DNA from: an uncultured Actinomycetota bacterium
GTDB lineage: Bacteria > Actinomycetota > Thermoleophilia > RBG-16-64-13
Length of the DNA stretch: 64,000 nucleotides
Direction: 5' to 3'
NCBI GenBank assembly: GCA_963783835.1
Contig: CAWAOX010000015.1
Coordinates: 324,667 to 388,666 of the forward strand
Part shown: one piece after another, positions 1 through 64,000 of the stretch
Layout: each line of letters starts with the position of its first letter
Position numbering within the stretch: position 1 is the stretch's first letter
Notes under the pieces: generated by a model
What the model saw: the letters and a program-made list of their open reading frames with translations, nothing else
What the model was told of the DNA's origin: nothing
Databases searched by the model: none
Position numbers and translations under genes: made by a program

Positions 1-396
1 ATCGACTGTGTCGGCACCGATCATGCTCCTCACGCTCCGCAGGAGAAGGAAGTGCCCATGGAGGAAGCGCTGAGCGGCAGCACGGGTCTGGAGACCGCGT
101 TCGCCGCCCTCCACACCGGTCTGGTCCTGAGCGGCGAATTACCTCTCGGCCGGCTCATCGAAGCCATGTCGAGCGGTCCCTGCCGGGTATTCGGGCTGCC
201 CGCGCCCCGGCTGGCGGTGGGCGCTGCCGCCGACTTCTGTGTCGTGGACCGGGATGAAGTCTGGACCGTGACTCCGGCGACGTTGCGGGGCAGGAGTCGC
301 AACTGCGCGTTCCTGGGCGAGAGCCTCACCGGCCGGGTGCGGTTGACGGTGGTCGATGGGGCGCGCCGCTTCGCGCGCGCCCGGGGGGAGGCCTGA
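1..396 (+). CDS. pyrC: dihydroorotase, C-terminal fragment (5' end outside window)
   Basis: Frame continuous from position 1. The translation [17 protein letters not shown] contains the DxHxAPH motif of dihydroorotases. It is followed by carA in a pyr-operon arrangement. Stop TGA at 394-396 overlaps the carA ATG. Confidence 0.8.
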
Positions 397-1592
397 TGTA
401 CCGGGGCGACATACCGGGGTATGTCGTGCTCGACGACGGCACGGTGTTCGGCGGCTGTGGCTTCGGATCCCTGGGTAGCGTGTTCGGCGAGATAGTATTC
501 AACACCGGCATGACCGGCTATCAGGAGATAGCGACCGACCCGTCCTACCACGGGCAGATGGTCACCTACACCTACCCCATGATCGGCAACTACGGCGCCT
601 CCGACCACTTGCTCGAGTCGGACGAGGCTCACTCCCGGGCGATCGTCGTGCGGGAAATCAAGAACACGGCCTGGAACGGCACCTGTTCCCAAGCGTGGGT
701 GGATTGGCTCACCGAGCGAGGAATCGTGGGGGTCGCCGGCGTGGATACCCGAGCGCTGACCAGGCGCATACGCGACCGCGGGGCGATGACCGCGTGCGTC
801 GCCGCCGGCCACGATCTCAAGGTCGACGACCTCCTCGACGCGGTCCGCTCTTTTCCCGGCATGGCGGGTCGGGATCTGGCCAGCGCCGTCACCTGCTCGG
901 AACCGTACGAATGGGAAGGCGACCCCGTGGCGCCGGAGCCCCGGTTTCGGGTCGTGGCCTACGATTTCGGCCTCAAGCGCAGCATCCTCCGGAATCTCGC
1001 TGCCGTCGGCTGCCGGGTGACCGTCGTACCTGCACACTGGACGGCCGAACAGACCCTGGCGATGAGACCGGACGGGGTCTTCCTTTCGAACGGCCCCGGC
1101 GATCCGGCCGCGGTCGACTACGCGGTCGATACGATCAAGGGGCTTCTGGGCAAGATCCCGGTGTTCGGGATCTGCTTGGGCCATCAGTTGCTTGCGCAGG
1201 CCGTCGGCCTCTCGACCTACAAGCTCAAATTCGGCCACCGGGGTATCAATCACCCGGTCCGCAACTACCTGACCGGCCGCATCGAGATCACCAGCCAGAA
1301 CCACGGCTTCGCGGTCGAACCCCCCGAGATGGTGCGCGCCGCCCTCGAGCGCGGCTCCGTGGTCGGAGAGGGGGGCATCTCCGGGTTGAGCGCGGCCGAC
1401 ATGATGCTGGACTCGGCATACGGGCCGGTCCAGATAACCCATCTCAACCTGAACGACGGTACGGTGGAGGGACTGCGCCTTCTCGATATTCCCGCCTACT
1501 GCGTCCAGTATCACCCGGAGGCCGGGCCCGGGCCTCACGATAGTCACTACTTGTTCCAGCAGTTCGCGGAGGCCATGACGGCGTCGCAATAG
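396..1592 (+). CDS. carA: carbamoyl-phosphate synthase small (glutaminase) subunit
   Basis: 398 aa. N-terminal motif [21 protein letters not shown]. Glutamine amidotransferase class I segment with GICLGHQLL catalytic-Cys context. Translationally coupled to pyrC (ATGA overlap). Confidence 0.93.
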
Positions 1593-1628
1593 GCGTTCCG
1601 GCGGCGGTCCCGAAGAGAGGGGGAGACG

Positions 1629-2094
1629 ATGCTCGCGGTAGGTGACAAAGCGCCGCTCTTCGTGGCGGCGGGCAGTGACGGAGAGGTCGACCTGGGCGGG
1701 CTGCTCAAAGAGAAGTCTGTCGTGCTCTACTTCTTCCCCCGCGCTCTGACCCCTGGCTGAACGATCGAAGCGGTTGAGTTCAACCAATCACTCCCTGAAT
1801 TCGAGAAGCTGGGTGTGGCGGTCGTGGGCACTTCGGTCGATCCGGTCGCCAGACTGCAGAAGTTCCGCGATAAGTACGAGATCAAGTTCCCCTTCGCCAG
1901 CGATCACGATCGGGCTATCGGCACGGCCTATGGGACGCTGAAGGGCGGCCCCGAGAGCTCGCACGAGCGGGACACGGTCGTCATCGGCAGGGATGGGGTC
2001 ATCTTGCTGGCTTACCGAGCGGTCGGCGCCCAGGGTCACGCCGCGGATGGTGCTCGCCGACGTGGAGCAACTCCGGGGCGAGAGCCTCGTCTGA
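1629..2094 (+). CDS. bcp: thiol peroxidase Bcp/PrxQ family, with in-frame TGA at the peroxidatic Cys position (candidate selenoprotein) and an apparent +1 frameshift in the last ~15 codons
   Basis: ATG 1629. Translation MLAVGDKAPLFVAAGSDGEVDLGGLLKEKSVVLYFFPRALTPG[TGA 1758-1760]TIEAVEFNQSLPEFEKLGVAVVGTS... aligns to E. coli Bcp YFYPKAMTPGCTVQAC...GVDVLGIS, so the TGA sits where the catalytic Cys belongs. The same frame reopens immediately (track ORF 1815..). Near 2046 the Bcp-like C-terminus (..GHAAD-VLADVEQLRGESLV*) continues in the +1 frame and ends at TGA 2092-2094. That gives a typical ~155 aa Bcp. Confidence 0.6.
1772..1785 (+). promoter_or_regulatory. SECIS-like hairpin downstream of the in-frame UGA of bcp
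   Basis: GGUUG-AGUU-CAACC (5 bp stem, 4 nt loop containing GU) begins 11 nt after UGA 1758-1760. That is the spacing typical of bacterial SECIS elements. The stem is short, so this is only suggestive. Confidence 0.3.
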
Positions 2095-2103
2095 TCGCCC
2101 AGA

Positions 2104-3570
2104 ATGGACTCGGATCCGATCATCGTTTGGTTCAGGCGCGACCTCCGCATTGCGGACAACCCCGCGCTACTGCATGCCGCCCGGCACGGGCGGCCGGTCA
2201 TTCCCGTGTATGTGGCCGGTTGGGAGGATGGCGACCCCTGGGCCCCGGGAAAGGCCGGGCGATGGTGGCTCGAACAGTCCCTCCGCCAGCTTGCCGTGTC
2301 TCTCGCTTCACGAGGGGCGCCTCTCCGCACGCTGCGCGGTAGGGCCGAAGAGCAGCTGCCCCGGTTTGCGCGCGAGATGGGGGCAAGGGAGGTCGTATGG
2401 AACCGGCTTTACGAACCGTATGTACGGGAACTCGACCGCCGGGTGGCAGCGGGTCTTGAGCGGGACCGGTTGCGGTGGCGCGCGTTCGACGCCGCGCTAC
2501 TGTTCGACCCCGAGAGTCATCTTTCCCGCTCGGGCAGACCCTTCACGCAATTCACCGCGTTCTGGCGCAGTTGCACGTCGCTGCCCGAGCCGGCGCCGCC
2601 CGAGCCTGAGGTCGGCGTGCTGCCGGGCATAGAAACAGCCCCGGACGAGCACGTGCCGGAGCCGGTCTCGCCCTGGGAACCACGTGCCGGCGAAACGCGA
2701 GGATGGGTGCCGGGCGAGGCCGGCGCGTACGCTCACCTCGAGCGCTTCCTGGAGGAGGGGTTGACCGATTACGATTCGTCGCGGGACTTTCCGGGCAGCG
2801 ACGGCACGTCGCGACTGTCGCCCCATCTGCACTTCGGGGAGATAGGTCCGCGCCAGGTGTGGCACGCCGTGCGAGAGGCGGTCTGGGCTGGCACAGGCGC
2901 GGGTGCCGCCGCGGCCCCGGGCCCGGCGTCGTTCCTGCGCCAACTCGGCTGGCGCGAGTTTGCGCATTACCTGCTGGTGCACTTCCCGCATATACCAGAA
3001 GAGCCCTTCCGTCCCGAGTTCGCCGACTTTCCGTGGGAGGAGGACCCCCAGGGATTCGACGCTTGGAAGCGCGGAGAGACCGGCTATCCTCTCGTGGACG
3101 CGGCGATGCATCAACTCCTGACCGAGGGGTGGATCCACAACCGCGCGCGCATGGTGGCAGCCTCCTTTCTGACCAAGGACCTTCTGATTCCCTGGCAGCA
3201 AGGCGCGGCGTGGTTCTGGGAGCGTCTTGTCGACGCCGACCTGGCGAACAACACGCTCGGCTGGCAATGGACGGCGGGATCGGGACCCGATGCCGCTCCT
3301 TACTTCCGGATCTTCAATCCCTTGTTACAGGCGCGCCGGTTCGACCCTGAGGGGGCGTACGTGAGCGCGTGGCTCGACCAAGCCTCCGGCCGGGCAGAAG
3401 CGGGGCAGGCGCCCCCTAGCCCGATCGTCGACCACGGAGAGGCTCGAGCCCGGGCTCTGGCGGCGTTCAGAGGCATCCGGCGGGTGGGGCCCCCCGACAC
3501 GCGGGCGTCACATGCTCAGACTCCCAGCGCCGGCGGTCATTCCCCCTTGCCAAGTGATATGCAAGTATGA
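2104..3570 (+). CDS. phrB: deoxyribodipyrimidine photolyase (FAD-dependent CPD photolyase/cryptochrome family)
   Basis: 488 aa. N-terminal IVWFRRDLRIADNPAL. C-terminal FAD-binding region GWIHNRARMVAASFLTKDLLIPWQQGAAWFWERLVDADLANNTLGWQWTAGSGPDAAPYFRIFNP. Confidence 0.92.
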   Translation: MDSDPIIVWFRRDLRIADNPALLHAARHGRPVIPVYVAGWEDGDPWAPGKAGRWWLEQSLRQLAVSLASRGAPLRTLRGRAEEQLPRFAREMGAREVVWNRLYEPYVRELDRRVAAGLERDRLRWRAFDAALLFDPESHLSRSGRPFTQFTAFWRSCTSLPEPAPPEPEVGVLPGIETAPDEHVPEPVSPWEPRAGETRGWVPGEAGAYAHLERFLEEGLTDYDSSRDFPGSDGTSRLSPHLHFGEIGPRQVWHAVREAVWAGTGAGAAAAPGPASFLRQLGWREFAHYLLVHFPHIPEEPFRPEFADFPWEEDPQGFDAWKRGETGYPLVDAAMHQLLTEGWIHNRARMVAASFLTKDLLIPWQQGAAWFWERLVDADLANNTLGWQWTAGSGPDAAPYFRIFNPLLQARRFDPEGAYVSAWLDQASGRAEAGQAPPSPIVDHGEARARALAAFRGIRRVGPPDTRASHAQTPSAGGHSPLPSDMQV

Positions 3571-3615
3571 GACGGTCTATTCACCGCTCGTAGCTCGCGC
3601 ACAGGAAGGCGACTG

Positions 3616-4113
3616 TTGGACGAACAGAACATTCCCGAGCCGCAAATCCCCGTCGAGCGACAGCCATCTCCCGAGCAGCCGCCCGAGACCTACCGGGGCG
3701 ACGTCTTGCCGCCCTCCTCTCCGGCTGCGCCTCCGTATCCGCCGTCCTCCTATCCGCCCCATAGAGGCAGGCATGCGGGGGGATGGTTGATAGGCGTCAT
3801 CGTCATCGTCATCGGGGTCGTCTTTCTTGGCCAGAACCTCGGTTGGTGGTCCGGGTGGTCACTAAACAACTGGTGGGCGTTGTTCATTCTCATTCCCGCC
3901 TTCGGATCGCTGGCCGGTGCCTGGAGGCAGTACGTCGCGAACGGCCGCCGGTTCGGCGGAGACGTCGCGCGTCCTCTCTTGATCGGGGTTCTGCTCGTGT
4001 TTGTGACGCTGGCCTTCTTGCTCGAGTTGGATTGGTCCTACATATGGCCGATAGTGCTCATCCTCGTCGGCGTGGGGCTGCTGGTGGGGCGGTGGCGGCG
4101 CCGGGACGGCTGA
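3616..4113 (+). CDS. hypothetical membrane protein (Pro-rich N-terminus followed by ~4 predicted TM helices)
   Basis: 165 aa ORF. N-terminal PEPQIPVERQPSPEQPPETY...PPYPPSSYPP low-complexity segment, then hydrophobic stretches (WLIGVIVIVIGVVFLG, WWALFILIPAFGSLAGAW, LLIGVLLVFVTLAFLL, IWPIVLILVGVGLLVG). Confidence 0.55.
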   Translation: MDEQNIPEPQIPVERQPSPEQPPETYRGDVLPPSSPAAPPYPPSSYPPHRGRHAGGWLIGVIVIVIGVVFLGQNLGWWSGWSLNNWWALFILIPAFGSLAGAWRQYVANGRRFGGDVARPLLIGVLLVFVTLAFLLELDWSYIWPIVLILVGVGLLVGRWRRRDG

Positions 4114-4166
4114 TGCAGATGCATGGTGCGACTCGGGTTCGGTAGACAATCGACTAAGGAGGGGTC

Positions 4167-5774
4167 ATGGACGGCGAAGTAAGGTCATCGGCAGCGAAGG
4201 AGATAAGCGCAGAGCGGCGGATGCTCAAACGGTCGCTGACGCTGCTGCCTCTCTTCGGGATCATCTATTTCACCGTAAGCGGCGGCACGTTCGGCATCGA
4301 GTCCCTGTTCAGCTATTCGGGCGCAGGCATGGCGCTGCTGCTGATCGCGGTGATCCCCTTCGTCTATAGCATTCCGAACATCCTCATGGTGCGGGAACTG
4401 CAGTCGATGATGCCCGTCGAGGGCGGCTACTATCACTGGACGAAGCAGGCATTCGGCCCGTTCACAGGATTCATGACAGCCTGGATGAACCTGGTGATGT
4501 CGTGGGTCGACGTGGCCATCTATCCGGTGCTCGGAGCGGTCTATCTGGGCTTCTTCTTCCCGGCCATCAACGACGGCATCGGAGGCATCCCCGGCTGGGT
4601 CATGCAGTGGATCGTGGCCATCGTCATCATCGCGGTCATTTCGGTCCTGCAGATAAGGGGAGCCCGCGTTGCCGGGATGACCAGCGTCTGGATCGGCGCG
4701 ATTCTCTTGATCCCCTTGCTGATCATGAGCGTGCTCGGTTTCTGGAACTGGGGAGTCCACGGCAGCAGCTTCCAGATGTCGTTTCTGCCGCAGGACACAG
4801 GGATGACGGGAGCGTTCTCCGTCGGGCTCTTCGTGGTCATGTGGAACTACATGGGCTGGGAGCTACCTACATCGGCCGGCGACGAGATCGTCAAGCCGAG
4901 GCGCACCTATCCGCTCGCGATGGCCCTGGTGCTTATCGCCGCCATAGCAACGTATGCCATTCCGACCGTCGCCGCCCTGTACGGAGGCGCCGGTGACAAC
5001 AACAAGGTCCTGTTGTGGGGCATCGAGGAATCAGAGGAGGGGGCCGGCATCGGGGCCGACCTGGAAGCAGCGGGCATGACGCCGGAGCAGATGGAGGCCG
5101 CGGGCGTTGATGCGACGAGCTCCGAAGGCTGGTGGCTCCCTGATATCGCCAAGGCCGTGGGGGAGACTACCTCGGGTGCCGGCAGCGGCTTTGCCAGTTT
5201 CCTCGGCAACTTCATGATGGTGGCGGCCATCCTCTCCATGGTGGGACTCTTCATCGGGTGCAGTATCTCGGCCACACGTATCCCGTTCGCCTTGTCGGAG
5301 GACGGGATGATGCCCAAGCCCTTGGTGCGGGTCCACCACAAGTGGGGCACGCCCTGGATCGCCATCATCATAAGCGGCGTTGTCTTTGCCGTCTTCTCGG
5401 TGAATGCGTTTGCCTTCCTGGTCGTCCTTGACGTGCTTCTCAACTCGCTGACCCTTCTCCTGGAATTTGCCGCCCTGTGGTGGCTGCGCCGCAAGCTCCC
5501 CGAGATACCGAGGAGCCGTATTCCCGGTGGCTTGATAGGCCTGTTCATTGTGACCATCCTTCCCGCCTTGGTCATCATCCTGGCCATCTATAGCCAGGTC
5601 ATCGAAGAGGGCTGGCAGTCCATATGGTTGGCCGGCATCGCAATAGCCATCGGGGCCATCCTCTACTTCGTGATGAAGCGGTTCGTGAAGCCGGGCATCC
5701 CGGATATCGATCCGTTCACACCTCAAGAGGAAGTCGCTCCGGTGGCGGAAACGGCCCCGGCACTCTTGAAGTGA
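4167..5774 (+). CDS. APC-family amino acid permease
   Basis: 535 aa with about 12 hydrophobic segments. N-terminal FTVSGGTFGIESL motif typical of the APC superfamily. A GGAG-type RBS (aggagg) precedes ATG 4167. The true start may be the downstream ATG at 4221. Confidence 0.8.
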   Translation: MDGEVRSSAAKEISAERRMLKRSLTLLPLFGIIYFTVSGGTFGIESLFSYSGAGMALLLIAVIPFVYSIPNILMVRELQSMMPVEGGYYHWTKQAFGPFTGFMTAWMNLVMSWVDVAIYPVLGAVYLGFFFPAINDGIGGIPGWVMQWIVAIVIIAVISVLQIRGARVAGMTSVWIGAILLIPLLIMSVLGFWNWGVHGSSFQMSFLPQDTGMTGAFSVGLFVVMWNYMGWELPTSAGDEIVKPRRTYPLAMALVLIAAIATYAIPTVAALYGGAGDNNKVLLWGIEESEEGAGIGADLEAAGMTPEQMEAAGVDATSSEGWWLPDIAKAVGETTSGAGSGFASFLGNFMMVAAILSMVGLFIGCSISATRIPFALSEDGMMPKPLVRVHHKWGTPWIAIIISGVVFAVFSVNAFAFLVVLDVLLNSLTLLLEFAALWWLRRKLPEIPRSRIPGGLIGLFIVTILPALVIILAIYSQVIEEGWQSIWLAGIAIAIGAILYFVMKRFVKPGIPDIDPFTPQEEVAPVAETAPALLK

Positions 5775-5811
5775 GGGGCAGCCGCTCCAGAACTGTCAAC
5801 GAGTCGAGGAG

Positions 5812-7030
5812 ATGGACATGAAGGTTCTCCTGGTAGGCGTAGGTGGAGTGGGCGAAGCCATGGCGGTCCTATGCAAGGATAGACCCTGGGTCGAGAAGCT
5901 GGTCCTCGCCGACTACAACGTCGAGCGCGCGAAAGAGGTCCAGGCGAAAGTGGGCCGCGCCGGCCGCATGCCCGTCGAGTTCATCGATGCGGGCGACAAA
6001 GAACAGATCGAGGCGCTTGGCCCGGCGCCACGGGGTGGACCTGATCCACAACGCGGTGGACCCAGTGTTCAACGAGGCCATCTTCGACGCGGCGTACGAG
6101 GCCGGCTGCCACTACATGGACATGGCCATGACGCTTTCCACCGCTCATGCCACCAACCCGTACTCGACGTGCGGAGTCAAGCTGGGCGACTACCAGTTCG
6201 AGCGGGCCGGCGCGTGGGAGAAGAAAGGGTTGCTTGCTTTCGTCGGCATGGGGGTCGAGCCGGGGATGGCCGACGTATTCGCCAAGTACGCCGAGAAGCA
6301 TTTGTTCGACGAGATCGAAGAGATCGGGGTCCGCGACGGGGCCAACCTGGAGGTCCGCGGCTACGAGTTCGCGCCGAACTTCTCTATCTGGACCACCATC
6401 GAGGAGTGCCTGAACCCGCCTGTGGTCTGGGAAGAGGGAAAGGGCTGGTGTACCACGGAGCCGTTCTCGGAGCCGGAGGTGTTCGACTTCCCCGAAGGCA
6501 TCGGTCCGGTGGAATGCGTCAACGTGGAGCACGAGGAGGTCCTGCTCGTGCCCCGCTGGGTCAAGTGCAAGCGGGTCACTTTCAAGTACGGTCTGGGCGA
6601 CCAGTTCATCGGCGTCCTCAAGACCATCAAGATGCTCGGTCTGGACAACCGCTTCCCTATCGACGTCAAGGGCGTGCAGGTGGCGCCGCGGGACGTGGTG
6701 GCGGCCACCCTTCCCGATCCGGCCCACTTGGGCGACCAGATGTTCGGCAAGACATGCGCGGGAACGTGGGTGAAGGGCAGCAAGGACGGCAAGCCGCGCC
6801 AAGTCTACCTGTATCAGGTGGCCGATAACGAGACCTGCATGAAGGAGTATGGAGTCCAAGCCGTGGTCTGGCAGACGGCGGTCAGCCCGGTCATCGCCTG
6901 GGAATTGCTCGAGACCGGGGTGTGGAAGGGCGCCGGAGTCCTCGGCCCCGAGGCCTTCGACCCCGACCCCTTCGTGGAGATGATGCCGAAATACGCGTTC
7001 CCCTGGGGGCTCAAGGAGATGACTGCCTGA
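5812..7030 (+). CDS. saccharopine dehydrogenase family NAD(P)-binding oxidoreductase (apparent +1 frameshift near 6020)
   Basis: N-terminus in frame 1: MDMKVLLVGVGGVGEAMAVLCKD...DKEQIEAL (Rossmann GxGxxG). Around 6015-6025 (cttggcccggcg) the protein-like sequence continues in frame 2: ARRHGVDLIHNAVDPVFNEAIFDAAYEAGCHYMDMA...FVGMGVEPGMADVF, through to stop 7030. This is typical of saccharopine/carboxynorspermidine dehydrogenases. Confidence 0.7.
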
Positions 7031-7031
7031 C

Positions 7032-7307
7032 GTGGGCTGGCTGTTCAACCGGGAACGGGTACTCTTTCGCACCCACCAGCCGCCTTTCCGGACGCCGGAG
7101 TGGGCCGCGGGGGCCCTCGTGGAACAGGAAGGCACGTTGTACCGGATCACGCGCTGGAGAGAGTTGCCGCCGGTGGCGCTGGAGCGCGGCGGGTCGGTGC
7201 ACGAATGGGAAGTCATGGGCCGGAAAGCGTCGGGCAGGGAGGTCCGTGACGAGTTGGCCAAGGGAGCCCAGTCCCTGTTGGAGGGCGAGAGCGCCAAAGA
7301 TCCGTGA
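7032..7307 (+). CDS. small hypothetical protein
   Basis: 91 aa ORF (GTG start) that fills the 365-nt gap between two + strand genes. No recognisable motif. Codon usage resembles the neighbours. Confidence 0.3.
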   Translation: MGWLFNRERVLFRTHQPPFRTPEWAAGALVEQEGTLYRITRWRELPPVALERGGSVHEWEVMGRKASGREVRDELAKGAQSLLEGESAKDP

Positions 7308-7397
7308 GGCGAAAGACTGCCTGTAGCCTCTCCTGACGGCTATGATTGACACGCTGCGTGAGCGAATCCAGACGACCAAGACCCGGGGGTTAGAGAG

Positions 7398-8783
7398 ATG
7401 TCATCGGGAACGATGAAGGTGGACCGGAAGCGCATCGCCGAGTTGGTGGAGCGGGAAGAGAAGCGTCTCGAGGATTCCACTCCCAAGTCCTACGAACTCT
7501 TCAAGAGGGCCTCCAAGTCGCTCGTCAACGGCGTGTCTTCCAGTTATCAGATGCGCGACCCCTATCCCGTGTACTTCACGCACGGAAAGGGCTCCAAGAT
7601 CTACTCGGTGGACGGCCTTGAGCTCAGTGACTTCCACAACGGTTTCGGCTGTATGGTCCAGGGACACGCCCACCCGGCCATCATCGAGGCCATCAAGAAG
7701 CGCTGCGAGCTGGGGACCCAGTTCGCGCTGCCCACCGAGGACTCGATAGTGGTCGCCGAGTATCTGGCCGAGAACTTCCGGTTGCCCAAGTGGCGCTTCG
7801 TGAACTCGGGGTCCGAGGCGACGATGGACGCCATCCGTATCGCCCGGGCCTTCACTGGGCGCGAGCAGGTGATGAAGATATTCGGTTCGTACCACGGGCA
7901 CCACGACTACGTGATGGTCAGCTTGGGCATCGCCGACTGGGGCGACATCGGCGAGCGCGACAACTACAAGTCGGTCTCGTACGGCGCAGGCATACCGAAG
8001 GTTGTCATCGAGATGACCTCGGCGGTGCCCTTCAACGACGCTCCCATGATGGAAGCGCGGATCCAGCACCTCATCGACGAGGGTCGCAAGCCCGCCTGCG
8101 TGATCATGGAAGCGGCCATGATGAACCTTGGCGTCGTTCTCCCCGAGCCCGGCTATCTGCAGGCGGTTCGCGATATAACCAAGAAACACGGCATCGTGCT
8201 CATCTTCGACGAGGTGAAGACCGGTATCTGCACGGCTGCCGGCGGCGCCGTCGAACGCTGGGGCGTCGTGCCCGATATGGTCACGCTGGCGAAGGCGTTG
8301 GCCGGCGGACTGCCCTCGGGGGCCATCGGCGGCTCGGCAGAGGTCATGAGCGTGGTAGAGACCGGCAAGGTCTACCAGGTCGGCACCTACAGCGGCAACC
8401 CGCTGTCGATGGCCGCTGCCCGGGCGAGCATGGAAGAAGTCATGACGCCGGATGCCTACAAGCATCTCAACTATCTGAACGACCGCCTTATCTCCGAGTG
8501 CGACGCCGTCTGCGCCACGTACGACTTCCCCGGCTACACGGTCGGCATCTCGTCCAAGGGCTGCGTCAACTTCGCCAGTGGCAAGATCACCGACTACGAG
8601 TCGTTCATCCGCTACCAGGACTTCGAGCTCTGCAACCTGGCCTGGCTCTACAACATCAACCGCGGTGTCATCATGGCGCCGGGGCGCGAAGAGGAATGGA
8701 CGTTGTCGGTACAGCACACCGACGAGGACATCGACCGGTACGTCAACGCCTTCGAGGGTTTGGTGAAGGAAGTGCTCGCCTGA
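7398..8783 (+). CDS. class III PLP-dependent aminotransferase (glutamate-1-semialdehyde aminomutase / omega-transaminase-like)
   Basis: 461 aa. SxGxE/PLP-fold signatures (FVNSGSEATMDAIRIAR, IFDEVKTG with the Lys of the PLP-binding region). GGAG RBS upstream. Confidence 0.85.
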   Translation: MSSGTMKVDRKRIAELVEREEKRLEDSTPKSYELFKRASKSLVNGVSSSYQMRDPYPVYFTHGKGSKIYSVDGLELSDFHNGFGCMVQGHAHPAIIEAIKKRCELGTQFALPTEDSIVVAEYLAENFRLPKWRFVNSGSEATMDAIRIARAFTGREQVMKIFGSYHGHHDYVMVSLGIADWGDIGERDNYKSVSYGAGIPKVVIEMTSAVPFNDAPMMEARIQHLIDEGRKPACVIMEAAMMNLGVVLPEPGYLQAVRDITKKHGIVLIFDEVKTGICTAAGGAVERWGVVPDMVTLAKALAGGLPSGAIGGSAEVMSVVETGKVYQVGTYSGNPLSMAAARASMEEVMTPDAYKHLNYLNDRLISECDAVCATYDFPGYTVGISSKGCVNFASGKITDYESFIRYQDFELCNLAWLYNINRGVIMAPGREEEWTLSVQHTDEDIDRYVNAFEGLVKEVLA

Positions 8784-8989
8784 CCCGGCAGAGGGTGAGC
8801 ATCCTCCGTTTCCTGCTGGGCATGCGCCCCCGCCGGCGGGCGGCGAAGCCGATGGAAGTGGCCGGGGGACCGGAGGTGCAACGCTGAGCTTGGGGACTGC
8901 TCCTCCATAAGGCCGCTGCCCGGGGTATCCTTGGCCAAGACAGCAGGCTACGACCCGGCGGAGCACATGCGCCGACCGACGGAGGGTGG

Positions 8990-9490
8990 ATGGAGACTAT
9001 CCTGACGCGCCGCAGCATCCGTAAGTACACGGCACAGCCCGTTTCCGACGATCTCGTCACCGAGTTGCTCCGGGCTGCGATGGCTGCGCCTTCAGCCGGG
9101 AATCAGCAGCCCTGGCAGTTCGTCGTCGTGCGCGACCGGGCGACTCTCGAGGTGGTATCGACGGCCAACCCATACGGGGGCATGGCCCGTGACGCTCAGT
9201 TGGCTGTGATCGTCTGCGGTGATCTGGAGCGCGAAGAGCGTCCCGGCTTCTGGGTGCAAGATTGCGCGGCGGCGACCGAGAACCTCCTCATCGCGGCCCA
9301 CGATGCCGGGCTGGGAGCCGTTTGGTGCGGCACATATCCCCGCGAGGAGCGCATGCAGCCTATCGCGGTGGCTCTTGGTCTGCCCGAGCAGGTGATCCCG
9401 TTCGCAGTGGTGCCGATAGGGTATCCTGCCGAGCACCCTGCTCCGGCCGATCGTTACGATCCAGGCCGTGTCCACTTCAACCGTTGGTAG
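8990..9490 (+). CDS. nitroreductase family protein
   Basis: 166 aa. N-terminal TRRSIRKYT...PSAGNQQPW is the classic NAD(P)H nitroreductase signature. Confidence 0.85.
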   Translation: METILTRRSIRKYTAQPVSDDLVTELLRAAMAAPSAGNQQPWQFVVVRDRATLEVVSTANPYGGMARDAQLAVIVCGDLEREERPGFWVQDCAAATENLLIAAHDAGLGAVWCGTYPREERMQPIAVALGLPEQVIPFAVVPIGYPAEHPAPADRYDPGRVHFNRW

Positions 9491-9496
9491 GGAGGA

Positions 9497-10096
9497 ATGA
9501 TGAAGAAGTCACTCGGCCCCGGCACGTGGCTTTACCCGACGCCTGTGTTCGTCGTGGGCACCTACGACGCCGCCGGTAAGCCCAACGTCATGACTGTCGC
9601 GTGGGGTGGGATCTGCTGCAGCAAACCGCCGTGCGTCGCCATATCGGTCCGCAAGGCCACGTACACCTACGGGAATCTCATGCAGCGTCGGGCGTTCACC
9701 ATCAGTCTGCCCACCCAGGATCAGGTGGTGCACGCCGACTACTTCGGCGTGGCGTCAGGGCGGGACACCGACAAGTTCGCTGCTGCCGGGCTCACGCCAG
9801 TCTCGTCCGACCTGGTCGAAGCGCCCTATGTGGGCGAGTTCCCATTCGTGCTCGAGTGCAAAGTGGTCCATGTGGCCGAACTCGGCCTCCATACGCTGTT
9901 CGTGGGCGAGATCCTCGACGTCAAGGTCGACGAAGGCTGTCTGGACGCCAAGGGCAAGCCGACCGCCGAACTCGTGCGGCCCATCTGGTGGGGGCCCAGC
10001 GAGAACCAGTACTACGGCCTGGGCGAGAATCTGGGACGGGGCTTCTCCATCGGCAGAGCTCTCGAGACCGGCTCCGATGGCCGGGCGTCGAAGTGA
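9497..10096 (+). CDS. flavin reductase-like (FMN-binding split barrel) protein
   Basis: 199 aa. N-terminal YPTPVFVVGTYDAAGKPNVMTVAWGG matches the flavin reductase domain. RBS gggagg 5 nt upstream. Confidence 0.82.
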   Translation: MMKKSLGPGTWLYPTPVFVVGTYDAAGKPNVMTVAWGGICCSKPPCVAISVRKATYTYGNLMQRRAFTISLPTQDQVVHADYFGVASGRDTDKFAAAGLTPVSSDLVEAPYVGEFPFVLECKVVHVAELGLHTLFVGEILDVKVDEGCLDAKGKPTAELVRPIWWGPSENQYYGLGENLGRGFSIGRALETGSDGRASK

Positions 10097-10137
10097 TACA
10101 GAGCCGCGCTGTCTCGAGGAGAACGGTGTCTAGTTGG

Positions 10138-10962
10138 GTGAAAAGCAGGACGGTTGTTCTGGCTACCCCAGCCCTCTTCATTGGGGTGGTTGCCGTGGCG
10201 GTCTTTGCGCTCGCGTTCACGGGCGGCTGCTCGGGCGAAGGTCCCGGGGCTCCCACTGGGCCCGACAGCGTTGTGGTCCTCACGGTGGAGCAAGCTCTGG
10301 CCGCCGAGGAAGGCCGAGAGCTCAACGTCCAAGGAGCAGTGTTCGCGACCGGTGACCAGACGATGCTGGTCTCCGCGTTGGCCGAATCCTACCCTCCCCA
10401 AGCCGGTGGGGCGACCCTGCCGGTCAAGGGGCTCGATCTGGACGGCCTCGTGGGGCTGACTTCCACCGCGGGGCAGGTGGGCGTCGCCGAGGTCACGTGG
10501 TCGGACTATTGGCCGGTGCTCACGGGGGTCGTCAAAGAGGGCGTTCTCGAGGTCCAGGGGATCCCGCGGGTCGAAGAGGACATCAGCTTCGAAGGCATAA
10601 GGCTGCGGTTCAGCCCGGTGAGCGAGCCGGTCAGTTCGGGCGATCAGGTCTGGTGGGCCTTCGATGTGACCAACACCGGCCAGGCGCCAGTGCGACTTGT
10701 GTTCTCAGACGGCCAGCGCGGAGACCTGATCCTGAGCCAGGGAGACGTGGATGCATACACCTGGAGCGCCGGCAAGAGCTTCACCCAGGGCGTCGAGATC
10801 GTCACGCTGGAGCAGGGCAAGTCCCTCTCGGTGGTGTTGCACGACACCCTGGATGTCCCAGCGGGGGACTATGCCGTGACCGCTCGGGTGACCGCGATGG
10901 TGGGCCCGTCCGGCTCAGAGGCTCCTCTGCCCGAGATCACGTCGACTCTAACGGTCCATTGA
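10138..10962 (+). CDS. putative lipoprotein (BsuPI-like C-terminal region)
   Basis: GTG 10138 gives MKSRTVVLATPALFIGVVAVAVFALAFTGGCS, a signal peptide with a lipobox (FTGGC). The track ORF 9601..10962 is an N-terminally over-extended version that overlaps the upstream gene. The C-terminal half (VWWAFDVTNTGQAPVRLVFSDGQRGDL) resembles intracellular proteinase inhibitor-like beta-sandwich domains. Confidence 0.6.
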   Translation: MKSRTVVLATPALFIGVVAVAVFALAFTGGCSGEGPGAPTGPDSVVVLTVEQALAAEEGRELNVQGAVFATGDQTMLVSALAESYPPQAGGATLPVKGLDLDGLVGLTSTAGQVGVAEVTWSDYWPVLTGVVKEGVLEVQGIPRVEEDISFEGIRLRFSPVSEPVSSGDQVWWAFDVTNTGQAPVRLVFSDGQRGDLILSQGDVDAYTWSAGKSFTQGVEIVTLEQGKSLSVVLHDTLDVPAGDYAVTARVTAMVGPSGSEAPLPEITSTLTVH

Positions 10963-10982
10963 CGGTACCCGGCGATGGCCGC

Positions 10983-13073
10983 GTGAACTATCGTGTTGGG
11001 GCAGATGTTGGGGGGACCTTCACCGACCTGGTGGCCATGGATGAAGCAGGTAGAGTCATCGTGGCCAAGGCCCCCACCACTCCGGCCGACCAGTCCGACG
11101 GTGTGATGGACGCGGTCTTCAAAGCGGGGATCGACCTGGCCCAGGTCGACTTCTTCTCCCACGGCACTACGGTCGGGGTCAATGCCGTCATCGAGAACAA
11201 GGGCGCCAGGGTCGCGGTCATCACGACCGAGGGCTTCAGAGACTCGCTGGAGTTGCGCCGGGGACAGCGGGTCATCGATAACCCGGACGACATGTACAAC
11301 CTGCAGATGGACCTGCCCCAGGACTATGTCGGAGGCTACGATCCTCTCGTGCGGCGACCGCTCCGCTTCGAGGTCCCCGAGCGTCTCGATTTCCGAGGCA
11401 ACGTGCTGAAGCAGATGGACGAGCCAGTAGTCTGGCAGATCGCGGAAGAGCTCCGCAAACGGGACGTCGAAGCCGCCGTCATCTGCTATCTGTTCTCGTT
11501 CATGAACCCGGTGCACGAGCAGCGCACTGCCGAGATCCTGCGGGAGGCGCTTCCCGGTCTCAGCCTGTCGATCTCGAGCGAGATCCTCCCGGTCATCCGC
11601 GAGTACGAGCGTCTCAGCACAACCACCGTCAACGCATACGTGATGCCCATCATGCAGTCGTATCTGCAGAGGCTGCGCGACCGTTTGAGGGCGGGTGGGT
11701 TCCAGAAAGAGCTCTACCTCATGCAGTCGAGCGGCGGGATCATGTCGGCGGCCGTCGCGGCCACCCGGCCCGTCTACACCATCGACTCCGGACCCGCGGG
11801 AGGGGTGTCCGCAGCGGCGCAGCTTGGCGTCTCGCTCGGCTATCCCGACGTGATCTCCTTCGACATGGGAGGGACCACGGCCAAGATCTGCTGCGTCCGG
11901 GACGGCAGGCCCGAGGTGACCACGCGCTTCTGGCTGGGCGGCCGCTATTTCGTGGGTGTTCCCGTGATGGACATGGTGGAGATCGGCGCGGGCGGGGGCA
12001 GCATCGCCTCGGTAGATCGGGCCGGCGCCGTACATGTGGGCCCTCGGAGCGCGGGCTCGGTGCCCGGCCCCGCCTGCTACGGCAAGGGTGGCCACGAGCC
12101 GACCGTGACCGACGCCGACCTGGTACTCGGCTATATCAACGCCGATTACTACCTGGGCGGCGACATGACGGTCGACGCAGCGGCCGCGCGAGAAGCCATC
12201 AGGGAGAAAGTCGCCGTCCGGCTGAACATGGGGGTGGCCGAAGCCGCTCATGGCATCTACCGGCTGGTGAACGCGAACATGATCGGGGCGATGCGGGTCG
12301 TCACCGTCCAGCGTGGGCACGATCCTCGGGACTTCACCCTTGTGGTGTCGGGGGGGACGGCCGCTATCCACGCCGTGCGCATGGCCCAGGAGCTCCGCAT
12401 CCCCCGGGTGATCATCCCTCTCAACGCAGGAGTGTTCTCGGCCGTTGGTCTGATCACCGCCGACGCTCGCTACGACGTCCATCGTTCTTACGTCGTCCGG
12501 CTCTCTCAGGCCGACCCCGGCCGCCTGGAAGCCATCTTCAAGGAGAGCGCGAGGGAAGCGGCCGCGCGGATCGAGGAACTGGGGTTCTCGCCGGACGAGG
12601 TAGTCACTCGCTACGAGATCGACATGCGCTACCTGGGTCAGGCCCACGAGGTGCCGGTGGAGGTGCCGCGAGAGCTGATCGAGGGAATGGATCAGCAGAC
12701 CGTCGGCAAGCTCGGCGCACTCTTCCACGAGAAGCATCTCCACCTGTTCGGACACGACTCCCGGGATTCGGAGGTCGAGTTCATGACGCTCTCTGTGTCG
12801 GCCGTAGGCCCTCGAGAGAGGGGCGAGATGCCCGAGGTGGCCGCGGGCACTCCCGACCCCGGTCCCGCGCACAAAGGAACGAGGAAGGTCTATTTCGAAG
12901 AGGCCGGCGGCTACGTGGATTGCGACACCTACGAGCGGTCGCGGCTTGCGGCGGGAATGGTGATCGCGGGGCCGGCCATCGTCGAGCAGATGGACACCAC
13001 GACGGTGCTGCCCCCGGGAGAGACGGCGATGGTCGATCGATTCGGCACCCTCATAGTGGAGTTGGCGCTGTGA
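10983..13073 (+). CDS. hyuA: ATP-dependent hydantoinase/oxoprolinase family, A (beta) subunit
   Basis: GTG start gives MNYRVGADVGGTFTDLVAMDE, the canonical HyuA N-terminus. About 697 aa. The track ORF 10497..13073 is over-extended. Confidence 0.88.
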   Translation: MNYRVGADVGGTFTDLVAMDEAGRVIVAKAPTTPADQSDGVMDAVFKAGIDLAQVDFFSHGTTVGVNAVIENKGARVAVITTEGFRDSLELRRGQRVIDNPDDMYNLQMDLPQDYVGGYDPLVRRPLRFEVPERLDFRGNVLKQMDEPVVWQIAEELRKRDVEAAVICYLFSFMNPVHEQRTAEILREALPGLSLSISSEILPVIREYERLSTTTVNAYVMPIMQSYLQRLRDRLRAGGFQKELYLMQSSGGIMSAAVAATRPVYTIDSGPAGGVSAAAQLGVSLGYPDVISFDMGGTTAKICCVRDGRPEVTTRFWLGGRYFVGVPVMDMVEIGAGGGSIASVDRAGAVHVGPRSAGSVPGPACYGKGGHEPTVTDADLVLGYINADYYLGGDMTVDAAAAREAIREKVAVRLNMGVAEAAHGIYRLVNANMIGAMRVVTVQRGHDPRDFTLVVSGGTAAIHAVRMAQELRIPRVIIPLNAGVFSAVGLITADARYDVHRSYVVRLSQADPGRLEAIFKESAREAAARIEELGFSPDEVVTRYEIDMRYLGQAHEVPVEVPRELIEGMDQQTVGKLGALFHEKHLHLFGHDSRDSEVEFMTLSVSAVGPRERGEMPEVAAGTPDPGPAHKGTRKVYFEEAGGYVDCDTYERSRLAAGMVIAGPAIVEQMDTTTVLPPGETAMVDRFGTLIVELAL

Positions 13074-14941
13074 TCCCCGGCGACGATGCGCGCAGCGCGG
13101 CGGGCCGGCGCCCGGACGTGTTCACCCTTGGAGTCTTGCGAAGTCTGCTCGAGTCCGTACCCCTCGAGATGGCCGAGGTTCTCAAGCGCACCTCGTATCA
13201 CCCCATCTTCAACGAGGTGCTCGACTTCTCCACGGCGCTCCTCGACGGCGAAGGCCGGCTGATCGCCTCCTCCATGGGGGTCACGGTACATCTCGGGGCG
13301 CTCGAACTGAGCGCGAGGGCGATCATCGACCGGTTCGGTAAGGGGAATCTCGAGCCGGGGGATGTCCTCATCCACAACAACCCCTTCCCGGGCGGCACCC
13401 ATCTCCCGGACGTGGACGTGATCACCCCCGTCCACCACGAGGGGGAACTGGTCGCCTACGCCGTGTCCCGAGGGCACCACGGCGATATCGGGGGCATGCA
13501 TCCGGGTAGCTTCGCCGGCGACACCGTGAGCATCTTCCAGGAGGGGGTGCGCATCCCGCCGATCAAGCTCTACGCCGCCGGCGTCCTCAACGAGGGAGTG
13601 CGCGACCTCTTCCTTGCCAACGTCCGGGTCCCGCAGTTCTCCTGGGGCGATCTGCAGGCCCAGGCAGCCGGCTGTCGTCTGGGGGCCAGGCGGATCGGGG
13701 AGCTCTTCGACAAGTACGGCGCCGCCGGAATGACCGCGGCCATGGAATGGGCCATGGACTACTCGGAGCAGCTCATGCGGGCCGAGATTGCCAAGATCCC
13801 CGACGGCACCTACGTCTTCGAGGACTTCCTCGACAATGACGGCATCGACAAAGACCGCCCCGTGAAGATCCACGCCCGGGTGACCGTCGACGGCAGCAGC
13901 GTCACCGTAGATTTCAGCGACTCCGACCCCCAGGTGAAGGGGCCGGCCAACTGTGTCCTCGGAGTCGCCTATTCGGCCACGTACTGCGCGCTCTTCAACC
14001 TGACGGACCCGACGATTCCCAAGAACCACGGCTGCTATCGTCCGGTCACGATCATCGCTCCCGAGGGACTGGTGGTGAACGCCCGGTTCCCGGCGCCGGT
14101 GGTGAGCGGTAATACCGAGACCTCCTTGCGCATTATTGACACGGTGAGTGCCGCCTTGGCCCGCGTCATCCCAGAGAAGGTCATCGGGGGCGACTCGGGG
14201 ACGGCCACCGCGCACACCGCGGGCGGGTTCGATCCTCGCACCGGCGAGTACTACGCGTGGTATCTCGGTTCGGACCCTACCGCGTGGGGAGCCAGGGCGA
14301 CCAAGGACGGGTTCGAACTCGCCGGCGGGCCCCGCATAGGCGGCAGCGTCTCCCAGGTCTCCATGGAGGTGTTCGAGACCCGCTACCCGTTCCTGGTGGA
14401 GTTGTACGCGTTCTACCCCGACTCGGGCGGCCCCGGTAGGTTCAGGGGCGGCATGTCGGGGGTGACGATCATGCGGCCGCTGGAGCACGAGTGCGAGGTG
14501 GGGGGTGCGAACGACCGCTGCGTCATCCCTCCGTACGGGATCTTTGGCGGCATGCCCGGGCTGCACGGCGAGAACAAGATCCTCCACGCGGACGGCAGCG
14601 AAACGCCGATCGACCGGGCGGGCGGTAAGATAGTCCTACCGGGGGACGTCCTCTATTTCCGGGCGCCGGGAGGGGGCGGCTACGGCGATCCTCTCGACCG
14701 GGACCTCGACTTCCTGCAACACGACCTGGACATCGGGCTCGTGTCGGCAGAAAGTGCAGGCCGGGACTACGGCGCGGTCCTCGACCGGTCTGGCACGGTG
14801 ATAGACAGGCAGGCTACCGAGGAAAGACGGGCCCGGCTGAAAGAGAAATGGAAACGCGACCGCATCTTCATCGACCAGAAGACACTCCCGTTCGCCCGGA
14901 TACCGTTCCGGACGGTAGGCATCGACGAGCAGATCACGTGA
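13070..14941 (+). CDS. hyuB: ATP-dependent hydantoinase/oxoprolinase family, B (alpha) subunit
   Basis: GTG 13070 overlaps the hyuA stop (GTGA). N-terminus MIPGDDARSA...DVFTLGVLRSLLESVPLEMAEVLKRTSYHPIFNEVLDFSTAL is typical HyuB. About 623 aa. Confidence 0.88.
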   Translation: MIPGDDARSAAGRRPDVFTLGVLRSLLESVPLEMAEVLKRTSYHPIFNEVLDFSTALLDGEGRLIASSMGVTVHLGALELSARAIIDRFGKGNLEPGDVLIHNNPFPGGTHLPDVDVITPVHHEGELVAYAVSRGHHGDIGGMHPGSFAGDTVSIFQEGVRIPPIKLYAAGVLNEGVRDLFLANVRVPQFSWGDLQAQAAGCRLGARRIGELFDKYGAAGMTAAMEWAMDYSEQLMRAEIAKIPDGTYVFEDFLDNDGIDKDRPVKIHARVTVDGSSVTVDFSDSDPQVKGPANCVLGVAYSATYCALFNLTDPTIPKNHGCYRPVTIIAPEGLVVNARFPAPVVSGNTETSLRIIDTVSAALARVIPEKVIGGDSGTATAHTAGGFDPRTGEYYAWYLGSDPTAWGARATKDGFELAGGPRIGGSVSQVSMEVFETRYPFLVELYAFYPDSGGPGRFRGGMSGVTIMRPLEHECEVGGANDRCVIPPYGIFGGMPGLHGENKILHADGSETPIDRAGGKIVLPGDVLYFRAPGGGGYGDPLDRDLDFLQHDLDIGLVSAESAGRDYGAVLDRSGTVIDRQATEERRARLKEKWKRDRIFIDQKTLPFARIPFRTVGIDEQIT

Positions 14942-14971
14942 CCAGGAGCCCCAAATGACCAAGAGCCGCAC

Positions 14972-15379
14972 ATGAAGAAGAAGACGTACCCTCTGTACTA
15001 CGGTGGCCAGAAACAGAAGTTCGCCCGCTCCGTCGTGGTCGGCGACATCGTGTTCCTGTCGGGCATGAGCGGACGCACCATGGAGACGGGCGACGTCTCC
15101 TCGGACGATGTCAAGGAGCAGATGCTGGTCGCTCTCGACAAGGTCCGGGCCGCGCTGGACGAGGCGGGCAGTTCCATGGAGCACATCGTGAAGACGACGA
15201 TCTACCTCAAAGACGTCAAGAACTACGACGTGATGCGGGCCACCGAGTACGAGTATTACCAGAAGTATGCCCCGGGTCTGATCGAAGAGCCGCCGGCAAG
15301 CACCTTTGTCATGCCGGCGTCGTTGGCCCGGCCGAGCATGCTGGTAGAGATCGACGTCGTCGCCTGTCTCAAGGACTGA
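14972..15379 (+). CDS. RidA/YjgF/RutC-family reactive-intermediate deaminase
   Basis: 135 aa, the typical size and fold signature of this family (VFLSGM...; C-terminal region). Follows hyuB directly. Confidence 0.75.
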   Translation: MKKKTYPLYYGGQKQKFARSVVVGDIVFLSGMSGRTMETGDVSSDDVKEQMLVALDKVRAALDEAGSSMEHIVKTTIYLKDVKNYDVMRATEYEYYQKYAPGLIEEPPASTFVMPASLARPSMLVEIDVVACLKD

Positions 15380-15437
15380 GACGGGCCCCGATGCGCACGT
15401 TGACGCACACGCCGGAGCACAGCATGGAGGAGCGAGC

Positions 15438-16298
15438 ATGAGTATGAAGTTGTACATCCTCGACTGCGGCCAGATGTGGACAGAGCACGGGTTCCTTTGG
15501 CACTTCGGCACCTGCGACGCCACCGGGGAGGAATACAGGGAAGGGCCCTTCGGCATCCGCAATATCCAATTCTTCATCGACCATCCGAAGGCGAAAGTCG
15601 TCTTCGACCTGGGCTTCACCCGGGAGTGGTTCGAGAAGCTGGTGGGGTTCCCTCACCGCAAGGGTCCGGAGGGCTTCCACATGAAGCAGGCTCCCGACCA
15701 GAACCCAATCGCCCAGCTGGCCAAGATCGGGGTCAAGCCCGAGGACGTCGACTACGTGGTCATCTCTCATCTCATGAGCGAGCACGCCGGCTACCTGCCC
15801 CAATTCGCCAACACTAAGGCCAAGATCGTGGTGCAGGAGGCCGAGCAGGAATATGCCACTCGCATAGGCACTCCGCCGCGTCCCGGCGACGAGCCCGCCG
15901 TGGAGCAGTTCCACACCTGGATGTATGTGCGCAAGTATTTCGAGGTGCCGGGGCTCGACTTCATGTCCATCAAGGGGGACTACGAGTTGCTCGGCAAGGA
16001 CGTGGAGATCCTGTCGCTGCCCGGGCACACGCCGGGGTTCCAGAACGTGATGGTCCGGCTGCCAAAGACCGGTCCGGTTTTCCTCTCGGCCTGCGAGCAC
16101 CGAGGCATGTACTACGACATTCCGGTCAACGGCTACGCTCCGGGCATACCGCATGCCTTCACGTGGTCGGCCGCCGGGGAGTTGTGGAGCTTCAAGCGCG
16201 TGCGCGATCTGGTGGAGAAGGAAGAAGGCCAGATTATCTTCGGCCACGACCAGGAGCAGTTCGATACGCTGAAGGCGTGCCCGGAGTACTACGAGTAG
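15438..16298 (+). CDS. metallo-beta-lactamase-fold hydrolase (AHL-lactonase-like)
   Basis: 286 aa. Contains VVISHLMSEHAG in the HxHxDH position, a degenerate metal-binding motif, plus a later LPGHTPG. The family call is tentative. Confidence 0.55.
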   Translation: MSMKLYILDCGQMWTEHGFLWHFGTCDATGEEYREGPFGIRNIQFFIDHPKAKVVFDLGFTREWFEKLVGFPHRKGPEGFHMKQAPDQNPIAQLAKIGVKPEDVDYVVISHLMSEHAGYLPQFANTKAKIVVQEAEQEYATRIGTPPRPGDEPAVEQFHTWMYVRKYFEVPGLDFMSIKGDYELLGKDVEILSLPGHTPGFQNVMVRLPKTGPVFLSACEHRGMYYDIPVNGYAPGIPHAFTWSAAGELWSFKRVRDLVEKEEGQIIFGHDQEQFDTLKACPEYYE

Positions 16299-16306
16299 GG
16301 GGGAGC

Positions 16307-17205
16307 ATGCATCGGGTCCTGTTACCCTTTGAGTTCTCCGAGCCGGTCACGGTCGCGGAGGCAGTGTCGCTGGTGGACGGCGTCCGAGCCAGGGTGCTGG
16401 CCGGCGGGGTCGATCTGGTGCTCAAGATGCGCTTGCGCCAAGTCGTCGTGGATAGAGTGGTGAGCCTGCAGAAGGTGCCGGGATTGGACTACATCCGGAT
16501 CGACGCTCACGCTGGGGGACAGGCGGACGGCGCGCTTTGTATCGGCGCGCTCGCGACGCTGCGGCAGGTCGAGACGGCGCCCGCCGTGCGGCGGAGATGG
16601 CCGTTGCTGGCCGAGGCCATCAGCGCGATCGTCTCGGTGCAGACCAAAGCGATGGGCACGATGGTCGGCAACCTGTGCGTCGGCACGCCGGCCTCCGATG
16701 TTGCGCCGGCTTTGTACACGCTGGGGGCCCGCGTCAGGATCGGGGGGGTGAACGGGGAGCGTGTGATACCCATCGAGCAGTTCTTCCTGGACGCAGGCAA
16801 GACGGCGGTCGGCCCGCACGAGATCGTCACCGAGATAGTGGTGCCGGCGCCGGCCGCGGGCAGCGCCGGCTCGTTCCTCAAGTTGTCGACGACCTCCGAG
16901 GACATCGCCAAGGTGAACACAGCGGTGATGATCGAGCTTGCCGGAGACGTCTGCGTTCGCGCAGGAGTCTCCGTGGGCTCGGCCGCGCCGACGCCGGTAC
17001 GTGCGGCGGCTGCGGAACAGGCCCTTATCGGCCGGGCCATGCGGGCCCACGCGATAGCCGACGCGGCCGACGCGGCGGCCGACGCCGTGTGCCCCATCTC
17101 CGATGTCCGCTCCACGGCGTGGTACCGCAAGGAGATGGTGCGGGTGCTGGTGAGGGACGCCCTCGAGAAGGCGGCCGCGCGAGCGGCAGCAGGGAAGGAG
17201 GCGTG

Positions 17206-17206
<1 letters not shown>
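16307..17206 (+). CDS. molybdenum hydroxylase FAD-binding (medium) subunit, CoxM/XdhB-like
   Basis: ATG 16307 is preceded by a gggggag RBS. MHRVLLPFEFSEPVTVAEAVSLV...VLAGGVDLVLKMRLR matches the FAD-binding PCMH domain of CO-dehydrogenase/xanthine-dehydrogenase medium subunits. About 299 aa. Confidence 0.85.
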
Positions 17207-17687
<481 letters not shown>

Positions 17688-17691
<4 letters not shown>

Positions 17692-20033
17692 CTACCGATG
17701 CCTCCTCGGCCGGCGCCTTTTCCTCGGTCGGCAGGCGGCTGGGCCGGCCGGATGTTGCCGCCAAGGCCACCGGGACGGCCCTCTACGGGGCCGACATCAC
17801 GATCCCCGGCATGCTCATCGGGCGCATCCTCATGAGCCCTCACGCCCATGCGAGGGTAGCGAAGATAGATGTCTCCAAGGCCTCGGCACTTCCGGGCGTG
17901 GCCGCGGTGATCACCTACGCCGACGTTCCCAAGCGGGGCTTCACCCGTTCGGTGATGGCCGAGGGCCTGCCGGCTTTCGCCTACGAAGGCGAGAACCAGG
18001 ATCAGTTCATCCTGTCCGACAAGGCCCGCTACATCGGGGACTGGATCGCCGCGGTCGCGGCGGTGGACGTTTACACGGCCGAGCGTGCCCTCGATCTGAT
18101 CGAGGTGGAGTACGAGGTGCTTCCGGCGGTGTTCGATCCCGAAGAGGCGCTCAAGGACGGGGCGCCGGTGGTCCATGACGGCTGGAAGGACAACGTTGCC
18201 GCCGTCGTCGACCACCCCTTCAATCGGGGAGATGTCGATGCGGCCCTGGCGGCCTCCGCTCACGTCGTGGAGTTCTCCGGGCGCAACTCCCGCCAGAAGC
18301 AGGCCCACATGGAGCCGGATGTGGCTATCGCCTCTTGGGATCCCCAGGGAAGGCTGACGGTGTGGTCGCCCTGCCAGAACGCCCATCTCGCGAAGAAGGC
18401 CATGGGCACGAGGGTGTTCGACATCGGCGAGGGCAAGGTCCGCTGGATCACGCCGGCGGTGGGCGGCGGCTTTGGGGCCCGTTTGAGCTTCGGCGTCGAG
18501 CCGGTAGCCGCGATGCTGGCGAAGGTCGCGGCCAGGCCCGTCAAGGTGGTGGTCACCCGGGAGGAAGATTTCAACGGGTGGAACAGCCGGACCGAGCAGC
18601 GCCAGACCATCAGGATCGGGGTCGACGGAGACGGGACGATCAAAGCCATAGAGCAGAGCGTGCTCTCCGATGCGGGCGCCTACTTCTCCCACAGCGGGAC
18701 GATCAGCGCGGTGAACATGCAGTCGACCCTCGGCGTCCTGCGGTCGTCGGCAGTACGAGGCAAGGCGACCATGGTCTACACGAACAATCCCACCTCGAGC
18801 GGCATGCGGGGCTATGGCAATCCCGAAGGTTCGTTCATCCTGCAACAGGTCGTCGACATGGCGGCCGAGAAGTGCGGGATGGACCCGGTGGCGTTCCGCC
18901 TGAAGAACGCCAGGGGAGTGGGCGAGCCCAGCATGTGGGAGCCTCAGAACCTTACGACCTGTGCTCTCTCCACCTGCATAGAGCGGGGCGCGGAGGCCGT
19001 CGGCTGGAAGGACAGGTGGCAGGGCTGGGGGGTGGAGAAGCAAGGCCGCTATCGTCGCGGAGTGGGGATGTCGATCATGACCCACGCGAGCGGCGCAGGC
19101 GGGTTCCTGTTGGAGCATTCCACAGCCGTGATCAAGCTGAACGAGGACGGCTCCGCACAACTGTCGGTGAGCCCCTGCGAGATGGGCCAGGGCATCCTGG
19201 GGGTGCTCTCGCAGATCGCCGCGGAGGCGACCGGCCTGCGATACGAGGACATCCGGGTAGTGACGGGGGACACAGATGTCACCCTCTTTGATATCGGCAC
19301 TCACGCCAGCCGCTCCACGTACGCCATCGGCAATGCGGTGATCGATGCGGCGAAGAAGGTCAGGGCGGCAATCCTTGCCCGAGCCGCGCGCCGTCTGGGC
19401 ATGCGCGCCGACGAGCTGGACGTGCGCGACGGCCGGGTCTACGTGAAGGCCGATCCCGGCACGACGATCAGCGTGGCCGACATCTCCCGAGATGCGATCT
19501 ACGACTACGGTACGGACGCCGAGCACATAATGGCGACCGGCAAGCATCAGTGCGTCATGCACTGTCCTAACTTCCAGGCGGGCTTCGCCGAGATCGAGGT
19601 GGACGTCGAGACGGGCGTCATCAAGGTCCTCCGGCTGGTGATAGCGCACGATATTGGCAGGGCGATCAACCCTCTCACCGTCGAAGGGTGCCTCGAAGGG
19701 GGCGCGGCGCAGGGCCTCGGCTACGCCCTCACGGAAGACCTGGTCATCGACAGGCAGACGGGCAAGGTGGTCAGCGATAGCTTCGCCACCTACAAGATGC
19801 TCTCCACGCTCGACATGCCCGAGGTCGAGGTCATCCTGGTCGAGGAGCCCGACCCGACGGGCCCCTTCGGTGCCAAGGGGGTCGGAGAGACCGGCATCAC
19901 CAACGTCGCGCCCTCCATCGCCAATGCTCTCTACGACGCGGTCGCGATCAGAGTCCACTCGCTTCCGATGACTCCCGAGAAGGTGCTCGAAGGGGGGGCG
20001 GGAGGGGGGGCGCTCCGCGGAGCGGCTACTTGA
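17688..20033 (+). CDS. molybdopterin-binding large subunit of a xanthine dehydrogenase/aldehyde oxidase/CoxL-family hydroxylase
   Basis: ATG overlaps the upstream stop (ATGA). 781 aa. Contains the Moco-binding GGGFG motif (AVGGGFGARLSF) and the a/b-hammerhead N-terminal region. The form I CoxL AYRCSFR motif is absent, so the substrate is unknown. Confidence 0.88.
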
Positions 20034-20115
20034 CGGGCCGGCGGCGCCGCGCGGCGATAGGAGAGACTCGGGTTGGGAAAGCGGTACCCTATGGGCAGGA
20101 CTGCGGAGAAGGCCG

Positions 20116-20844
20116 ATGCTGGAGGTGGACATGACTGACCAGGAGAGGGCCGTAGCTGGGGAGCCGAGGCCGGCGACCATCGCGGCGAGACCCGAGCCGA
20201 TCCGGATCGATCTGGCGCGCACGGCGGTCGTCGTCGTCGACATGCAGAACGCCTTCGTCAGCCAGGGGGGCATGTTCGACGAGGCGGGCTACGACATATC
20301 GGGCGCGCCTGCCTGCATCGCGAACAACGCCCGGTTGCTGCCGGCACTGCGGGCGGCCGGGGTCAAAGTGGTCTACCTGAAGATGAGCTACAACGAAGAC
20401 TACTCCGACTCCGGTGGGCCCGAGTCCCCGAACTGGCACAAGGAGCTAGGACTCGTCCTCATGAAGGCCCGGCCCGAGAACTGGGGCAAGTACGTCACGG
20501 AGGGCACCTGGGACGAGGAAGTGGTGGAGGAGATAGCCCCAAGTGCCGGGGACGCGGTGGTGCGTAAGCAGCGCTATTCGGGTTTCGTCGGCACGAACCT
20601 CGACATGATCCTGAAGACCCACGGGATCCGCTACTGCCTCTACACTGGGGTAGCGACCAACGTCTGCGTCGAGACCACGCTGCGGGACGGCTATTTGCTC
20701 GACTACTGGCCCCTCCTCGTGGCCGACGCCTGCAACAATTCGGGGCCGGAACACAACCGGCTGGCGACCGAATGGAACGTGGAGCACGCGTTCGGGTGGG
20801 TGACGACCACGGCGGATGTGCTGGCGGCGCTGAAGGCGGAATAG
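20116..20844 (+). CDS. isochorismatase-family cysteine amidohydrolase (RutB / N-carbamoylsarcosine amidase-like)
   Basis: 242 aa. TAVVVVDMQNAF N-terminal motif and a later Cys-containing VATNVCVETTLRDG region typical of isochorismatase-like hydrolases. Confidence 0.8.
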   Translation: MLEVDMTDQERAVAGEPRPATIAARPEPIRIDLARTAVVVVDMQNAFVSQGGMFDEAGYDISGAPACIANNARLLPALRAAGVKVVYLKMSYNEDYSDSGGPESPNWHKELGLVLMKARPENWGKYVTEGTWDEEVVEEIAPSAGDAVVRKQRYSGFVGTNLDMILKTHGIRYCLYTGVATNVCVETTLRDGYLLDYWPLLVADACNNSGPEHNRLATEWNVEHAFGWVTTTADVLAALKAE

Positions 20845-20913
20845 CCCTGGCCGCAGGGGCCGGGACGGAGTTCGGGCTGAACATAGAAAGCCGGAGGAAA
20901 GGAGAGGGGCGCC

Positions 20914-21198
20914 ATGCCGTACGTACTGATCCAACACAATGTGGCGAACTACGACAGGTTCGAGGTGATCTACAACGACGATGAGGCCCGGAGACAGCGG
21001 AGCGGCTCGAAGGGCGGCAAGCTCTATCGGAACTCCGTCGACCCGAACAACATCATCGCGCTCTTCGAGTGGGATACGGTCGAGCACGCGCACGCTTTTG
21101 CGAATTCGTACGAGTTGAAAGAAGCCGTCGAGTGGGCGGGAGACGCGACACCGCCTCGAGCCATCGTCATGGAGGAGTTTCTGGTTACGAACGCCTAG
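20914..21198 (+). CDS. small hypothetical protein (possibly ABM/Dabb-like alpha+beta barrel)
   Basis: 94 aa ORF with an aggaaaggagagg RBS immediately upstream. The fold guess is weak. Confidence 0.5.
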   Translation: MPYVLIQHNVANYDRFEVIYNDDEARRQRSGSKGGKLYRNSVDPNNIIALFEWDTVEHAHAFANSYELKEAVEWAGDATPPRAIVMEEFLVTNA

Positions 21199-21226
21199 AG
21201 CAGATACGAGAAGGGGAGGTCTACGA

Positions 21227-21505
21227 ATGAGCGGCACGGGTCGCTTCACGCTCGACGAAGCCAGGATGGTCGGCGATAGTCTGGGCGTCGGCTGGGAGAG
21301 CTTCGACGTCGATCAGTTCCACAAGGGTATGGAGGTGGAGCTCGAGCACGGGGCCCGCGATCCGGAGACCAACGTGACCGGCGACGACATGCTCCTGACA
21401 GGCAAGATCGCCTACGCGCACCTCAAGGAGTTTCCAGACTACTACGACAGGCTGGAGCTCATGGAAGTAGAAGCCGAAGCCTACTGGGACGCCCAGAAGG
21501 CCTGA
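21227..21505 (+). CDS. small hypothetical protein
   Basis: 92 aa ORF with a gaagggga RBS upstream, in tandem with the preceding small ORF. No recognisable motif. Confidence 0.45.
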   Translation: MSGTGRFTLDEARMVGDSLGVGWESFDVDQFHKGMEVELEHGARDPETNVTGDDMLLTGKIAYAHLKEFPDYYDRLELMEVEAEAYWDAQKA

Positions 21506-21516
21506 CAGGAGCCGGG

Positions 21517-22467
21517 ATGATCATAACGACCAAAGAGTTGTTCAAGATCGCGTACGGAAGGTTCGCGGTAGGTGCGTACAACATCAACAACATGGAGCAG
21601 ACCCTCGGCCTGTTTCGGGGAAACATCGATTCCCGAGCTCCCTTCATCATCCAGATCTCCAAGGGCGCCCGTTCGTACGCCGACAAACGGATGCTCGAGG
21701 CCATGATCAAGGCCGCCGACGAGATCTTCCCCGAGGCGATCTTCGCGGTGCACCTGGACCACGGTGACCTGCCGACCGCGCTCGATTGCATCGAAAGCGG
21801 CTTCTACTCCTCGGTAATGATCGATGCCTCCGGTGAGCCGCTGGAAGAGAACATCCGCATCACCCGCCAGGTGGTGGAGGCCGCGCATGCCCGGGGGATC
21901 TCGGTGGAAGCAGAACTGGGCCGGCTCGGCGGGGTGGAGGAGCACGTGCAGGTGGACGAGAAGAACGCCCACCTCACCGACCCGGCTGAGGCGGAGATAT
22001 TTGTGCGGGAATCGGGCTGCGACAGTCTTGCCGTCGCCATCGGGACGAGCCACGGCGCTTACAAGTTCGCGGGCCATCAAGGGCTGCATCTGGACGTCGC
22101 GGCCGAGATTCAGAAGCGCCTCCCCGGCTTTCCCCTGGTGATGCACGGATCGTCATCCGTTCCTCAGGAGGAAGTGGCGCGCATCAACGCGGCCGGAGGC
22201 GCCCTCAAGGGAGCCAAGGGGGTCGACGAGAACGAGTTCGCTCGGGCCGTGCCGCTTGGGGTGACCAAGGTGAATATCGACACCGACGGTCGGCTGGTGT
22301 GGACGCGCGTGCATCGGGAGTTCTTCCGGGATCAGCCGGAGAAGTTCGATCTGCGCGACCCGGGCAAGATTTTCATTGCCGAGTATGCCGCGTTCATCGC
22401 TCACAAGAACGAGAAGCTGCAGTCCGCCGGCACGCTGGACGTGGTGCGGGCGGCCGTGGCGGGGTAG
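21517..22467 (+). CDS. fba: class II fructose-bisphosphate aldolase
   Basis: 316 aa. YAVGAYNINNMEQ, IIQISKGARSYAD and AVHLDHGD are class II FBA signatures. Confidence 0.9.
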   Translation: MIITTKELFKIAYGRFAVGAYNINNMEQTLGLFRGNIDSRAPFIIQISKGARSYADKRMLEAMIKAADEIFPEAIFAVHLDHGDLPTALDCIESGFYSSVMIDASGEPLEENIRITRQVVEAAHARGISVEAELGRLGGVEEHVQVDEKNAHLTDPAEAEIFVRESGCDSLAVAIGTSHGAYKFAGHQGLHLDVAAEIQKRLPGFPLVMHGSSSVPQEEVARINAAGGALKGAKGVDENEFARAVPLGVTKVNIDTDGRLVWTRVHREFFRDQPEKFDLRDPGKIFIAEYAAFIAHKNEKLQSAGTLDVVRAAVAG

Positions 22468-22556
22468 GCTACGGCCCCTGAGGGACTGTGGTGTCGCCGA
22501 CGGAGGCGCGATAAAGTGATACTGCTAGCTACGGAGATCCCCAAGCGGAAGGCGAG

Positions 22557-24434
22557 TTGCCCTTGAACTCACTGAGTGGCCACGGTTTCGCCGATAGCCT
22601 GCGGGCAGGAGCCTACGCCGTTGTCAAAGGTCAGGCGACCCTCGACAGGATCAACGTTTTCCCGGTGGCCGATGCCGACACCGGAGCGAATCTCGCGGCG
22701 ACGCTGACCGCCGCGGCGGCCGGCTTGGGCCGGACGCCGCCCGCGGGAATCGGCATGGCCGCCCGCATGGCCGCCGACGCCGCCCTGATCGGCGCTCGGG
22801 GGAACTCGGGGGCGATCTTCGCCCAGTTCCTGCACGGCTTGGCGGAGGGGCTTCACTTGAAGCGCGCCGTCGTCGCCGGTGAGTTCGCCCAAGCCGCCGC
22901 CGGAGGCGTGGAATCGGCCTACCTCGCGGTGCAGCATCCACGCGAGGGTACGATCCTCTCGGTACTCAAGGCGTGGGCGACGCAACTGGCAGCCGACGCC
23001 GAGCGCGCGCCGGATTTTCGCGACCTCATGGCCCAAGCGCTCGAGGCGGCCCGGGTGGCTCTGGCGGCGACTCCTCTGCAGCTGCAGGTGCTTGCGCGCA
23101 ACCGGGTGGTTGACGCCGGGGGGCAGGGGTTCGTCTACTTCCTGGAGGGCATGCTCGACCCCATCCGTGGCCACCGGGCGCAGGAAGCGGCTGTCCTGCA
23201 GTCGTTGACATTCCCCGCGGCTTACGAGGAATTGGCAGGGATCTCGGGCCCCCGCGGAGGCGGCTTCGTGGCGAGCGGGGCGGGGCGCATGACCGGCGCC
23301 CGCAGCGCCGAGGTCGACGAGCGGTTCCGCTACTGCGCTGAAGCGCTGCTGAGCGGCGAGAGGCTGGACCGGGACCGCATCGAACACGCGATCGGCCACC
23401 TTGGCGAGTCGTTGGTGTTGGCGGGAGGGGCCGCGCACATGCGCATCCATCTGCACACCAACGAACCGGCTGCGTTCCGCGGCGCTCTAGAGGCGGTGGC
23501 CACTGTAGAGAGCTTCAAGGTCGACGACATGGTGGCGCAGCAAGCCGCCGCGAAGGATGCCACGATCGCTCTGGTCACCGATTCCACGGTCGACCTCCCC
23601 GAGGCAGCCCAGATCCGGTCAGGGATCGTGATGGTGCCGCTGACTGTGACGATAGGGGGCAGGACCTATCTCGATCGGGTGGAGCTTAGTTCACCGGACT
23701 TCTACCGGCTGGTCAGAGACGCGGAGGAACTCCCGCGGACCTCCCAGCCCAACCGCGCCGATTTTCGCCGGGTCTACGAGGCCCTCCTCGAGAGCCACGA
23801 AAGCATCGTGTCGATCCATCTCTCCCCGCGGATGTCGGGGACCTATCAGTCGGCCGTCGGCGCAGCCGCCGACATAGACCCCTCGCGGATCAGAGTGGTC
23901 GACGCCCGACACCTCTCGGTAGGGCTCGGTCTGGTGATCGAGGCGGCGGGGGAGGCGATCCAGAGCGGGGCCTCGCTCGAGGAGGTGGTGGCGACCGCCG
24001 AATCGGCGGCCCGCAACACCCGGGTATACGGGGCGACGCCCTCGCTCGATTTCGCGGTCAAAGGCGGAAGGGTCAATTCCAAGGTCGCCTACATGGCGGG
24101 TTTGATCAAGCTCAAGCCCGTCATCCTATTCGACGAGAATGGGGCCGCTCATGCCGACGGTGGCCATCTGGGCTACAACCGGACGATCAGGGGGGTGGCC
24201 CGCCGGGCGGCCGACTTCGCGGCCGGGGAAGAGGTCCGGATCGCCGTCGCCCACGCCGACTCTCCGGCCGCGGTGTCCTATCTCCTCCAGCAACTGCGCA
24301 AGCGGTTCGGCCCCGATCAGGAGATCCCGATGATGGAATGCGGCGCCGTCCTCTCCACCCATACCGGGCTGGGGGCGATAGCGGTGGCGGTGCGACGGCT
24401 GGGGCCGGAGCGGCCCGAAGGAGGCACGCGCTGA
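22557..24434 (+). CDS. DAK2-domain fusion protein (YloV/FakA-like) with a C-terminal DegV/EDD-fold-like domain
   Basis: TTG start after a ggaagg RBS. N-terminal Dak2/DhaL motif INVFPVADADTGANL. The C-terminal third begins IALVTDSTVDLPEAA...IVMVPLTVTIGGRTYLD, resembling the DegV-family N-terminus. 625 aa. Confidence 0.75.
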   Translation: MPLNSLSGHGFADSLRAGAYAVVKGQATLDRINVFPVADADTGANLAATLTAAAAGLGRTPPAGIGMAARMAADAALIGARGNSGAIFAQFLHGLAEGLHLKRAVVAGEFAQAAAGGVESAYLAVQHPREGTILSVLKAWATQLAADAERAPDFRDLMAQALEAARVALAATPLQLQVLARNRVVDAGGQGFVYFLEGMLDPIRGHRAQEAAVLQSLTFPAAYEELAGISGPRGGGFVASGAGRMTGARSAEVDERFRYCAEALLSGERLDRDRIEHAIGHLGESLVLAGGAAHMRIHLHTNEPAAFRGALEAVATVESFKVDDMVAQQAAAKDATIALVTDSTVDLPEAAQIRSGIVMVPLTVTIGGRTYLDRVELSSPDFYRLVRDAEELPRTSQPNRADFRRVYEALLESHESIVSIHLSPRMSGTYQSAVGAAADIDPSRIRVVDARHLSVGLGLVIEAAGEAIQSGASLEEVVATAESAARNTRVYGATPSLDFAVKGGRVNSKVAYMAGLIKLKPVILFDENGAAHADGGHLGYNRTIRGVARRAADFAAGEEVRIAVAHADSPAAVSYLLQQLRKRFGPDQEIPMMECGAVLSTHTGLGAIAVAVRRLGPERPEGGTR

Positions 24435-24600
24435 GTGTACCCGGGGAGGTAACAGGCAGCGCGCGAGGATACATGGTATTTTTTCTCACTGGCAGACTGC
24501 GCGGGAGGTGGCGACGAACCATCGGTCGCACAGGGAGGCCGGTCGCGAGACTAGATCTGGTCCGCGCCGGCCTTATGTGTCTGAGGACTTGACGAGAACT

Positions 24601-24614
24601 CGCCACCGGTGGCG
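24601..24614. promoter_or_regulatory. perfect 14-bp palindrome CGCCACCGGTGGCG upstream of the pckG RBS (candidate operator)
   Basis: Read directly from the sequence. It lies about 6 nt upstream of the GGAAGGAGAAGG Shine-Dalgarno and 19 nt upstream of ATG 24633. A TTGACG -35-like hexamer lies at 24589-24594. Confidence 0.3.
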
Positions 24615-24632
24615 GCGAGGGAAGGAGAAGGC

Positions 24633-26444
24633 ATGGCGGCTGCGCTTGACGCGCTCACCCAGCACGGGGAGTTACTTGCTTGGCTCAGGGATGTGGTAGA
24701 ACTCTGCCAGCCGGAAAACGTATACACGTGCGACGGCTCCGAAGAGGAATACCGATACATGTGCGACCTCCTGGTCAAGCAGGGGACGTTCACGCCCCTG
24801 GACGAAACGCTCAGGCCCAACAGTTACCTGGCTCGTTCTCACCCGAGCGATGTGGCCCGGGTGGAGGACCGCACCTTCATCAGCACCACGGACATGGCCG
24901 AGGCCGGTCCGACGAACAACTGGGTGCCCGCTCGCGAAATGAAGCTCAAGATGGCGCGTATCTTCCAGGGGTGCATGGAAGGGCGGACCATGTACATCAT
25001 CCCGTTCTCCATGGGGCCCGTCGGCTCGCCGTTCTCCAAGATCGGCATCGAGGTCACCGACTCCCCCTATGTGGTCGCCAACATGTCCATCATGACCCGG
25101 GTGGGCCTCCCGGTCCTCGAAGCGCTGGGCACCTGCGGCGAGTTCATCCCGTGCCTGCATTCGGTGGGGGCGCCGCTTGCCCCGTTCCAGGGAGACGTGC
25201 CCTGGCCCTGCGAACGGGACCCCAAGCACAAATACATCGTCCACTTCCCCGAAGACCCCTCAATCTGGTCCTACGGGTCGGGCTATGGGGGCAACGCTCT
25301 TCTGGGTAAGAAATGCCTGGCTCTGCGCATCGCCTCGTCGATGGCGCGCAAGGAGGGGTGGCTGGCCGAGCACATGCTGATCCTCGGGCTCACTTCGCCC
25401 GAGGGCAAGACCCACTACATCGCCGGGGCCTTCCCCAGCGCCTGCGGCAAGACCAATCTGGCCATGATGAAGCCGACCATTCCCGGCTGGACGGTCACCT
25501 GCGTCGGTGACGACATCGCCTGGATGCGGCTCGGCGAAGACGGCCGCCTGTATGCCATGAACCCCGAGACCGGATTCTTCGGCGTGGCTCCCGGGACGTC
25601 ACACCAGTCAAACCCCAACGCGATGGACAGCGTCACCGAAAACAGCATCTTCACCAACACCGGTCTCACCGACGACGGCGACGTGTGGTGGGAAGACATG
25701 GGGGTCGACGCTCCGCCGCACCTCATCGACTGGGAGGGCAACGACTGGACGCCCGACTCGGGCCGCAAGGCCGCTCATGCCAACTCCCGCTTCACCGCCC
25801 CGGCGCGGCAGTGCCCGGTCATCGACCCCAAATGGCAAGACCCGGGCGGTGTCCCCATCTCGGCCTTCCTGTTCGGCGGCCGGCGGGCCGGCACCATCCC
25901 GCTCGTCAACCAGGCCTTCGACTGGGAGCACGGCGTGTTCATGGGATCGGCGGCCGGCTCGGAGACCACGGCCGCCAACCTCAGCAAGACCGGTGTGCTC
26001 CGGCACGACCCGTTCGCCATGCTGCCGTTCTGCGGCTACAACATGGGCGACTATTTCGCTCACTGGCTCTCGTTCGCCCAACGGACCGACCCGGCGAGAC
26101 TGCCGAAAGTCTTCTTCGTCAACTGGTTCCGCAAGAATGACGAAGGGCGCTTCCTATGGCCCGGGTACGGCGAGAACAGCCGCGTCCTCAAGTGGATCTT
26201 CGAGAGGGTCGAAGGGGGCGGCGAAGCGGTGGAGACGCCCATCGGCTACCTTCCCACCGCGGAGGCGCTCGACCTCTCCGGCCTGGACATCCCGGCTGAG
26301 AGCATGGAGGCGCTGCTTGCCGTCGACCGGGAAGGCTGGAGGCGAGAAGCCGAGGGCCTGTCGAAGTACTACGATGAATTTGGAGGCAGGCTACCGGCCG
26401 AACTCCGCACGCAGCTGGCCGCCCTCAAAGAACGTCTTGGCTAA
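24633..26444 (+). CDS. pckG: phosphoenolpyruvate carboxykinase (GTP)
   Basis: 603 aa from ATG 24633, which is preceded by the strong RBS ggaaggagaagg. The track ORF starts at an upstream GTG. Strong family similarity throughout ([45 protein letters not shown] kinase-1a motif). Confidence 0.93.
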
Positions 26445-26453
26445 AGGTACGAC

Positions 26454-27755
26454 ATGAACCCCTTGGCGGCTGAACTCAATCGGACGATCGAGCAGGAAGC
26501 GCCGGCCGTCATGCGGATGCTCTCCGCGCTCGGCCGCGAGTTGTACTTCCCCAAGGGCATCCTCACGCAGACGGCGGAGGCGAACCAGAAGGCGCACCGC
26601 TACAACGCCACTATCGGTGAGGCCCGCGAGGCCAAGCGCTCTATGGGACTTGAGTCCATCATGCGCCATTTTTCCGACCTGGGAGCCGACGCGGTGCTTC
26701 CGTACGCTCCCTCGGCCGGCCGTGCCGATATCCGGAAGGCCTGGCGCGAGGAGATCAAGCAGAAGAACGCGTCGTTGGGCGACATCCCCATCAGCCTGCC
26801 TGTCGTCACCAGCGGCATCACCCACGGGCTGAGCACGGTCGCCGACATGTTTGTCGACGAAGGAGACCTTCTCCTTCTGCCGGACAAGCTGTGGGGCAAC
26901 TATCTGCTGATCTTTGCCGTCAAGCGAGGAGCCGCGACGGGCCGCTATCCTCTGCTCGACCTGGCAAAAGGCTTCGACGTCGAAGGCTTCCGCCGGACTA
27001 TCGCCGAAAACGCGGGCCGGAACAAGCTCGTCGTGCTCTTCAACTTCCCGAACAACCCGACCGGTTATTCCATCACCCCGGCCGAGGCCGACGCCATCCG
27101 GGGCATTCTGGTCGAGACGGCTGAAGGCGGATGCGACGTCGTCGCTATCTGCGACGACGCCTACTTCGGCCTCTTCTTCGACGACGAGGTCATGAAGGAG
27201 TCTCTCTTCACCCGGTTGGCCGACGCGCACCCGCGGCTGCTGGCCATCAAGCTCGACGGGGCCTCCAAAGAGGACTTCGCCTGGGGGTTGCGCCTGGCCT
27301 TCATGACCTACGGCATCGCGGGGGGGCAAGGCGCCTACGAGGCAATCGAGAAGAAGACCGGCGGCTGCATCCGCGGTACCATCTCCAACTCCCCGAACGT
27401 GTCTCAGGAGTTGTTGATGAGGGCTATGAACGACCCCGAGTACAACGCACAGAAGGCCGAGAAGTTCGCGGTGCTTCAGCAGCGGGCGGCCACCGCCAGG
27501 AAGGTGCTGGCCGATCCCAAGTTCGCCCAGGCCTGGACGCCGTACCCCTTCAACTCGGGCTATTTCATGTGTCTCAGGATGCACGACCTCGACGCCGAGG
27601 CATACCGGGTGCGGCTACTGAATGAACACGGGGTGGGAGTGATATCGACGAGCGATACCGATATCCGCGTAGCCCACTCCTGCGTCGACGAACCCGATAT
27701 CGCCGACCTGTACGACGTTATGCTCGAATGCGCGCTGGAGATGCGGAAAGGCTGA
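26454..27755 (+). CDS. class I/II PLP-dependent aminotransferase (aspartate aminotransferase-like)
   Basis: 433 aa. FNFPNNPTGY and SKEDFAWGLRLAF (the SK..G.R.G PLP-Lys region). Confidence 0.8.
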   Translation: MNPLAAELNRTIEQEAPAVMRMLSALGRELYFPKGILTQTAEANQKAHRYNATIGEAREAKRSMGLESIMRHFSDLGADAVLPYAPSAGRADIRKAWREEIKQKNASLGDIPISLPVVTSGITHGLSTVADMFVDEGDLLLLPDKLWGNYLLIFAVKRGAATGRYPLLDLAKGFDVEGFRRTIAENAGRNKLVVLFNFPNNPTGYSITPAEADAIRGILVETAEGGCDVVAICDDAYFGLFFDDEVMKESLFTRLADAHPRLLAIKLDGASKEDFAWGLRLAFMTYGIAGGQGAYEAIEKKTGGCIRGTISNSPNVSQELLMRAMNDPEYNAQKAEKFAVLQQRAATARKVLADPKFAQAWTPYPFNSGYFMCLRMHDLDAEAYRVRLLNEHGVGVISTSDTDIRVAHSCVDEPDIADLYDVMLECALEMRKG

Positions 27756-27772
27756 CGCCGGCTCCGTAAGAG

Positions 27773-29110
27773 TCAGAGTTCTCTTGGCTCCGTCTTCGGC
27801 TCGGCCTCGGTTTCGATCGAGGCGAAGTGCTCGGAGGCCGGGGCGGTGCCGAGCCCCCAGCGGGCAAAGAGGGGGACGCCGATGAGGGCGAGCACACCCA
27901 TGGCGGCTATCCCCGTTGCCGTAGCGCCGGTCCCGCTGGCCGCGGCGGCAAGCGGAGACAGCAAGGCCCCTACGCCCTGTGAGAGCCTCTGGACGGCGCC
28001 GAAGAGGCCGAAGGCGAGTGCTTGGTAGTCCGAGCGGAAGGTCAACGCATAGGCGCCCCTTACCGTTGACGTCAGAGCCCCGGAGAAGAGCCCGTGCAGG
28101 CCGGCGCACAGTACTACCAAGGGCAGCGCGGTCATCAGACTGAACACCAGGGCGTTGAGGCCCAGCAGCGTGAGGCCCACCAGGATTATGCGGCGTGCCA
28201 TCGCCCGGTCGGGCCGCATCTTGGCGACGACCAGGGCTCCCGCCGCCGACATCGGCACCACGACCGCGAAGACGCCCAACAACTCGAGGCCCTCGAAGCC
28301 GGTGACGTCCTTGATGTGGAGGGGCAGATACAGGGTCAGGCCCATGATGGCGGAGTTGAGGGCGAAGTACCCTGCGAGGAACCAACCTGCCCGGTACTCG
28401 CGCGACGATTCCCGCCACAGTTCGAGCATCCGCTGGTGAAGCCTACCTGGAGGCCTGCTCACCGGGTCTGTCTTCTTCTGCCACAGCGCGGGGGTATATA
28501 TACCGGGCAGGCAACAGACCATGAAGAAGAGCGCCGCGGGCAGCAGCGCGTAACCCCTACCGGTTACCCCCGGGATGAGGCGGCCGGACACGACCGACTC
28601 CATGATCGCCACTCCGATGGCGCCGCCCAGGAAGCTGAGCGCCATGCCGCGCGAGGAGACGCTTACCACGTTGTCGTCGCCGGCCGCGCTGAGCATCGAC
28701 GCGTTGTAGATGAGGCTGGTGAGTTGAAACGCGTAGTTGCCGAGCATGGCGACGACCAGGATCGTGAGAAGCGCGGGGAACCCGGTATGGGGGAGCAGGC
28801 TCAGGGAGCCAAGAAGGACGGTCGCTGCGATCATCGCGGCGGTGAACCAGAGACGGCGGGTGCGCTTCTCGTCGGCGCTCACGCCGATGTACGGACCGCT
28901 CAGTCCGATGGCCCAGGAGGACAGTGCGGTCGCCAGGCCGAATACCCAGGCCTGCACTCCCAGGTCGCTGACGACCCAAACGGTAAGGTAGAGCGGGATG
29001 GCGAACTCGATCGAGGTATTGCCGAAATCGTAGGAATACCAGGCCCAGCGCGTTCGACGGGGCGACATTTCCCGCTGCTCTGGGGCGGAATGTGGGTCGG
29101 CGGCAGGCAT
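27773..29110 (-). CDS. MFS-family transporter
   Basis: 445 aa on the minus strand with about 12 hydrophobic segments. It is the only minus-strand gene in the first 44 kb. The true start is possibly the internal Met (MSPRRTRWAWYSYDFG). Confidence 0.75.
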   Translation of the reverse strand: MPAADPHSAPEQREMSPRRTRWAWYSYDFGNTSIEFAIPLYLTVWVVSDLGVQAWVFGLATALSSWAIGLSGPYIGVSADEKRTRRLWFTAAMIAATVLLGSLSLLPHTGFPALLTILVVAMLGNYAFQLTSLIYNASMLSAAGDDNVVSVSSRGMALSFLGGAIGVAIMESVVSGRLIPGVTGRGYALLPAALFFMVCCLPGIYTPALWQKKTDPVSRPPGRLHQRMLELWRESSREYRAGWFLAGYFALNSAIMGLTLYLPLHIKDVTGFEGLELLGVFAVVVPMSAAGALVVAKMRPDRAMARRIILVGLTLLGLNALVFSLMTALPLVVLCAGLHGLFSGALTSTVRGAYALTFRSDYQALAFGLFGAVQRLSQGVGALLSPLAAAASGTGATATGIAAMGVLALIGVPLFARWGLGTAPASEHFASIETEAEPKTEPREL

Positions 29111-29162
29111 TGCCGGGCTAGTGTACTATGAGTGCTCCTCAAGGACGGGAAGGAGTCGGAGA

Positions 29163-29696
29163 ATGCAGGAACAGGCAGCCATGGGGGCGGAGCAAGCGGA
29201 CCCACCCCTGTTCCGGGAAGAGCAGCACTTCCGGATGTGGATGTTCTGGGTTCCTATCGCCATCGTCACCGTCGTCGTCTGGTGGCAGTTCATCGAGCAG
29301 ATCATCCGGGACAACCCACAGGGGAGCCAACCGATTCCCGACTGGGCTGCCTGGGTGCTGGCCATCGTGTTCGGCCTCGGATTCCCCGCCTTCGCCCTTG
29401 TTGTGAGGCTCAGGACAGAGGTGTACTCGGGCGAACTCGCCGTACGCGTGTTCCCGTTCCCTGACAGCCGCATAACACTGGCCGACGTGCGGGAGGCGGA
29501 GGTCCGCGACTACTCCGCCCAAAGAGAATTCGGGGGCTGGGGGGTACGCACCGGGCAGAGCGGCAAGGCCTACAGTGCGTACGGCACTCGGGGTGTCCAG
29601 TTGTGGCTCAAGGGTGACAAGCGCATCCTGATAGGTTCGCAGCGGGCCGAAGAACTGGTGGCCGCGCTGAAGGCCGCGGGCGTCAACGTGCGCTGA
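29163..29696 (+). CDS. hypothetical membrane protein (two TM helices plus a soluble domain)
   Basis: ATG 29163 is preceded by a ggaaggag RBS. The track ORF starts further upstream at 29121. Hydrophobic segments [16 protein letters not shown] and [21 protein letters not shown]. Confidence 0.55.
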
Positions 29697-29718
29697 TCGA
29701 GCTCACGCGGGGGGTAGC

Positions 29719-30672
29719 ATGAGGATCGTGGTCGCGCTCGGAGGCAACGCTCTTCTCAAGCGGGGAGAGCCTCTCACCGCGCACAACCAGCGAGAGAACG
29801 TCAAGGTGGCGGCGCGCGCACTGGCGCCGCTGGCCCGCGACCACAGCCTGATCATCACGCACGGCAACGGGCCGCAGGTAGGCCTGCTCGCTCTCGAGGC
29901 GGCCGCCGTGACCGGCGTCGAGCCCTACACGCTGGACGTTCTGAGCGCCGAATCGGAGGGCATGATCGGCTACATGATCGAGCAGGAGCTGGGCAATACC
30001 CTTCCCGAGGACGTCCCGTTCGCCACGATTCTCACCCAAGTGGAGGTCGACCCTTGCGACCCGGCTTTCCAGAACCCCAGCAAGCCTATCGGGCCTCAAT
30101 ACAGCCGGGAGGAAGCCGAGAAACTCGCCCGCGAACACGGTTGGACCGTCGGACCCGACAATGGCAAGTATCGCCGGGTGGTGCCGTCGCCCCGGCCCCT
30201 GCGCATCTTTGAGCTCAGAGTGGTGGAATGGCTGGTGGAGCGCGGCGTGGTGGTGATCTGCACCGGCGGAGGCGGCATCCCCACCATGCTGACCGCCGAT
30301 GGAGTGCTCTTGGGGGTGGAGGCGGTCATCGACAAAGACCATGCCGGGGCCTTACTCGCCCGCTCGCTCAAAGCCGAGGTGTTCCTGATGCTCACCGACG
30401 CCGAGGCCGTATGGCAGGACTGGGGCACCGAAGACGCCCGCGCCATCAGGCAGGCGTCGCCCGACGCGCTCGAGAGCCTCCACTTCGCCGCAGGGTCAAT
30501 GGGCCCCAAGGTCGAAGCGGCGTGCGACTATGCCCGGGCGGCCGGGGGACGAGCGGGAATAGGCTCTTTGGAGGACGCGGTGGCTATCATCGAGGGCCGC
30601 GCGGGCACGCTCATCTCCACCGAGTTCCGCGGGATCGAGCACTGGCCCTCGCTGTTCAACCAGTCGGGGTAG
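29719..30672 (+). CDS. arcC: carbamate kinase
   Basis: 317 aa. [13 protein letters not shown]...[10 protein letters not shown] is the canonical carbamate kinase N-terminus. No arcA/arcB/arcD in the window. Confidence 0.9.
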
Positions 30673-31917
30673 ATGGTCAACGGGTACTTCATCGCTGCGC
30701 TCGTCGGGTTGCTCGTCGTCGAGACGATCAATTGGACCGCCCGGCTGCTCAACCTCAAGGCGCTCAGACCCGAGCTGCCACCGGAGTTTGCCGACGTGTA
30801 CGACGCGGAGGCCTACCGCCGGTCGCAGGAGTACACCAGGGTCAATACTCGCTTCCACCTCGTCGAAAGCATGTTCGACCTGGCCGTGCTTCTTGTCTTC
30901 TGGTTCGTCGGCGGCTTCGGGTGGCTGGATGGAGTCGTGCGAAGTTGGGGTCTCAACCCGATCTGGACCGGGCTTCTCTTCTTCCTGATCCTGGCCGTCG
31001 CCCGGGGGATCCTGGGCCTGCCCTTCAACCTCTGGGCGGTCTTCGTCATCGAGGAGCGCTTCGGCTTCAACCGCACCACGGCCGGCACTTTCGTCCTCGA
31101 CCTGTTGAAAGGGCTGGCGGTCGGGACGGTCATCGGCGTCCCTCTCATGGTCGGCTTCCTTGCTCTATTCGAGTACGGGGGACAGTTCGCCTGGATCTAC
31201 GCCTGGGTGGCCGTGGTCGCCTTCTCGTTCCTCATGCAGATCCTGGCGCCGGCGCTGATCATGCCCCTGTTCAACAAGTTCACCCCGATTGAAGACGGCG
31301 AGCTGAAAGACGCCATTCTGGGCTATGCCAAGCGGGTGGATTTCCCTCTGGAGGGCGTATTCTCGATCGACGCCTCCCGCCGCTCGAGCAAAGGGAACGC
31401 CTTTTTCACAGGATTCGGGAAGAGAAAAAGGATCGCGCTCTTCGATACCTTGATCGAGCGCCACAGCACCGAAGAACTCGTCGCCGTTCTTGCGCACGAG
31501 GTGGGCCACTACAAGAAGCGGCATATCCTCATCGGGACCGTCATCTCCGCCCTCGAGGCGGGACTGTTCCTGGGCCTCTTCTCGCTCCTCGTGGACCAGA
31601 CCGCTCTATTCACGGCGTTCGGGGTCGACTCTCCGTCGGTGTACGCGGGGGTGATCTTCGTGGCTATCCTGCTGCAGCCTTTGGAGCTTGTCCTCTCTGT
31701 CGGGGGGGCCGCGCTCTCGCGGCGCCACGAGAGGCAGGCGGACCGCTTCGCAGTGGAGACGACAGGGCGGGGTGACCTTCTCGCGTCGGGGCTCAAGCGG
31801 CTGTCTAAGGACAATCTGAGCAATCTCACGCCCCACCCGTTCTACGTATTCCTCAACTACTCTCATCCCCCGACGCTTGAGCGGGTGAGGGCGCTAGAGG
31901 CGGCCCCGGCCGCATGA
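30673..31917 (+). CDS. M48-family zinc metallopeptidase (Ste24/HtpX-like), membrane
   Basis: 414 aa. Multiple TM segments and the HEXXH site LAHEVGHYKKRH. Confidence 0.82.
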   Translation: MVNGYFIAALVGLLVVETINWTARLLNLKALRPELPPEFADVYDAEAYRRSQEYTRVNTRFHLVESMFDLAVLLVFWFVGGFGWLDGVVRSWGLNPIWTGLLFFLILAVARGILGLPFNLWAVFVIEERFGFNRTTAGTFVLDLLKGLAVGTVIGVPLMVGFLALFEYGGQFAWIYAWVAVVAFSFLMQILAPALIMPLFNKFTPIEDGELKDAILGYAKRVDFPLEGVFSIDASRRSSKGNAFFTGFGKRKRIALFDTLIERHSTEELVAVLAHEVGHYKKRHILIGTVISALEAGLFLGLFSLLVDQTALFTAFGVDSPSVYAGVIFVAILLQPLELVLSVGGAALSRRHERQADRFAVETTGRGDLLASGLKRLSKDNLSNLTPHPFYVFLNYSHPPTLERVRALEAAPAA

Positions 31918-32918
31918 GGTACTCCTCCGGGCTGCTCCGGATAGGCCTGGCCGGGGTCATCTGGGGCACGATCCCTCTGTTCATCCGCGTGGTCGACGTC
32001 TCGCCGTTCGTCATCGTGTTCTGGCGGGTAGTGTTCGGCGCGGCGGCGGCGCTGGTCTATCTGCTTGTCAGCCGAAAGATGGCGGCGCTTCGTCGGTTGG
32101 ACCGGCGGGCGGTCTTGGCGCTGGTGGCCGTCGGTGCGCTTCTGGCCGTCAACTGGATCCTGTTCCTGGGGGCGCTTTCGATGACCCGGGTGGCAGTCGC
32201 CGAACTCCTCGGTTACACGGGCCCCGTGTTCGTCGTGGCGCTGGCGCCGGTGATCGGGCGCGAGGCGTTCGATCGCAGGATCCTGCTGCCGTTGGCGCTC
32301 GCCCTGGGAGGGACGGGAATAATCCTCGGGCTTGGCGGCCTGTCGCTCGAAGGCGGGCGCAGCGTGCTCGGAGCGATCCTGGCCTTCTGCTCGGCGCTCA
32401 CCTATGCCGGCCTGATGCTGACAGGCAAACGGCTCATCCGCAGCATCGAGGCTCCGGTGCTGGTCTTCGGGGAGTATGTGGTCGCGTCCCTCCTGCTCCT
32501 TCCCGCCGCCCTCCTCCTTGCCGGCCCCTCGAGCCCTACGGAATGGGGAGCGCTCGTGACCCTGGGGGTGGTGCACACGACCGTGGCCACCCTGATCTTC
32601 TTCTCCGGTTTGCGCCACGTGCGTGCCGATCACGCCGCCGTGTTCATGTACGCGGAGCCGGTGACTGCGGTCATTTTCGCTGCTGTCTTCCTGTCCGAAC
32701 CCCTCGGCTGGGCCACTGCGGTCGGCGGAGCAGCCGTTGTGGCTGCGGGAATACTCGTCGCCCGCATGGCTCCGCGGGTCTCTCCACCCACCAGCATGGA
32801 GGCGCCTGCGGCGGTCGAAACGCCGGCGGGGCCCGAGGACGGGACGCCGGGGGCCGGTGGCGGGTTAGAATCAAAGGGAAGCGAGAATGCGACGGGCCCG
32901 AGACGAGGTCCAGAGTAG
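31914..32918 (+). CDS. EamA/DMT-family transporter
   Basis: 334 aa with 10 hydrophobic segments. N-terminal LAGVIWGTIPLFIRV. The Pro/Gly-rich C-terminal tail is low-complexity. Confidence 0.75.
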   Translation: MRYSSGLLRIGLAGVIWGTIPLFIRVVDVSPFVIVFWRVVFGAAAALVYLLVSRKMAALRRLDRRAVLALVAVGALLAVNWILFLGALSMTRVAVAELLGYTGPVFVVALAPVIGREAFDRRILLPLALALGGTGIILGLGGLSLEGGRSVLGAILAFCSALTYAGLMLTGKRLIRSIEAPVLVFGEYVVASLLLLPAALLLAGPSSPTEWGALVTLGVVHTTVATLIFFSGLRHVRADHAAVFMYAEPVTAVIFAAVFLSEPLGWATAVGGAAVVAAGILVARMAPRVSPPTSMEAPAAVETPAGPEDGTPGAGGGLESKGSENATGPRRGPE

Positions 32919-32927
32919 GAGGGGAGC

Positions 32928-33839
32928 ATGAGGATCGCGCTGATCGGGCAGGCCGCGTTCGGCGAAAAGGTGCTGAGGGCCCTCGTCGACGCCGGCGAGG
33001 AGGTGGCGGTCGTATATATGCCCCCGGACTCTCCCGGCGGCAAGGGCAACTCGTTCCGCGAAGCCACCGAGGCGCGAGGCGTCCCCGTGCGGCAGCCGGC
33101 GCGCATGCGCGACCCTGAGGTGTTCGAAGACTACAAGACCTTCGAGGCCGACCTCAACATCATGGCCTTTGTCACCGACATCGTGCCGCTGACGATGCTG
33201 AACCACGCGCCCCTGGGGACCATCCAGTATCACCCGTCGTTGCTGCCCCGGCACAGGGGGGCGAGCGCGATCAACTGGGCTGTCATCAACGGGGAGACGA
33301 AGACCGGGCTTTCGATCTTCTGGCCGGACGAAGGGCTCGACACCGGCCCTATCCTGCTTCAGAAAGAAGTGACCATCGAGCCTGACGACACCATCGGCAC
33401 GGTCTACTTCAACAAGCTGTTCACCCTGGGGGTAGAGGCCCTGCTCGAGTCGGTCCAGTTGGTCAAGCAGGGCAAGGCTCCCAGGATCGTCCAGGATCTC
33501 ACTCAGGGCGAGTACGAGCCCATCTGCAAGCGGATGGTGATCGACTGGATGTATCCGGTCGGCGTGGTCCACAATGTCATCCGGGGCTGCAACCCGTCGC
33601 CGGGGGCCGTGACCACCTTCAACGGCCAGGAACTCAAGGTGCTCGACTGCGAGAGGCGGGCAGTGAGCGGCGCGCAGGCTCCGGGGACCATCCTGGAGAT
33701 CGCCGACGATGGTTTCCTGGTGCTCGGTTGCGGGGGCAGCATCTTCGTCAACCGGGTGCAGCCGGCCGGGTCGGGCAAGGTGGCCGCCGCCGAGTTTGCG
33801 GCGAGCGCCGGGCTCAAAGTGGGGGACAGGCTGGGGTGA
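32928..33839 (+). CDS. fmt: methionyl-tRNA formyltransferase-family protein
   Basis: 303 aa. HPSLLPRHRGASAINWAVINGETKTG matches the Fmt catalytic loop and a C-terminal Fmt-like domain is present. No def gene adjacent, so assignment as the bona fide initiator formyltransferase is uncertain. Confidence 0.7.
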   Translation: MRIALIGQAAFGEKVLRALVDAGEEVAVVYMPPDSPGGKGNSFREATEARGVPVRQPARMRDPEVFEDYKTFEADLNIMAFVTDIVPLTMLNHAPLGTIQYHPSLLPRHRGASAINWAVINGETKTGLSIFWPDEGLDTGPILLQKEVTIEPDDTIGTVYFNKLFTLGVEALLESVQLVKQGKAPRIVQDLTQGEYEPICKRMVIDWMYPVGVVHNVIRGCNPSPGAVTTFNGQELKVLDCERRAVSGAQAPGTILEIADDGFLVLGCGGSIFVNRVQPAGSGKVAAAEFAASAGLKVGDRLG

Positions 33840-34330
33840 GCAAAACGCCTGGGGTATCCGGACCTCCGTTGACACCGGCCGGCGTCGGGCTCCGGCATTT
33901 GGCCCTCACCTCAACGGCAGACGCCCTGGGCTTCTCGACTGACTCGGATTTCCTCCGGTTGTACGGCGTGCTGACGGACTGGCATGTGGGTGAAGACGTC
34001 GCCTCTGTCGTGGCCATGCGTGACGGGACGGCCAGTCTGTACACGACGTCGACCTTCGGCATCATCGGGGGCCAGGCCCACGAGATTGTGCGGCGAGCCG
34101 CCGTGGAGTGCGTGAGGACTGCGGATAACCACTTCGACTCGAGTGAATCGGTGAACGATTTTCCGCTGCCGGCCGGCAATCAGGTGCTCTACTACCTCCT
34201 GGGCTACGACGGGGTCAGACGGTGTGCGGGAGATGCTGTCGCGGTCTGGGAGTTCTCCGACGCGACAACCCCTCTTTTTGCGGCAGCGCAGGAGGTATTG
34301 ACCGCCTTGAGGCTGTCCACCTCCCTGTAA
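33836..34330 (+). CDS. hypothetical protein
   Basis: GTG 33836 overlaps the fmt stop. About 164 aa with no recognisable motif. The track ORF 33728..34330 is over-extended into fmt. Confidence 0.4.
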   Translation: MSKTPGVSGPPLTPAGVGLRHLALTSTADALGFSTDSDFLRLYGVLTDWHVGEDVASVVAMRDGTASLYTTSTFGIIGGQAHEIVRRAAVECVRTADNHFDSSESVNDFPLPAGNQVLYYLLGYDGVRRCAGDAVAVWEFSDATTPLFAAAQEVLTALRLSTSL

Positions 34331-34347
34331 CGGAGCGAACGATCAGG

Positions 34348-34941
34348 ATGGGAAACGAAGATGCGCTTCTTGTCGAGCCCGGGTCGCGCGCGGAGTGGCG
34401 AGCATGGCTGGCAGAGCATGAAGGGCGCGCCGGAGGCATTTGGCTGGTGCTCCAAAAGGGTGCCGGAGCCCCGCTTTCGTATCCCGAAGCAGTCGAGGAG
34501 GCTCTGGCGGCTGGCTGGATCGACAGCAAGGCGAACAAACTCGACGCCATGCGGTACAGGGTCTGGCTTGCTCCTCGCAAACGGGGGAGCGGGTGGTCCC
34601 CGACGAACAAAGAGCGCGTCGCGCGCCTGACGGAAAGCGGGCTCATGACGTCGCGCGGCCTAGCTGTGGTCGAGGCGGCCAAATCGGACGGGTCTTGGAC
34701 GGCTCTGGATGCTGTCATGGCCCTTGAGATCCCCACTGATCTTAGAGAGGCACTCGACGCCGACCCGGCTGCTGCCGACCTCTTTGAGCGGTTCCCGGCA
34801 TCGTCGAAGAGGATCATCCTCGAGTGGATCCGGCAGACCAAGAACCCCGAGACCCGAAAACAGCGGATCGCAGAGACGGTATCATCGGCCGCCAATAACA
34901 TCCGGGCGCACCATTGGTCGCAGCCCAAGGGTCGTGGATAG
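34348..34941 (+). CDS. YdeI/OmpD-associated family protein
   Basis: ATG 34348. About 197 aa. WLAPRKRGSGWSPTNKERVARL and a C-terminal IILEWIRQTKNPETRKQRI are typical of this family. Confidence 0.6.
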   Translation: MGNEDALLVEPGSRAEWRAWLAEHEGRAGGIWLVLQKGAGAPLSYPEAVEEALAAGWIDSKANKLDAMRYRVWLAPRKRGSGWSPTNKERVARLTESGLMTSRGLAVVEAAKSDGSWTALDAVMALEIPTDLREALDADPAAADLFERFPASSKRIILEWIRQTKNPETRKQRIAETVSSAANNIRAHHWSQPKGRG

Positions 34942-35507
34942 TGTGTTCTGAGATCGTGCTTCGTCTTCCGCGTGAGGACGAGGAGCAGGAGTTCCTCCGC
35001 GCGCACCGATCGACATCGGCCGGTTACTCGAGCTTCCTTCATCACTACGAGGAAGGCATGCGTTTCACCCGCTATCTGGAGATACTTGTCGAGCAAGGGC
35101 GCGGGATCGGTGTTGCTCCTGACTACGTCCCCTCCACGTTCCTATTCGCCTTTGTCGGCCGGCGGATCGTGGGGAGAGTATCTATCCGCCACCATCTGAA
35201 TCCCGGTCTTGAGCGCAGGGGAGGCCACATCGGCTACGTCGTGGTGCCGGAGTTCCGGGGCAGAGGATACGCGACGGTGATGCTGCAGAAGGCCCTCCAG
35301 ATCGCTCGTGACGACTTCGGGCTTTCGCGAGTGCTCGTGACGTGTGACGACGACAACATCGCCTCGATGCGGACGATCGAGAAGTGCGGCGGCGTGCTGG
35401 AGGATATCGTCGATGGGCCGGACCTCCAGAAACCTCAGCGCCGGTACTGGATCGGCGGCAGCCGAAGTGTGCCGCCGGATCGCGGTGAGCGAGGGCGCCC
35501 GTTGTGA
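34941..35507 (+). CDS. GNAT-family N-acetyltransferase
   Basis: GTG 34941 (the track lists TTG 34914). Acetyl-CoA motif VVPEFRGRGYATVMLQKAL. Confidence 0.75.
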   Translation: MCSEIVLRLPREDEEQEFLRAHRSTSAGYSSFLHHYEEGMRFTRYLEILVEQGRGIGVAPDYVPSTFLFAFVGRRIVGRVSIRHHLNPGLERRGGHIGYVVVPEFRGRGYATVMLQKALQIARDDFGLSRVLVTCDDDNIASMRTIEKCGGVLEDIVDGPDLQKPQRRYWIGGSRSVPPDRGERGRPL

Positions 35508-36476
35508 AGGCTCCCATTCATTGGCTGCTCGCCGGCGAACCCTTCATCGAATATCGGACCAGGATGGACCTGCTCGGTACTCCAGCGGAGGACCGGCTGG
35601 TGCGCTCGGCCCGGCGGGACATGCTCGCAGATCCCAGGGTGCAAGGGCTCATCGACGAGCTTGCTGCTTGGCCAGGGACGGTCATCGCCAGTCACAAGAG
35701 CTCGAGCCAGCCCTTCCACAAGCTGACCTTTCTTGCCGACCTTGGTCTCTGCGCGGATGACACCGGCGTAGAGCCGATCATCCAGGCGATACTCGGTCGC
35801 CAGTCGTCCGAGGGGCCCTTCCAACTCCCCATGAACATCTCGCAGTCACACGGCGGCTCGGGGGCCGAAGTCTGGGCGTGGGCTCTTTGTGACGCCCCCC
35901 TCACCGTCTACTCACTCGCAGGATTCGGTCTACGCGAAGCGCCGGCGGTCAGAACCGCGGCGGAATACTTGATCGGACTCGTCCGGCAGAACGGCTGGCC
36001 TTGCGCCGTCTCGAAGGAACTGGGGTCGTTCCGCGGCCCCGGTCGCAAGGACGACCCTTGCCCGTTCGCCAATCTGGCCGTTCTCAAAGCCCTTGCCGAG
36101 TTCGAAGACCTCCGCGATGGGCCCGCCTGCCGTGCGGGCGCGGAAACGCTTCTTACCCTGTGGGTCGGAGAGTAGATCGAGACACCCATACATGTTCTAC
36201 ATGGGCACGGACTTTCGAAAACTCAAGGCGCCGTTCGTGTGGTACGACCTGCTGCACGTACTCGATGTCCTCTCGAAGTTCTCGTGGCTTTCGGAGGACG
36301 CGAGGCTCCGCGAGATGCTCGCCGTGCTTGCTGACAAAGCCGATGAGGCCGGACGGTTCACCGCGGAGTCGGTGTGGACGCCTTGGAAGGACTGGGAGTT
36401 CGGGCAGAAGCGCGAGCCGTCGCGATGGTTGACATTCCTGGCCTGGCGGATTCTCAACAAGATCGGGAGCGCGTGA
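35504..36476 (+). CDS. prenyltransferase/squalene-oxidase-repeat (alpha/alpha-toroid) family protein, apparently frameshifted
   Basis: Two overlapping ORFs (35504..36175 frame 2, then frame 0 to 36476) together look like one ~320 aa protein with QW-type repeats (VRQNGWPC, RQSSEGPFQ). The frame junction is near 36165-36180. The family call is low confidence. Confidence 0.4.
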
Positions 36477-36579
36477 ATGCTGCGGACACGGCCGCATCTT
36501 CCCACTCCCCGACCGATGCGATACGATTAGGCGACCTTTAATCGAGGCCTGTGAGCCCGAAAGGATGAGTGGTTGACGC

Positions 36580-39956
<3,377 letters not shown>

Positions 39957-39960
<4 letters not shown>

Positions 39961-40868
39961 CGGCGGCCTCCGTACCGACCTGGGAGCCGGCGGGCGGCTT
40001 GACCGCCACTCGCTCGCTCGCCCGGGTGGCCGCCAACCGGGCTCTTGGCAGCCTGGTCTGGCTCACGCTGGAGGTCACCGGGTGGCCGGGGGCGCGCCCG
40101 GGTCAGTTCGCCCTTCTTCAAGCACAGGACTCCCGGTGCTTTCTGGGCCGCGCGCTCTCGGTCTCTTGGGAAGAAAAGGGGTCTGTCTCCTTTCTTATCG
40201 CTCCGGTAGGAGGGGGGACGCGGGAACTGTGTGCGCTTCGCCCAGGGGAGCCGGTGTGGGTTCTCGGTCCCCTCGGCAACGGCTTCGACCTGGAGGCGCT
40301 GACCGCCGGGGCGGCTCGGGTAGTGATAGTGGCCGGGGGAGTCGGCGCCGCGCCCTTCCCCCTGCTGTTGCGGCGCCTCGGGGCCGTCGATGCCGGCGGC
40401 CGGTCTGCCGTCCGGGCCGCCGGCAGGCCCTTGGAGGTGCTCATCCTGCTCGGCTTCCGCGACGACGCTCAGGCTGAAGGCCGGTGGCCCCTCCTCGATG
40501 CGGCGGCGGATGCCGAAAAAGGACGGTCGGTGGCGTGTAGCGCGAAGATCGTTACTGAGGACGGGAGTCTCGGTGGCGCCGAAAAGGTGACCGACGCCCT
40601 CCGGCGCGAGCTCCGGCCGGGTGATCGCCTGGCGGTCTGCGGTCCCTGGGCCATGAGCGAGGCCGTGGCGCGGATCAGTAGCGCGGTCCCCGACGTGGAG
40701 GCTTGGTTCAGTCTCGAGGCAGGGATGGCCTGCGGGGTTGGATCGTGCCACGGCTGCGTCGTCCCGCTGGCCGACGGCACGACGGCCCGCGTGTGCCGGG
40801 AAGGACCGGTCTTCCCCTCCCATGCCCTTTTCCGCTTGGGCGCCGGCCCGGCTGGAGGAGCGTCGTGA
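39957..40868 (+). CDS. pyrK: dihydroorotate dehydrogenase electron-transfer subunit
   Basis: GTG overlaps the carB stop (GTGA). FAD/NAD-binding AGGVGAAPF and the C-terminal 2Fe-2S ligands CGVGSCHGC...C. Confidence 0.88.
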
Positions 40869-41833
40869 GCATGAACGTCCTGCCCGACCTCTCGGTCCGC
40901 CTCGGCCCGCTCCGACTCGAATATCCCCTGATCAACGCCTCCGGTACGATGGAGATACTCGATCTCGCGGAGGTCTTCGGCGTAGGGTTCCTCGACCATC
41001 CGGCCGTAGCCGCCTACGTCCCCAAAACGATCACCGTGGACGCGCGCAGTGGCAACCGGCCGCCCCGCATACTCGAGACCCCGGCGGGGATGATCAACGC
41101 CATCGGATTGTCCGGAGAGGGGCTCGAAGCTTTCGTTCTTCACCGCCTTCCGCGCCTGCTCCAGCTCCCATGCCCGCTGATCCTGAGCGTCGGTGGGTTC
41201 TCCCTCGAAGAATACGTCACTCTCGCCACGGGCCTCCGAGATGCTCTGCTCGCGGCAATAGGCGATCGCTGGCCGGCAAAGGCCGGGCTTGAACTCAACA
41301 TCTCTTGCCCCAACATTCACACCGGGTGCGTATCGATAGGCAGCGACCCGGGGGAGACCGAGCAGGTGGTCGGTGCCGTCAGAAGGGTGTGGCCCGGCCT
41401 CCTCGTGGCCAAGCTCACTCCGAACGTCACCGACATCGGCGCCATCGGACGGGCCGCCGAGGCGGGGGGCGCGGATGCCATCGCGGCGGTGAACACGTAC
41501 AAGGGGCTTGTCATCGATCGCGCCACTCTCAGGCCCTACCTGGGGAACATCACCGGGGGGCTGTCGGGGCCGGCCATCAAGCCTCTGGCTCTTCGCGCCG
41601 TGTACGATTTGTTCGAAAGCGTGACCGTGCCTATCGTCGGGATGGGCGGGGTGGCGACGGCGCAAGACGTCCTGGAGTTCATCTCTTGCGGGGCGCAGGT
41701 AGTGGCGGTCGGCTCGGCCGCGTTCCGTGAACCCGACCTCGGCGCGAGGCTTGCGGGCGAGATGGGAGCAGCGCTTCAGGCGCGCGGCCTGACGCTCGAG
41801 GCTCTTCGCGGCCAGGCACATTCCCCCTGCTGA
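40865..41833 (+). CDS. pyrD: dihydroorotate dehydrogenase (class 1B) catalytic subunit
   Basis: GTG 40865 overlaps the pyrK stop (alternative ATG at 40871). LINASGT, the FMN-binding NISCPN region, and the catalytic Cys of class 1 enzymes. Confidence 0.9.
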   Translation: MSMNVLPDLSVRLGPLRLEYPLINASGTMEILDLAEVFGVGFLDHPAVAAYVPKTITVDARSGNRPPRILETPAGMINAIGLSGEGLEAFVLHRLPRLLQLPCPLILSVGGFSLEEYVTLATGLRDALLAAIGDRWPAKAGLELNISCPNIHTGCVSIGSDPGETEQVVGAVRRVWPGLLVAKLTPNVTDIGAIGRAAEAGGADAIAAVNTYKGLVIDRATLRPYLGNITGGLSGPAIKPLALRAVYDLFESVTVPIVGMGGVATAQDVLEFISCGAQVVAVGSAAFREPDLGARLAGEMGAALQARGLTLEALRGQAHSPC

Positions 41834-41886
41834 GGCGCGTCTTCACGAGCTCGCCGGCGCGCTGTCGGGCGATGCCAGAAAGCGTA

Positions 41887-41914
41887 TTGCGTCCGCAAAC
41901 CTCGTGTGTATAAT
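41887..41914 (+). promoter_or_regulatory. candidate sigma-70-type promoter for mihF (-35 TTGCGT, 16-bp spacer, -10 TATAAT with adjacent upstream TG)
   Basis: Read from the sequence: ttgcgt at 41887-41892 and tataat at 41909-41914. This places a TSS near 41921, upstream of ATG 41943. Confidence 0.45.
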
Positions 41915-41942
41915 GGCGCCTGTGAACCAGCCCACGAGCATA

Positions 41943-42254
41943 ATGCCGCAAACTCCGGAGCGCAGTCAGCAGCAGCGCATGGACGCTCTTCGCAGAGCGA
42001 ACGACATCCGCTCGGAGAGGGCGCGGCTCAAAGAAGCGCTGCGCAATGGCGATATCGCCATCGTCGATGTCCTGACCGATCCGCCCTCCTGCGTGGCCAC
42101 GGCGAAGGTGCTCGATCTCGTGCTGGCCGTCCCGAAATACGGGCGCGTCAAGGCTAACAAGCTACTTGAGCGGTGCCGGGTCAGTTCATCCAAGACGGTC
42201 AACGGCCTGACGCCCCGCCAGCGCAAGGAACTGCTCGATATGCTGAGCAACTGA
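41943..42254 (+). CDS. mihF: integration host factor, actinobacterial type (mIHF)
   Basis: The C-terminus LTPRQRKELLDML and helix-hairpin-helix region match mIHF. It sits in the conserved position upstream of gmk-rpoZ-coaBC. ATG 41943 is chosen because the candidate promoter overlaps the upstream in-frame ATG and GTG. Confidence 0.75.
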   Translation: MPQTPERSQQQRMDALRRANDIRSERARLKEALRNGDIAIVDVLTDPPSCVATAKVLDLVLAVPKYGRVKANKLLERCRVSSSKTVNGLTPRQRKELLDMLSN

Positions 42255-42279
42255 CCGGCTCTTCTTTCTAGGAGCGGTC

Positions 42280-42870
42280 ATCGCCAGACTCATCGTCATC
42301 TCCGGCCCTTCGGGCGCCGGCAAAGGCACCCTTATCCGTAACGTGCTCCCGCTCTTCCCCGACTTGGTCGTGTCAGTCTCGGCTACCACTCGGCGCCGCC
42401 GGCCGAAGGAGGTAGAAGGCCGGGACTACTTCTTCCTCACCGATGACGAGTTCGGGAAGAGCATCGAGCGAGGGGAGTTCCTCGAGTGGGCCCGCTTCGC
42501 GGGACACTTCTACGGGACCCCCGAGAAGGCGGTCGCCGAGAACCTGGCGGCCGGGCGCGACGTGATCCTCGAGATCGAACTGGAGGGCGCCCGCGAGGTG
42601 CTGGAGAAGCGTCCGGAAGCGCTCATGATCTTCATAACTCCCCCGACCTTCGAGGAGTTGAGGCGGCGGCTGGAGGCGCGAAAGACCGATGACCCGGCGT
42701 CGATCGAGCGCCGTCTGGCCAGAGGAAAGGAAGAGATGGCAGCCGTGCTGAGCGGGGCGTGGCAGGCGCCCAGGCAATTCGACTATGTTATAGTAAACGA
42801 AAGTATTGGGGAGGCGAGCGACCAACTCGCCCGAATCATCCGGATGATCAAGGACGGGAATGGATAAACC
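42280..42870 (+). CDS. gmk: guanylate kinase
   Basis: P-loop ISGPSGAGKGTL then TTRRRRPKEVEGRDYFF, canonical Gmk. No ATG/GTG/TTG lies between the in-frame stop (42244-46) and the P-loop. AGGAG (42269-73) is followed 6 nt later by ATC 42280, so a non-canonical AUC start (or a base error) is proposed. The track ORF from GTG 42343 would lack the P-loop. Confidence 0.8.
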
Positions 42871-43129
42871 GACAGTCGACGAGGTCCTCACAGGTCTTGC
42901 CATCGCGCGAGAGGGCGACATCGAGGAGCCGAACCGCTACACCGCGGTGATGGTGACGGCCAAGCGGGCTCGCCAGATCAACTCCTACTATCACAGCCTT
43001 AACGAGGGGGGTGGCCTGGACGCATTCGCTCCGCCGCCGGTCCCCAGCTACTCGAAGAACTATCTGAGCATCGCCATGGCCGAAGCGGCCAGGGGCGAGA
43101 TCGTCTACAAGCTGCGTACGAACCGGTAG
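42860..43129 (+). CDS. rpoZ: DNA-directed RNA polymerase subunit omega
   Basis: 89 aa. RYTAVMVTAKRARQI is the omega-subunit signature. Overlaps the gmk end by 11 nt. Confidence 0.9.
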   Translation: MDKPTVDEVLTGLAIAREGDIEEPNRYTAVMVTAKRARQINSYYHSLNEGGGLDAFAPPPVPSYSKNYLSIAMAEAARGEIVYKLRTNR

Positions 43130-43151
43130 TCTTCGCCTCAAGGAGCGCTTG

Positions 43152-44387
43152 ATGGCCGACCAACCCGTCGTACTCCTTGGGGTAACGGGGGGTATCGCCG
43201 CTTACAAAGCCGCCGAGTTACTGCGCGGCCTGCAGAAGGCAGGCATGGACGTTCGCGTGGTGATGACCCGGGCGGCCACCCGCTTTGTCGGTCCCATGAC
43301 CTTCGAGACGCTCTCCACCCATCCGGTTCGGTTGGACGAGATCAGCGAGCTCACATCCGAGTCGCGGATCACCCACATCGACGACAGCCAGCAGGCCGAC
43401 ATCATGGTGGTGGCTCCGGCGACGGCCAATACCCTGGCCAAGATGGCCAACGGCATCGCCGACAATTTGCTCAGCTCCATCTATCTGGCCTTCGCCAAGA
43501 CCGTGGTGGCTGCGCCCGCGATGAACACCAACATGTGGGAGCATCCGGCCACGCAGCGCAATGTGCTGCTCCTTCGCGAGCGGGGAGTGTTCGTGGTGGA
43601 GCCCGGCGCCGGCGAGCTTGCCTGTGGCGCCTATGGCTCGGGGCGCATGGCCGATCCGGACAGCATCGTCGCCGAAGTGAAGCTGCGGCTCCAGGTGCAA
43701 CGGAAGCGCGACCTGCGTGGCATGCGGGTGATGATCACGGCCGGCGGGACCCGCGAGCCGATCGACGCCGTGCGCTTCATCGGCAACCGCAGCTCGGGCA
43801 AGATGGGGTTCGCGCTGGCCCGCGCCGCGTTCGACCGGGGCGCTCACGTCGATCTCATCCAGGCCAACGTCGACATGCCGGCCGTGCCCGGCGTGCTTCA
43901 GGTAGAGGCTTCCACCGCGGGGGAGATGTATGCGGAGGTCATGAGACGACTCCCCGACACCGACATCCTGATCATGGCGGCAGCGGTAGCCGACTACAGG
44001 GTGGCCGACGGTCCCGCGGGAGGCAAGATAGGCAAAGGCCGCGACGAGTGGTGCATCGACCTGGCCGCCACCACCGACATCCTTTGTGAGGTGGCGGCGC
44101 ACCACAAGGGCCAGTTCCTGGTCGGGTTCGCGGCGGAGTACGGGCTTGAAGGCCTCGGCCGAGCGCGCGGCAAGATGGAGCGCAAGAAGCTCGACATGAT
44201 CGTCTTCAACGACATCTCTCGCAGCGACATCGGGTTCGATTCCGATTACAACGAGGTGCGTGTGCTTACGCGCGACTCCGAAGTCCCGATCGACAAGGCG
44301 CCCAAGGAGACCGTCGCGGAGCTCATCCTCGACAACGTCGCCCAAGCGGTGCGGGCCCGCAGAGGGGAGACCTCGCTACCCGCCTAG
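43152..44387 (+). CDS. coaBC: bifunctional phosphopantothenoylcysteine decarboxylase / phosphopantothenate-cysteine ligase
   Basis: 411 aa from ATG 43152 (TTG 43149 alternative). N-terminal flavoprotein domain LLGVTGGIAAYKA and a C-terminal CoaB domain. Confidence 0.92.
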   Translation: MADQPVVLLGVTGGIAAYKAAELLRGLQKAGMDVRVVMTRAATRFVGPMTFETLSTHPVRLDEISELTSESRITHIDDSQQADIMVVAPATANTLAKMANGIADNLLSSIYLAFAKTVVAAPAMNTNMWEHPATQRNVLLLRERGVFVVEPGAGELACGAYGSGRMADPDSIVAEVKLRLQVQRKRDLRGMRVMITAGGTREPIDAVRFIGNRSSGKMGFALARAAFDRGAHVDLIQANVDMPAVPGVLQVEASTAGEMYAEVMRRLPDTDILIMAAAVADYRVADGPAGGKIGKGRDEWCIDLAATTDILCEVAAHHKGQFLVGFAAEYGLEGLGRARGKMERKKLDMIVFNDISRSDIGFDSDYNEVRVLTRDSEVPIDKAPKETVAELILDNVAQAVRARRGETSLPA

Positions 44388-44500
44388 GGCTGCCGCGACT
44401 GCCCGGGGCTGCCGGCCGGAAACGAAGAAGCGCGCCCTTGGACGCGCCTCTCAGAATCCTTGTCGACGTGCCGCTCTGAGCGGCGCAGTGGCGGCGGTAG

Positions 44501-45589
44501 CTAGGCCGACTCCCTCATGGCCTGGATCTCTTCCGAGGCCTTGATCTGTTCCAAGGCCTTGGCTTCTATCTGCCGGATGCGCTCGCGGCTGACGTTGAAG
44601 CGGGAGCTGACCTCGGCCAGCGTGCGCGGATGTTCGCCCTTGAGGCCGAACCGGAGCTCCACCACTTTGCGCTCGCGCTCGTCCATGGCTTTGAGAACCC
44701 GGTCGAGGCTCTCCTTGGCGATGATGCCGGAGACCACGTCGGCCGGATCGGGCGTGCTCGAGTTCTCGATGAAGTCGCCCAGTTCCGCGTCTTCCTCGTC
44801 GCCGATGGGGGTCTCGAGCGACGTAGTGCGCTGAGCGATCTTGCGCATCTCCTGGACTTCCTGTGGATCGATGCCCAGTTCGAAGGCCAGTTCGTCGTCG
44901 TTCGGCTCCTTGCCCGTCTCCTGCAGCAGCTTCCGCTCGGTGCGCACCATCTTGTTGATCTTTTCGATCATGTGCACCGGGATGCGGATGTTGCGGTCCT
45001 GGTTGGCGATAGCCCGGGTGATGGCCTGCCGGATCCACCACGTAGCGTACGTGGAGAACTTGTACCCCTTGCGGTAGTCGAACTTCTCGACCGCGCGGAT
45101 GAGGCCGGTGTTGCCCTCCTGGATGAGGTCGAGCAGGTCCATATCCTGGGTGTAGTAGTTCTTGGCTATGGAGATGACCAGGCGAAGGTTCGACTGGATC
45201 ATCCGGTCTTTGGCCCGTTTGTCGCCGGCCTCGATGCGCTTGGCAAGCTCGATCTCCTCATCTTTGGTGAGCAGGGGGATCTCCCCGGCTTCCTTGAGGT
45301 AGAGGCGAAGCGGGTCATGGGTCACGGTCTGGATCGACAGATCCAGAGTAGGCTCGGTGGGCTCCAGAACGCCCTGGCTTACCGGACTCTGCTCGTAGAT
45401 CTCGATGGACTGATCGAAGAGCTGTGAATACAGGTCCTCGATCTCCTCCATCGTCATGTCGTACTCTTCCACCAGCGCCATGATCTCCTCGCTGGTGACG
45501 TAGCCCCGGTCCTGGCCGGCCAGCAACAGATCCTGGACATCGACGATCGGACGAGCCTCGAAGGTTGTAGTGTCGCTATCTTTGTGCAC
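44501..45589 (-). CDS. sigA: RNA polymerase principal sigma factor (sigma-70 group 1/2)
   Basis: 362 aa on the minus strand. Region 2 [42 protein letters not shown] and region 4 are present. An acidic N-terminal region 1.1 is also present. Confidence 0.9.
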
Positions 45590-45781
45590 GGTCCCCTGCT
45601 ATCCTAGTGAAAGACTTACGCTTTCTCTTTGTATACCATCTTGCGGCGCAAACCGCAACAGAATACTCGTTAATCACTCCGGCGTCAACCCCTGTCTCGG
45701 CCTGTACGTTCTTCCCGGATCGTGCCCTTTGTGAGACATTCTCCACATCTGTTCCCCATGCCTCCGACCAAGGAGACCAGG

Positions 45782-46852
45782 TTGAACGCGGATCCAACTC
45801 TCGCAGTACAACAAGGCCCGGTCACACTGACGCTCGACGCCGAAGGAGGCGATAACGCTCCCGGAGAGATCGTTGCCGGCGCGCTGCTCGCCGCCTCCTC
45901 TGAATTACACGTGCTGCTCGTCGGACGGCCCGAGATCGTAGAGCCACTCCTGGGTTCTTCTGACCACCCCTACATCGAATTGGTTCCCAGCGCCAGCGTC
46001 ATCACCTTCCATGACGAACCCGCGGGCGCGGTGAAGTCCATGCCCGACTCCTCGATCGTGGTGGGGGCCCGGACTGTTGCCGACGGCCGCTCTCAGGGGT
46101 TCATCTCCGCGGGTAACACCGGGGCTATGCTGGCGGCGGCGCTTCTCGTGGTCAAGCGGATGAGCGGCGTCAGACGGCCGGCCATCGTCACCACCTTGCC
46201 GGGGCTGGAGGGCCCGGTGGTACTGCTCGACTCAGGAGCGAACGCCGACTGCCGGCCGGAGCATCTCCTCGAATTCGGCTTGCTGGGGAGCGCCTATGCA
46301 AGGACGGTGCTGGGAATCCCGGAACCTCGCGTGGGACTGCTGAACATCGGGGAAGAGGAGAGCAAGGGGAACGAACTGGCCCGGGCCGCTCACGCGCTCC
46401 TGCAAGACTCCGGCCTGAACTTTGTCGGCAACGTCGAGGGCCGCGATCTGCTGCGCAACCTCGCCGAGGTGGTCGTCACCGACGGTTTCACCGGCAACGT
46501 GGCGCTGAAGGTGCTCGAGGGGTGCGCCTTCTCGTTCTTCACGCGCATCAAGAGCGCCGCTCACAGCGGGACTAGGGCCAAGCTCGGCGGGCTGCTGCTG
46601 CGCCCGGCACTGCAGGGCCTGCGCGCGGCGCTCGACCCGGAGGAGGTGGGCGGCGCGTGTCTGCTCGGGGTGAGGGGCCTGGTCGTCATTTGCCACGGGA
46701 ACTCGAGCCGCCGGGCGATCGCGAACGCGCTCCTCTTTGGTGCGGAAGCGCTTCGCAAAGGGGTGCTACCCGCGGTGCGCGGCGAGTTGGAGCGCGGGGG
46801 CGACCCCGGCTCGCCCGCCGGCGACCCCGCCGACGGCTCTGCCGCTTCTTGA
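45782..46852 (+). CDS. plsX: phosphate acyltransferase PlsX
   Basis: TTG 45782 lies 6 nt after AAGGAG. An alternative ATG at 45758 or the track start 45722 would add an atypical N-extension. LTLDAEGGDNAP...GFISAGNTGAML is canonical PlsX. Confidence 0.88.
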   Translation: MNADPTLAVQQGPVTLTLDAEGGDNAPGEIVAGALLAASSELHVLLVGRPEIVEPLLGSSDHPYIELVPSASVITFHDEPAGAVKSMPDSSIVVGARTVADGRSQGFISAGNTGAMLAAALLVVKRMSGVRRPAIVTTLPGLEGPVVLLDSGANADCRPEHLLEFGLLGSAYARTVLGIPEPRVGLLNIGEEESKGNELARAAHALLQDSGLNFVGNVEGRDLLRNLAEVVVTDGFTGNVALKVLEGCAFSFFTRIKSAAHSGTRAKLGGLLLRPALQGLRAALDPEEVGGACLLGVRGLVVICHGNSSRRAIANALLFGAEALRKGVLPAVRGELERGGDPGSPAGDPADGSAAS

Positions 46853-46927
46853 ACCTCGTTGATACAATGGCGGCGTCGCGGAGTAGAGCGCGGCGATCGT
46901 CCCTTGATTTCCCGTAAGGAGCGACAC

Positions 46928-47167
46928 ATGAGCAAAGACGAGATCCTCGCCAAGCTGCGCGACATCCTGGTGGACCAGGTCGACGCGGATCCCGCCAAGG
47001 TGACGCTGGACGCCACGTTCCAGGACGACCTCCAGCTCGACAGCCTCGATCTGGTCGAACTCATCATGGAACTGGAAGACCAGTTCGGCATCAAGATCAC
47101 AGATGAAGAGGCCCAGGCATTGACCACGGTCGGCGAGGCCGTGGACTTCATCGCCGCCCGTAGCTAG
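46928..47167 (+). CDS. acpP: acyl carrier protein
   Basis: ATG 46928 follows an aaggag RBS. 79 aa. The phosphopantetheine attachment motif DLQLDSLDLVEL is present. Confidence 0.92.
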   Translation: MSKDEILAKLRDILVDQVDADPAKVTLDATFQDDLQLDSLDLVELIMELEDQFGIKITDEEAQALTTVGEAVDFIAARS

Positions 47168-47192
47168 CATCCGTCCGAAGGAGAGGGCTGAG

Positions 47193-48020
47193 ATGCGGGG
47201 ACTGCCGGCGCTGCTGCGGGCAGTCCCCGCTCCTCTCCGTCGGCTTGCGGGCGGGTCCACCGAACAACCGGCGCTTCGGTCCGGTGGCGAGTCCCGCCCC
47301 GGCGAGACGCTGATGGACCTTGTGGGGTCGCTCTCCCCAGATCTTCTGCAGCGCGCGCTGACGCATTCGTCGTGGGTTGGGGAGCGTACCGGATCGTATG
47401 AGCGCCTCGAGTTCCTTGGGGACAGCGTGCTGGGCCTGGCTATCGCGTCGGTGCTTTACAGCCGCTTTCCCGAGCGGGAAGAAGGTGGTCTTGCCCGTTT
47501 GAAGGCCTTCGTGGTCAGCCGGGCGAGTTGCGTGCAGGTGGCGGAGAGGATGGACCTCGCCTCTCTCGTTCTCGCACACGCGCCGGCTTCCGAGCGCAAA
47601 CGCCGTGAAACGGTGCGAAGCCCCAGTATGCTGGGAGACGTTCTGGAGGCTCTCATCGGCGCCGTCTATCTCGAATATGGCTTCGAACGCGCTCGGCCTG
47701 CCATCATCGGAGTATTCGAGGAGCAGATACGGTATGCAGCGACCGCTCATGTCGATCACAAGACGGCGCTGCAGGAACTGCTCGCGCCCCGTGGACTGCA
47801 ACCCCTGTACCGGCTTGTCGAAGAGACCGGCCCCGCCCACGCGCGAGTCTTCACCTCGGAGGTCGTGATCGACGGCGCGTTGCGCGGCCGGGGAGCGGGT
47901 ACGACCATAAAGATGAGCGAGCAGGCTGCAGCCCAGGAGGCTCTTGCCTCGCTCGGTAGCAGCGGGCGCTTTCGCGCCGCCGGCCCCGGCTCTGACCTCG
48001 ACGGCGTCCCCCGTGGCTGA
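47193..48020 (+). CDS. rnc: ribonuclease III
   Basis: RNase III signature ERLEFLGDSVLGL and a C-terminal dsRBD. The N-terminus may instead start at ATG 47313, since 47193 adds about 40 non-conserved residues. Strong aaggagagg RBS before 47193. Confidence 0.85.
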   Translation: MRGLPALLRAVPAPLRRLAGGSTEQPALRSGGESRPGETLMDLVGSLSPDLLQRALTHSSWVGERTGSYERLEFLGDSVLGLAIASVLYSRFPEREEGGLARLKAFVVSRASCVQVAERMDLASLVLAHAPASERKRRETVRSPSMLGDVLEALIGAVYLEYGFERARPAIIGVFEEQIRYAATAHVDHKTALQELLAPRGLQPLYRLVEETGPAHARVFTSEVVIDGALRGRGAGTTIKMSEQAAAQEALASLGSSGRFRAAGPGSDLDGVPRG

Positions 48021-48021
48021 G

Positions 48022-51000
48022 ATGCCCCGGCTTCTTTCGGTACGGCTGCGGGGGTTCAAGACGTTCGCGAAGCCGACGGAACTGTCTTTCGAGCCGGGTG
48101 TGACGGTCATCATCGGCCCCAACGGCAGCGGCAAGAGCAACATCGCTGATGCGGTGCTTTGGGTGCTGGGAGAACAGAGTCCGGCCAGTCTCCGCGGGCG
48201 CAGCATGCAGGACGTCATCTTCTCCGGCCCCGACGGGCGCCGTTCGAGCGCTGTGGCCGAGGTGAGCCTGGTCTTTGACAACGAGCAGGGCGCCATGCCG
48301 ATCGATGCCGGGCAGGTGGAGTTGACGCGGCGCCTGGAACGGGAAAGCGGGTCCGAGTACCGGGTCAACGGCAGCGCTTGCCGTCTGCTCGACGTGCAGG
48401 ATCTGGTGGGAGGACTGGGCATCGGTCGGGAGATGCACAGCGTCATCAGTCAGGGCAAGGTGGAGGCGCTCCTCAACTCGACCCCCGAAGTTCGCCGGGC
48501 GATGGTGGAAGAGGCGGCCGGGCTGGGCAGGTTCAAGAAGAGGAGGGAGCGGGCGCAGGTCAAGCTCGACAGAACACGGCAGAACCTGGTCCGCATGGCC
48601 GACATCGAGCGCGAGGTCAAGGGCGCCCTCCGGCCCCTGCGCCAGCAAGCAGCAGCAGCGGGCCGCTTCGCGGAGGCCAAGGAGGAGTGGGCTCTGGCCA
48701 GAAGCCGCTTCTTGCTGGCCCAGGCCGTCTCCGTACGCGAAGCGGCCGGCCGGACCGGGGCCGAATTGCAGGCGTTAGAGCAAGCGCGGGCCGGCATCGA
48801 GAGCGAGCTTGCCGGGCTGCGCCAGGCGAGGGCGACCGAGGAGGAAAGGTTTGCCTCTGCGCTCCAGGAGAGGGAGCGGGTGGGCGCCACGTACCACCGC
48901 TTGGCCGTCGAAGCCGAGCAGATACAGGGCAAAGCCACTTCGCTTCGCCAGCGGGTCGCCCGGATCGAGGCGGACCTGGACCGCGCCCGCAGGCGCCGGG
49001 AGACGGCGCGAGCCGATGTGGATGCACTGGGGCGGCGAGTGGCCGAGGTGACGGCCCACACTGCCGACGAGAGCCGGCTCGAGCGAGTGGGCCGCTGGGG
49101 ACAAGCCCTGCGTGCCGCTCTGGAGGGCGCCGTCGCCGACTTCCGCGGCGCGGCGGGTGCCGAGGACGAGTTGAAGGATGCGGCGTTCGAGATGGAGTCG
49201 ACCAGGGCGCGGGCTCTGCAAGACCGGGAGTTCCTGCGCCGGGAGATCCAGGCGCGGCAGAGGATAGACGGCGAACTGCACGCGCTCATCGAGGAGACCC
49301 AAGCCCGGATGGCTCTGCTGGAGGCCGAAGCGGTCGGGTACGAGGAGCAGGCGCGGGCAGGGGAACAAGCTGTGCGCACGGCTGAGACAGAGTTGCGGGC
49401 CGCCACGGCAGCTCGGGAGACCGCGCGCGCGAGCAGTTCTGAGACGGCCCGGCGGGAGGCGTCTCTTGTGGAGGCGCTGAGCGGCATCGAAGCCCGTCAG
49501 GCCGTTCTCGAAGATCTGGTGACGCGCCGCGAGGGCACACCCGCCGGTGCCCGGGAATTGATGGCCCGCAGCGAAGGGTGTCGTCTCCTGGCGGAGGTGA
49601 TGGAGGTCGAAGCGGGCTACGAGAGAGCAGTGGCGGCCGCGCTGGGCCCCCTGGCCCAGGCCGTCGTGCTGGGGAGGCCGGACGATCTCCGGCTAGTTCT
49701 CGAGGGAGACGACGTCCTGGAGGCCATCGTACCGGACGAGGATGGTCCTGTCCTCGGCGTCGGCGGGGCGGTCCCGGCCGGGACTAGGGATCTGTGGGAG
49801 CTGATCGGCGGCCCACCCCAGATCATCGGCACCTTACGTCGTCTGCTGCCTGCCACCGCGGTAGCGGTCGACGATGTCCGGCTGAGTCTCTCCGACGCGG
49901 CTGCGAGCCGCGGACCGTACCGGCTTGTGAATCGCAGAGGCGAGATGCTTCATGGCGGGGTGTACGTCGCCCGCCGGCGCGAGATGGGTGTAGAGACGCT
50001 CTTACGTGCGCGTAACGAACTGCTGGCGGTCGCGGCTGAACGGGTATCGCTCCTTCAGGGGCGCGAGGAGGCTCAGGCCGCCGCCCGGGAAGCGGCTACC
50101 GGCCTGGAGCGGGCGGAGGCGCTTGTCCGCGAGGCGCACGAACGGCTGAGCGAAGCCGAGCGCAGCCTCGTCGGGCACCGGAACGACCATGACCTGTGCA
50201 GGCGCCGGCTTGAAGAGGCCGGTCTCCAGGGGGCCGAACTCCGCGCACGTGAAGAGAGGGAGAGCGGCCTGGCCGAAGAGATGGCGGCCGACCTGGCGCG
50301 GGTGGAGGAGAAGATCGCCGGTCGCGAGGTCGAGCTGGAGGTGGCCCGGACCGAGTTGCGCGCGGTGCAGGGCCGGTTGGAGCGGCTGCGCGAGACGGTC
50401 ACGCTGCTCGAGCAGAAGAAGGCCCAGGCGGGGCTGGTAGAGGTGCGGCTACGAGAGCGCTGCCGCGGCCGGGAGGGCGAGCGAGACCGCCTGTCCGGTC
50501 AGAGAAATACCGCGGTGGTGGCGGCCGAGCGCTGGGAACGGCGCACGGGTTTTCTCGAGCGGTACCTACCTCTGCTCGTCGAGTTGCTGGCCTCGTTGGA
50601 CGGGCTGGCCGACCACAGCCGGCTGGTGAAGTCGGCCTTCGAGGCGAGGCTGGAGGAGGCGCGCGCGGCGGCAGAAGGCGCCGCGCGGCTCATGCACGAC
50701 ACGGCGGGTTCCGAGACCGGTCTTCAGCAGGAGTACGAGGCCATGGGCGCCCGGCTGGCGCAGTTGCAGGTGGATCGGGCCCGCCAGGAGGACCGGCGCG
50801 CACTACTGGAAGAAGAGATGGCCGAGTTGCGCCGGAAACATCTGACGCCGCGATCGCTCACCCCGGCCGAGGTCGCCGGGGAGAGTCTTGAGCTCCTGGA
50901 AGCGGCGGAGGAGAGGGCGGGCCGCCGTCTGGACCGGCTGGGTCCGGTCAACCCGCTGGCCGAACAGGAATGCGCGGAACTCGAGGAGCGGGCGGCCTTT

Positions 51001-51606
51001 CTGGCCGAGCAGAGGCGCGATCTGGAGGCTTCGCTCGCGCAACTCCAAGAGGTCGTCTCCGATCTCGATCAGCACATCGAGATTTCGTTCGCCGCTATCT
51101 TCGAGACGGTCAAGGAGAACTTCTCAGCCGTGATCGCGACTGTCTTCCCCGGAGCGAAGGGGAGCCTGAAGCTTGTGGAGGGGGCATCCGCGCGCCCGGA
51201 GGAAGGAACGGCGGGGGAGTTGGAAGAGGTTCTGGTAGACGAGATCAAGCCGCCGGTCCGGGGGATCGGACTGGAGGTCAAGTTCCCCAACAAGTCCCCG
51301 CGCAGCCTGACTCTGCTGTCGGGGGGCGAGAAAGCGATGGCCGCCATCGCCTTTCTGTTCTCGCTCTTCCTGGCCCGGCCCTGTCCCTTCTACATTCTGG
51401 ACGAAGTGGAAGCCTCGCTCGACGACATCAATATCCGCCGCTTCCTCTCGCTCGTGAGGAGATATCGGGACAAGACTCAGTTCATCATCATCACTCACCA
51501 GCGACAGACGATGGAGGTGGCGGACACGCTATACGGCGTGACGCTCGAAAGCGACGGCACCTCCCGTATCCTTTCCAGGAGATTGACAGTAGCGAAGGGA
51601 GCCTAG
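48022..51606 (+). CDS. smc: chromosome segregation protein SMC
   Basis: ATG 48022. N-terminal Walker A GPNGSGKSN, a long coiled-coil middle region, and the C-terminal signature LSGGEKAMAAIAFLFSLF...YILDEVEASLDD. Confidence 0.93.
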   Translation: MPRLLSVRLRGFKTFAKPTELSFEPGVTVIIGPNGSGKSNIADAVLWVLGEQSPASLRGRSMQDVIFSGPDGRRSSAVAEVSLVFDNEQGAMPIDAGQVELTRRLERESGSEYRVNGSACRLLDVQDLVGGLGIGREMHSVISQGKVEALLNSTPEVRRAMVEEAAGLGRFKKRRERAQVKLDRTRQNLVRMADIEREVKGALRPLRQQAAAAGRFAEAKEEWALARSRFLLAQAVSVREAAGRTGAELQALEQARAGIESELAGLRQARATEEERFASALQERERVGATYHRLAVEAEQIQGKATSLRQRVARIEADLDRARRRRETARADVDALGRRVAEVTAHTADESRLERVGRWGQALRAALEGAVADFRGAAGAEDELKDAAFEMESTRARALQDREFLRREIQARQRIDGELHALIEETQARMALLEAEAVGYEEQARAGEQAVRTAETELRAATAARETARASSSETARREASLVEALSGIEARQAVLEDLVTRREGTPAGARELMARSEGCRLLAEVMEVEAGYERAVAAALGPLAQAVVLGRPDDLRLVLEGDDVLEAIVPDEDGPVLGVGGAVPAGTRDLWELIGGPPQIIGTLRRLLPATAVAVDDVRLSLSDAAASRGPYRLVNRRGEMLHGGVYVARRREMGVETLLRARNELLAVAAERVSLLQGREEAQAAAREAATGLERAEALVREAHERLSEAERSLVGHRNDHDLCRRRLEEAGLQGAELRAREERESGLAEEMAADLARVEEKIAGREVELEVARTELRAVQGRLERLRETVTLLEQKKAQAGLVEVRLRERCRGREGERDRLSGQRNTAVVAAERWERRTGFLERYLPLLVELLASLDGLADHSRLVKSAFEARLEEARAAAEGAARLMHDTAGSETGLQQEYEAMGARLAQLQVDRARQEDRRALLEEEMAELRRKHLTPRSLTPAEVAGESLELLEAAEERAGRRLDRLGPVNPLAEQECAELEERAAFLAEQRRDLEASLAQLQEVVSDLDQHIEISFAAIFETVKENFSAVIATVFPGAKGSLKLVEGASARPEEGTAGELEEVLVDEIKPPVRGIGLEVKFPNKSPRSLTLLSGGEKAMAAIAFLFSLFLARPCPFYILDEVEASLDDINIRRFLSLVRRYRDKTQFIIITHQRQTMEVADTLYGVTLESDGTSRILSRRLTVAKGA

Positions 51607-51610
51607 AGAG

Positions 51611-52615
51611 TTGAGCCACAACTGGTCAGAGGTGTTCATAGGCGTGACCGGCAGCAAGGTGTCGGACCCGGTGGACGTGGCGCAGGAGAAGCGGGGCGGC
51701 TGGCTCTCGCAGCTGAAGGACGGACTGTCCAAGAGCCGCAAGGCGCTGCAGCAGCAGTTCGCCTCGGTCATGTTCGACCGCTTCGACGAGGATCTGTGGG
51801 AGAAGATCGAGGAGGCCCTGATCTATGCCGATGTGGGCGTCGAAACGACCGTGTCGATCGTGGAGAAGCTTGAGGCCGAGGCCAACGCAGGAGAGATCAA
51901 GGACTCGGCGGACCTGCTAAAAAGGCTGAGAGAAGTCACTGCCGAGCATTTCTGCCAGGCGGACCGGCGCATCGACGTGGCTCGTTCGCCGACCGTCATC
52001 CTCATGGTGGGCGTGAACGGCACCGGCAAGACCACCACCATCGGCAAGATCGCGTGGCACCTCAAGCAACTGGGCAAGGAGCCTCTGCTCGTGGCGGGAG
52101 ACACATTCCGGGCCGCGGCCGTCGAGCAGCTCAGCGAGTGGGGCAAGCGGGTCGGCTGCGAGGTCGTCAAGCATGAGCGGGGTGGCGACCCGGGGGCCGT
52201 CGTCTACGATGGACTGGTCGCGGCGGAGGCCCGAAAAGCGGATGTGGTGATCATCGACACCGCTGGGCGGCTGCATACGCAGGTGAATCTCATGAAGGAG
52301 CTGGAGAAAGTGTCCCGGGTCATAAAGAAGCGCATGCCGGACGCTCCGCACGAGTGCCTGCTCACGATCGACGCGACCACCGGTCAGAACGGCCTCATCC
52401 AGGCCCGCATGTTCAAGGAGGCGGTCGAACTGACCGGAGTGGTGCTCACCAAGATGGACGGCACGGCGAAGGGGGGCATCGCCCTGGCCGTCTCGCATGA
52501 ACTGGATCTCCCCATCAAGCTCATCGGGACGGGGGAGAAGCTGGAGAGCCTGCAGCCCTTCGACCCGTTCGAGTTCGCGTCGATGCTGTTCGACGATTCG
52601 CTGGCCCGCGGCTGA
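51611..52615 (+). CDS. ftsY: signal recognition particle receptor FtsY
   Basis: NG domain with GVNGTGKTTTIGK, DTFRAAA and DTAGR motifs. The start codon is uncertain (TTG 51611). Confidence 0.9.
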   Translation: MSHNWSEVFIGVTGSKVSDPVDVAQEKRGGWLSQLKDGLSKSRKALQQQFASVMFDRFDEDLWEKIEEALIYADVGVETTVSIVEKLEAEANAGEIKDSADLLKRLREVTAEHFCQADRRIDVARSPTVILMVGVNGTGKTTTIGKIAWHLKQLGKEPLLVAGDTFRAAAVEQLSEWGKRVGCEVVKHERGGDPGAVVYDGLVAAEARKADVVIIDTAGRLHTQVNLMKELEKVSRVIKKRMPDAPHECLLTIDATTGQNGLIQARMFKEAVELTGVVLTKMDGTAKGGIALAVSHELDLPIKLIGTGEKLESLQPFDPFEFASMLFDDSLARG

Positions 52616-52734
52616 GTCGAAGTTCCCGGTGTTTGACGCGAAGTTGCCCGACGGGTAAACTCCCTCATTCGCGGCCGCGTGGTGGCCGCTGCGAAGCGGT
52701 GCCCTTCAAGCGCCGCGTGACGACAAGGTGACAG

Positions 52735-54069
52735 GTGTTCGAATCCCTTTCAGATAAGCTGCAAGGCGCTCTGGACGGCCTCAAGGGCCAGGGCAAGCTC
52801 ACGGAGAAAGACGTCGAGCGGGCTGCACGCGAGATCCGTCTCGCGCTGCTCGAGGCGGACGTCAACTTCAAAGTGGTCAAGCAGTTCGTCGACAAGGTCA
52901 AGGAACGGGCGCTAGGCGCTGAGGTGCTCGAGAGTCTCACCCCGGTACAGCAGTTCATCAAGATCGTGAACGAAGAGCTGACCGCCATCATGGGGTCGGC
53001 CTCCACCAAGCTGACCTTCTCTCCGCGCCCGCCGACGGTCATCATGATGGTCGGCCTGCAGGGCTCCGGCAAGACCACTGCCTGCGGCAAGCTGGCCAAG
53101 TTCTTGCTGTCCGAGGGCAAGAGCCCCAGCCTGGTAGCCGCCGACGTGTACCGTCCGGCCGCCATCGACCAGCTCAAGACCCTCGGCGAACAACTGGGCG
53201 TGCCCGTGTACGACGAGGGCGACAAGGCCGACCCGGTGGACATCGCCAAACATGGGGTGGAGTGGGCGCGCACCAAGGGTCGCGACGTCCTCATCATCGA
53301 CACCGCCGGCCGTTTGCACATCGACGAGAAGCTGATGGACGAGATCGCCCGCATCCGCAACACGGTCAAGCCACACAATATCCTCTTGGTCCTGGACGCC
53401 ATGACCGGGCAGGACGCGGTCAACGTGGCCCTGCAGTTCCAGGAGCGGGTGCAGTTCGACGGCGTGATCCTCACCAAGATGGACGGGGACGCCCGTGGTG
53501 GCGCCGCCCTGTCGGTCCGCGCCGTAACCGGCAAGCCGATCAAGTTCGCGAGCAGCGGTGAGAAGCTCGACAACTTCGAGTATTTTCATCCCGACCGGGT
53601 GGCCTCGCGCATCCTGGGGATGGGCGACGTTCTCTCGCTTATCGAGAAAGCCGAGCGCACCATCGACGAGAAGAAGGCGCGCGAGCTGGAGCAGAAGCTG
53701 CGCAAGAGCACCTTCACCTTCGAGGACTTCCTCGACCAGATCGAGCAGGTGCGGCGCATGGGGTCGTTGTCCAGCCTTCTGGGCATGATCCCGGGCATCC
53801 CCTCGAACAAGCTCAAGGGCCTGCAGGTCGACGACAAGGCGTTCGACAAGATCCAGGCTGTCATCTTCTCCATGACGCCAGAAGAACGCCGCCATCCCGA
53901 GCTGATCAACGGGAGCCGCCGGAAGCGCATCGCCGCCGGGGCGGGCTCGGATATCCATTCGGTCAACCAGCTGCTCAATCAGTTCAAGCAGGTCCAGAAG
54001 ATGATGAAGCAGTTGGGATCGGGCAGGATGCCCAAGAATCCCTTCCAGATGTTCGGAAACCCGAGTTGA
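52735..54069 (+). CDS. ffh: signal recognition particle protein Ffh
   Basis: 444 aa. NG domain GLQGSGKTT, DTAGR, and a Met-rich C-terminal M domain. Confidence 0.93.
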   Translation: MFESLSDKLQGALDGLKGQGKLTEKDVERAAREIRLALLEADVNFKVVKQFVDKVKERALGAEVLESLTPVQQFIKIVNEELTAIMGSASTKLTFSPRPPTVIMMVGLQGSGKTTACGKLAKFLLSEGKSPSLVAADVYRPAAIDQLKTLGEQLGVPVYDEGDKADPVDIAKHGVEWARTKGRDVLIIDTAGRLHIDEKLMDEIARIRNTVKPHNILLVLDAMTGQDAVNVALQFQERVQFDGVILTKMDGDARGGAALSVRAVTGKPIKFASSGEKLDNFEYFHPDRVASRILGMGDVLSLIEKAERTIDEKKARELEQKLRKSTFTFEDFLDQIEQVRRMGSLSSLLGMIPGIPSNKLKGLQVDDKAFDKIQAVIFSMTPEERRHPELINGSRRKRIAAGAGSDIHSVNQLLNQFKQVQKMMKQLGSGRMPKNPFQMFGNPS

Positions 54070-54086
54070 AGGGGAGGAGGTGACTA

Positions 54087-54329
54087 ATGGCGACAGCGAT
54101 ACGACTGGCACGCAGGGGCAGCAAGAAACATCCCACCTACCGCATTGTGGTGGCCGATTCCCGGCGGGCTCGTGACGGCCGCTTCATCGAGAGCATCGGC
54201 TTCTACAACCCGCAGACCGATCCGTCGGAGATCGTGGTGGACGAGGCCAGGGCCAAGGAATGGCTCAGGACCGGCGCTCAGCCCTCGGATACGGTGCGGA
54301 AACTTTTTAGCGTGAAAGGCATCGTCTAG
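54087..54329 (+). CDS. rpsP: 30S ribosomal protein S16
   Basis: 80 aa. [35 protein letters not shown] matches the conserved S16 N-terminus. Confidence 0.93.
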
Positions 54330-54560
54330 TTGAAAGAACTGCTCGAATTTCTGGCCCGATCGCTCGTGGACCATCCGGAGCAAGTCCGGGTGGAGCAGAT
54401 CGACACAGCGGACGGCGTGCTGTTGCGGCTGACCGTCGCCAGAGAGGACGTGGGGAAGGTCATCGGCAAGCAGGGCCGCATAGCGCGGGCCATCAGGACG
54501 GTGGTCAAAGCGAGCGCCGTGCGAGACGGCAGGCAGGCCACTGTCGAGATCGTGGACTAA
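54330..54560 (+). CDS. KH-domain RNA-binding protein (YlqC/UPF0109 family)
   Basis: 76 aa. VGKVIGKQGRIARAIRTV carries the GXXG KH motif. Conserved position between rpsP and rimM. Confidence 0.85.
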   Translation: MKELLEFLARSLVDHPEQVRVEQIDTADGVLLRLTVAREDVGKVIGKQGRIARAIRTVVKASAVRDGRQATVEIVD

Positions 54561-54569
54561 GCGGTAGAC

Positions 54570-55168
54570 GTGCCGCGGCCCGAATGGATCGAGGTGGGGC
54601 GCATATCTCGGCCCCACGGCCTACAGGGTGAGGTGCGGGTGTCGCTCAGTTCCGACAACCCCGAACGGTTCCTGCCGGGGGCAACGCTGTACGCGCGGTC
54701 CGGGCGCATGGGAGTGGCTCGTTCGCGCCTGCCCGAGCAGGTTCCTCTGACCGTCGAGAGCGTCAGGGGCGATGAGGTCTTCCCGATTGTCGCCTTCCAT
54801 GAGATCGAGGGCCGCGACCGTGCGGAGGCTTTCAGCGGCTACGTGCTCGAGATCCGGTCCAGCGAGCTTCCGGTCCTGGAAGAGGACGAGTTCTACCCCT
54901 TCGACGTCGTAGGCCTCGAAGCGCGCGATCCCTCCGGGTCGGTAGTGGGCCGGGTCACCGATGCCCTTGAGTCTCCGGCCCACGCGATCTTGGTCGTCTC
55001 GCTGCAGGCGGGGGAGAGGCGCTGGTTCCGTTCGTGCTGGTTGCCGTCCCCGTCGTCGCGATCGAGGCGGGCTACCTCGTCGTCGACCCCGAGTTCGTCA
55101 GTTTCGCCGGCGCCCCCAGTGAAGAACGGCCGGCCGACGCGGAGGGCGGAGACGCCGGCGGCCCCTCG
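54570..55168 (+). CDS. rimM: ribosome maturation factor RimM (apparent -1 frameshift near 55010-55020)
   Basis: The N-terminal 150 aa are canonical (WIEVGRISRPHGLQGEVRV). After ..LVVSLQAGE the conserved C-terminus (LVPFVLVAVPVVAIEAGYLVVDPEF...) is only readable in another frame, and ends at TGA 55166-68, which overlaps the trmD GTG. Confidence 0.8.
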
Positions 55169-55869
55169 TGAAGCGGATCGATGTCTTCACCCTGGTCCCC
55201 GACGCTTTTGGCTGGTTCCTTCGGCAGCATCCCATCTCCACCGCCATCGATAGCGGGTCGGTGACGATAGCCATCCACAACATCCGGGAACACAGCCCCC
55301 TGCCACATCATGAAGTCGACGACTCACCTTATGGGGGCGGGCCGGGCATGGTCACGCGGGTGGACATAGTGGGGCTGGCGTTGGAGGCGGTGTTCGGCGC
55401 TCCCGCGGGGACCATCCGCGACACCCGGGACGTGTATGTCCTGGCGGCGGGAGGGAGGCCGTTCGATCACGATCTGGGACAGTCTCTCGCTTCCGGTGAG
55501 CGCGACTTGGTGTTGCTGTGCGGCCGCTTCGAAGGCTTCGATGCGCGGGTGGAGGAGTTGTTCGCTACCGGATCTCTCTCCATCGGTCCCTATGTGCTCG
55601 CCGGAGGGGAAGTGGCGGCGCTCGCGGTAATGGAGGCCGTCGTCCGCCATCTGCCCGGGTCTCTCGGCAACGAGGACAGCGTGCTCGAGGAGTCGTTCAG
55701 TGCGGGGCTGGCCGGTATGGTCGAGTATCCGCACTATACGCGGCCCCGGGAGTACGGGGGCGCAGAGGTGCCGGCGGTGCTTGTGAGCGGGGATCATGCG
55801 GCGATCGCCAGGTGGCGATCGCAGAACGCTCGTCCGTCGCCGTGGGCGCCCGGGGAGCATGCCCAATGA
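55168..55869 (+). CDS. trmD: tRNA (guanine37-N1)-methyltransferase
   Basis: 233 aa. RIDVFTLVPDAF N-terminus and SPOUT-knot motifs (SIGPYVLAGGE). Confidence 0.9.
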   Translation: MKRIDVFTLVPDAFGWFLRQHPISTAIDSGSVTIAIHNIREHSPLPHHEVDDSPYGGGPGMVTRVDIVGLALEAVFGAPAGTIRDTRDVYVLAAGGRPFDHDLGQSLASGERDLVLLCGRFEGFDARVEELFATGSLSIGPYVLAGGEVAALAVMEAVVRHLPGSLGNEDSVLEESFSAGLAGMVEYPHYTRPREYGGAEVPAVLVSGDHAAIARWRSQNARPSPWAPGEHAQ

Positions 55870-56483
55870 GCGCGGAATTGGACCGGCTGGTAGAAGAGGG
55901 ACCGGAGACACCGGGCCGGGAGCCGTCCGGACCGGGAGAGATCCCAGGGGAGACGCGCAAGGAGAAGAAGTCGACCATCCTGGGGACGATCGTGGAGATA
56001 GTGGGGATCGTCGCCGCCGCCTTCGTCATCGCCCTACTGGTGCAGGCCTTTCTGGTCAAGCCCTTCACGATCCACCAGGTCTCAATGAGGGCGACGCTCG
56101 AAGAGGGGGACCGGATCCTGCTTAACCGGCTGTCCTACCACTTCCGGGATGAAGCCCGGGGCGACATAGTGGTATTCCACTCGCCCATCAACGAAGACGA
56201 GGACCTGGTCAAGAGGATCGTCGCCATAGCGAACGATCGGGTAGCCATCTCCGGGGGGAAGTTGTACGTGAACGGGGTGGCCCAGGACGAGCCGTACCTT
56301 CTCGAACAGGATTTCGAGGGGGAGATGCCCGAGACGGTCGTGCCCCCCGGGCAGGTGTTCGTCATGGGGGACAACCGCAACAACAGCGGCGACAGCAGGC
56401 TGTTCGGGCCCATCCCCACGGACACCATCATCGGCAGCGCTTTCCTTCTTTACTGGCCCATAGGGCACTGGAAGACGCTCTGA
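55866..56483 (+). CDS. lepB: signal peptidase I (paralog 1)
   Basis: ATG 55866 overlaps the trmD stop. One TM helix. Catalytic Ser box VSMRATL, Lys box KRIVA, and C-terminal GDNRNNSGDSR. Confidence 0.85.
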   Translation: MSAELDRLVEEGPETPGREPSGPGEIPGETRKEKKSTILGTIVEIVGIVAAAFVIALLVQAFLVKPFTIHQVSMRATLEEGDRILLNRLSYHFRDEARGDIVVFHSPINEDEDLVKRIVAIANDRVAISGGKLYVNGVAQDEPYLLEQDFEGEMPETVVPPGQVFVMGDNRNNSGDSRLFGPIPTDTIIGSAFLLYWPIGHWKTL

Positions 56484-56618
56484 GACAGTGAGCGCGGGGA
56501 ACCTTCCAGCGCACTGCGGGTTGCAAACGGATGCCCGATGCTTTAAAGTCTGTTGGCTTTTCAGCCAGATGGTGGACTTGGGTCGGCGCAGGACTAAGGA
56601 TCAGGGTTAGGTAAAGAT

Positions 56619-56960
56619 ATGGGTGCGATAGAAGAATTCGAGCGGGCGCAACTTCGGGATCTCCCCGCCTTCAAATCCGGCGACACCGTCCGGGTGCATT
56701 TCAAGGTCGTCGAAGGGAGCCGGGAGCGCATCCAGGTCTTCCAGGGCTTCTGCATCAAGAAGCAAGGCGAAGGGTCGCGCGAGACTTTCACCGTGCGCAA
56801 GCAGTCGTTCGGGGTCGGCGTCGAGCGGACCTTCCCGGTCCATTCTCCCAAGATCGACAAGATCGAGGTCGTGGCCGTCGGCGACGTCGCCAGGGCCAAG
56901 CTGTACTACCTGCGGGGGAAACTGGGCAAGAAGGCCCGCGTCAAGGAGAAGCGCATCTGA
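56619..56960 (+). CDS. rplS: 50S ribosomal protein L19
   Basis: 113 aa. [26 protein letters not shown] is canonical L19. Confidence 0.93.
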
Positions 56961-56976
56961 GGGGAGTGACGGCCGG

Positions 56977-57582
56977 GTGAGTGAACCCGATTCCGGCTCT
57001 CTGACCGGACCCGGACCAACCAGCGGCGAAGAAGGCGCGTCCGGGGCGGCCCAGACCAAGGGTCGCACTCGCGCATTCCGTTGGGTGATCGAAGTCGTCG
57101 TCATCGTGGCGGCGGCTTTCGTTCTTGCGCTCCTGGTCCAGCAGTTCATCGTCAAGCCCTTCGCCATCCCCTCGCCCTCGATGGAGCCGACGCTGGTGGA
57201 GGGCGACCGCGTGCTGGTCAACCGGCTGGTCTACCACTTCCATCCTCCCCGGCGGGGTGACGTCATCGTGTTCCATCCACCTGAGCGCCCGGGTTCGGAC
57301 CCGTTCATAAAAAGGGTGATTGCCGTGGCCGGTGACACGATCGCGGTGCACGATGGCGTCCTGTATCTCAACGGTGTGGCGCAGGATGAGCCGTATATCA
57401 AGGCGTATCCCATCGAGGGCGACTACCCCGAGACCGCCGTCAGGACCGGATACGTCTGGGCCATGGGGGACAATCGCAACAACAGCGGGGACAGCCGGGT
57501 GTTCGGACCGGTGACCCTGGATGCCATCATGGGTGAGGCCTTCGCGGTGTACTGGCCCCTGGGCCGCGTCGGCGGGCTCTAG
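56977..57582 (+). CDS. lepB: signal peptidase I (paralog 2)
   Basis: GTG start. TM helix. SPSMEPTL Ser box, KRVIA Lys box, GDNRNNSGDSR. Confidence 0.85.
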   Translation: MSEPDSGSLTGPGPTSGEEGASGAAQTKGRTRAFRWVIEVVVIVAAAFVLALLVQQFIVKPFAIPSPSMEPTLVEGDRVLVNRLVYHFHPPRRGDVIVFHPPERPGSDPFIKRVIAVAGDTIAVHDGVLYLNGVAQDEPYIKAYPIEGDYPETAVRTGYVWAMGDNRNNSGDSRVFGPVTLDAIMGEAFAVYWPLGRVGGL

Positions 57583-57592
57583 TAGCTGCGGG

Positions 57593-58357
57593 ATGGCCCC
57601 GGGCGGCGCCAAGAGGGGCAGACGGGCCTCCGATCCCTTTCGGTTCGACCAGCACCTTCTGGCGGAGGTCGCAGCCGCCAACGATGGGGCTTCTACGCTG
57701 CGGCTGGCTGGGACGGACGAGGCCGGACGAGGCTGCCTGGCCGGGCCGCTGGTGGCTGCGGCGGTGGTACTCGACTATGCCTCGGCGCCTTTCCGCGGCC
57801 TTGAGCGCCTCACCGACTCGAAACTCATGACCCCGGAGGCCCGGGAGAGTGCGTACTCGCTGATCCTGCGAAGGGCCGCGCGCATCTCGTGCGTCGCGTT
57901 CTCGCCCGCGTCCATCGACCGGATAGGCCTGCACCGCTGCAACATCTTGGCGCTGTGCAAAGCCCTCGACTCGCTCGCCGGCCAGTATTCGCTGGCCGTG
58001 GTGGACGCCTTCGATCTCAAGCGTCCGGAACTGAACGCCCGGGGGATCGTCGGGGCCGACTACAAGAGCGCGGCTGTCGCGGCGGCATCGGTGGTGGCGA
58101 AAGTGGTGCGAGACCGGCTGATGAAGTCGCTGGCCGTCGAGTACCCCGCGTATGGTTTTGAGGAACACGTGGGTTACGCCACGGGCCGGCACAGGGAGGC
58201 CCTGAGGGCCCATGGGCCATGCGCCATCCATCGCCTCAGTTTTCGGGGAGTGGCCTGCCCTCAGCTTGAGTTGTGGGACGAGCGGAGCGGACCGGCACTG
58301 GGGTCAGGCGATCCGATAGCCCTTGATCTCCTTTGTCAAGAACCCTTCCCCGGTTAG
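57593..58357 (+). CDS. rnhB: ribonuclease HII
   Basis: ATG 57593 (the track ORF starts 57521, inside lepB). AGTDEAGRGCLAGPLV active-site motif. The 3' end overlaps the minus-strand gene by about 54 nt. Confidence 0.88.
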   Translation: MAPGGAKRGRRASDPFRFDQHLLAEVAAANDGASTLRLAGTDEAGRGCLAGPLVAAAVVLDYASAPFRGLERLTDSKLMTPEARESAYSLILRRAARISCVAFSPASIDRIGLHRCNILALCKALDSLAGQYSLAVVDAFDLKRPELNARGIVGADYKSAAVAAASVVAKVVRDRLMKSLAVEYPAYGFEEHVGYATGRHREALRAHGPCAIHRLSFRGVACPQLELWDERSGPALGSGDPIALDLLCQEPFPG

Positions 58358-59158
58358 GTCCTCCAGCACCGACACCACTTCGTCCAGCTCGCGGCGGGGA
58401 CCGGGCAGCATGATGCGAACGCCGGCGGCGTCGGCGGCAGAGGGGGCTATCGATAGCAGCGCCCGGAGAGCCTGCGCCCGCACCTCCCGGCGCGAACCCG
58501 CGAAGGGCGGCTGGATCGTGTGGTGTCTGCTCTGCCGGTTGGGGTTGCCGTAGACCTGCTTGATCCAGACGCCATAGTCCATCAAAGCGTAGAACCACTC
58601 CCGGGGGTCGTTCCGATCCATGGTCTTTTCGACGAGGGGGAGGATGTCGGCGTCGGGGACCGACGTCGATCCTTGAAAGAAGAAGTGGATGAAGGCCGAT
58701 CTGATGTTCGTCTCGATGAACGCGTGGGGCCTGCCGAAGGCGAACACACATACCGCCGCGGCGGTGGCGGGGCCGATCCCCGGAAGCAGCCGGAGTGCCT
58801 CCGGGGACGTGGGGATGCGGCCCTCATATAGTTCGAGCACCATCGTCGCCGCTCGGTGCAGAGACAGCGCCCGCCGGTTGTAGCCCAGGCCCGACCAGGC
58901 GGCAAGCACATCGGCGATCGGAGCCGCGGAGAGCGAGGGCACGGTAGGGAACGATGCAAGAAACTGATCGTACTTGACCAGTACCCGGGCGACCTGGGTC
59001 TGCTGGAGCATGATCTCCGAGACCAAGATCTCGTAGGCGTCGCGAGTCCGGCGCCACGGCAGATCTCGGCGATTGCGCCGGGAGTAGTCCCACACCACTG
59101 CGGCGAAGGCAGCCGCCTCCGCCTGGGTGAGACTTAAGTCGGACTGCTGTCGCCTCAC
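58304..59158 (-). CDS. HhH-GPD superfamily DNA glycosylase (EndoIII/MutY-like, no Fe-S cluster motif)
   Basis: 284 aa on the minus strand. YEILVSEIMLQQTQVARV and LPGIGPATAAAV (the HhH-GPD loop). No C-x6-C-x2-C-x5-C cluster is visible. Confidence 0.75.
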   Translation of the reverse strand: MRRQQSDLSLTQAEAAAFAAVVWDYSRRNRRDLPWRRTRDAYEILVSEIMLQQTQVARVLVKYDQFLASFPTVPSLSAAPIADVLAAWSGLGYNRRALSLHRAATMVLELYEGRIPTSPEALRLLPGIGPATAAAVCVFAFGRPHAFIETNIRSAFIHFFFQGSTSVPDADILPLVEKTMDRNDPREWFYALMDYGVWIKQVYGNPNRQSRHHTIQPPFAGSRREVRAQALRALLSIAPSAADAAGVRIMLPGPRRELDEVVSVLEDLTGEGFLTKEIKGYRIA

Positions 59159-59212
59159 TCTTCGCTAGTCTCCGGTCTGGAACTGCCCGTGTGCCATGCC
59201 TGAGGAGGAGAG

Positions 59213-59608
59213 TTGATCGACGATGCCCGCCCCGGCCTCGACCGTGTGGTGAGAGGGCGTACCGGCGAGCAGGTCGCGGCCTCCTTCTTATCCGACAGAG
59301 GGTACCGCGTGCTCGCGAAGAATCAACGGACGCCTTTGGGCGAGCTCGATCTCGTCTGCCGCTCGTCCTCGCAGATCGTGATCGTCGAAGTCAAAGCCCG
59401 CTCCGGCGACGAGTACGGGACCGGGCTGGAAGCCATCGGTCCGCGCAAGGCCAGGCGGCTGCGGGCGGCTGCCGTGTGGTGGCTTTCCGAGCGGGAATTG
59501 CTGCCGTGCTCTCTGCGATTCGACGCGGTAGTCGTCGCCTTGGACGCCTTCGGCCTGCCGCGCAGCCTGGAGCATGTCAAGGACATCCTTGGAGAGGGCA
59601 ACGGATGA
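59213..59608 (+). CDS. yraN: YraN/UPF0102 family endonuclease
   Basis: 131 aa. GEQVAASFLSDRGYRVLAKNQRTPLGELDLV...IVIVEVKAR is typical YraN. Confidence 0.82.
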   Translation: MIDDARPGLDRVVRGRTGEQVAASFLSDRGYRVLAKNQRTPLGELDLVCRSSSQIVIVEVKARSGDEYGTGLEAIGPRKARRLRAAAVWWLSERELLPCSLRFDAVVVALDAFGLPRSLEHVKDILGEGNG

Positions 59609-59630
59609 TCATCGGCGAGGGGAAAGGCTG

Positions 59631-61178
59631 ATGTCGGTCGCCTCTGTCTGGGGCTTTGCCCTCATCGGCATCGACGCCGTGCCGGTTCGCGTCGAGGCTC
59701 ACGCCCGAAACGGACTCCCAGGGGTGACGATCGTCGGCCTTCCGGGCGCTGCCGTGCGCGAAGCGAAAGAGCGCGTGCGCTCCGGCGCGGCCTCCTGTGG
59801 TCTTCCGCTGCCCACGCGCCGGATAACCATCAACCTGAGTCCGGGTGACGTGCCCAAGGAGGGGTCGGGTTTCGATCTGCCGGTGGCGCTCGCTACCCTG
59901 GCTGCCTGCGGGTACCTGCCTCCCGAAGCCGTTCGCGATATCGGAGCGGTGGGAGAGGTCTCCCTGAACGGCCTGGTGCGCCCCAGCCGGGGCATGGTGT
60001 CGGTGGCCGAAGCGGCCGGTGAGGTGGGGGTACGTCTTCTGATAACGCCCGTCGAAGGGCTACCGGCGGCGTCGGAAGTGGCGCGCATGCCGGTCGCGGG
60101 AGTGCGCTCGCTCGCGGAAGCAGTCCAAGTAGCGCGGGACGGCTGCTCGAGAGAGCGGGTGCTCGAACGAGGCAGGCGTTGGCTGCGGTCCCGTAGAGAA
60201 GAGGCGGCGTCCGCGGAGGCTGGAGAGATGCTCGATTTTGAGCAGGTGCTCGGCCAGCATCAGGCCAAGCGGGCCCTGGAGATAGTCGCGGCGGGTGGAC
60301 ATCACCTCCTGCTGGTGGGCTCCCCCGGGGCCGGAAAGACCATGCTGGCCCGCCGTCTGCCGGGCATCCTGCCCGGCCTCACCAGGGATGAGGCCGTAGA
60401 CGTGACTCGGGTATGGAGCGCTGCGGGCCTGCAGGTCGCCAGAGCGGGCCTCATCAAGGAGCGTCCCTTCCGGGCACCTCACCACACGGCGTCGCGCGCC
60501 GCCTTGGTCGGCGGCGGGATTATCCTGCGCCCGGGCGAGGTGAGCCTGGCGCATCGTGGTGTGCTCTTTCTCGACGAGTTCCCCGAGTTCTCGAGGGACG
60601 CTCTCGAGGCGCTGCGACAACCTCTGGAGGAAGGTCGCGTGGCGATCTGCAGACGCTCCGGCACATGCCTCTTCCCGGCTGCGTGCACGCTCGTGGCCGC
60701 GATGAACCCCTGTCCCTGCGGCTATCTGGGGCATCCCGCAAAGCCTTGCCGCTGTCCGGCCGCAGCTATCGAACGGTACCGCGCCAGGGTGAGCGGGCCT
60801 CTCCTCGACCGCGTCGACGCGCTCATCGAAGTGCCTCCGCTGACGCTCACCGCGCTGGACGACCGGTCTTCCCTCGAGTCCTCCGTCGTGGTGCGCGCGC
60901 GGGTGACCGCCGCCCGCGAATTCCGCCGGGCGCGAGAAGAGCGGGCTACGCGGAACGGACAGCGCCCCGGCGAGACCCGCGACCGGTTCTCGCCTGAGGC
61001 CCGGTCCTTGCTGCGCCAGGCCCTGGTGCGAGACGCTCTCAGCGGGCGGGCCTACGTTCGGGTCGCCAGTCTTGCCCGAACTATCGCCGACCTCGACTGC
61101 CTCGAGGACGTGGGCGCCGACCACCTGGCCGAGGCCCTTTCGCTGCGGCTGGATCACCGCCGGCTGGCGTTCGCCTGA
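59631..61178 (+). CDS. comM: YifB/ComM-family Mg-chelatase-like AAA+ ATPase
   Basis: ATG 59631. N-terminal Lon-like domain, Walker A GSPGAGKTMLARRL, and a C-terminal ChlI-type domain. Confidence 0.88.
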   Translation: MSVASVWGFALIGIDAVPVRVEAHARNGLPGVTIVGLPGAAVREAKERVRSGAASCGLPLPTRRITINLSPGDVPKEGSGFDLPVALATLAACGYLPPEAVRDIGAVGEVSLNGLVRPSRGMVSVAEAAGEVGVRLLITPVEGLPAASEVARMPVAGVRSLAEAVQVARDGCSRERVLERGRRWLRSRREEAASAEAGEMLDFEQVLGQHQAKRALEIVAAGGHHLLLVGSPGAGKTMLARRLPGILPGLTRDEAVDVTRVWSAAGLQVARAGLIKERPFRAPHHTASRAALVGGGIILRPGEVSLAHRGVLFLDEFPEFSRDALEALRQPLEEGRVAICRRSGTCLFPAACTLVAAMNPCPCGYLGHPAKPCRCPAAAIERYRARVSGPLLDRVDALIEVPPLTLTALDDRSSLESSVVVRARVTAAREFRRAREERATRNGQRPGETRDRFSPEARSLLRQALVRDALSGRAYVRVASLARTIADLDCLEDVGADHLAEALSLRLDHRRLAFA

Positions 61179-62341
61179 TGTCGCTCACTGTGGTCGATGG
61201 CGAGAGATACCGGACAGCACTGGCTCTGGCCCACCTGTGCCACTCGGGCGGCAGTTCCATACTCAAGCTTCTCAAGACCATGAGTCCCGAAGAGATATGG
61301 ACTGCGCCCGAGCCGCGGCTGATGGCCGAGGGCATGTCCCAGGCGGCCGCGCGGCGCTTCGCGAAGGCGCGATGCGCGCAGGTGCACCGGCAGGCGGAGA
61401 GCGACCTCAGGGCGGCCGGACTGCGGTTTGTGGCGTACGGAACGCCCGGCTATCCCCAAGAACTGACGAACCTGTCACATCCGCCCGCCGGGCTGTTCTG
61501 CAAAGGGGAGGAGGAGAGGATAGAAGAACTGCTGAGACTCCCGCGGGTCACCATCGTCGGCACCCGGCGGGCCACTGCCTATGGGACGCGGGCCGCGCGT
61601 GACTTCGCGGCGGCGTTCGCCGCGAGGGGCATCGCGGTGGTGAGCGGCATGGCTCTGGGCATCGACGGGAGGTCTCACGAGGCCGCGCTGGACGCCGGCG
61701 GTCTGACCGTCGCGGTGCTTGGGTGCGGCGCCGACGTGGTATACCCGCCGCGGCATCGAGGCCTCTATCAACTCTTGGTCCAAAGAGGGGTCGTAGCGAG
61801 CGAGTTGCCGCCCGGCGCTCCCCCCTCTAAGTGGACTTTTCCCAACCGCAACCGATTGCTGGCTGCGCTCGGCGACGCCGTGGTCGTCATCGAAGGATCG
61901 CCGACCAGCGGCGCGATGCAGACCGCCGACCAGGCCGCCATCCTGGGCCGGCCGGTGTTCGCGGTGCCGGGGTCCATCTACGTCGACAACCACCGGGGCT
62001 GCAATCTGCTGCTGGGAGACGGCGCTGCCCCGGCTCTCGACCCCGACACGAGTGTGGAGGAGTTCCTTCTCCAAACCAGAATCGAGAGGGGTGAGCGGCG
62101 ACCTCTGGAACGGGATGGCGGGGGCGTCCGCCGGGGGATGGAGCAGGATCCCTTTCGCGAACTGGTGGCTGCGGGGAGGGAGGTCATCCTCGAAGCCATC
62201 GCGGAGGGGCCTCGGTCTATCGACGCTCTTGTGGCACGGACGGGGATGACCGTCCGGCACCTGACCGCCGCTCTGGCGGAACTGGAATTGGCCGGTCTGG
62301 CTGCGAGGGCCGGACCGGGACTCTACATCAGAGCGCCCTGA
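61178..62341 (+). CDS. dprA: DNA-processing protein DprA
   Basis: ATG overlaps the comM stop. Rossmann-like DprA core VSGMALGIDGRSHEAAL...FPNRNRLLAALGDAVVVIE. Confidence 0.88.
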   Translation: MSLTVVDGERYRTALALAHLCHSGGSSILKLLKTMSPEEIWTAPEPRLMAEGMSQAAARRFAKARCAQVHRQAESDLRAAGLRFVAYGTPGYPQELTNLSHPPAGLFCKGEEERIEELLRLPRVTIVGTRRATAYGTRAARDFAAAFAARGIAVVSGMALGIDGRSHEAALDAGGLTVAVLGCGADVVYPPRHRGLYQLLVQRGVVASELPPGAPPSKWTFPNRNRLLAALGDAVVVIEGSPTSGAMQTADQAAILGRPVFAVPGSIYVDNHRGCNLLLGDGAAPALDPDTSVEEFLLQTRIERGERRPLERDGGGVRRGMEQDPFRELVAAGREVILEAIAEGPRSIDALVARTGMTVRHLTAALAELELAGLAARAGPGLYIRAP

Positions 62342-62363
62342 GTGAGAGGCGCGATGGAGGCCG

Positions 62364-63371
62364 ATGCAGGAAGCGGACGCGTCAGCGCGATTGAAAGCGC
62401 CGGCGGAGGTGGAGCAAGCGATTGCCGCCTTCCTGCGGGGGCTGATCGCCGCTGACTACAGCATGCGCACCATCAAGGCCTCGGCGGCAGATCTCCGGCA
62501 GTTCGCATCCTTTCTCGGCGAGCGTGGTATCGAGCGTCCAAGCGCCATCACCCGCGCCGACATAAGCGATTTCGCGGCGGCTCTTGCCGACCCGGGAAGC
62601 GGCGGAGCGCGTCCCTTGCCGTCTTCGCATCCCGGGCAGCCATCCGAGCGCGGGGGGCAGGCACGGAGACCCTACGCGCGCAGCACCATCGCCCGCAAGC
62701 TCTCGGTCGCCAGGAGCTTCCTGGGGTTCTGCGAGGAAAACGGCCTGCTGGAGGCCAGCCCGGGGGCTGGAGTAGGCTCACCCCGCGTCCCTCGGCGCCT
62801 TCCTCAGGTGCTGACCCCGGTCCAGATGGCTGATCTGCTCGATGTGATGGGTACCGACAAACCCCTTGAAGTGCGGGATAGAGCGCTGTTCGAGTTGATA
62901 TACTCGAGCGGGTTGCGGTGCCAGGAAGTGCTGGACCTGCGGCTGCGGGACATCAATCCGGGGTCGCGGGAGGTTCGAGTCAAGGGCAAGGGCCGGAAGG
63001 TTCGGGTGATACCGGTAGGGGAGATCGCGCTGGACGCGTTGGAACGCTATCTACGCGAGGGGCGCTCCCTTCTGGTCAAGGAGGCCGCCCAAGACGATCA
63101 CGTCTTTTTGAGCCGTACGGGACGTCCACTCTCATCGTCCGACGTCCAACGGCGGCTGGCTCGCTATCTCGCCCGGGCAGGGGCCCCGATGGGGACCTCT
63201 CCGCACACCCTGCGCCATTCGTTTGCGACCCACCTGCTCGAGGGTGGCGCGGACCTTCGGGTCATTCAGGAGATGTTGGGCCATTCCTCACTGCGTACAA
63301 CACAGGTATACACTCACGTCTCGGCGGCCCACCTTCGCCGGGCGTATCGCAAAGCGCATCCCCGCGCGTAG
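62364..63371 (+). CDS. xerC: tyrosine recombinase XerC/XerD
   Basis: 335 aa. C-terminal catalytic box HTLRHSFATHLLEGGADLRVIQEMLGHSSLRTTQVYTH with the terminal Tyr. The N-terminal core-binding domain is interrupted by an approximately 35-aa Pro/Gly/Ser-rich insertion. Confidence 0.9.
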   Translation: MQEADASARLKAPAEVEQAIAAFLRGLIAADYSMRTIKASAADLRQFASFLGERGIERPSAITRADISDFAAALADPGSGGARPLPSSHPGQPSERGGQARRPYARSTIARKLSVARSFLGFCEENGLLEASPGAGVGSPRVPRRLPQVLTPVQMADLLDVMGTDKPLEVRDRALFELIYSSGLRCQEVLDLRLRDINPGSREVRVKGKGRKVRVIPVGEIALDALERYLREGRSLLVKEAAQDDHVFLSRTGRPLSSSDVQRRLARYLARAGAPMGTSPHTLRHSFATHLLEGGADLRVIQEMLGHSSLRTTQVYTHVSAAHLRRAYRKAHPRA

Positions 63372-63383
63372 AGAGCGGTACTG

Positions 63384-64000
63384 ATGATCGTCGATCCCAC
63401 AAAACAGCACGACATCGCGGAGTACTGGCGCCTCTTCAAGGAGCAGGGCGATCAGCGGGCGCGGGACCAGCTGATCCTGGCCTACTCGCCTCTGGTCAAG
63501 TACGTGGCCGGCCGCATGAGCAGCGGGTTGCCGGCGCACATCGAAGAGGCAGACCTCGTCTCCTATGGGCTCCTGGGGCTCATCGGGGCTCTGGAGCGGT
63601 TCGACCTTTCCCGGGCCATCAAGTTCGAGACGTACGCCATCTCGAGGATCAAGGGCTCCATCATCGACGAGTTGCGCGCGCTCGACTGGGTGCCGCGATC
63701 GGTGCGGAGCTGGGCTCGCAAAGTGGAGGCGAGCATCACCAGGCTGGAGAACCAGTTGACCCGCGCCCCCACGGACGAGGAGATTGCCGCCGAGCTGGGA
63801 GTGGGCGTCGACGAGTTCCACGAGATTCTGAACCAGATCAGTTGCGCCTCAGTGGTCGCCCTGGACGAGTTCTGGGATGCGCCCGGTCAGGGGCAGGACA
63901 AGATCAACCTGATCGATACGATCGAGGATACGGACGCTCCCGACCCTTCCCGGGCTTATCGGAAGCAGGCGGTCAAGGAGATACTCGCGGCGGCTATCCA
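63384..64000 (+). CDS. FliA/WhiG (sigma-28) family RNA polymerase sigma factor, 3' end outside window
   Basis: Region 2 GLLGLIGALERFDLSRAIKFETYAISRIKGSIIDELR and region 3 are present. The ORF runs off the window end. Confidence 0.8.
   Translation, partial: MIVDPTKQHDIAEYWRLFKEQGDQRARDQLILAYSPLVKYVAGRMSSGLPAHIEEADLVSYGLLGLIGALERFDLSRAIKFETYAISRIKGSIIDELRALDWVPRSVRSWARKVEASITRLENQLTRAPTDEEIAAELGVGVDEFHEILNQISCASVVALDEFWDAPGQGQDKINLIDTIEDTDAPDPSRAYRKQAVKEILAAAI

Follow-up and report, generated by a model that had tools for sequence, protein, structure and literature searches.

The stretch of DNA analysed here, 64,000 nucleotides in length and hereafter called the window, carries close to its start a gene for a peroxiredoxin of the Bcp/PrxQ type, which we call prx, at positions 1629-2094 on the plus strand, as are its parts described below. 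Its neighbours are carA on one side and a DNA photolyase gene on the other, and a pyrimidine-biosynthesis cluster of pyrR-like, pyrB, pyrC and carA genes precedes it (396-3570 in the window; 1078-12321 in the related locus L022). The cluster of the relative is interrupted by genes for pyruvate:ferredoxin oxidoreductase and OsmC, and carB does not directly follow carA. The extent and identity of the whole prx gene are supported by a Pfam match, matches to Bcp structures in the PDB, collinearity with orthologues and synteny.

Gene and protein identity

A purine-rich, Shine-Dalgarno-like stretch, AGAGGGGGAG (1615-1625), is visible on inspection just 5' of the ATG at 1629 and is the putative ribosome-binding site of prx. 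Codons 1-43 (1629-1757; MLAVGDKAPLF...YFFPRALTPG) are conserved in frame in all relatives and supply two residues, Pro and Thr, to the active-site motif PxxxTxxU. They are followed by an in-frame TGA (1758-1760), the proposed selenocysteine codon, which occupies the peroxidatic position as judged from a column of TGA and Cys codons in the relatives. Codons 45-140, placed by alignment, then continue in the original frame (1761-2048) and include the conserved catalytic Arg, R114 (HERDTV). Across the UGA the sequence reads ALTPG-U-TIEAVEFNQSLPEFEK, and the motif residues are P37, T41 and U44 (FFPRALTPGU). The last 14 codons, VLADVEQLRGESLV, together with a TGA stop, occupy 2050-2094 in the +1 frame relative to the ATG, as indicated by translation and by the C-terminus of the family. 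With the UGA read as selenocysteine (Sec, U) and one surplus base dropped, the gene has 154 codons, as do its orthologues. Invariant columns in our two alignments, A1 and A2, include R114, T116, G136, H137 and A138.

The reconstructed protein matches the Pfam AhpC-TSA family (PF00578) with an E-value of 2.6e-28 and a score of 98.9 bits, far above the gathering cut-off of 26, and its closest solved structures are all of the Bcp or AhpC/TSA family (PDB codes 5enu, 5iph, 3gkk, 3drn and 2cx3). It misses, on the other hand, the NCBIfam equivalog cut-offs both for E. coli-type Bcp (NF006960; 79 against 140 bits) and for Deinococcus-type PrxQ (NF053650; 73 against 260 bits), as well as those of the selenoprotein models PrxU (NF040737; 34 against 270 bits) and Prx-SUH (NF045827; 22 against 298 bits). 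Judged by these scores the predicted protein is a relative within the Bcp/PrxQ subfamily rather than an equivalog and, since all these cut-offs are missed, would represent a distinct clade within the Sec-peroxiredoxin family.

At the +5 position, where atypical 2-Cys Bcp proteins have their resolving Cys, the window protein has Val, and it contains no Cys anywhere; the same complete lack of any other Cys is seen in 33 of the 34 Sec-type relatives. The protein is thus of the 1-Cys (here 1-Sec) type, a known variant of Bcp.

Much of this had been anticipated in a sequence-only reading of the locus, made before any database search. That reading placed a TGA in frame with the ATG at 1629, as the sequence confirms, assigned the gene to the Bcp/PrxQ peroxiredoxins, as the Pfam and structure matches bear out, and set the TGA at the peroxidatic Cys, with which it does indeed align in full-length homologues (GGCT or SGCT at the site). 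Its replacement of the resolving Cys by Val is equally correct. Its count of 238 open codons from ATG 1629 is literally true, but is a product of the surplus base around 2046-2050, which it did not mention.

Conservation of the TGA codon

A stop codon at the catalytic residue could be a peculiarity of a single sequence. It is not: 46 loci besides the window share a TGA at this very codon (14 from metagenome-assembled genomes, or MAGs, 30 metagenome contigs and two found via protein matches), while eight relatives have TGC or TGT. Among species-representative MAGs, TGA is present at 14 of 19 loci, all 19 being Actinomycetota and several labelled Gaiellales. The MAGs of the TGA type have the WGS prefixes CAVRJE01, CAWGGI01, CAWJKE01, CAZQDY01, JAAYJE01, CAWJKH01, CAYNPL01, MELN01, DAIRFC01, CAWDOM01, JAJFUK01, JAAYCW01, CAVZSN01 and CAVTPV01, and those of the Cys type CAWFCN01, CAZOJR01, CAWFCL01, CAVQZD01 and CAWJDT01. 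It is likewise TGA that is found in 30 of 31 metagenome contigs spanning the site, which were drawn from many samples and assembled for the most part from short reads. The supporting loci as a whole derive from independent short-read and long-read assemblies. Including the window there are 47 TGA-type loci, with 36 distinct sequences around the site, against eight Cys-type loci. TGA-type relatives with intact frames extend down to around 50-65% protein identity.

A tree built by neighbour-joining groups the TGA-type genes in a clade that is mostly Sec, with a few Cys forms nested inside it, and places a large all-Cys clade alongside. Interchange of Sec and Cys has been described for selenoprotein families (PMC1794560), and the tree pattern appears to be just such an interchange.

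A tblastn screen for Sec/Cys pairs, covering all in-frame TGAs in about 640 kb of related loci, returned prx as the sole case of an exclusive TGA (45) and Cys (8) column in a credible frame. The other 18 candidates were Arg/Pro/Ser-rich peptides in shadow frames, and no second selenoprotein gene was detected in the loci screened. Shadow frames also dominated the output of a GC3-based scan for further TGA-interrupted genes, which was set aside.

Coding constraint and the genetic code

Purifying selection on the two sides of the TGA was compared across 13 TGA-type genes that are intact. Averaged over these, pN/pS is 0.29 over the 43 upstream codons and 0.27 over 91 downstream codons, so that both halves of prx appear to be under equal purifying selection. 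Equally low values on both sides fit neither a stop at codon 43 nor a start after the TGA.

The genetic code hereabouts seems unremarkable. TGA is the stop codon of nine of 11 confirmed neighbouring genes and is also the terminator of prx itself, while no internal TGA or other internal stop was found in the six intact neighbours that were checked. TGA is therefore a normal terminator in this region and the code has not been reassigned; stop-codon usage rules out that explanation.

The hairpin downstream of the UGA

Beginning 11 nt past the UGA, at nucleotide 15 counted from the U of that codon, there is a SECIS-like hairpin (1772-1785) in which GGUUG (1772-1776) pairs with CAACC (1781-1785) around an AGUU loop (1777-1780). 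The sequence-only reading had drawn this same hairpin at this same distance, and it is located exactly there. The case for its being real comes from covariation. With five stem pairs in each of 34 distinct TGA-type sequences there are 170 possible instances, and pairing is found in all of them. Three of the five pairs vary, in ten instances, and do so on both sides every time, there being no one-sided change: G-C becomes C-G in six sequences and A-U in one, and U-A becomes C-G in three. None of 500 column shuffles reached the observed covariation score. Furthermore, none of the 47 TGA-type loci lacks the hairpin, which only two of the eight Cys-type loci possess (L012 and L059).

Constraint on the protein offers no explanation of this coupling since the partners lie in different codons, the third base of an Ala codon pairing with the first base of a Gln or Gly codon, and the third base of a Val codon with the first base of an Asn or Asp codon. 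Codon choice in the hairpin is also distinctive. The Val codon is the rare GTT in 30 of 34 Sec-type sequences, although GTT accounts for just 6% of Val codons in neighbouring genes, and the three GTC cases are those with a compensating GAC. The Glu codon is always GAG in Sec-type genes, whereby the loop G is fixed. At the protein level, 33 of the 34 Sec-type proteins have Val at +5, a position that varies in the Cys-type. Within the window, on either strand, the prx codon is the only TGA flanked on each side by 40 or more open codons and followed 9-14 nt downstream by a hairpin of this kind.

Both hairpin-bearing Cys-type genes, L059 (58-522) and L012 (459-911), have TGC at the site and keep a perfect 5-bp stem, GGTTG..CAACC and GATTG..CAATC, respectively. 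L012 falls just outside the main Sec clade. The sister of L059 in the tree is a TGA-type gene, and L059 seems to have been converted recently from Sec to Cys, leaving a fossil hairpin behind.

The orthologue comparisons proposed in the sequence-only reading have therefore come out in its favour: the codon is TGA in 46 further loci and TGC or TGT in eight, and the downstream structure is conserved with compensatory changes only, in 34 distinct TGA-type sequences. The TGA, which differs from a Cys codon by a substitution, recurs at the same base in those 46 loci, and this likewise counts against a sequencing error, as that reading had argued. A search of the covariance-model kind that it also proposed, run with Rfam, counts on the other side: there is no Rfam match at gathering scores anywhere in the window and no match to any SECIS family at E-values up to 10 in 1600-2100. 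Existing Rfam models may simply not cover this hairpin.

Thermodynamics are of little help here, the single-sequence fold energy being no better than that of shuffled sequences (z = -0.2) and hence uninformative. The minimum free energy structure of the single sequence has instead a competing 9-bp pairing of UUGAGUUCA (1774-1782) with UGAAUUCGA (1796-1804), which we rejected as showing no covariation beyond shuffles in both alignments. This complementarity arises because there are two Glu-Phe codon pairs (GAGTTC and GAATTC); it dominates single-sequence folding and could mislead automated predictors of SECIS elements or structure. A longer stem, extending the hairpin by 8 bp, was also rejected, being paired in a minority of sequences, and there is no conserved lower stem.

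The SECIS-like hairpin of the actinobacterial prx genes is unusually compact and well supported. A bolder proposal is that the 14-nt hairpin alone (a 5-bp stem and AGUU loop, with neither a bulged U nor a conserved lower stem) is the complete natural SECIS of this clade. We consider this a possibility worth stating but, on balance, doubtful. Were it true, the element would be among the smallest natural bacterial SECIS elements, pointing to a SelB with simpler RNA needs and offering a possible compact tag for recombinant selenoproteins.

A frameshift near the C-terminus

The length of the window gene, 466 nt, is not a multiple of three. All relatives read GHAAxVLADVxxLR... through this region without a shift, while the window has one nucleotide more at around 2046-2050 (GAT-G-GTG), which shifts the frame. 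The true C-terminus, VLADVEQLRGESLV followed by a stop, is conserved in all relatives and in the window copy ends at 2092-2094. It is because of this surplus base that the frame of the ATG stays open for 238 codons.

This frameshift is peculiar to the window copy, and several observations bear on its nature. The gene order pyrC, carA, prx, photolyase, LiaF-like, amino-acid permease, saccharopine dehydrogenase and aminotransferase is shared, at 76-97% protein identity, between the window and a MAG contig from a relative (loci L001 and L022), the two being collinear. Over the 11 kb compared, a second intragenic frame switch is found in the window, at around 6000-6020 in the saccharopine dehydrogenase-like gene. 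Conversely, one nitroreductase gene is whole in the window (8990-9490) but split in the relative (L022 17891-18392). The prx genes of three further MAGs (L017, L018 and L019; at around 10001-10465 in each) contain internal frameshifts as well. Such scattered single-base indels are typical of these assemblies, and the frameshift at around 2046-2050 is therefore most likely an assembly indel. If the indel were real, the window copy itself might be inactive.

As to the frame switch of the saccharopine dehydrogenase-like gene (5850-6025 in the window), residues 13-68 of the relative's protein match frame 1 and residues 61-403 match frame 2. This single-base indel is less than 4 kb from that in prx and points to an indel-prone assembly. 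L017, L018 and L019 all come from bins labelled "MFD", as does L001, the closest relative of the window.

Selenocysteine machinery

Searches with tblastn using E. coli and Rubrobacter xylanophilus queries found no selA, selB or selD in the 64-kb window or in the approximately 640 kb of related loci. No tRNA-Sec was found in either, ARAGORN having reported no tRNA. The genes of the Sec machinery are usually unlinked to those of selenoproteins, so their absence from some 640 kb is uninformative rather than negative. In a protein search with the Rubrobacter SelA, the matches were 73-100% identical to the query and were not tied to prx-bearing genomes. Among SelA representatives at the 50%-cluster level, identity falls from 70% to 58% or less, leaving many equal candidates. 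The literature searched held nothing relevant on selenocysteine in Thermoleophilia or Gaiella. A Sec-decoding trait in this lineage is accordingly something that we infer from the prx gene itself.

Proposed decoding and catalysis

Taken together, these results make it very probable that 1629-2094 encodes a 154-residue Bcp/PrxQ-type peroxiredoxin with selenocysteine as its peroxidatic residue. In the mechanism that we propose, the UGA at 1758-1760 would be recoded during translation by Sec-tRNA(Sec) delivered by SelB, itself recruited by the small hairpin at 1772-1785. That hairpin lies within the codons for A-V-E-F-N, whereby the protein sequence there is constrained too. Since there is no resolving Cys, the selenenic acid formed by reaction with peroxide would have to be reduced from outside, by a thiol partner of which a thioredoxin-like protein is one example. 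What the sequences show is that the TGA is conserved, that coding constraint acts on either side of it, that the hairpin covaries, that the protein belongs to its family and that TGA otherwise serves as a stop; the roles of SelB and Sec-tRNA, the incorporation of selenium and the nature of the reductant are presumed.

Alternative explanations

The most obvious alternative is that prx is a nonsense-mutated pseudogene, ending after 43 residues and decaying, with the frameshift at around 2046-2050 as a second lesion. Two lesions within one 466-nt gene might suggest as much, as might the failure to find Sec machinery in the window and in about 640 kb of related loci. Yet the same TGA persists in 46 other loci, down to around 50-65% protein identity and with frames intact; pN/pS is low and equal on both sides of it; and Cys is the only residue that ever alternates with TGA at this codon. 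The supposed second lesion is private to the window, where another indel lies close by, and it is a different gene that is split in the closest relative. We regard a pseudogene as very unlikely. A sequencing or assembly error in place of TGC or TGT is scarcely conceivable: the window and its nearest relatives do come from indel-prone assemblies, but the error here would need to be of another kind, a substitution, and to recur at one and the same base in 46 independent loci, many of them short-read contigs and from different samples. Conservation of the TGA, selection and covariation of the hairpin together weigh against a decayed gene or a miscalled base, and they favour, strongly, the candidate selenocysteine peroxiredoxin that the sequence-only reading had put forward.

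Two further explanations accept that the TGA is genuine. The codon could lie between two genes or products, a 43-residue peptide and a re-initiated protein of about 92-109 residues, and it is true that many "peroxiredoxin" database entries of 87-109 residues begin just past the TGA and that a 43-residue ORF has been called upstream of one of them. However, such a split would part the motif Pro and Thr from the catalytic Arg and lose the peroxidatic residue entirely, full-length Cys homologues are collinear across the junction, and the downstream starts vary from entry to entry (M, L or V, at various positions) in the manner typical of arbitrary choices by gene callers. We find this extremely unlikely. 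Alternatively the UGA could be recoded without selenocysteine, through near-cognate read-through by Cys or Trp, stimulated by the hairpin, or through a locally altered code. In favour of this, the Sec machinery of the lineage is known only by inference, the hairpin falls short of a canonical SECIS in size and has no match among the Rfam SECIS families, and two copies have been translated with Trp by JGI pipelines. But TGA is the standard terminator of the neighbours and of prx, a peroxiredoxin with Trp as its peroxidatic residue would be inactive and, were Cys the desired product, the TGC or TGT codon of the relatives would be simpler. The position of the hairpin equals that of the E. coli minimal SECIS. 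Exclusive alternation of TGA and Cys at a catalytic redox Cys is the classic signature of selenoproteins (PMC1088965, PMC1794560). Recoding without selenocysteine is therefore, in our judgement, unlikely.

Annotation and wider significance

The presence of a probable Sec-containing peroxiredoxin in these organisms is far from evident in current databases. The nearest database entries, at 73-89% identity, are all 87-109 residues in length and begin just past the position of the TGA, while full-length entries of 154 residues are more distant and have Cys wherever the residue was checked. Codons 1-43 are called by gene callers as an orphan 43-residue AhpC-TSA fragment. Two JGI genes, on the short contigs L057 (562-1026; Ga0643526_0556426) and L058 (461-925; Ga0673046_0399625), have products with Trp at the peroxidatic position although the DNA there is TGA; since these stored products do not match the code-11 translation, the pipeline evidently read TGA as Trp. 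In essentially every record examined, then, prx is misannotated, either as fragments of 43 and 87-109 residues or with an active-site Trp.

The window gene, as predicted here, is a new and systematically misannotated actinobacterial member of a known selenoprotein family. It would extend the Sec-peroxiredoxins to widespread uncultured Actinomycetota of soil, sediment and bioreactors, prx being common in samples from wetlands and digesters, and, if it is confirmed, these lineages must carry the Sec-decoding trait. It also provides a natural data set on the co-evolution of a minimal SECIS with the protein that contains it, comprising 34 distinct sequences in which all variation is compensatory, and Cys revertants having a fossil hairpin. 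The main practical value lies in annotation and in this clean example of SECIS/protein co-evolution; knowledge of selenoproteins as such is unchanged by it.

Comparison with known systems

The proposed protein is readily compared with others. Cys-type Bcp/PrxQ proteins, such as E. coli Bcp and those of Xanthomonas campestris (3gkk and 5iiz) and Burkholderia (5enu), share its fold family and active-site context and, among solved structures, are its best sequence matches, with E-values of 1e-24 to 1e-18. They differ in using Cys, many of them with a resolving Cys at +5; the window protein would instead use Sec, has Val at +5 and is otherwise free of Cys.

The sequence-only reading had supposed that a selenocysteine-containing Bcp would be unusual in a high-GC genome. 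Anaeromyxobacter is a high-GC organism, so that high GC is not unusual for the Sec-peroxiredoxin family, and the supposition does not hold: Bcp-type members, including those of Anaeromyxobacter dehalogenans, were catalogued as early as 2006. Three were listed in that species, each with the PxxxTxxU motif (PMC1794560 supplement 4), alongside others from Geobacter metallireducens, Syntrophobacter fumaroxidans and Syntrophus aciditrophicus (PMC1794560 supplement 4; PMC13188914). Sec-peroxiredoxins in general (PF00578, PxxxTxxU) are an established bacterial selenoprotein family (PMC13188914, PMC1794560, PMC5029168), which has grown from 12 sequences in the 2006 survey to 91 in 78 organisms by 2016 (PMC1794560, PMC5029168). 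The window protein resembles the Bcp-type members of 2006 in its Pfam family, its Bcp-like length, its proposed peroxidatic Sec within FYPKxxT(S/P)GU-T-xEA and the existence of Cys homologues. The best match among them is Anaeromyxobacter Prx_1, with 41% identity over 146 residues and an E-value of 3e-30. The window protein differs from these members in sequence, being 36-41% identical, and in a shorter loop before the catalytic Arg. Identity at this level suggests a separate clade, from uncultured Actinomycetota (the records being labelled Gaiellales or "Actinomycetota bacterium").

PrxU of Eubacterium acidaminophilum is a Sec-peroxiredoxin demonstrated by experiment (Sohling et al. 2001, as cited in PMC13188914). 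Both it and, as proposed, the window protein are peroxiredoxins with a peroxidatic Sec, but PrxU belongs to a different peroxiredoxin subfamily. For the hairpin, the natural comparison is with the minimal SECIS of E. coli fdhF, which comprises an upper stem-loop of 17 nt at 11 nt from the UGA, with G23 and U24 in its loop (Liu et al. 1998, as cited in PMC8659212). The window hairpin is distinguished from the element so described by its 14-nt length, uninterrupted 5-bp stem, AGUU tetraloop and lack of a bulged U. What the two share is that each is a small hairpin starting 11 nt past the UGA, at nucleotide 15, with G-U in its apical loop.

Follow-up and report, generated by a model that had tools for sequence, protein, structure and literature searches.

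To our knowledge, the iaa pathway is the only described pairing of a hydroxylase with a HyuAB-type lactamase, and in it the hydroxylase acts first. Ebenau-Jehle et al. reportedly described, in 2012, a molybdenum dehydrogenase that makes the 2-oxo lactam opened by IaaCE. In A. aromaticum, IaaCE is the HyuAB-type gamma-lactamase of anaerobic indoleacetate degradation (PMC8453981, PMC5214803). This route is the closest precedent for the scheme proposed here for a gene cluster in the window, the whole stretch of 64,000 nucleotides of DNA that was analysed. The cluster seems to be composite, with a variable island of seven genes inside a conserved chromosomal backbone.

The functional unit appears to be a seven-gene operon on the + strand (10983-20033). 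It comprises hyuA (10983-13073), for the ATP-binding alpha subunit of the lactamase/hydantoinase family, hyuB (13070-14941), for the hydrolytic beta subunit, rid (14972-15379; Pfam Ribonuc_L-PSP), mbl (15438-16298; Lactamase_B), and the genes for the FAD (16307-17206; FAD_binding_5, CO_deh_flav_C), [2Fe-2S] (17206-17691; Fer2, Fer2_2), and molybdopterin large (17688-20033; Ald_Xan_dh_C, MoCoBD_1, MoCoBD_2) subunits of a hydroxylase; mbl is counted as a core member in the Actinomycetota version. The start/stop overlaps reported earlier are seen at hyuA/hyuB (GTGA, by which hyuB is translationally coupled to hyuA), at FAD/FeS (TGATG), and at FeS/Mo (ATGA). These seven genes are co-conserved in about 10 contigs of differing surroundings, from Actinomycetota MAGs where taxonomy is given, and are kept together at 77-98% identity across four different surroundings, including a window-type backbone (L093, L117, L007, and the P0003 contig), a methyltransferase upstream with a membrane protein downstream (L006), and a solute-binding protein, a second Rid, a TatD-like protein, and IclR (L009, L010, L126); in L008, the surroundings are contig-limited. 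Since the module contigs of the closest relatives come from one phylum where taxonomy is given, part of this synteny could reflect shared ancestry.

The HyuB ortholog clade (62-94% identity; metagenomes and MAGs from JGI, ENA, Logan, and NCBI) extends the comparison. HyuAB-Rid lies next to a hydroxylase of the xanthine dehydrogenase (XDH) family in about 16 of the 20 loci with enough flank, and the pairing spans other lineages, differing gene orders, three hydroxylase clades, and contigs that differ strongly in base composition. In other arrangements beside XDH-family hydroxylases, HyuB identity is 71-82%. In L020, L118, and L106, the hydroxylase comes after HyuAB-Rid, its large subunit sharing only 45% identity with that of the window; L105, L108, and L110 have the order hydroxylase (large subunit 61-73% identical), TatD, HyuAB; and the hydroxylase of L107, 4 kb downstream of HyuAB-Rid, is 36% identical. 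In L002, L004, L104, and L115, no hydroxylase lies within 10 kb of the HyuAB-Rid orthologs, which adjoin thiolase and CoA-ligase genes or TRAP-transporter genes. The undescribed catabolic operon proposed in the preliminary description is present, and its pairing of ATP-dependent HyuAB with a three-subunit Mo hydroxylase is borne out; the isochorismatase-family gene expected to co-occur with both belongs instead to the backbone.

All the genes first listed are present on the + strand where they had been placed, each family being backed by Pfam, and the cluster does lie between carA (396-1592) and carB-pyrK-pyrD (36580-41833), the two halves of the pyrimidine operon, but the intervening 35 kb also carry photolyase, class II FBP aldolase (FBA), PEPCK, and further housekeeping genes. 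The APC permease (4167-5774) and the saccharopine-dehydrogenase/carboxynorspermidine-synthase-like gene (5812-7030, + strand) stand upstream of the aminotransferase as described, but the latter is no intact ORF, because a 1-nt insertion near position 6016 relative to L093 shifts the frame, its N- and C-terminal domains lying on two ORFs. The class III aminotransferase (7398-8783; Aminotran_3) is GSA-aminomutase-like (NF000818, 345 against a cut-off of 398), is 88% identical in module-free L090 and absent from most module loci, and belongs to a separate permease/SDH/aminotransferase block.

Gene order places the aminotransferase, flavin reductase, lipoprotein, RutB-like amidase, FBA, and carbamate kinase in the backbone, outside the module. 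The related genome L090 retains them in unchanged order while lacking HyuAB, Rid, and the hydroxylase, and these six genes are missing around the module in L006, L009, L010, and L126. In L090, which has neither HyuAB nor the hydroxylase, the flavin reductase (9497-10096; Flavin_Reduct) is 69% identical and is likewise adjoined by the BsuPI-domain lipoprotein (~10126-10962; Pfam BsuPI). The small nitroreductase-family protein (8990-9490; Nitroreductase), present in L093, L001, and L007 and absent from L006, L009, L010, L020, and L090, is a neighbour only uncertainly linked to the module; L005 and L118 have a different nitroreductase, 29% identical, directly upstream of hyuA. On the other side, the RutB-like isochorismatase-family cysteine amidohydrolase (20116-20844) adjoins FBA in L090 and an ABC transporter in L092. 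The 94-aa protein that follows (20914-21198) has no Pfam match at default settings and a weak DUF1330 match (15 bits), and is possibly Dabb/ABM-like; L087 has a 39% homolog downstream of its hydroxylase, and L020 an ABM protein in the same position. The DUF5661 gene (21227-21505; Pfam DUF5661) belongs to the backbone and accompanies FBA, which directly follows it in the window and is kept with it in L007, L117, and the P0003 contig.

None of the module members is close to a characterised enzyme, and all NCBIfam equivalog cut-offs are missed. HyuA is matched over its full length by Hydant_A_N, Hydantoinase_A, and Hydant_A_C (Pfam), scores 608.7 bits with the caprolactamase-alpha (CapA) model of NCBIfam (cut-off 1000), and has N-methylhydantoinase (479 bits) and CapA (440 bits) among its PDB matches. 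Its ATP-site motifs are intact, with DVGGTFTD, DMGGT, and GSVPGP corresponding to P1, P2, and A (PMC8453981). HyuB (623 aa) covers positions 1-519 of the 519 of Hydantoinase_B (Pfam, E 2e-170), and scores 351 bits with the CapB model (NCBIfam, cut-off 1000) and 303 bits with PDB 6yra_B. As for the hydroxylase, a three-subunit Mo-hydroxylase is upheld, but the "CoxM-CoxS-CoxL type" does not extend to a CO dehydrogenase, which was rejected at 296 bits with TIGR02416 against a cut-off of 991. The FAD subunit misses every NCBIfam equivalog cut-off, and the Mo subunit, whose Glu734 (in GAKGVGE) is invariant across 20 homologs, has XdhA (NF043082, 633.6 bits, cut-off 780) as best NCBIfam match and 4-hydroxybenzoyl-CoA reductase alpha (367 bits) as best PDB match. 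Judged by sequence, the enzyme is of the XDH/N-heterocycle hydroxylase type, and its 57-73% identical orthologs seemingly lie in aromatic/heteroaromatic degradation clusters (UbiD, glyoxalase, cupin).

In almost every ortholog locus that continues beyond hyuB, the Rid protein (Ribonuc_L-PSP, 82.9 bits) is encoded directly 3' of this gene, and its nearest relatives carry three Rid domains in tandem. RutC needs an Arg (Arg104) for activity, and known Rid proteins need it for imine deaminase activity (PMC8113886), whereas the window protein and about 30 orthologs have Ser ("PPAST") at the Arg105 position and lack this catalytic residue. The MBL-fold protein reaches only 26.7 bits with Lactamase_B (Pfam), 83-104 bits with AHL-lactonase and 4-pyridoxolactonase models (NCBIfam, far under the cut-offs), and about 70 bits with AHL lactonases in the PDB. 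It has a hydrolase fold, probably of a lactonase-like branch, but even hydrolase activity is not assured, since its metal motif HLMSEH, kept in 9 orthologs, is not the canonical HxHxDH. Loci of other lineages contain a TatD-like protein.

Most likely, we infer, the hydroxylase turns an N-heterocycle, probably a heteroaromatic acid, into a lactam that HyuAB opens with ATP. The Mo hydroxylase would add an oxo group, with its oxygen from water, beside the ring nitrogen; the lactim form of the resulting lactam would then be phosphorylated by HyuA using ATP, and the ring hydrolysed by HyuB. Finally, the targets of the Rid-like and MBL-like proteins (TatD-like in other lineages) may be the ring-opened product or a side group; alternatively, the Rid-like protein could be an accessory subunit. 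The solute-binding protein of the L009/L126 version is closest to PDB 4ey3/4eyg/4eyk (44 bits), which we take to be binders of benzoate derivatives, and this similarity hints weakly at an aromatic acid as substrate. The step order is tentative, and the account as a whole, a seven-gene operon island in a backbone that works by the hydroxylase-then-HyuAB lactam mechanism, has in our judgement about an even chance of being correct.

In the reverse order, which we consider unlikely, HyuAB would first open a pre-existing lactam, hydantoin, or oxoproline analogue and the Mo enzyme would then serve as an oxidoreductase, of an aldehyde or otherwise, on a later intermediate. Aldehyde oxidoreductases exist within the XDH family, the small hydroxylase subunits give good scores with glyceraldehyde dehydrogenase models, and HyuAB-Rid, as it occurs without the hydroxylase in some loci, can work on a substrate of its own. 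However, no aldehyde-making enzyme (transaminase, oxidase) is conserved in the module, and in the iaa pathway the hydroxylase precedes the lactamase.

A role in purine catabolism, with a xanthine dehydrogenase and with HyuAB opening the ring of xanthine, urate, or a derived cyclic ureide, seems distinctly improbable. XdhA, XdhB, and XdhC models are among the best NCBIfam matches of the three subunits, and JGI labels homologs "xanthine dehydrogenase molybdenum-binding subunit", but the large subunit remains under the curated cut-off, solved xanthine dehydrogenases are among its weakest PDB matches (134-145 bits, against 367 for 4-hydroxybenzoyl-CoA reductase), and its orthologs keep the aromatic company noted above. 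Moreover, none of the module loci was found to carry a nucleobase transporter, uricase, allantoinase, or deaminase.

The preliminary description suggested that all of the roughly 14 genes could form a single Rut-like hybrid pathway acting on a pyrimidine-like compound, a hydantoin, or a lactam. On that reading, HyuAB would stand in the place of RutA, RutB/C/E/F-like proteins would handle ureidoacrylate-type products, and carbamate kinase would take the carbamate. The genes are co-linear on one strand, and the order NTR-FlavR-...-RutB-like is kept in L093, L007, and L117. The creatinine pathway offers a precedent, since an isochorismatase-family ureidohydrolase acts there after HyuAB. We nevertheless hold this pathway to be highly improbable. 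The loci that keep the arrangement share one backbone, and are therefore close relatives; module-free L090 retains the RutB-like gene, flavin reductase, aminotransferase, and carbamate kinase in order, and these four are also absent around the module in L020 and L118. The Rid protein, as noted, has no counterpart of RutC Arg104. The four Rut-pathway families are present at superfamily level, but as Rut equivalogs all four miss the NCBIfam cut-offs: 254.6 against 378 for the amidase (RutB, TIGR03614), 39.8 against 169 for the Rid protein (RutC), 28.1 against 152 for the nitroreductase (RutE), and 27.9 against 254.75 for the flavin reductase (RutF). The amidase matches E. coli RutB (PDB 8bkd) at 214 bits, about half of the residues being identical by eye over residues 21-233, and 121 members of its clade keep the D-K-C triad and a Gln, but RutB Y29, Y35, N72, and W74 are replaced by F, M, M, and Y, so that Met occupies the position of the substrate-binding Asn of RutB (PMC12553813) and the substrate pocket is changed. 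It belongs to a distinct subfamily, and its gene borders the module.

We give very little credence to HyuAB and the small Rid protein forming an ATP-dependent ketone carboxylase of the acetone/acetophenone carboxylase kind in place of a lactamase. A third small gene does follow hyuB, as acxC follows acxB (PMC5214803), and in L002 a thiolase and a succinyl-CoA-ligase-like pair flank the trio, but CapA outscores ApcC (608 vs 372) and CapB outscores ApcD (351 vs 148), HyuB is shorter than Apc beta (684 aa) and Acx alpha (776 aa) (PMC8453981, Table 1), and the Rid protein, with a single Cys, differs in fold from the gamma subunit, which binds its metal via four Cys (PMC5214803). A chance juxtaposition of even the seven core genes is already disfavoured and hardly credible, as HyuAB-Rid is repeatedly paired with three hydroxylase clades in varied orders and base compositions and start and stop codons overlap inside the module, although some synteny among the related Actinomycetota is inherited.

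The hydroxylase-then-HyuAB scheme would attack the ring without O2. The seven-gene operon stands amid unrelated neighbours and is therefore no new pyrimidine route, but an orphan pathway that is genuine, if modest.

The 14 kb between 7398 and 21505 of the window are not one unit, as the seven-gene block from 10983 to 20033 is an island between backbone genes. The preliminary description had listed the genes of this region correctly, and each of them lies on the + strand where it had been placed, according to gene calls based on the ORF listing and on Pfam/NCBIfam scans of the window. The island comprises hyuA (10983-13073), hyuB (13070-14941), a gene for a Rid-fold protein (14972-15379), a gene for an MBL-fold protein (15438-16298), and the genes for the FAD (16307-17206), FeS (17206-17691), and Mo (17688-20033) subunits of a molybdenum hydroxylase, with start/stop overlaps joining hyuA to hyuB, the FAD to the FeS subunit, and the FeS to the Mo subunit. 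On its 5' side are located genes for a class III aminotransferase closest to glutamate-1-semialdehyde aminomutases (7398-8783), a nitroreductase of 166 aa (8990-9490), a flavin-reductase-domain protein (9497-10096), and a BsuPI-domain lipoprotein (~10126-10962), and on its 3' side those for an isochorismatase-family protein, which is a RutB-like amidase (20116-20844), a 94-aa protein (20914-21198), and a DUF5661 protein (21227-21505). The genes for the flavin reductase, the lipoprotein, the aminotransferase, the RutB-like amidase, FBA, and carbamate kinase belong to the backbone.

This division follows from the neighborhoods of relatives, sampled from three starting genes, namely HyuB (plus a metagenome scan), the Mo subunit, and the RutB-like gene; in loci below 50% GC, the genes were taken from the ORF listing and tblastn. 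In near-identical relatives, such as locus L093 (94% HyuB identity), the whole arrangement of the window is repeated, while at 84-90% HyuB identity the surroundings differ and hyuA-hyuB-rid-mbl-FAD-FeS-Mo remain together. In locus L006, a methyltransferase gene lies 5' of the module and a membrane protein gene 3' of it. In loci L009, L010, and L126, a gene for a TAT-signal solute-binding protein is inserted ahead of the hydroxylase, which is followed by a second Rid paralog, a TatD-like hydrolase, and an IclR regulator. No flavin reductase, RutB-like gene, or carbamate kinase was found in these four module loci or in L020 and L118. The backbone can be followed in L090, a contig of 3.56 Mb whose backbone proteins are 52-90% identical to those of the window. 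Its order is aminotransferase ... flavin reductase, BsuPI, four genes on the opposite strand (encoding a TPP enzyme, an MBL homolog, a zf-CDGSH protein, and a lumazine-binding protein), RutB-like gene, FBA, PEPCK, aminotransferase, MFS, and carbamate kinase, and HyuAB, Rid, and the hydroxylase are missing from it. Thus, the backbone stays intact without the island, and the flavin reductase, the RutB-like gene, and carbamate kinase persist in the absence of HyuAB; in locus L092, the RutB-like gene stands beside a branched-chain-type ABC transporter. Mo-subunit orthologs of 73-82% identity keep the MBL gene and not HyuAB (L087, where UbiD and AMP-binding genes adjoin), and those of 57-65% identity occur alone (L088) or, in Gemmobacter fulvus (L089), in a cluster with a glyoxalase, a cupin, an FAA hydrolase, and a second hydroxylase, which looks like a cluster for heteroaromatic degradation. 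Of the single cluster proposed in the preliminary description, the seven-gene core is, therefore, co-conserved, whereas the outer genes are not co-conserved with it.

The wider setting was also described in part correctly. The cluster had been placed between the two parts of the pyrimidine biosynthesis genes, and carA (396-1592) and carB-pyrK-pyrD (36580-41833) do flank it, but the ~35 kb between them contain a mixture of housekeeping and accessory genes, including those for a photolyase, FBA, a DAK/DegV protein, PEPCK, an M48 peptidase, and a formyltransferase. Much of the backbone between the aminotransferase and carbamate kinase genes also shows synteny with L090 and with L007, a further relative. 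The base composition of the island is not distinct from that of the rest of the window (~65% G+C), and a scan found 1 promoter-like site where 2.9 were expected and 12 terminator-like sites where the expectation was 8.1. Neither Rfam families nor tRNAs were found in the window, so that no RNA marker flags the edges of the island. Further upstream, an APC permease gene (4167-5774, +; ORF and Pfam/NCBIfam), a saccharopine-dehydrogenase/carboxynorspermidine-synthase-like gene (5812-7030, +), a 91-aa ORF (7032-7307), and the class III aminotransferase gene co-travel (window 4167-8783; also in L001 and L093), and this block resembles a module of its own, of the amine or polyamine type, with no relation to the HyuAB/hydroxylase operon. 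The saccharopine-dehydrogenase-like gene is frameshifted into two ORFs by one extra C near 6016 relative to the 90% identical gene of L093; the gene is intact in L093 and L001, and the split is due either to pseudogene formation or to a sequencing error. A small Dabb/ABM/DUF1330-like protein is encoded just 3' of the hydroxylase large subunit in three contexts (window 20914-21198; L087 13067-13342; L020 11033-11344).

The Pfam HyuA and HyuB domains are full length and in the hyuA-hyuB order, which is the two-subunit architecture of CapAB, 5-oxoprolinase, and N-methylhydantoinase. The ATP-site motifs of caprolactamase alpha are defined as DxGGTxTD, DxGGT, and GxxPGP (PMC8453981), and all three are intact in the translated HyuA as DVGGTFTD, DMGGT, and GSVPGP. 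CapAB and other ATP-dependent lactamases are the best family and PDB matches, with N-methylhydantoinase and caprolactamase as the closest PDB relatives, and HyuA and HyuB score 608.7 and 351.2 bits on the caprolactamase models NF050156 and NF050157, respectively, against cut-offs of 1000. However, the window enzyme differs from these lactamases by the Rid-fold gene that follows hyuB in nearly all ortholog loci and by its link to a molybdenum hydroxylase. A ketone carboxylase was rejected, since lactamase models outscore ketone-carboxylase models on HyuAB, HyuB is much shorter than ketone-carboxylase subunits, and the four-Cys gamma subunit that characterizes ketone carboxylases (PMC5214803) is not present. 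Because of these features, together with the PDB neighbors, HyuAB seems more likely to belong to the ATP-dependent lactamase/hydantoinase family than to be a carboxylase.

The hydroxylase is encoded by three adjacent genes with the Pfam domains FAD_binding_5 and CO_deh_flav_C (FAD subunit, 299 aa), Fer2 and Fer2_2, and Ald_Xan_dh_C, MoCoBD_1, and MoCoBD_2. In the large subunit, Glu734 lies near the C-terminus in GAKGVGE, is invariant in 20 homologs, and is presumably the catalytic Glu of XDH-family enzymes. The same FAD/2Fe-2S/MoCo three-subunit build is found in nicotinate, quinoline, and 6-hydroxypseudooxynicotine dehydrogenases and in 4-hydroxybenzoyl-CoA reductase, with PDB matches from 190 to 367 bits, although none of them is close to the window hydroxylase and, unlike in those systems, no ring-cleaving oxygenase follows in the window. 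The best solved relative of the Mo subunit is 4-hydroxybenzoyl-CoA reductase (367 bits), followed by nicotine-pathway, quinoline, and CO dehydrogenases, with true xanthine dehydrogenases near the bottom; scores on the XdhA, XdhB, and XdhC models (633.6, 178.6, and 198.2 bits) fall below the cut-offs of 780, 310, and 217. Identity with 4-hydroxybenzoyl-CoA reductase was rejected, as the FAD subunit reaches just 87 bits on the 4-HBCR beta model. The preliminary description had labeled the enzyme as CoxM-CoxS-CoxL-type, and this label, and with it a CO dehydrogenase, has to be abandoned: the large subunit scores 296 bits on the CoxL model TIGR02416 against a cut-off of 991, and the stretch that we take to be the counterpart of the CODH active-site loop, MRGYGNP, contains no Cys.

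The two small proteins of the island are aberrant members of their families. Two independent PDB alignments place a Ser of the Rid-fold protein at the position of RidA Arg105 (S. enterica numbering), equivalent to RutC Arg104, and Ser is also found there in all HyuB-linked Rid orthologs (~30). No deaminase activity has been seen so far in Rid proteins that lack this Arg, and RutC R104A is inactive (PMC8113886). Only 35 relatives of the Rid protein with E < 1e-30 were found in 1.84 billion representatives, and the best are 410-440-aa proteins with three tandem Rid domains and no Arg at the catalytic position (database proteins P0361-P0375), which may represent the usual Rid trimer in single-chain form. 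The second Rid paralog (L009 12312-12752; L010 12315-12749; L126 ~18673; L101 ~5080) is 51-54% identical, has Glu or Asp at the Arg position, and adjoins a TatD-like hydrolase; its presence in module loci hints at a heteromeric Rid assembly. The MBL-fold protein falls in a lactonase-like branch and misses every lactonase equivalog cut-off, and in it and in all eight orthologs aligned (L006, L007, L008, L009, L087, L090, L093, and L117), HLMSEH replaces the canonical metal-binding motif HxHxDH. The L090 ortholog with HLMSEH is paired with the TPP-dependent enzyme.

The association of HyuAB-Rid with a hydroxylase extends beyond the version of the module found in Actinomycetota. In L020, L118, and L106 (73-82% HyuB identity), HyuAB-Rid precedes a hydroxylase with a large subunit that shares only 45% identity with that of the window; in L105, L108, and L110 (71-73% HyuB identity), the order is hydroxylase (61-73% identical), TatD, HyuA, HyuB, and, in part, Rid; and L107 carries, 4 kb downstream, a hydroxylase of 36% identity. 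Among loci with usable flanks, a hydroxylase is present at ~16 HyuAB-Rid loci and at none of four distinct others (L002, L004, L104, and L115), and the loci tallied span 46 to 66% G+C. Thus, the HyuAB-hydroxylase link is found repeatedly, in different lineages and gene orders and with hydroxylases of three clades; the seven-gene core is a functional unit. One context without an XDH-family enzyme is a sediment contig (L002/L100, 3192-14356), where HyuAB-Rid (76% HyuB identity) stands under an IclR regulator; its neighbors to one side are a transhydroxylase-like Mo enzyme and a thiolase, and to the other a succinyl-CoA-ligase-like pair. A nitroreductase-family gene lies directly 5' of hyuA in L005 (7146-7835) and L118 (6726-7463, with MoaF and an SDR ahead of it). 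It belongs to another subfamily, 29% identical to the window gene at 8990-9490, so that nitroreductases of two subfamilies precede hyuA in separate sublineages, and a flavoenzyme of this type may have a role in the module.

The Rut-like hybrid pyrimidine route proposed in the preliminary description is not supported. Four protein superfamilies are indeed held in common with the E. coli Rut system (rutABCDEFG), but the corresponding scores all lie below the equivalog cut-offs: 254.6 bits against 378 for RutB (TIGR03614), 39.8 against 169 for RutC (TIGR03610), 28.1 against 152 for RutE (NF003768), and 27.9 against 254.75 for RutF (TIGR03615). No gene of the cluster attains any curated NCBIfam equivalog cut-off, and conservation of the Rut-like genes does not go together with that of the module. 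RutA, RutD, and RutG are absent from the window cluster; the missing RutA had been recognized before, and all ORFs between 7398 and 21505 fall in other families, none being of the luciferase-like monooxygenase type. The amidase alone is specifically RutB-like, with 214 bits to E. coli RutB (PDB 8bkd, residues 21-233). When 121 proteins of its clade (at least 62% identity) are aligned, the Asp-Lys-Cys triad and the Gln prove invariant, and E. coli RutB Y29, Y35, N72, and W74 (chain numbering) are always F, M, M, and Y. The substrate-binding Asn73, in the numbering of the paper that found it necessary for the lactamase activity of RutB (PMC12553813), corresponds to N72 and is Met in 121/121 members. 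This Met and the other changed residues indicate that these proteins are a subfamily of their own, in which the pocket is more hydrophobic. The clade (window 20116-20844; database proteins P0241-P0360) is large and common in metagenomes; its members carry the JGI label 'ureidoacrylate peracid hydrolase', from which their real substrate probably differs, and exact-sequence look-up of the window protein returned no record. In the creatinine/N-methylhydantoin pathway, where an ATP-dependent N-methylhydantoinase is followed by N-carbamoylsarcosine amidase, a HyuAB-type enzyme is likewise found near an isochorismatase-family ureido-amidase. However, this pathway was rejected, as the window amidase reaches only 53.7 bits to N-carbamoylsarcosine amidase (PDB 1nba) and belongs to the backbone, not to the module, and creatinine deaminase and sarcosine oxidase are absent from the window.

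To our knowledge, the anaerobic degradation of indoleacetate (iaa, in Aromatoleum/Azoarcus) is the only described pairing of a molybdenum hydroxylase with a HyuAB-type lactamase. In this pathway, a Mo dehydrogenase reportedly makes the 2-oxo lactam first (Ebenau-Jehle and co-workers, in 2012). As in the island, the genes of an XDH-family Mo enzyme occur there together with those of an ATP-dependent lactamase of the HyuA/HyuB family, and because of this analogy we propose the same oxygen-independent logic for the module, in which hydroxylation beside the ring nitrogen precedes ATP-driven lactam opening. Thus, the hydroxylase would convert an N-heterocycle into a lactam, HyuAB would open this lactam with ATP, and the Rid-like and MBL/TatD proteins could finish or assist the reaction. 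The 'hydantoinase-like hydrolase IaaCE' of A. aromaticum is one of the HyuAB homologs (PMC8453981) and acts as a gamma-lactamase on 2-oxoindoleacetyl-CoA (PMC5214803), and the iaa cluster further contains a CoA ligase, a CoA transferase, a B12-dependent mutase, and benzylmalonyl-CoA dehydrogenase besides the Mo enzyme and the lactamase (PMC8360864). None of these four additional enzymes is encoded in the window cluster or the module loci, and acyl-CoA dehydrogenase is absent from the window module, which instead has the Arg-less Rid and a non-canonical MBL or, elsewhere, a TatD-like hydrolase. The solute-binding protein of L009/L126 and the UbiD, transhydroxylase-like, and beta-oxidation genes near some relatives weakly hint at an aromatic-acid substrate.

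The enzyme families and the hydroxylate-then-hydrolyze logic are already known, whereas the make-up of the module, the breadth of its occurrence among uncultured bacteria, and the two aberrant small proteins are not described, and a literature search found no described pathway that joins these enzyme families. It is possible, though on balance not probable, that HyuAB, Arg-less Rid, XDH-family hydroxylase, and MBL/TatD-type hydrolase constitute a widespread modular system of uncultured bacteria from soils, sediments, and marine habitats, in which N-heteroaromatic rings are cleaved without the help of oxygenases, with water-derived hydroxylation yielding the lactam, ATP driving its hydrolysis, and the Rid-like protein as a dedicated third component, either a subunit or a new activity. 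More generally, genes that are co-linear and bear suggestive family names can still form a mosaic of backbone and island. Degradation of N-heterocycles, among them the carboxylates of pyridine, pyrrole, indole, and quinoline, takes place in anoxic soils and sediments, and for many of these compounds the ring-opening routes are undescribed; a recurrent operon that pairs a water-dependent Mo hydroxylase with an ATP-driven lactamase would be a testable answer. If true, such a modular ring-cleaving system would turn the single iaa precedent into a general strategy, and would assign functions to HyuAB paralogs usually mis-annotated as N-methylhydantoinase or oxoprolinase, to Rid proteins without the catalytic Arg, and to HLMSEH MBL-fold proteins.
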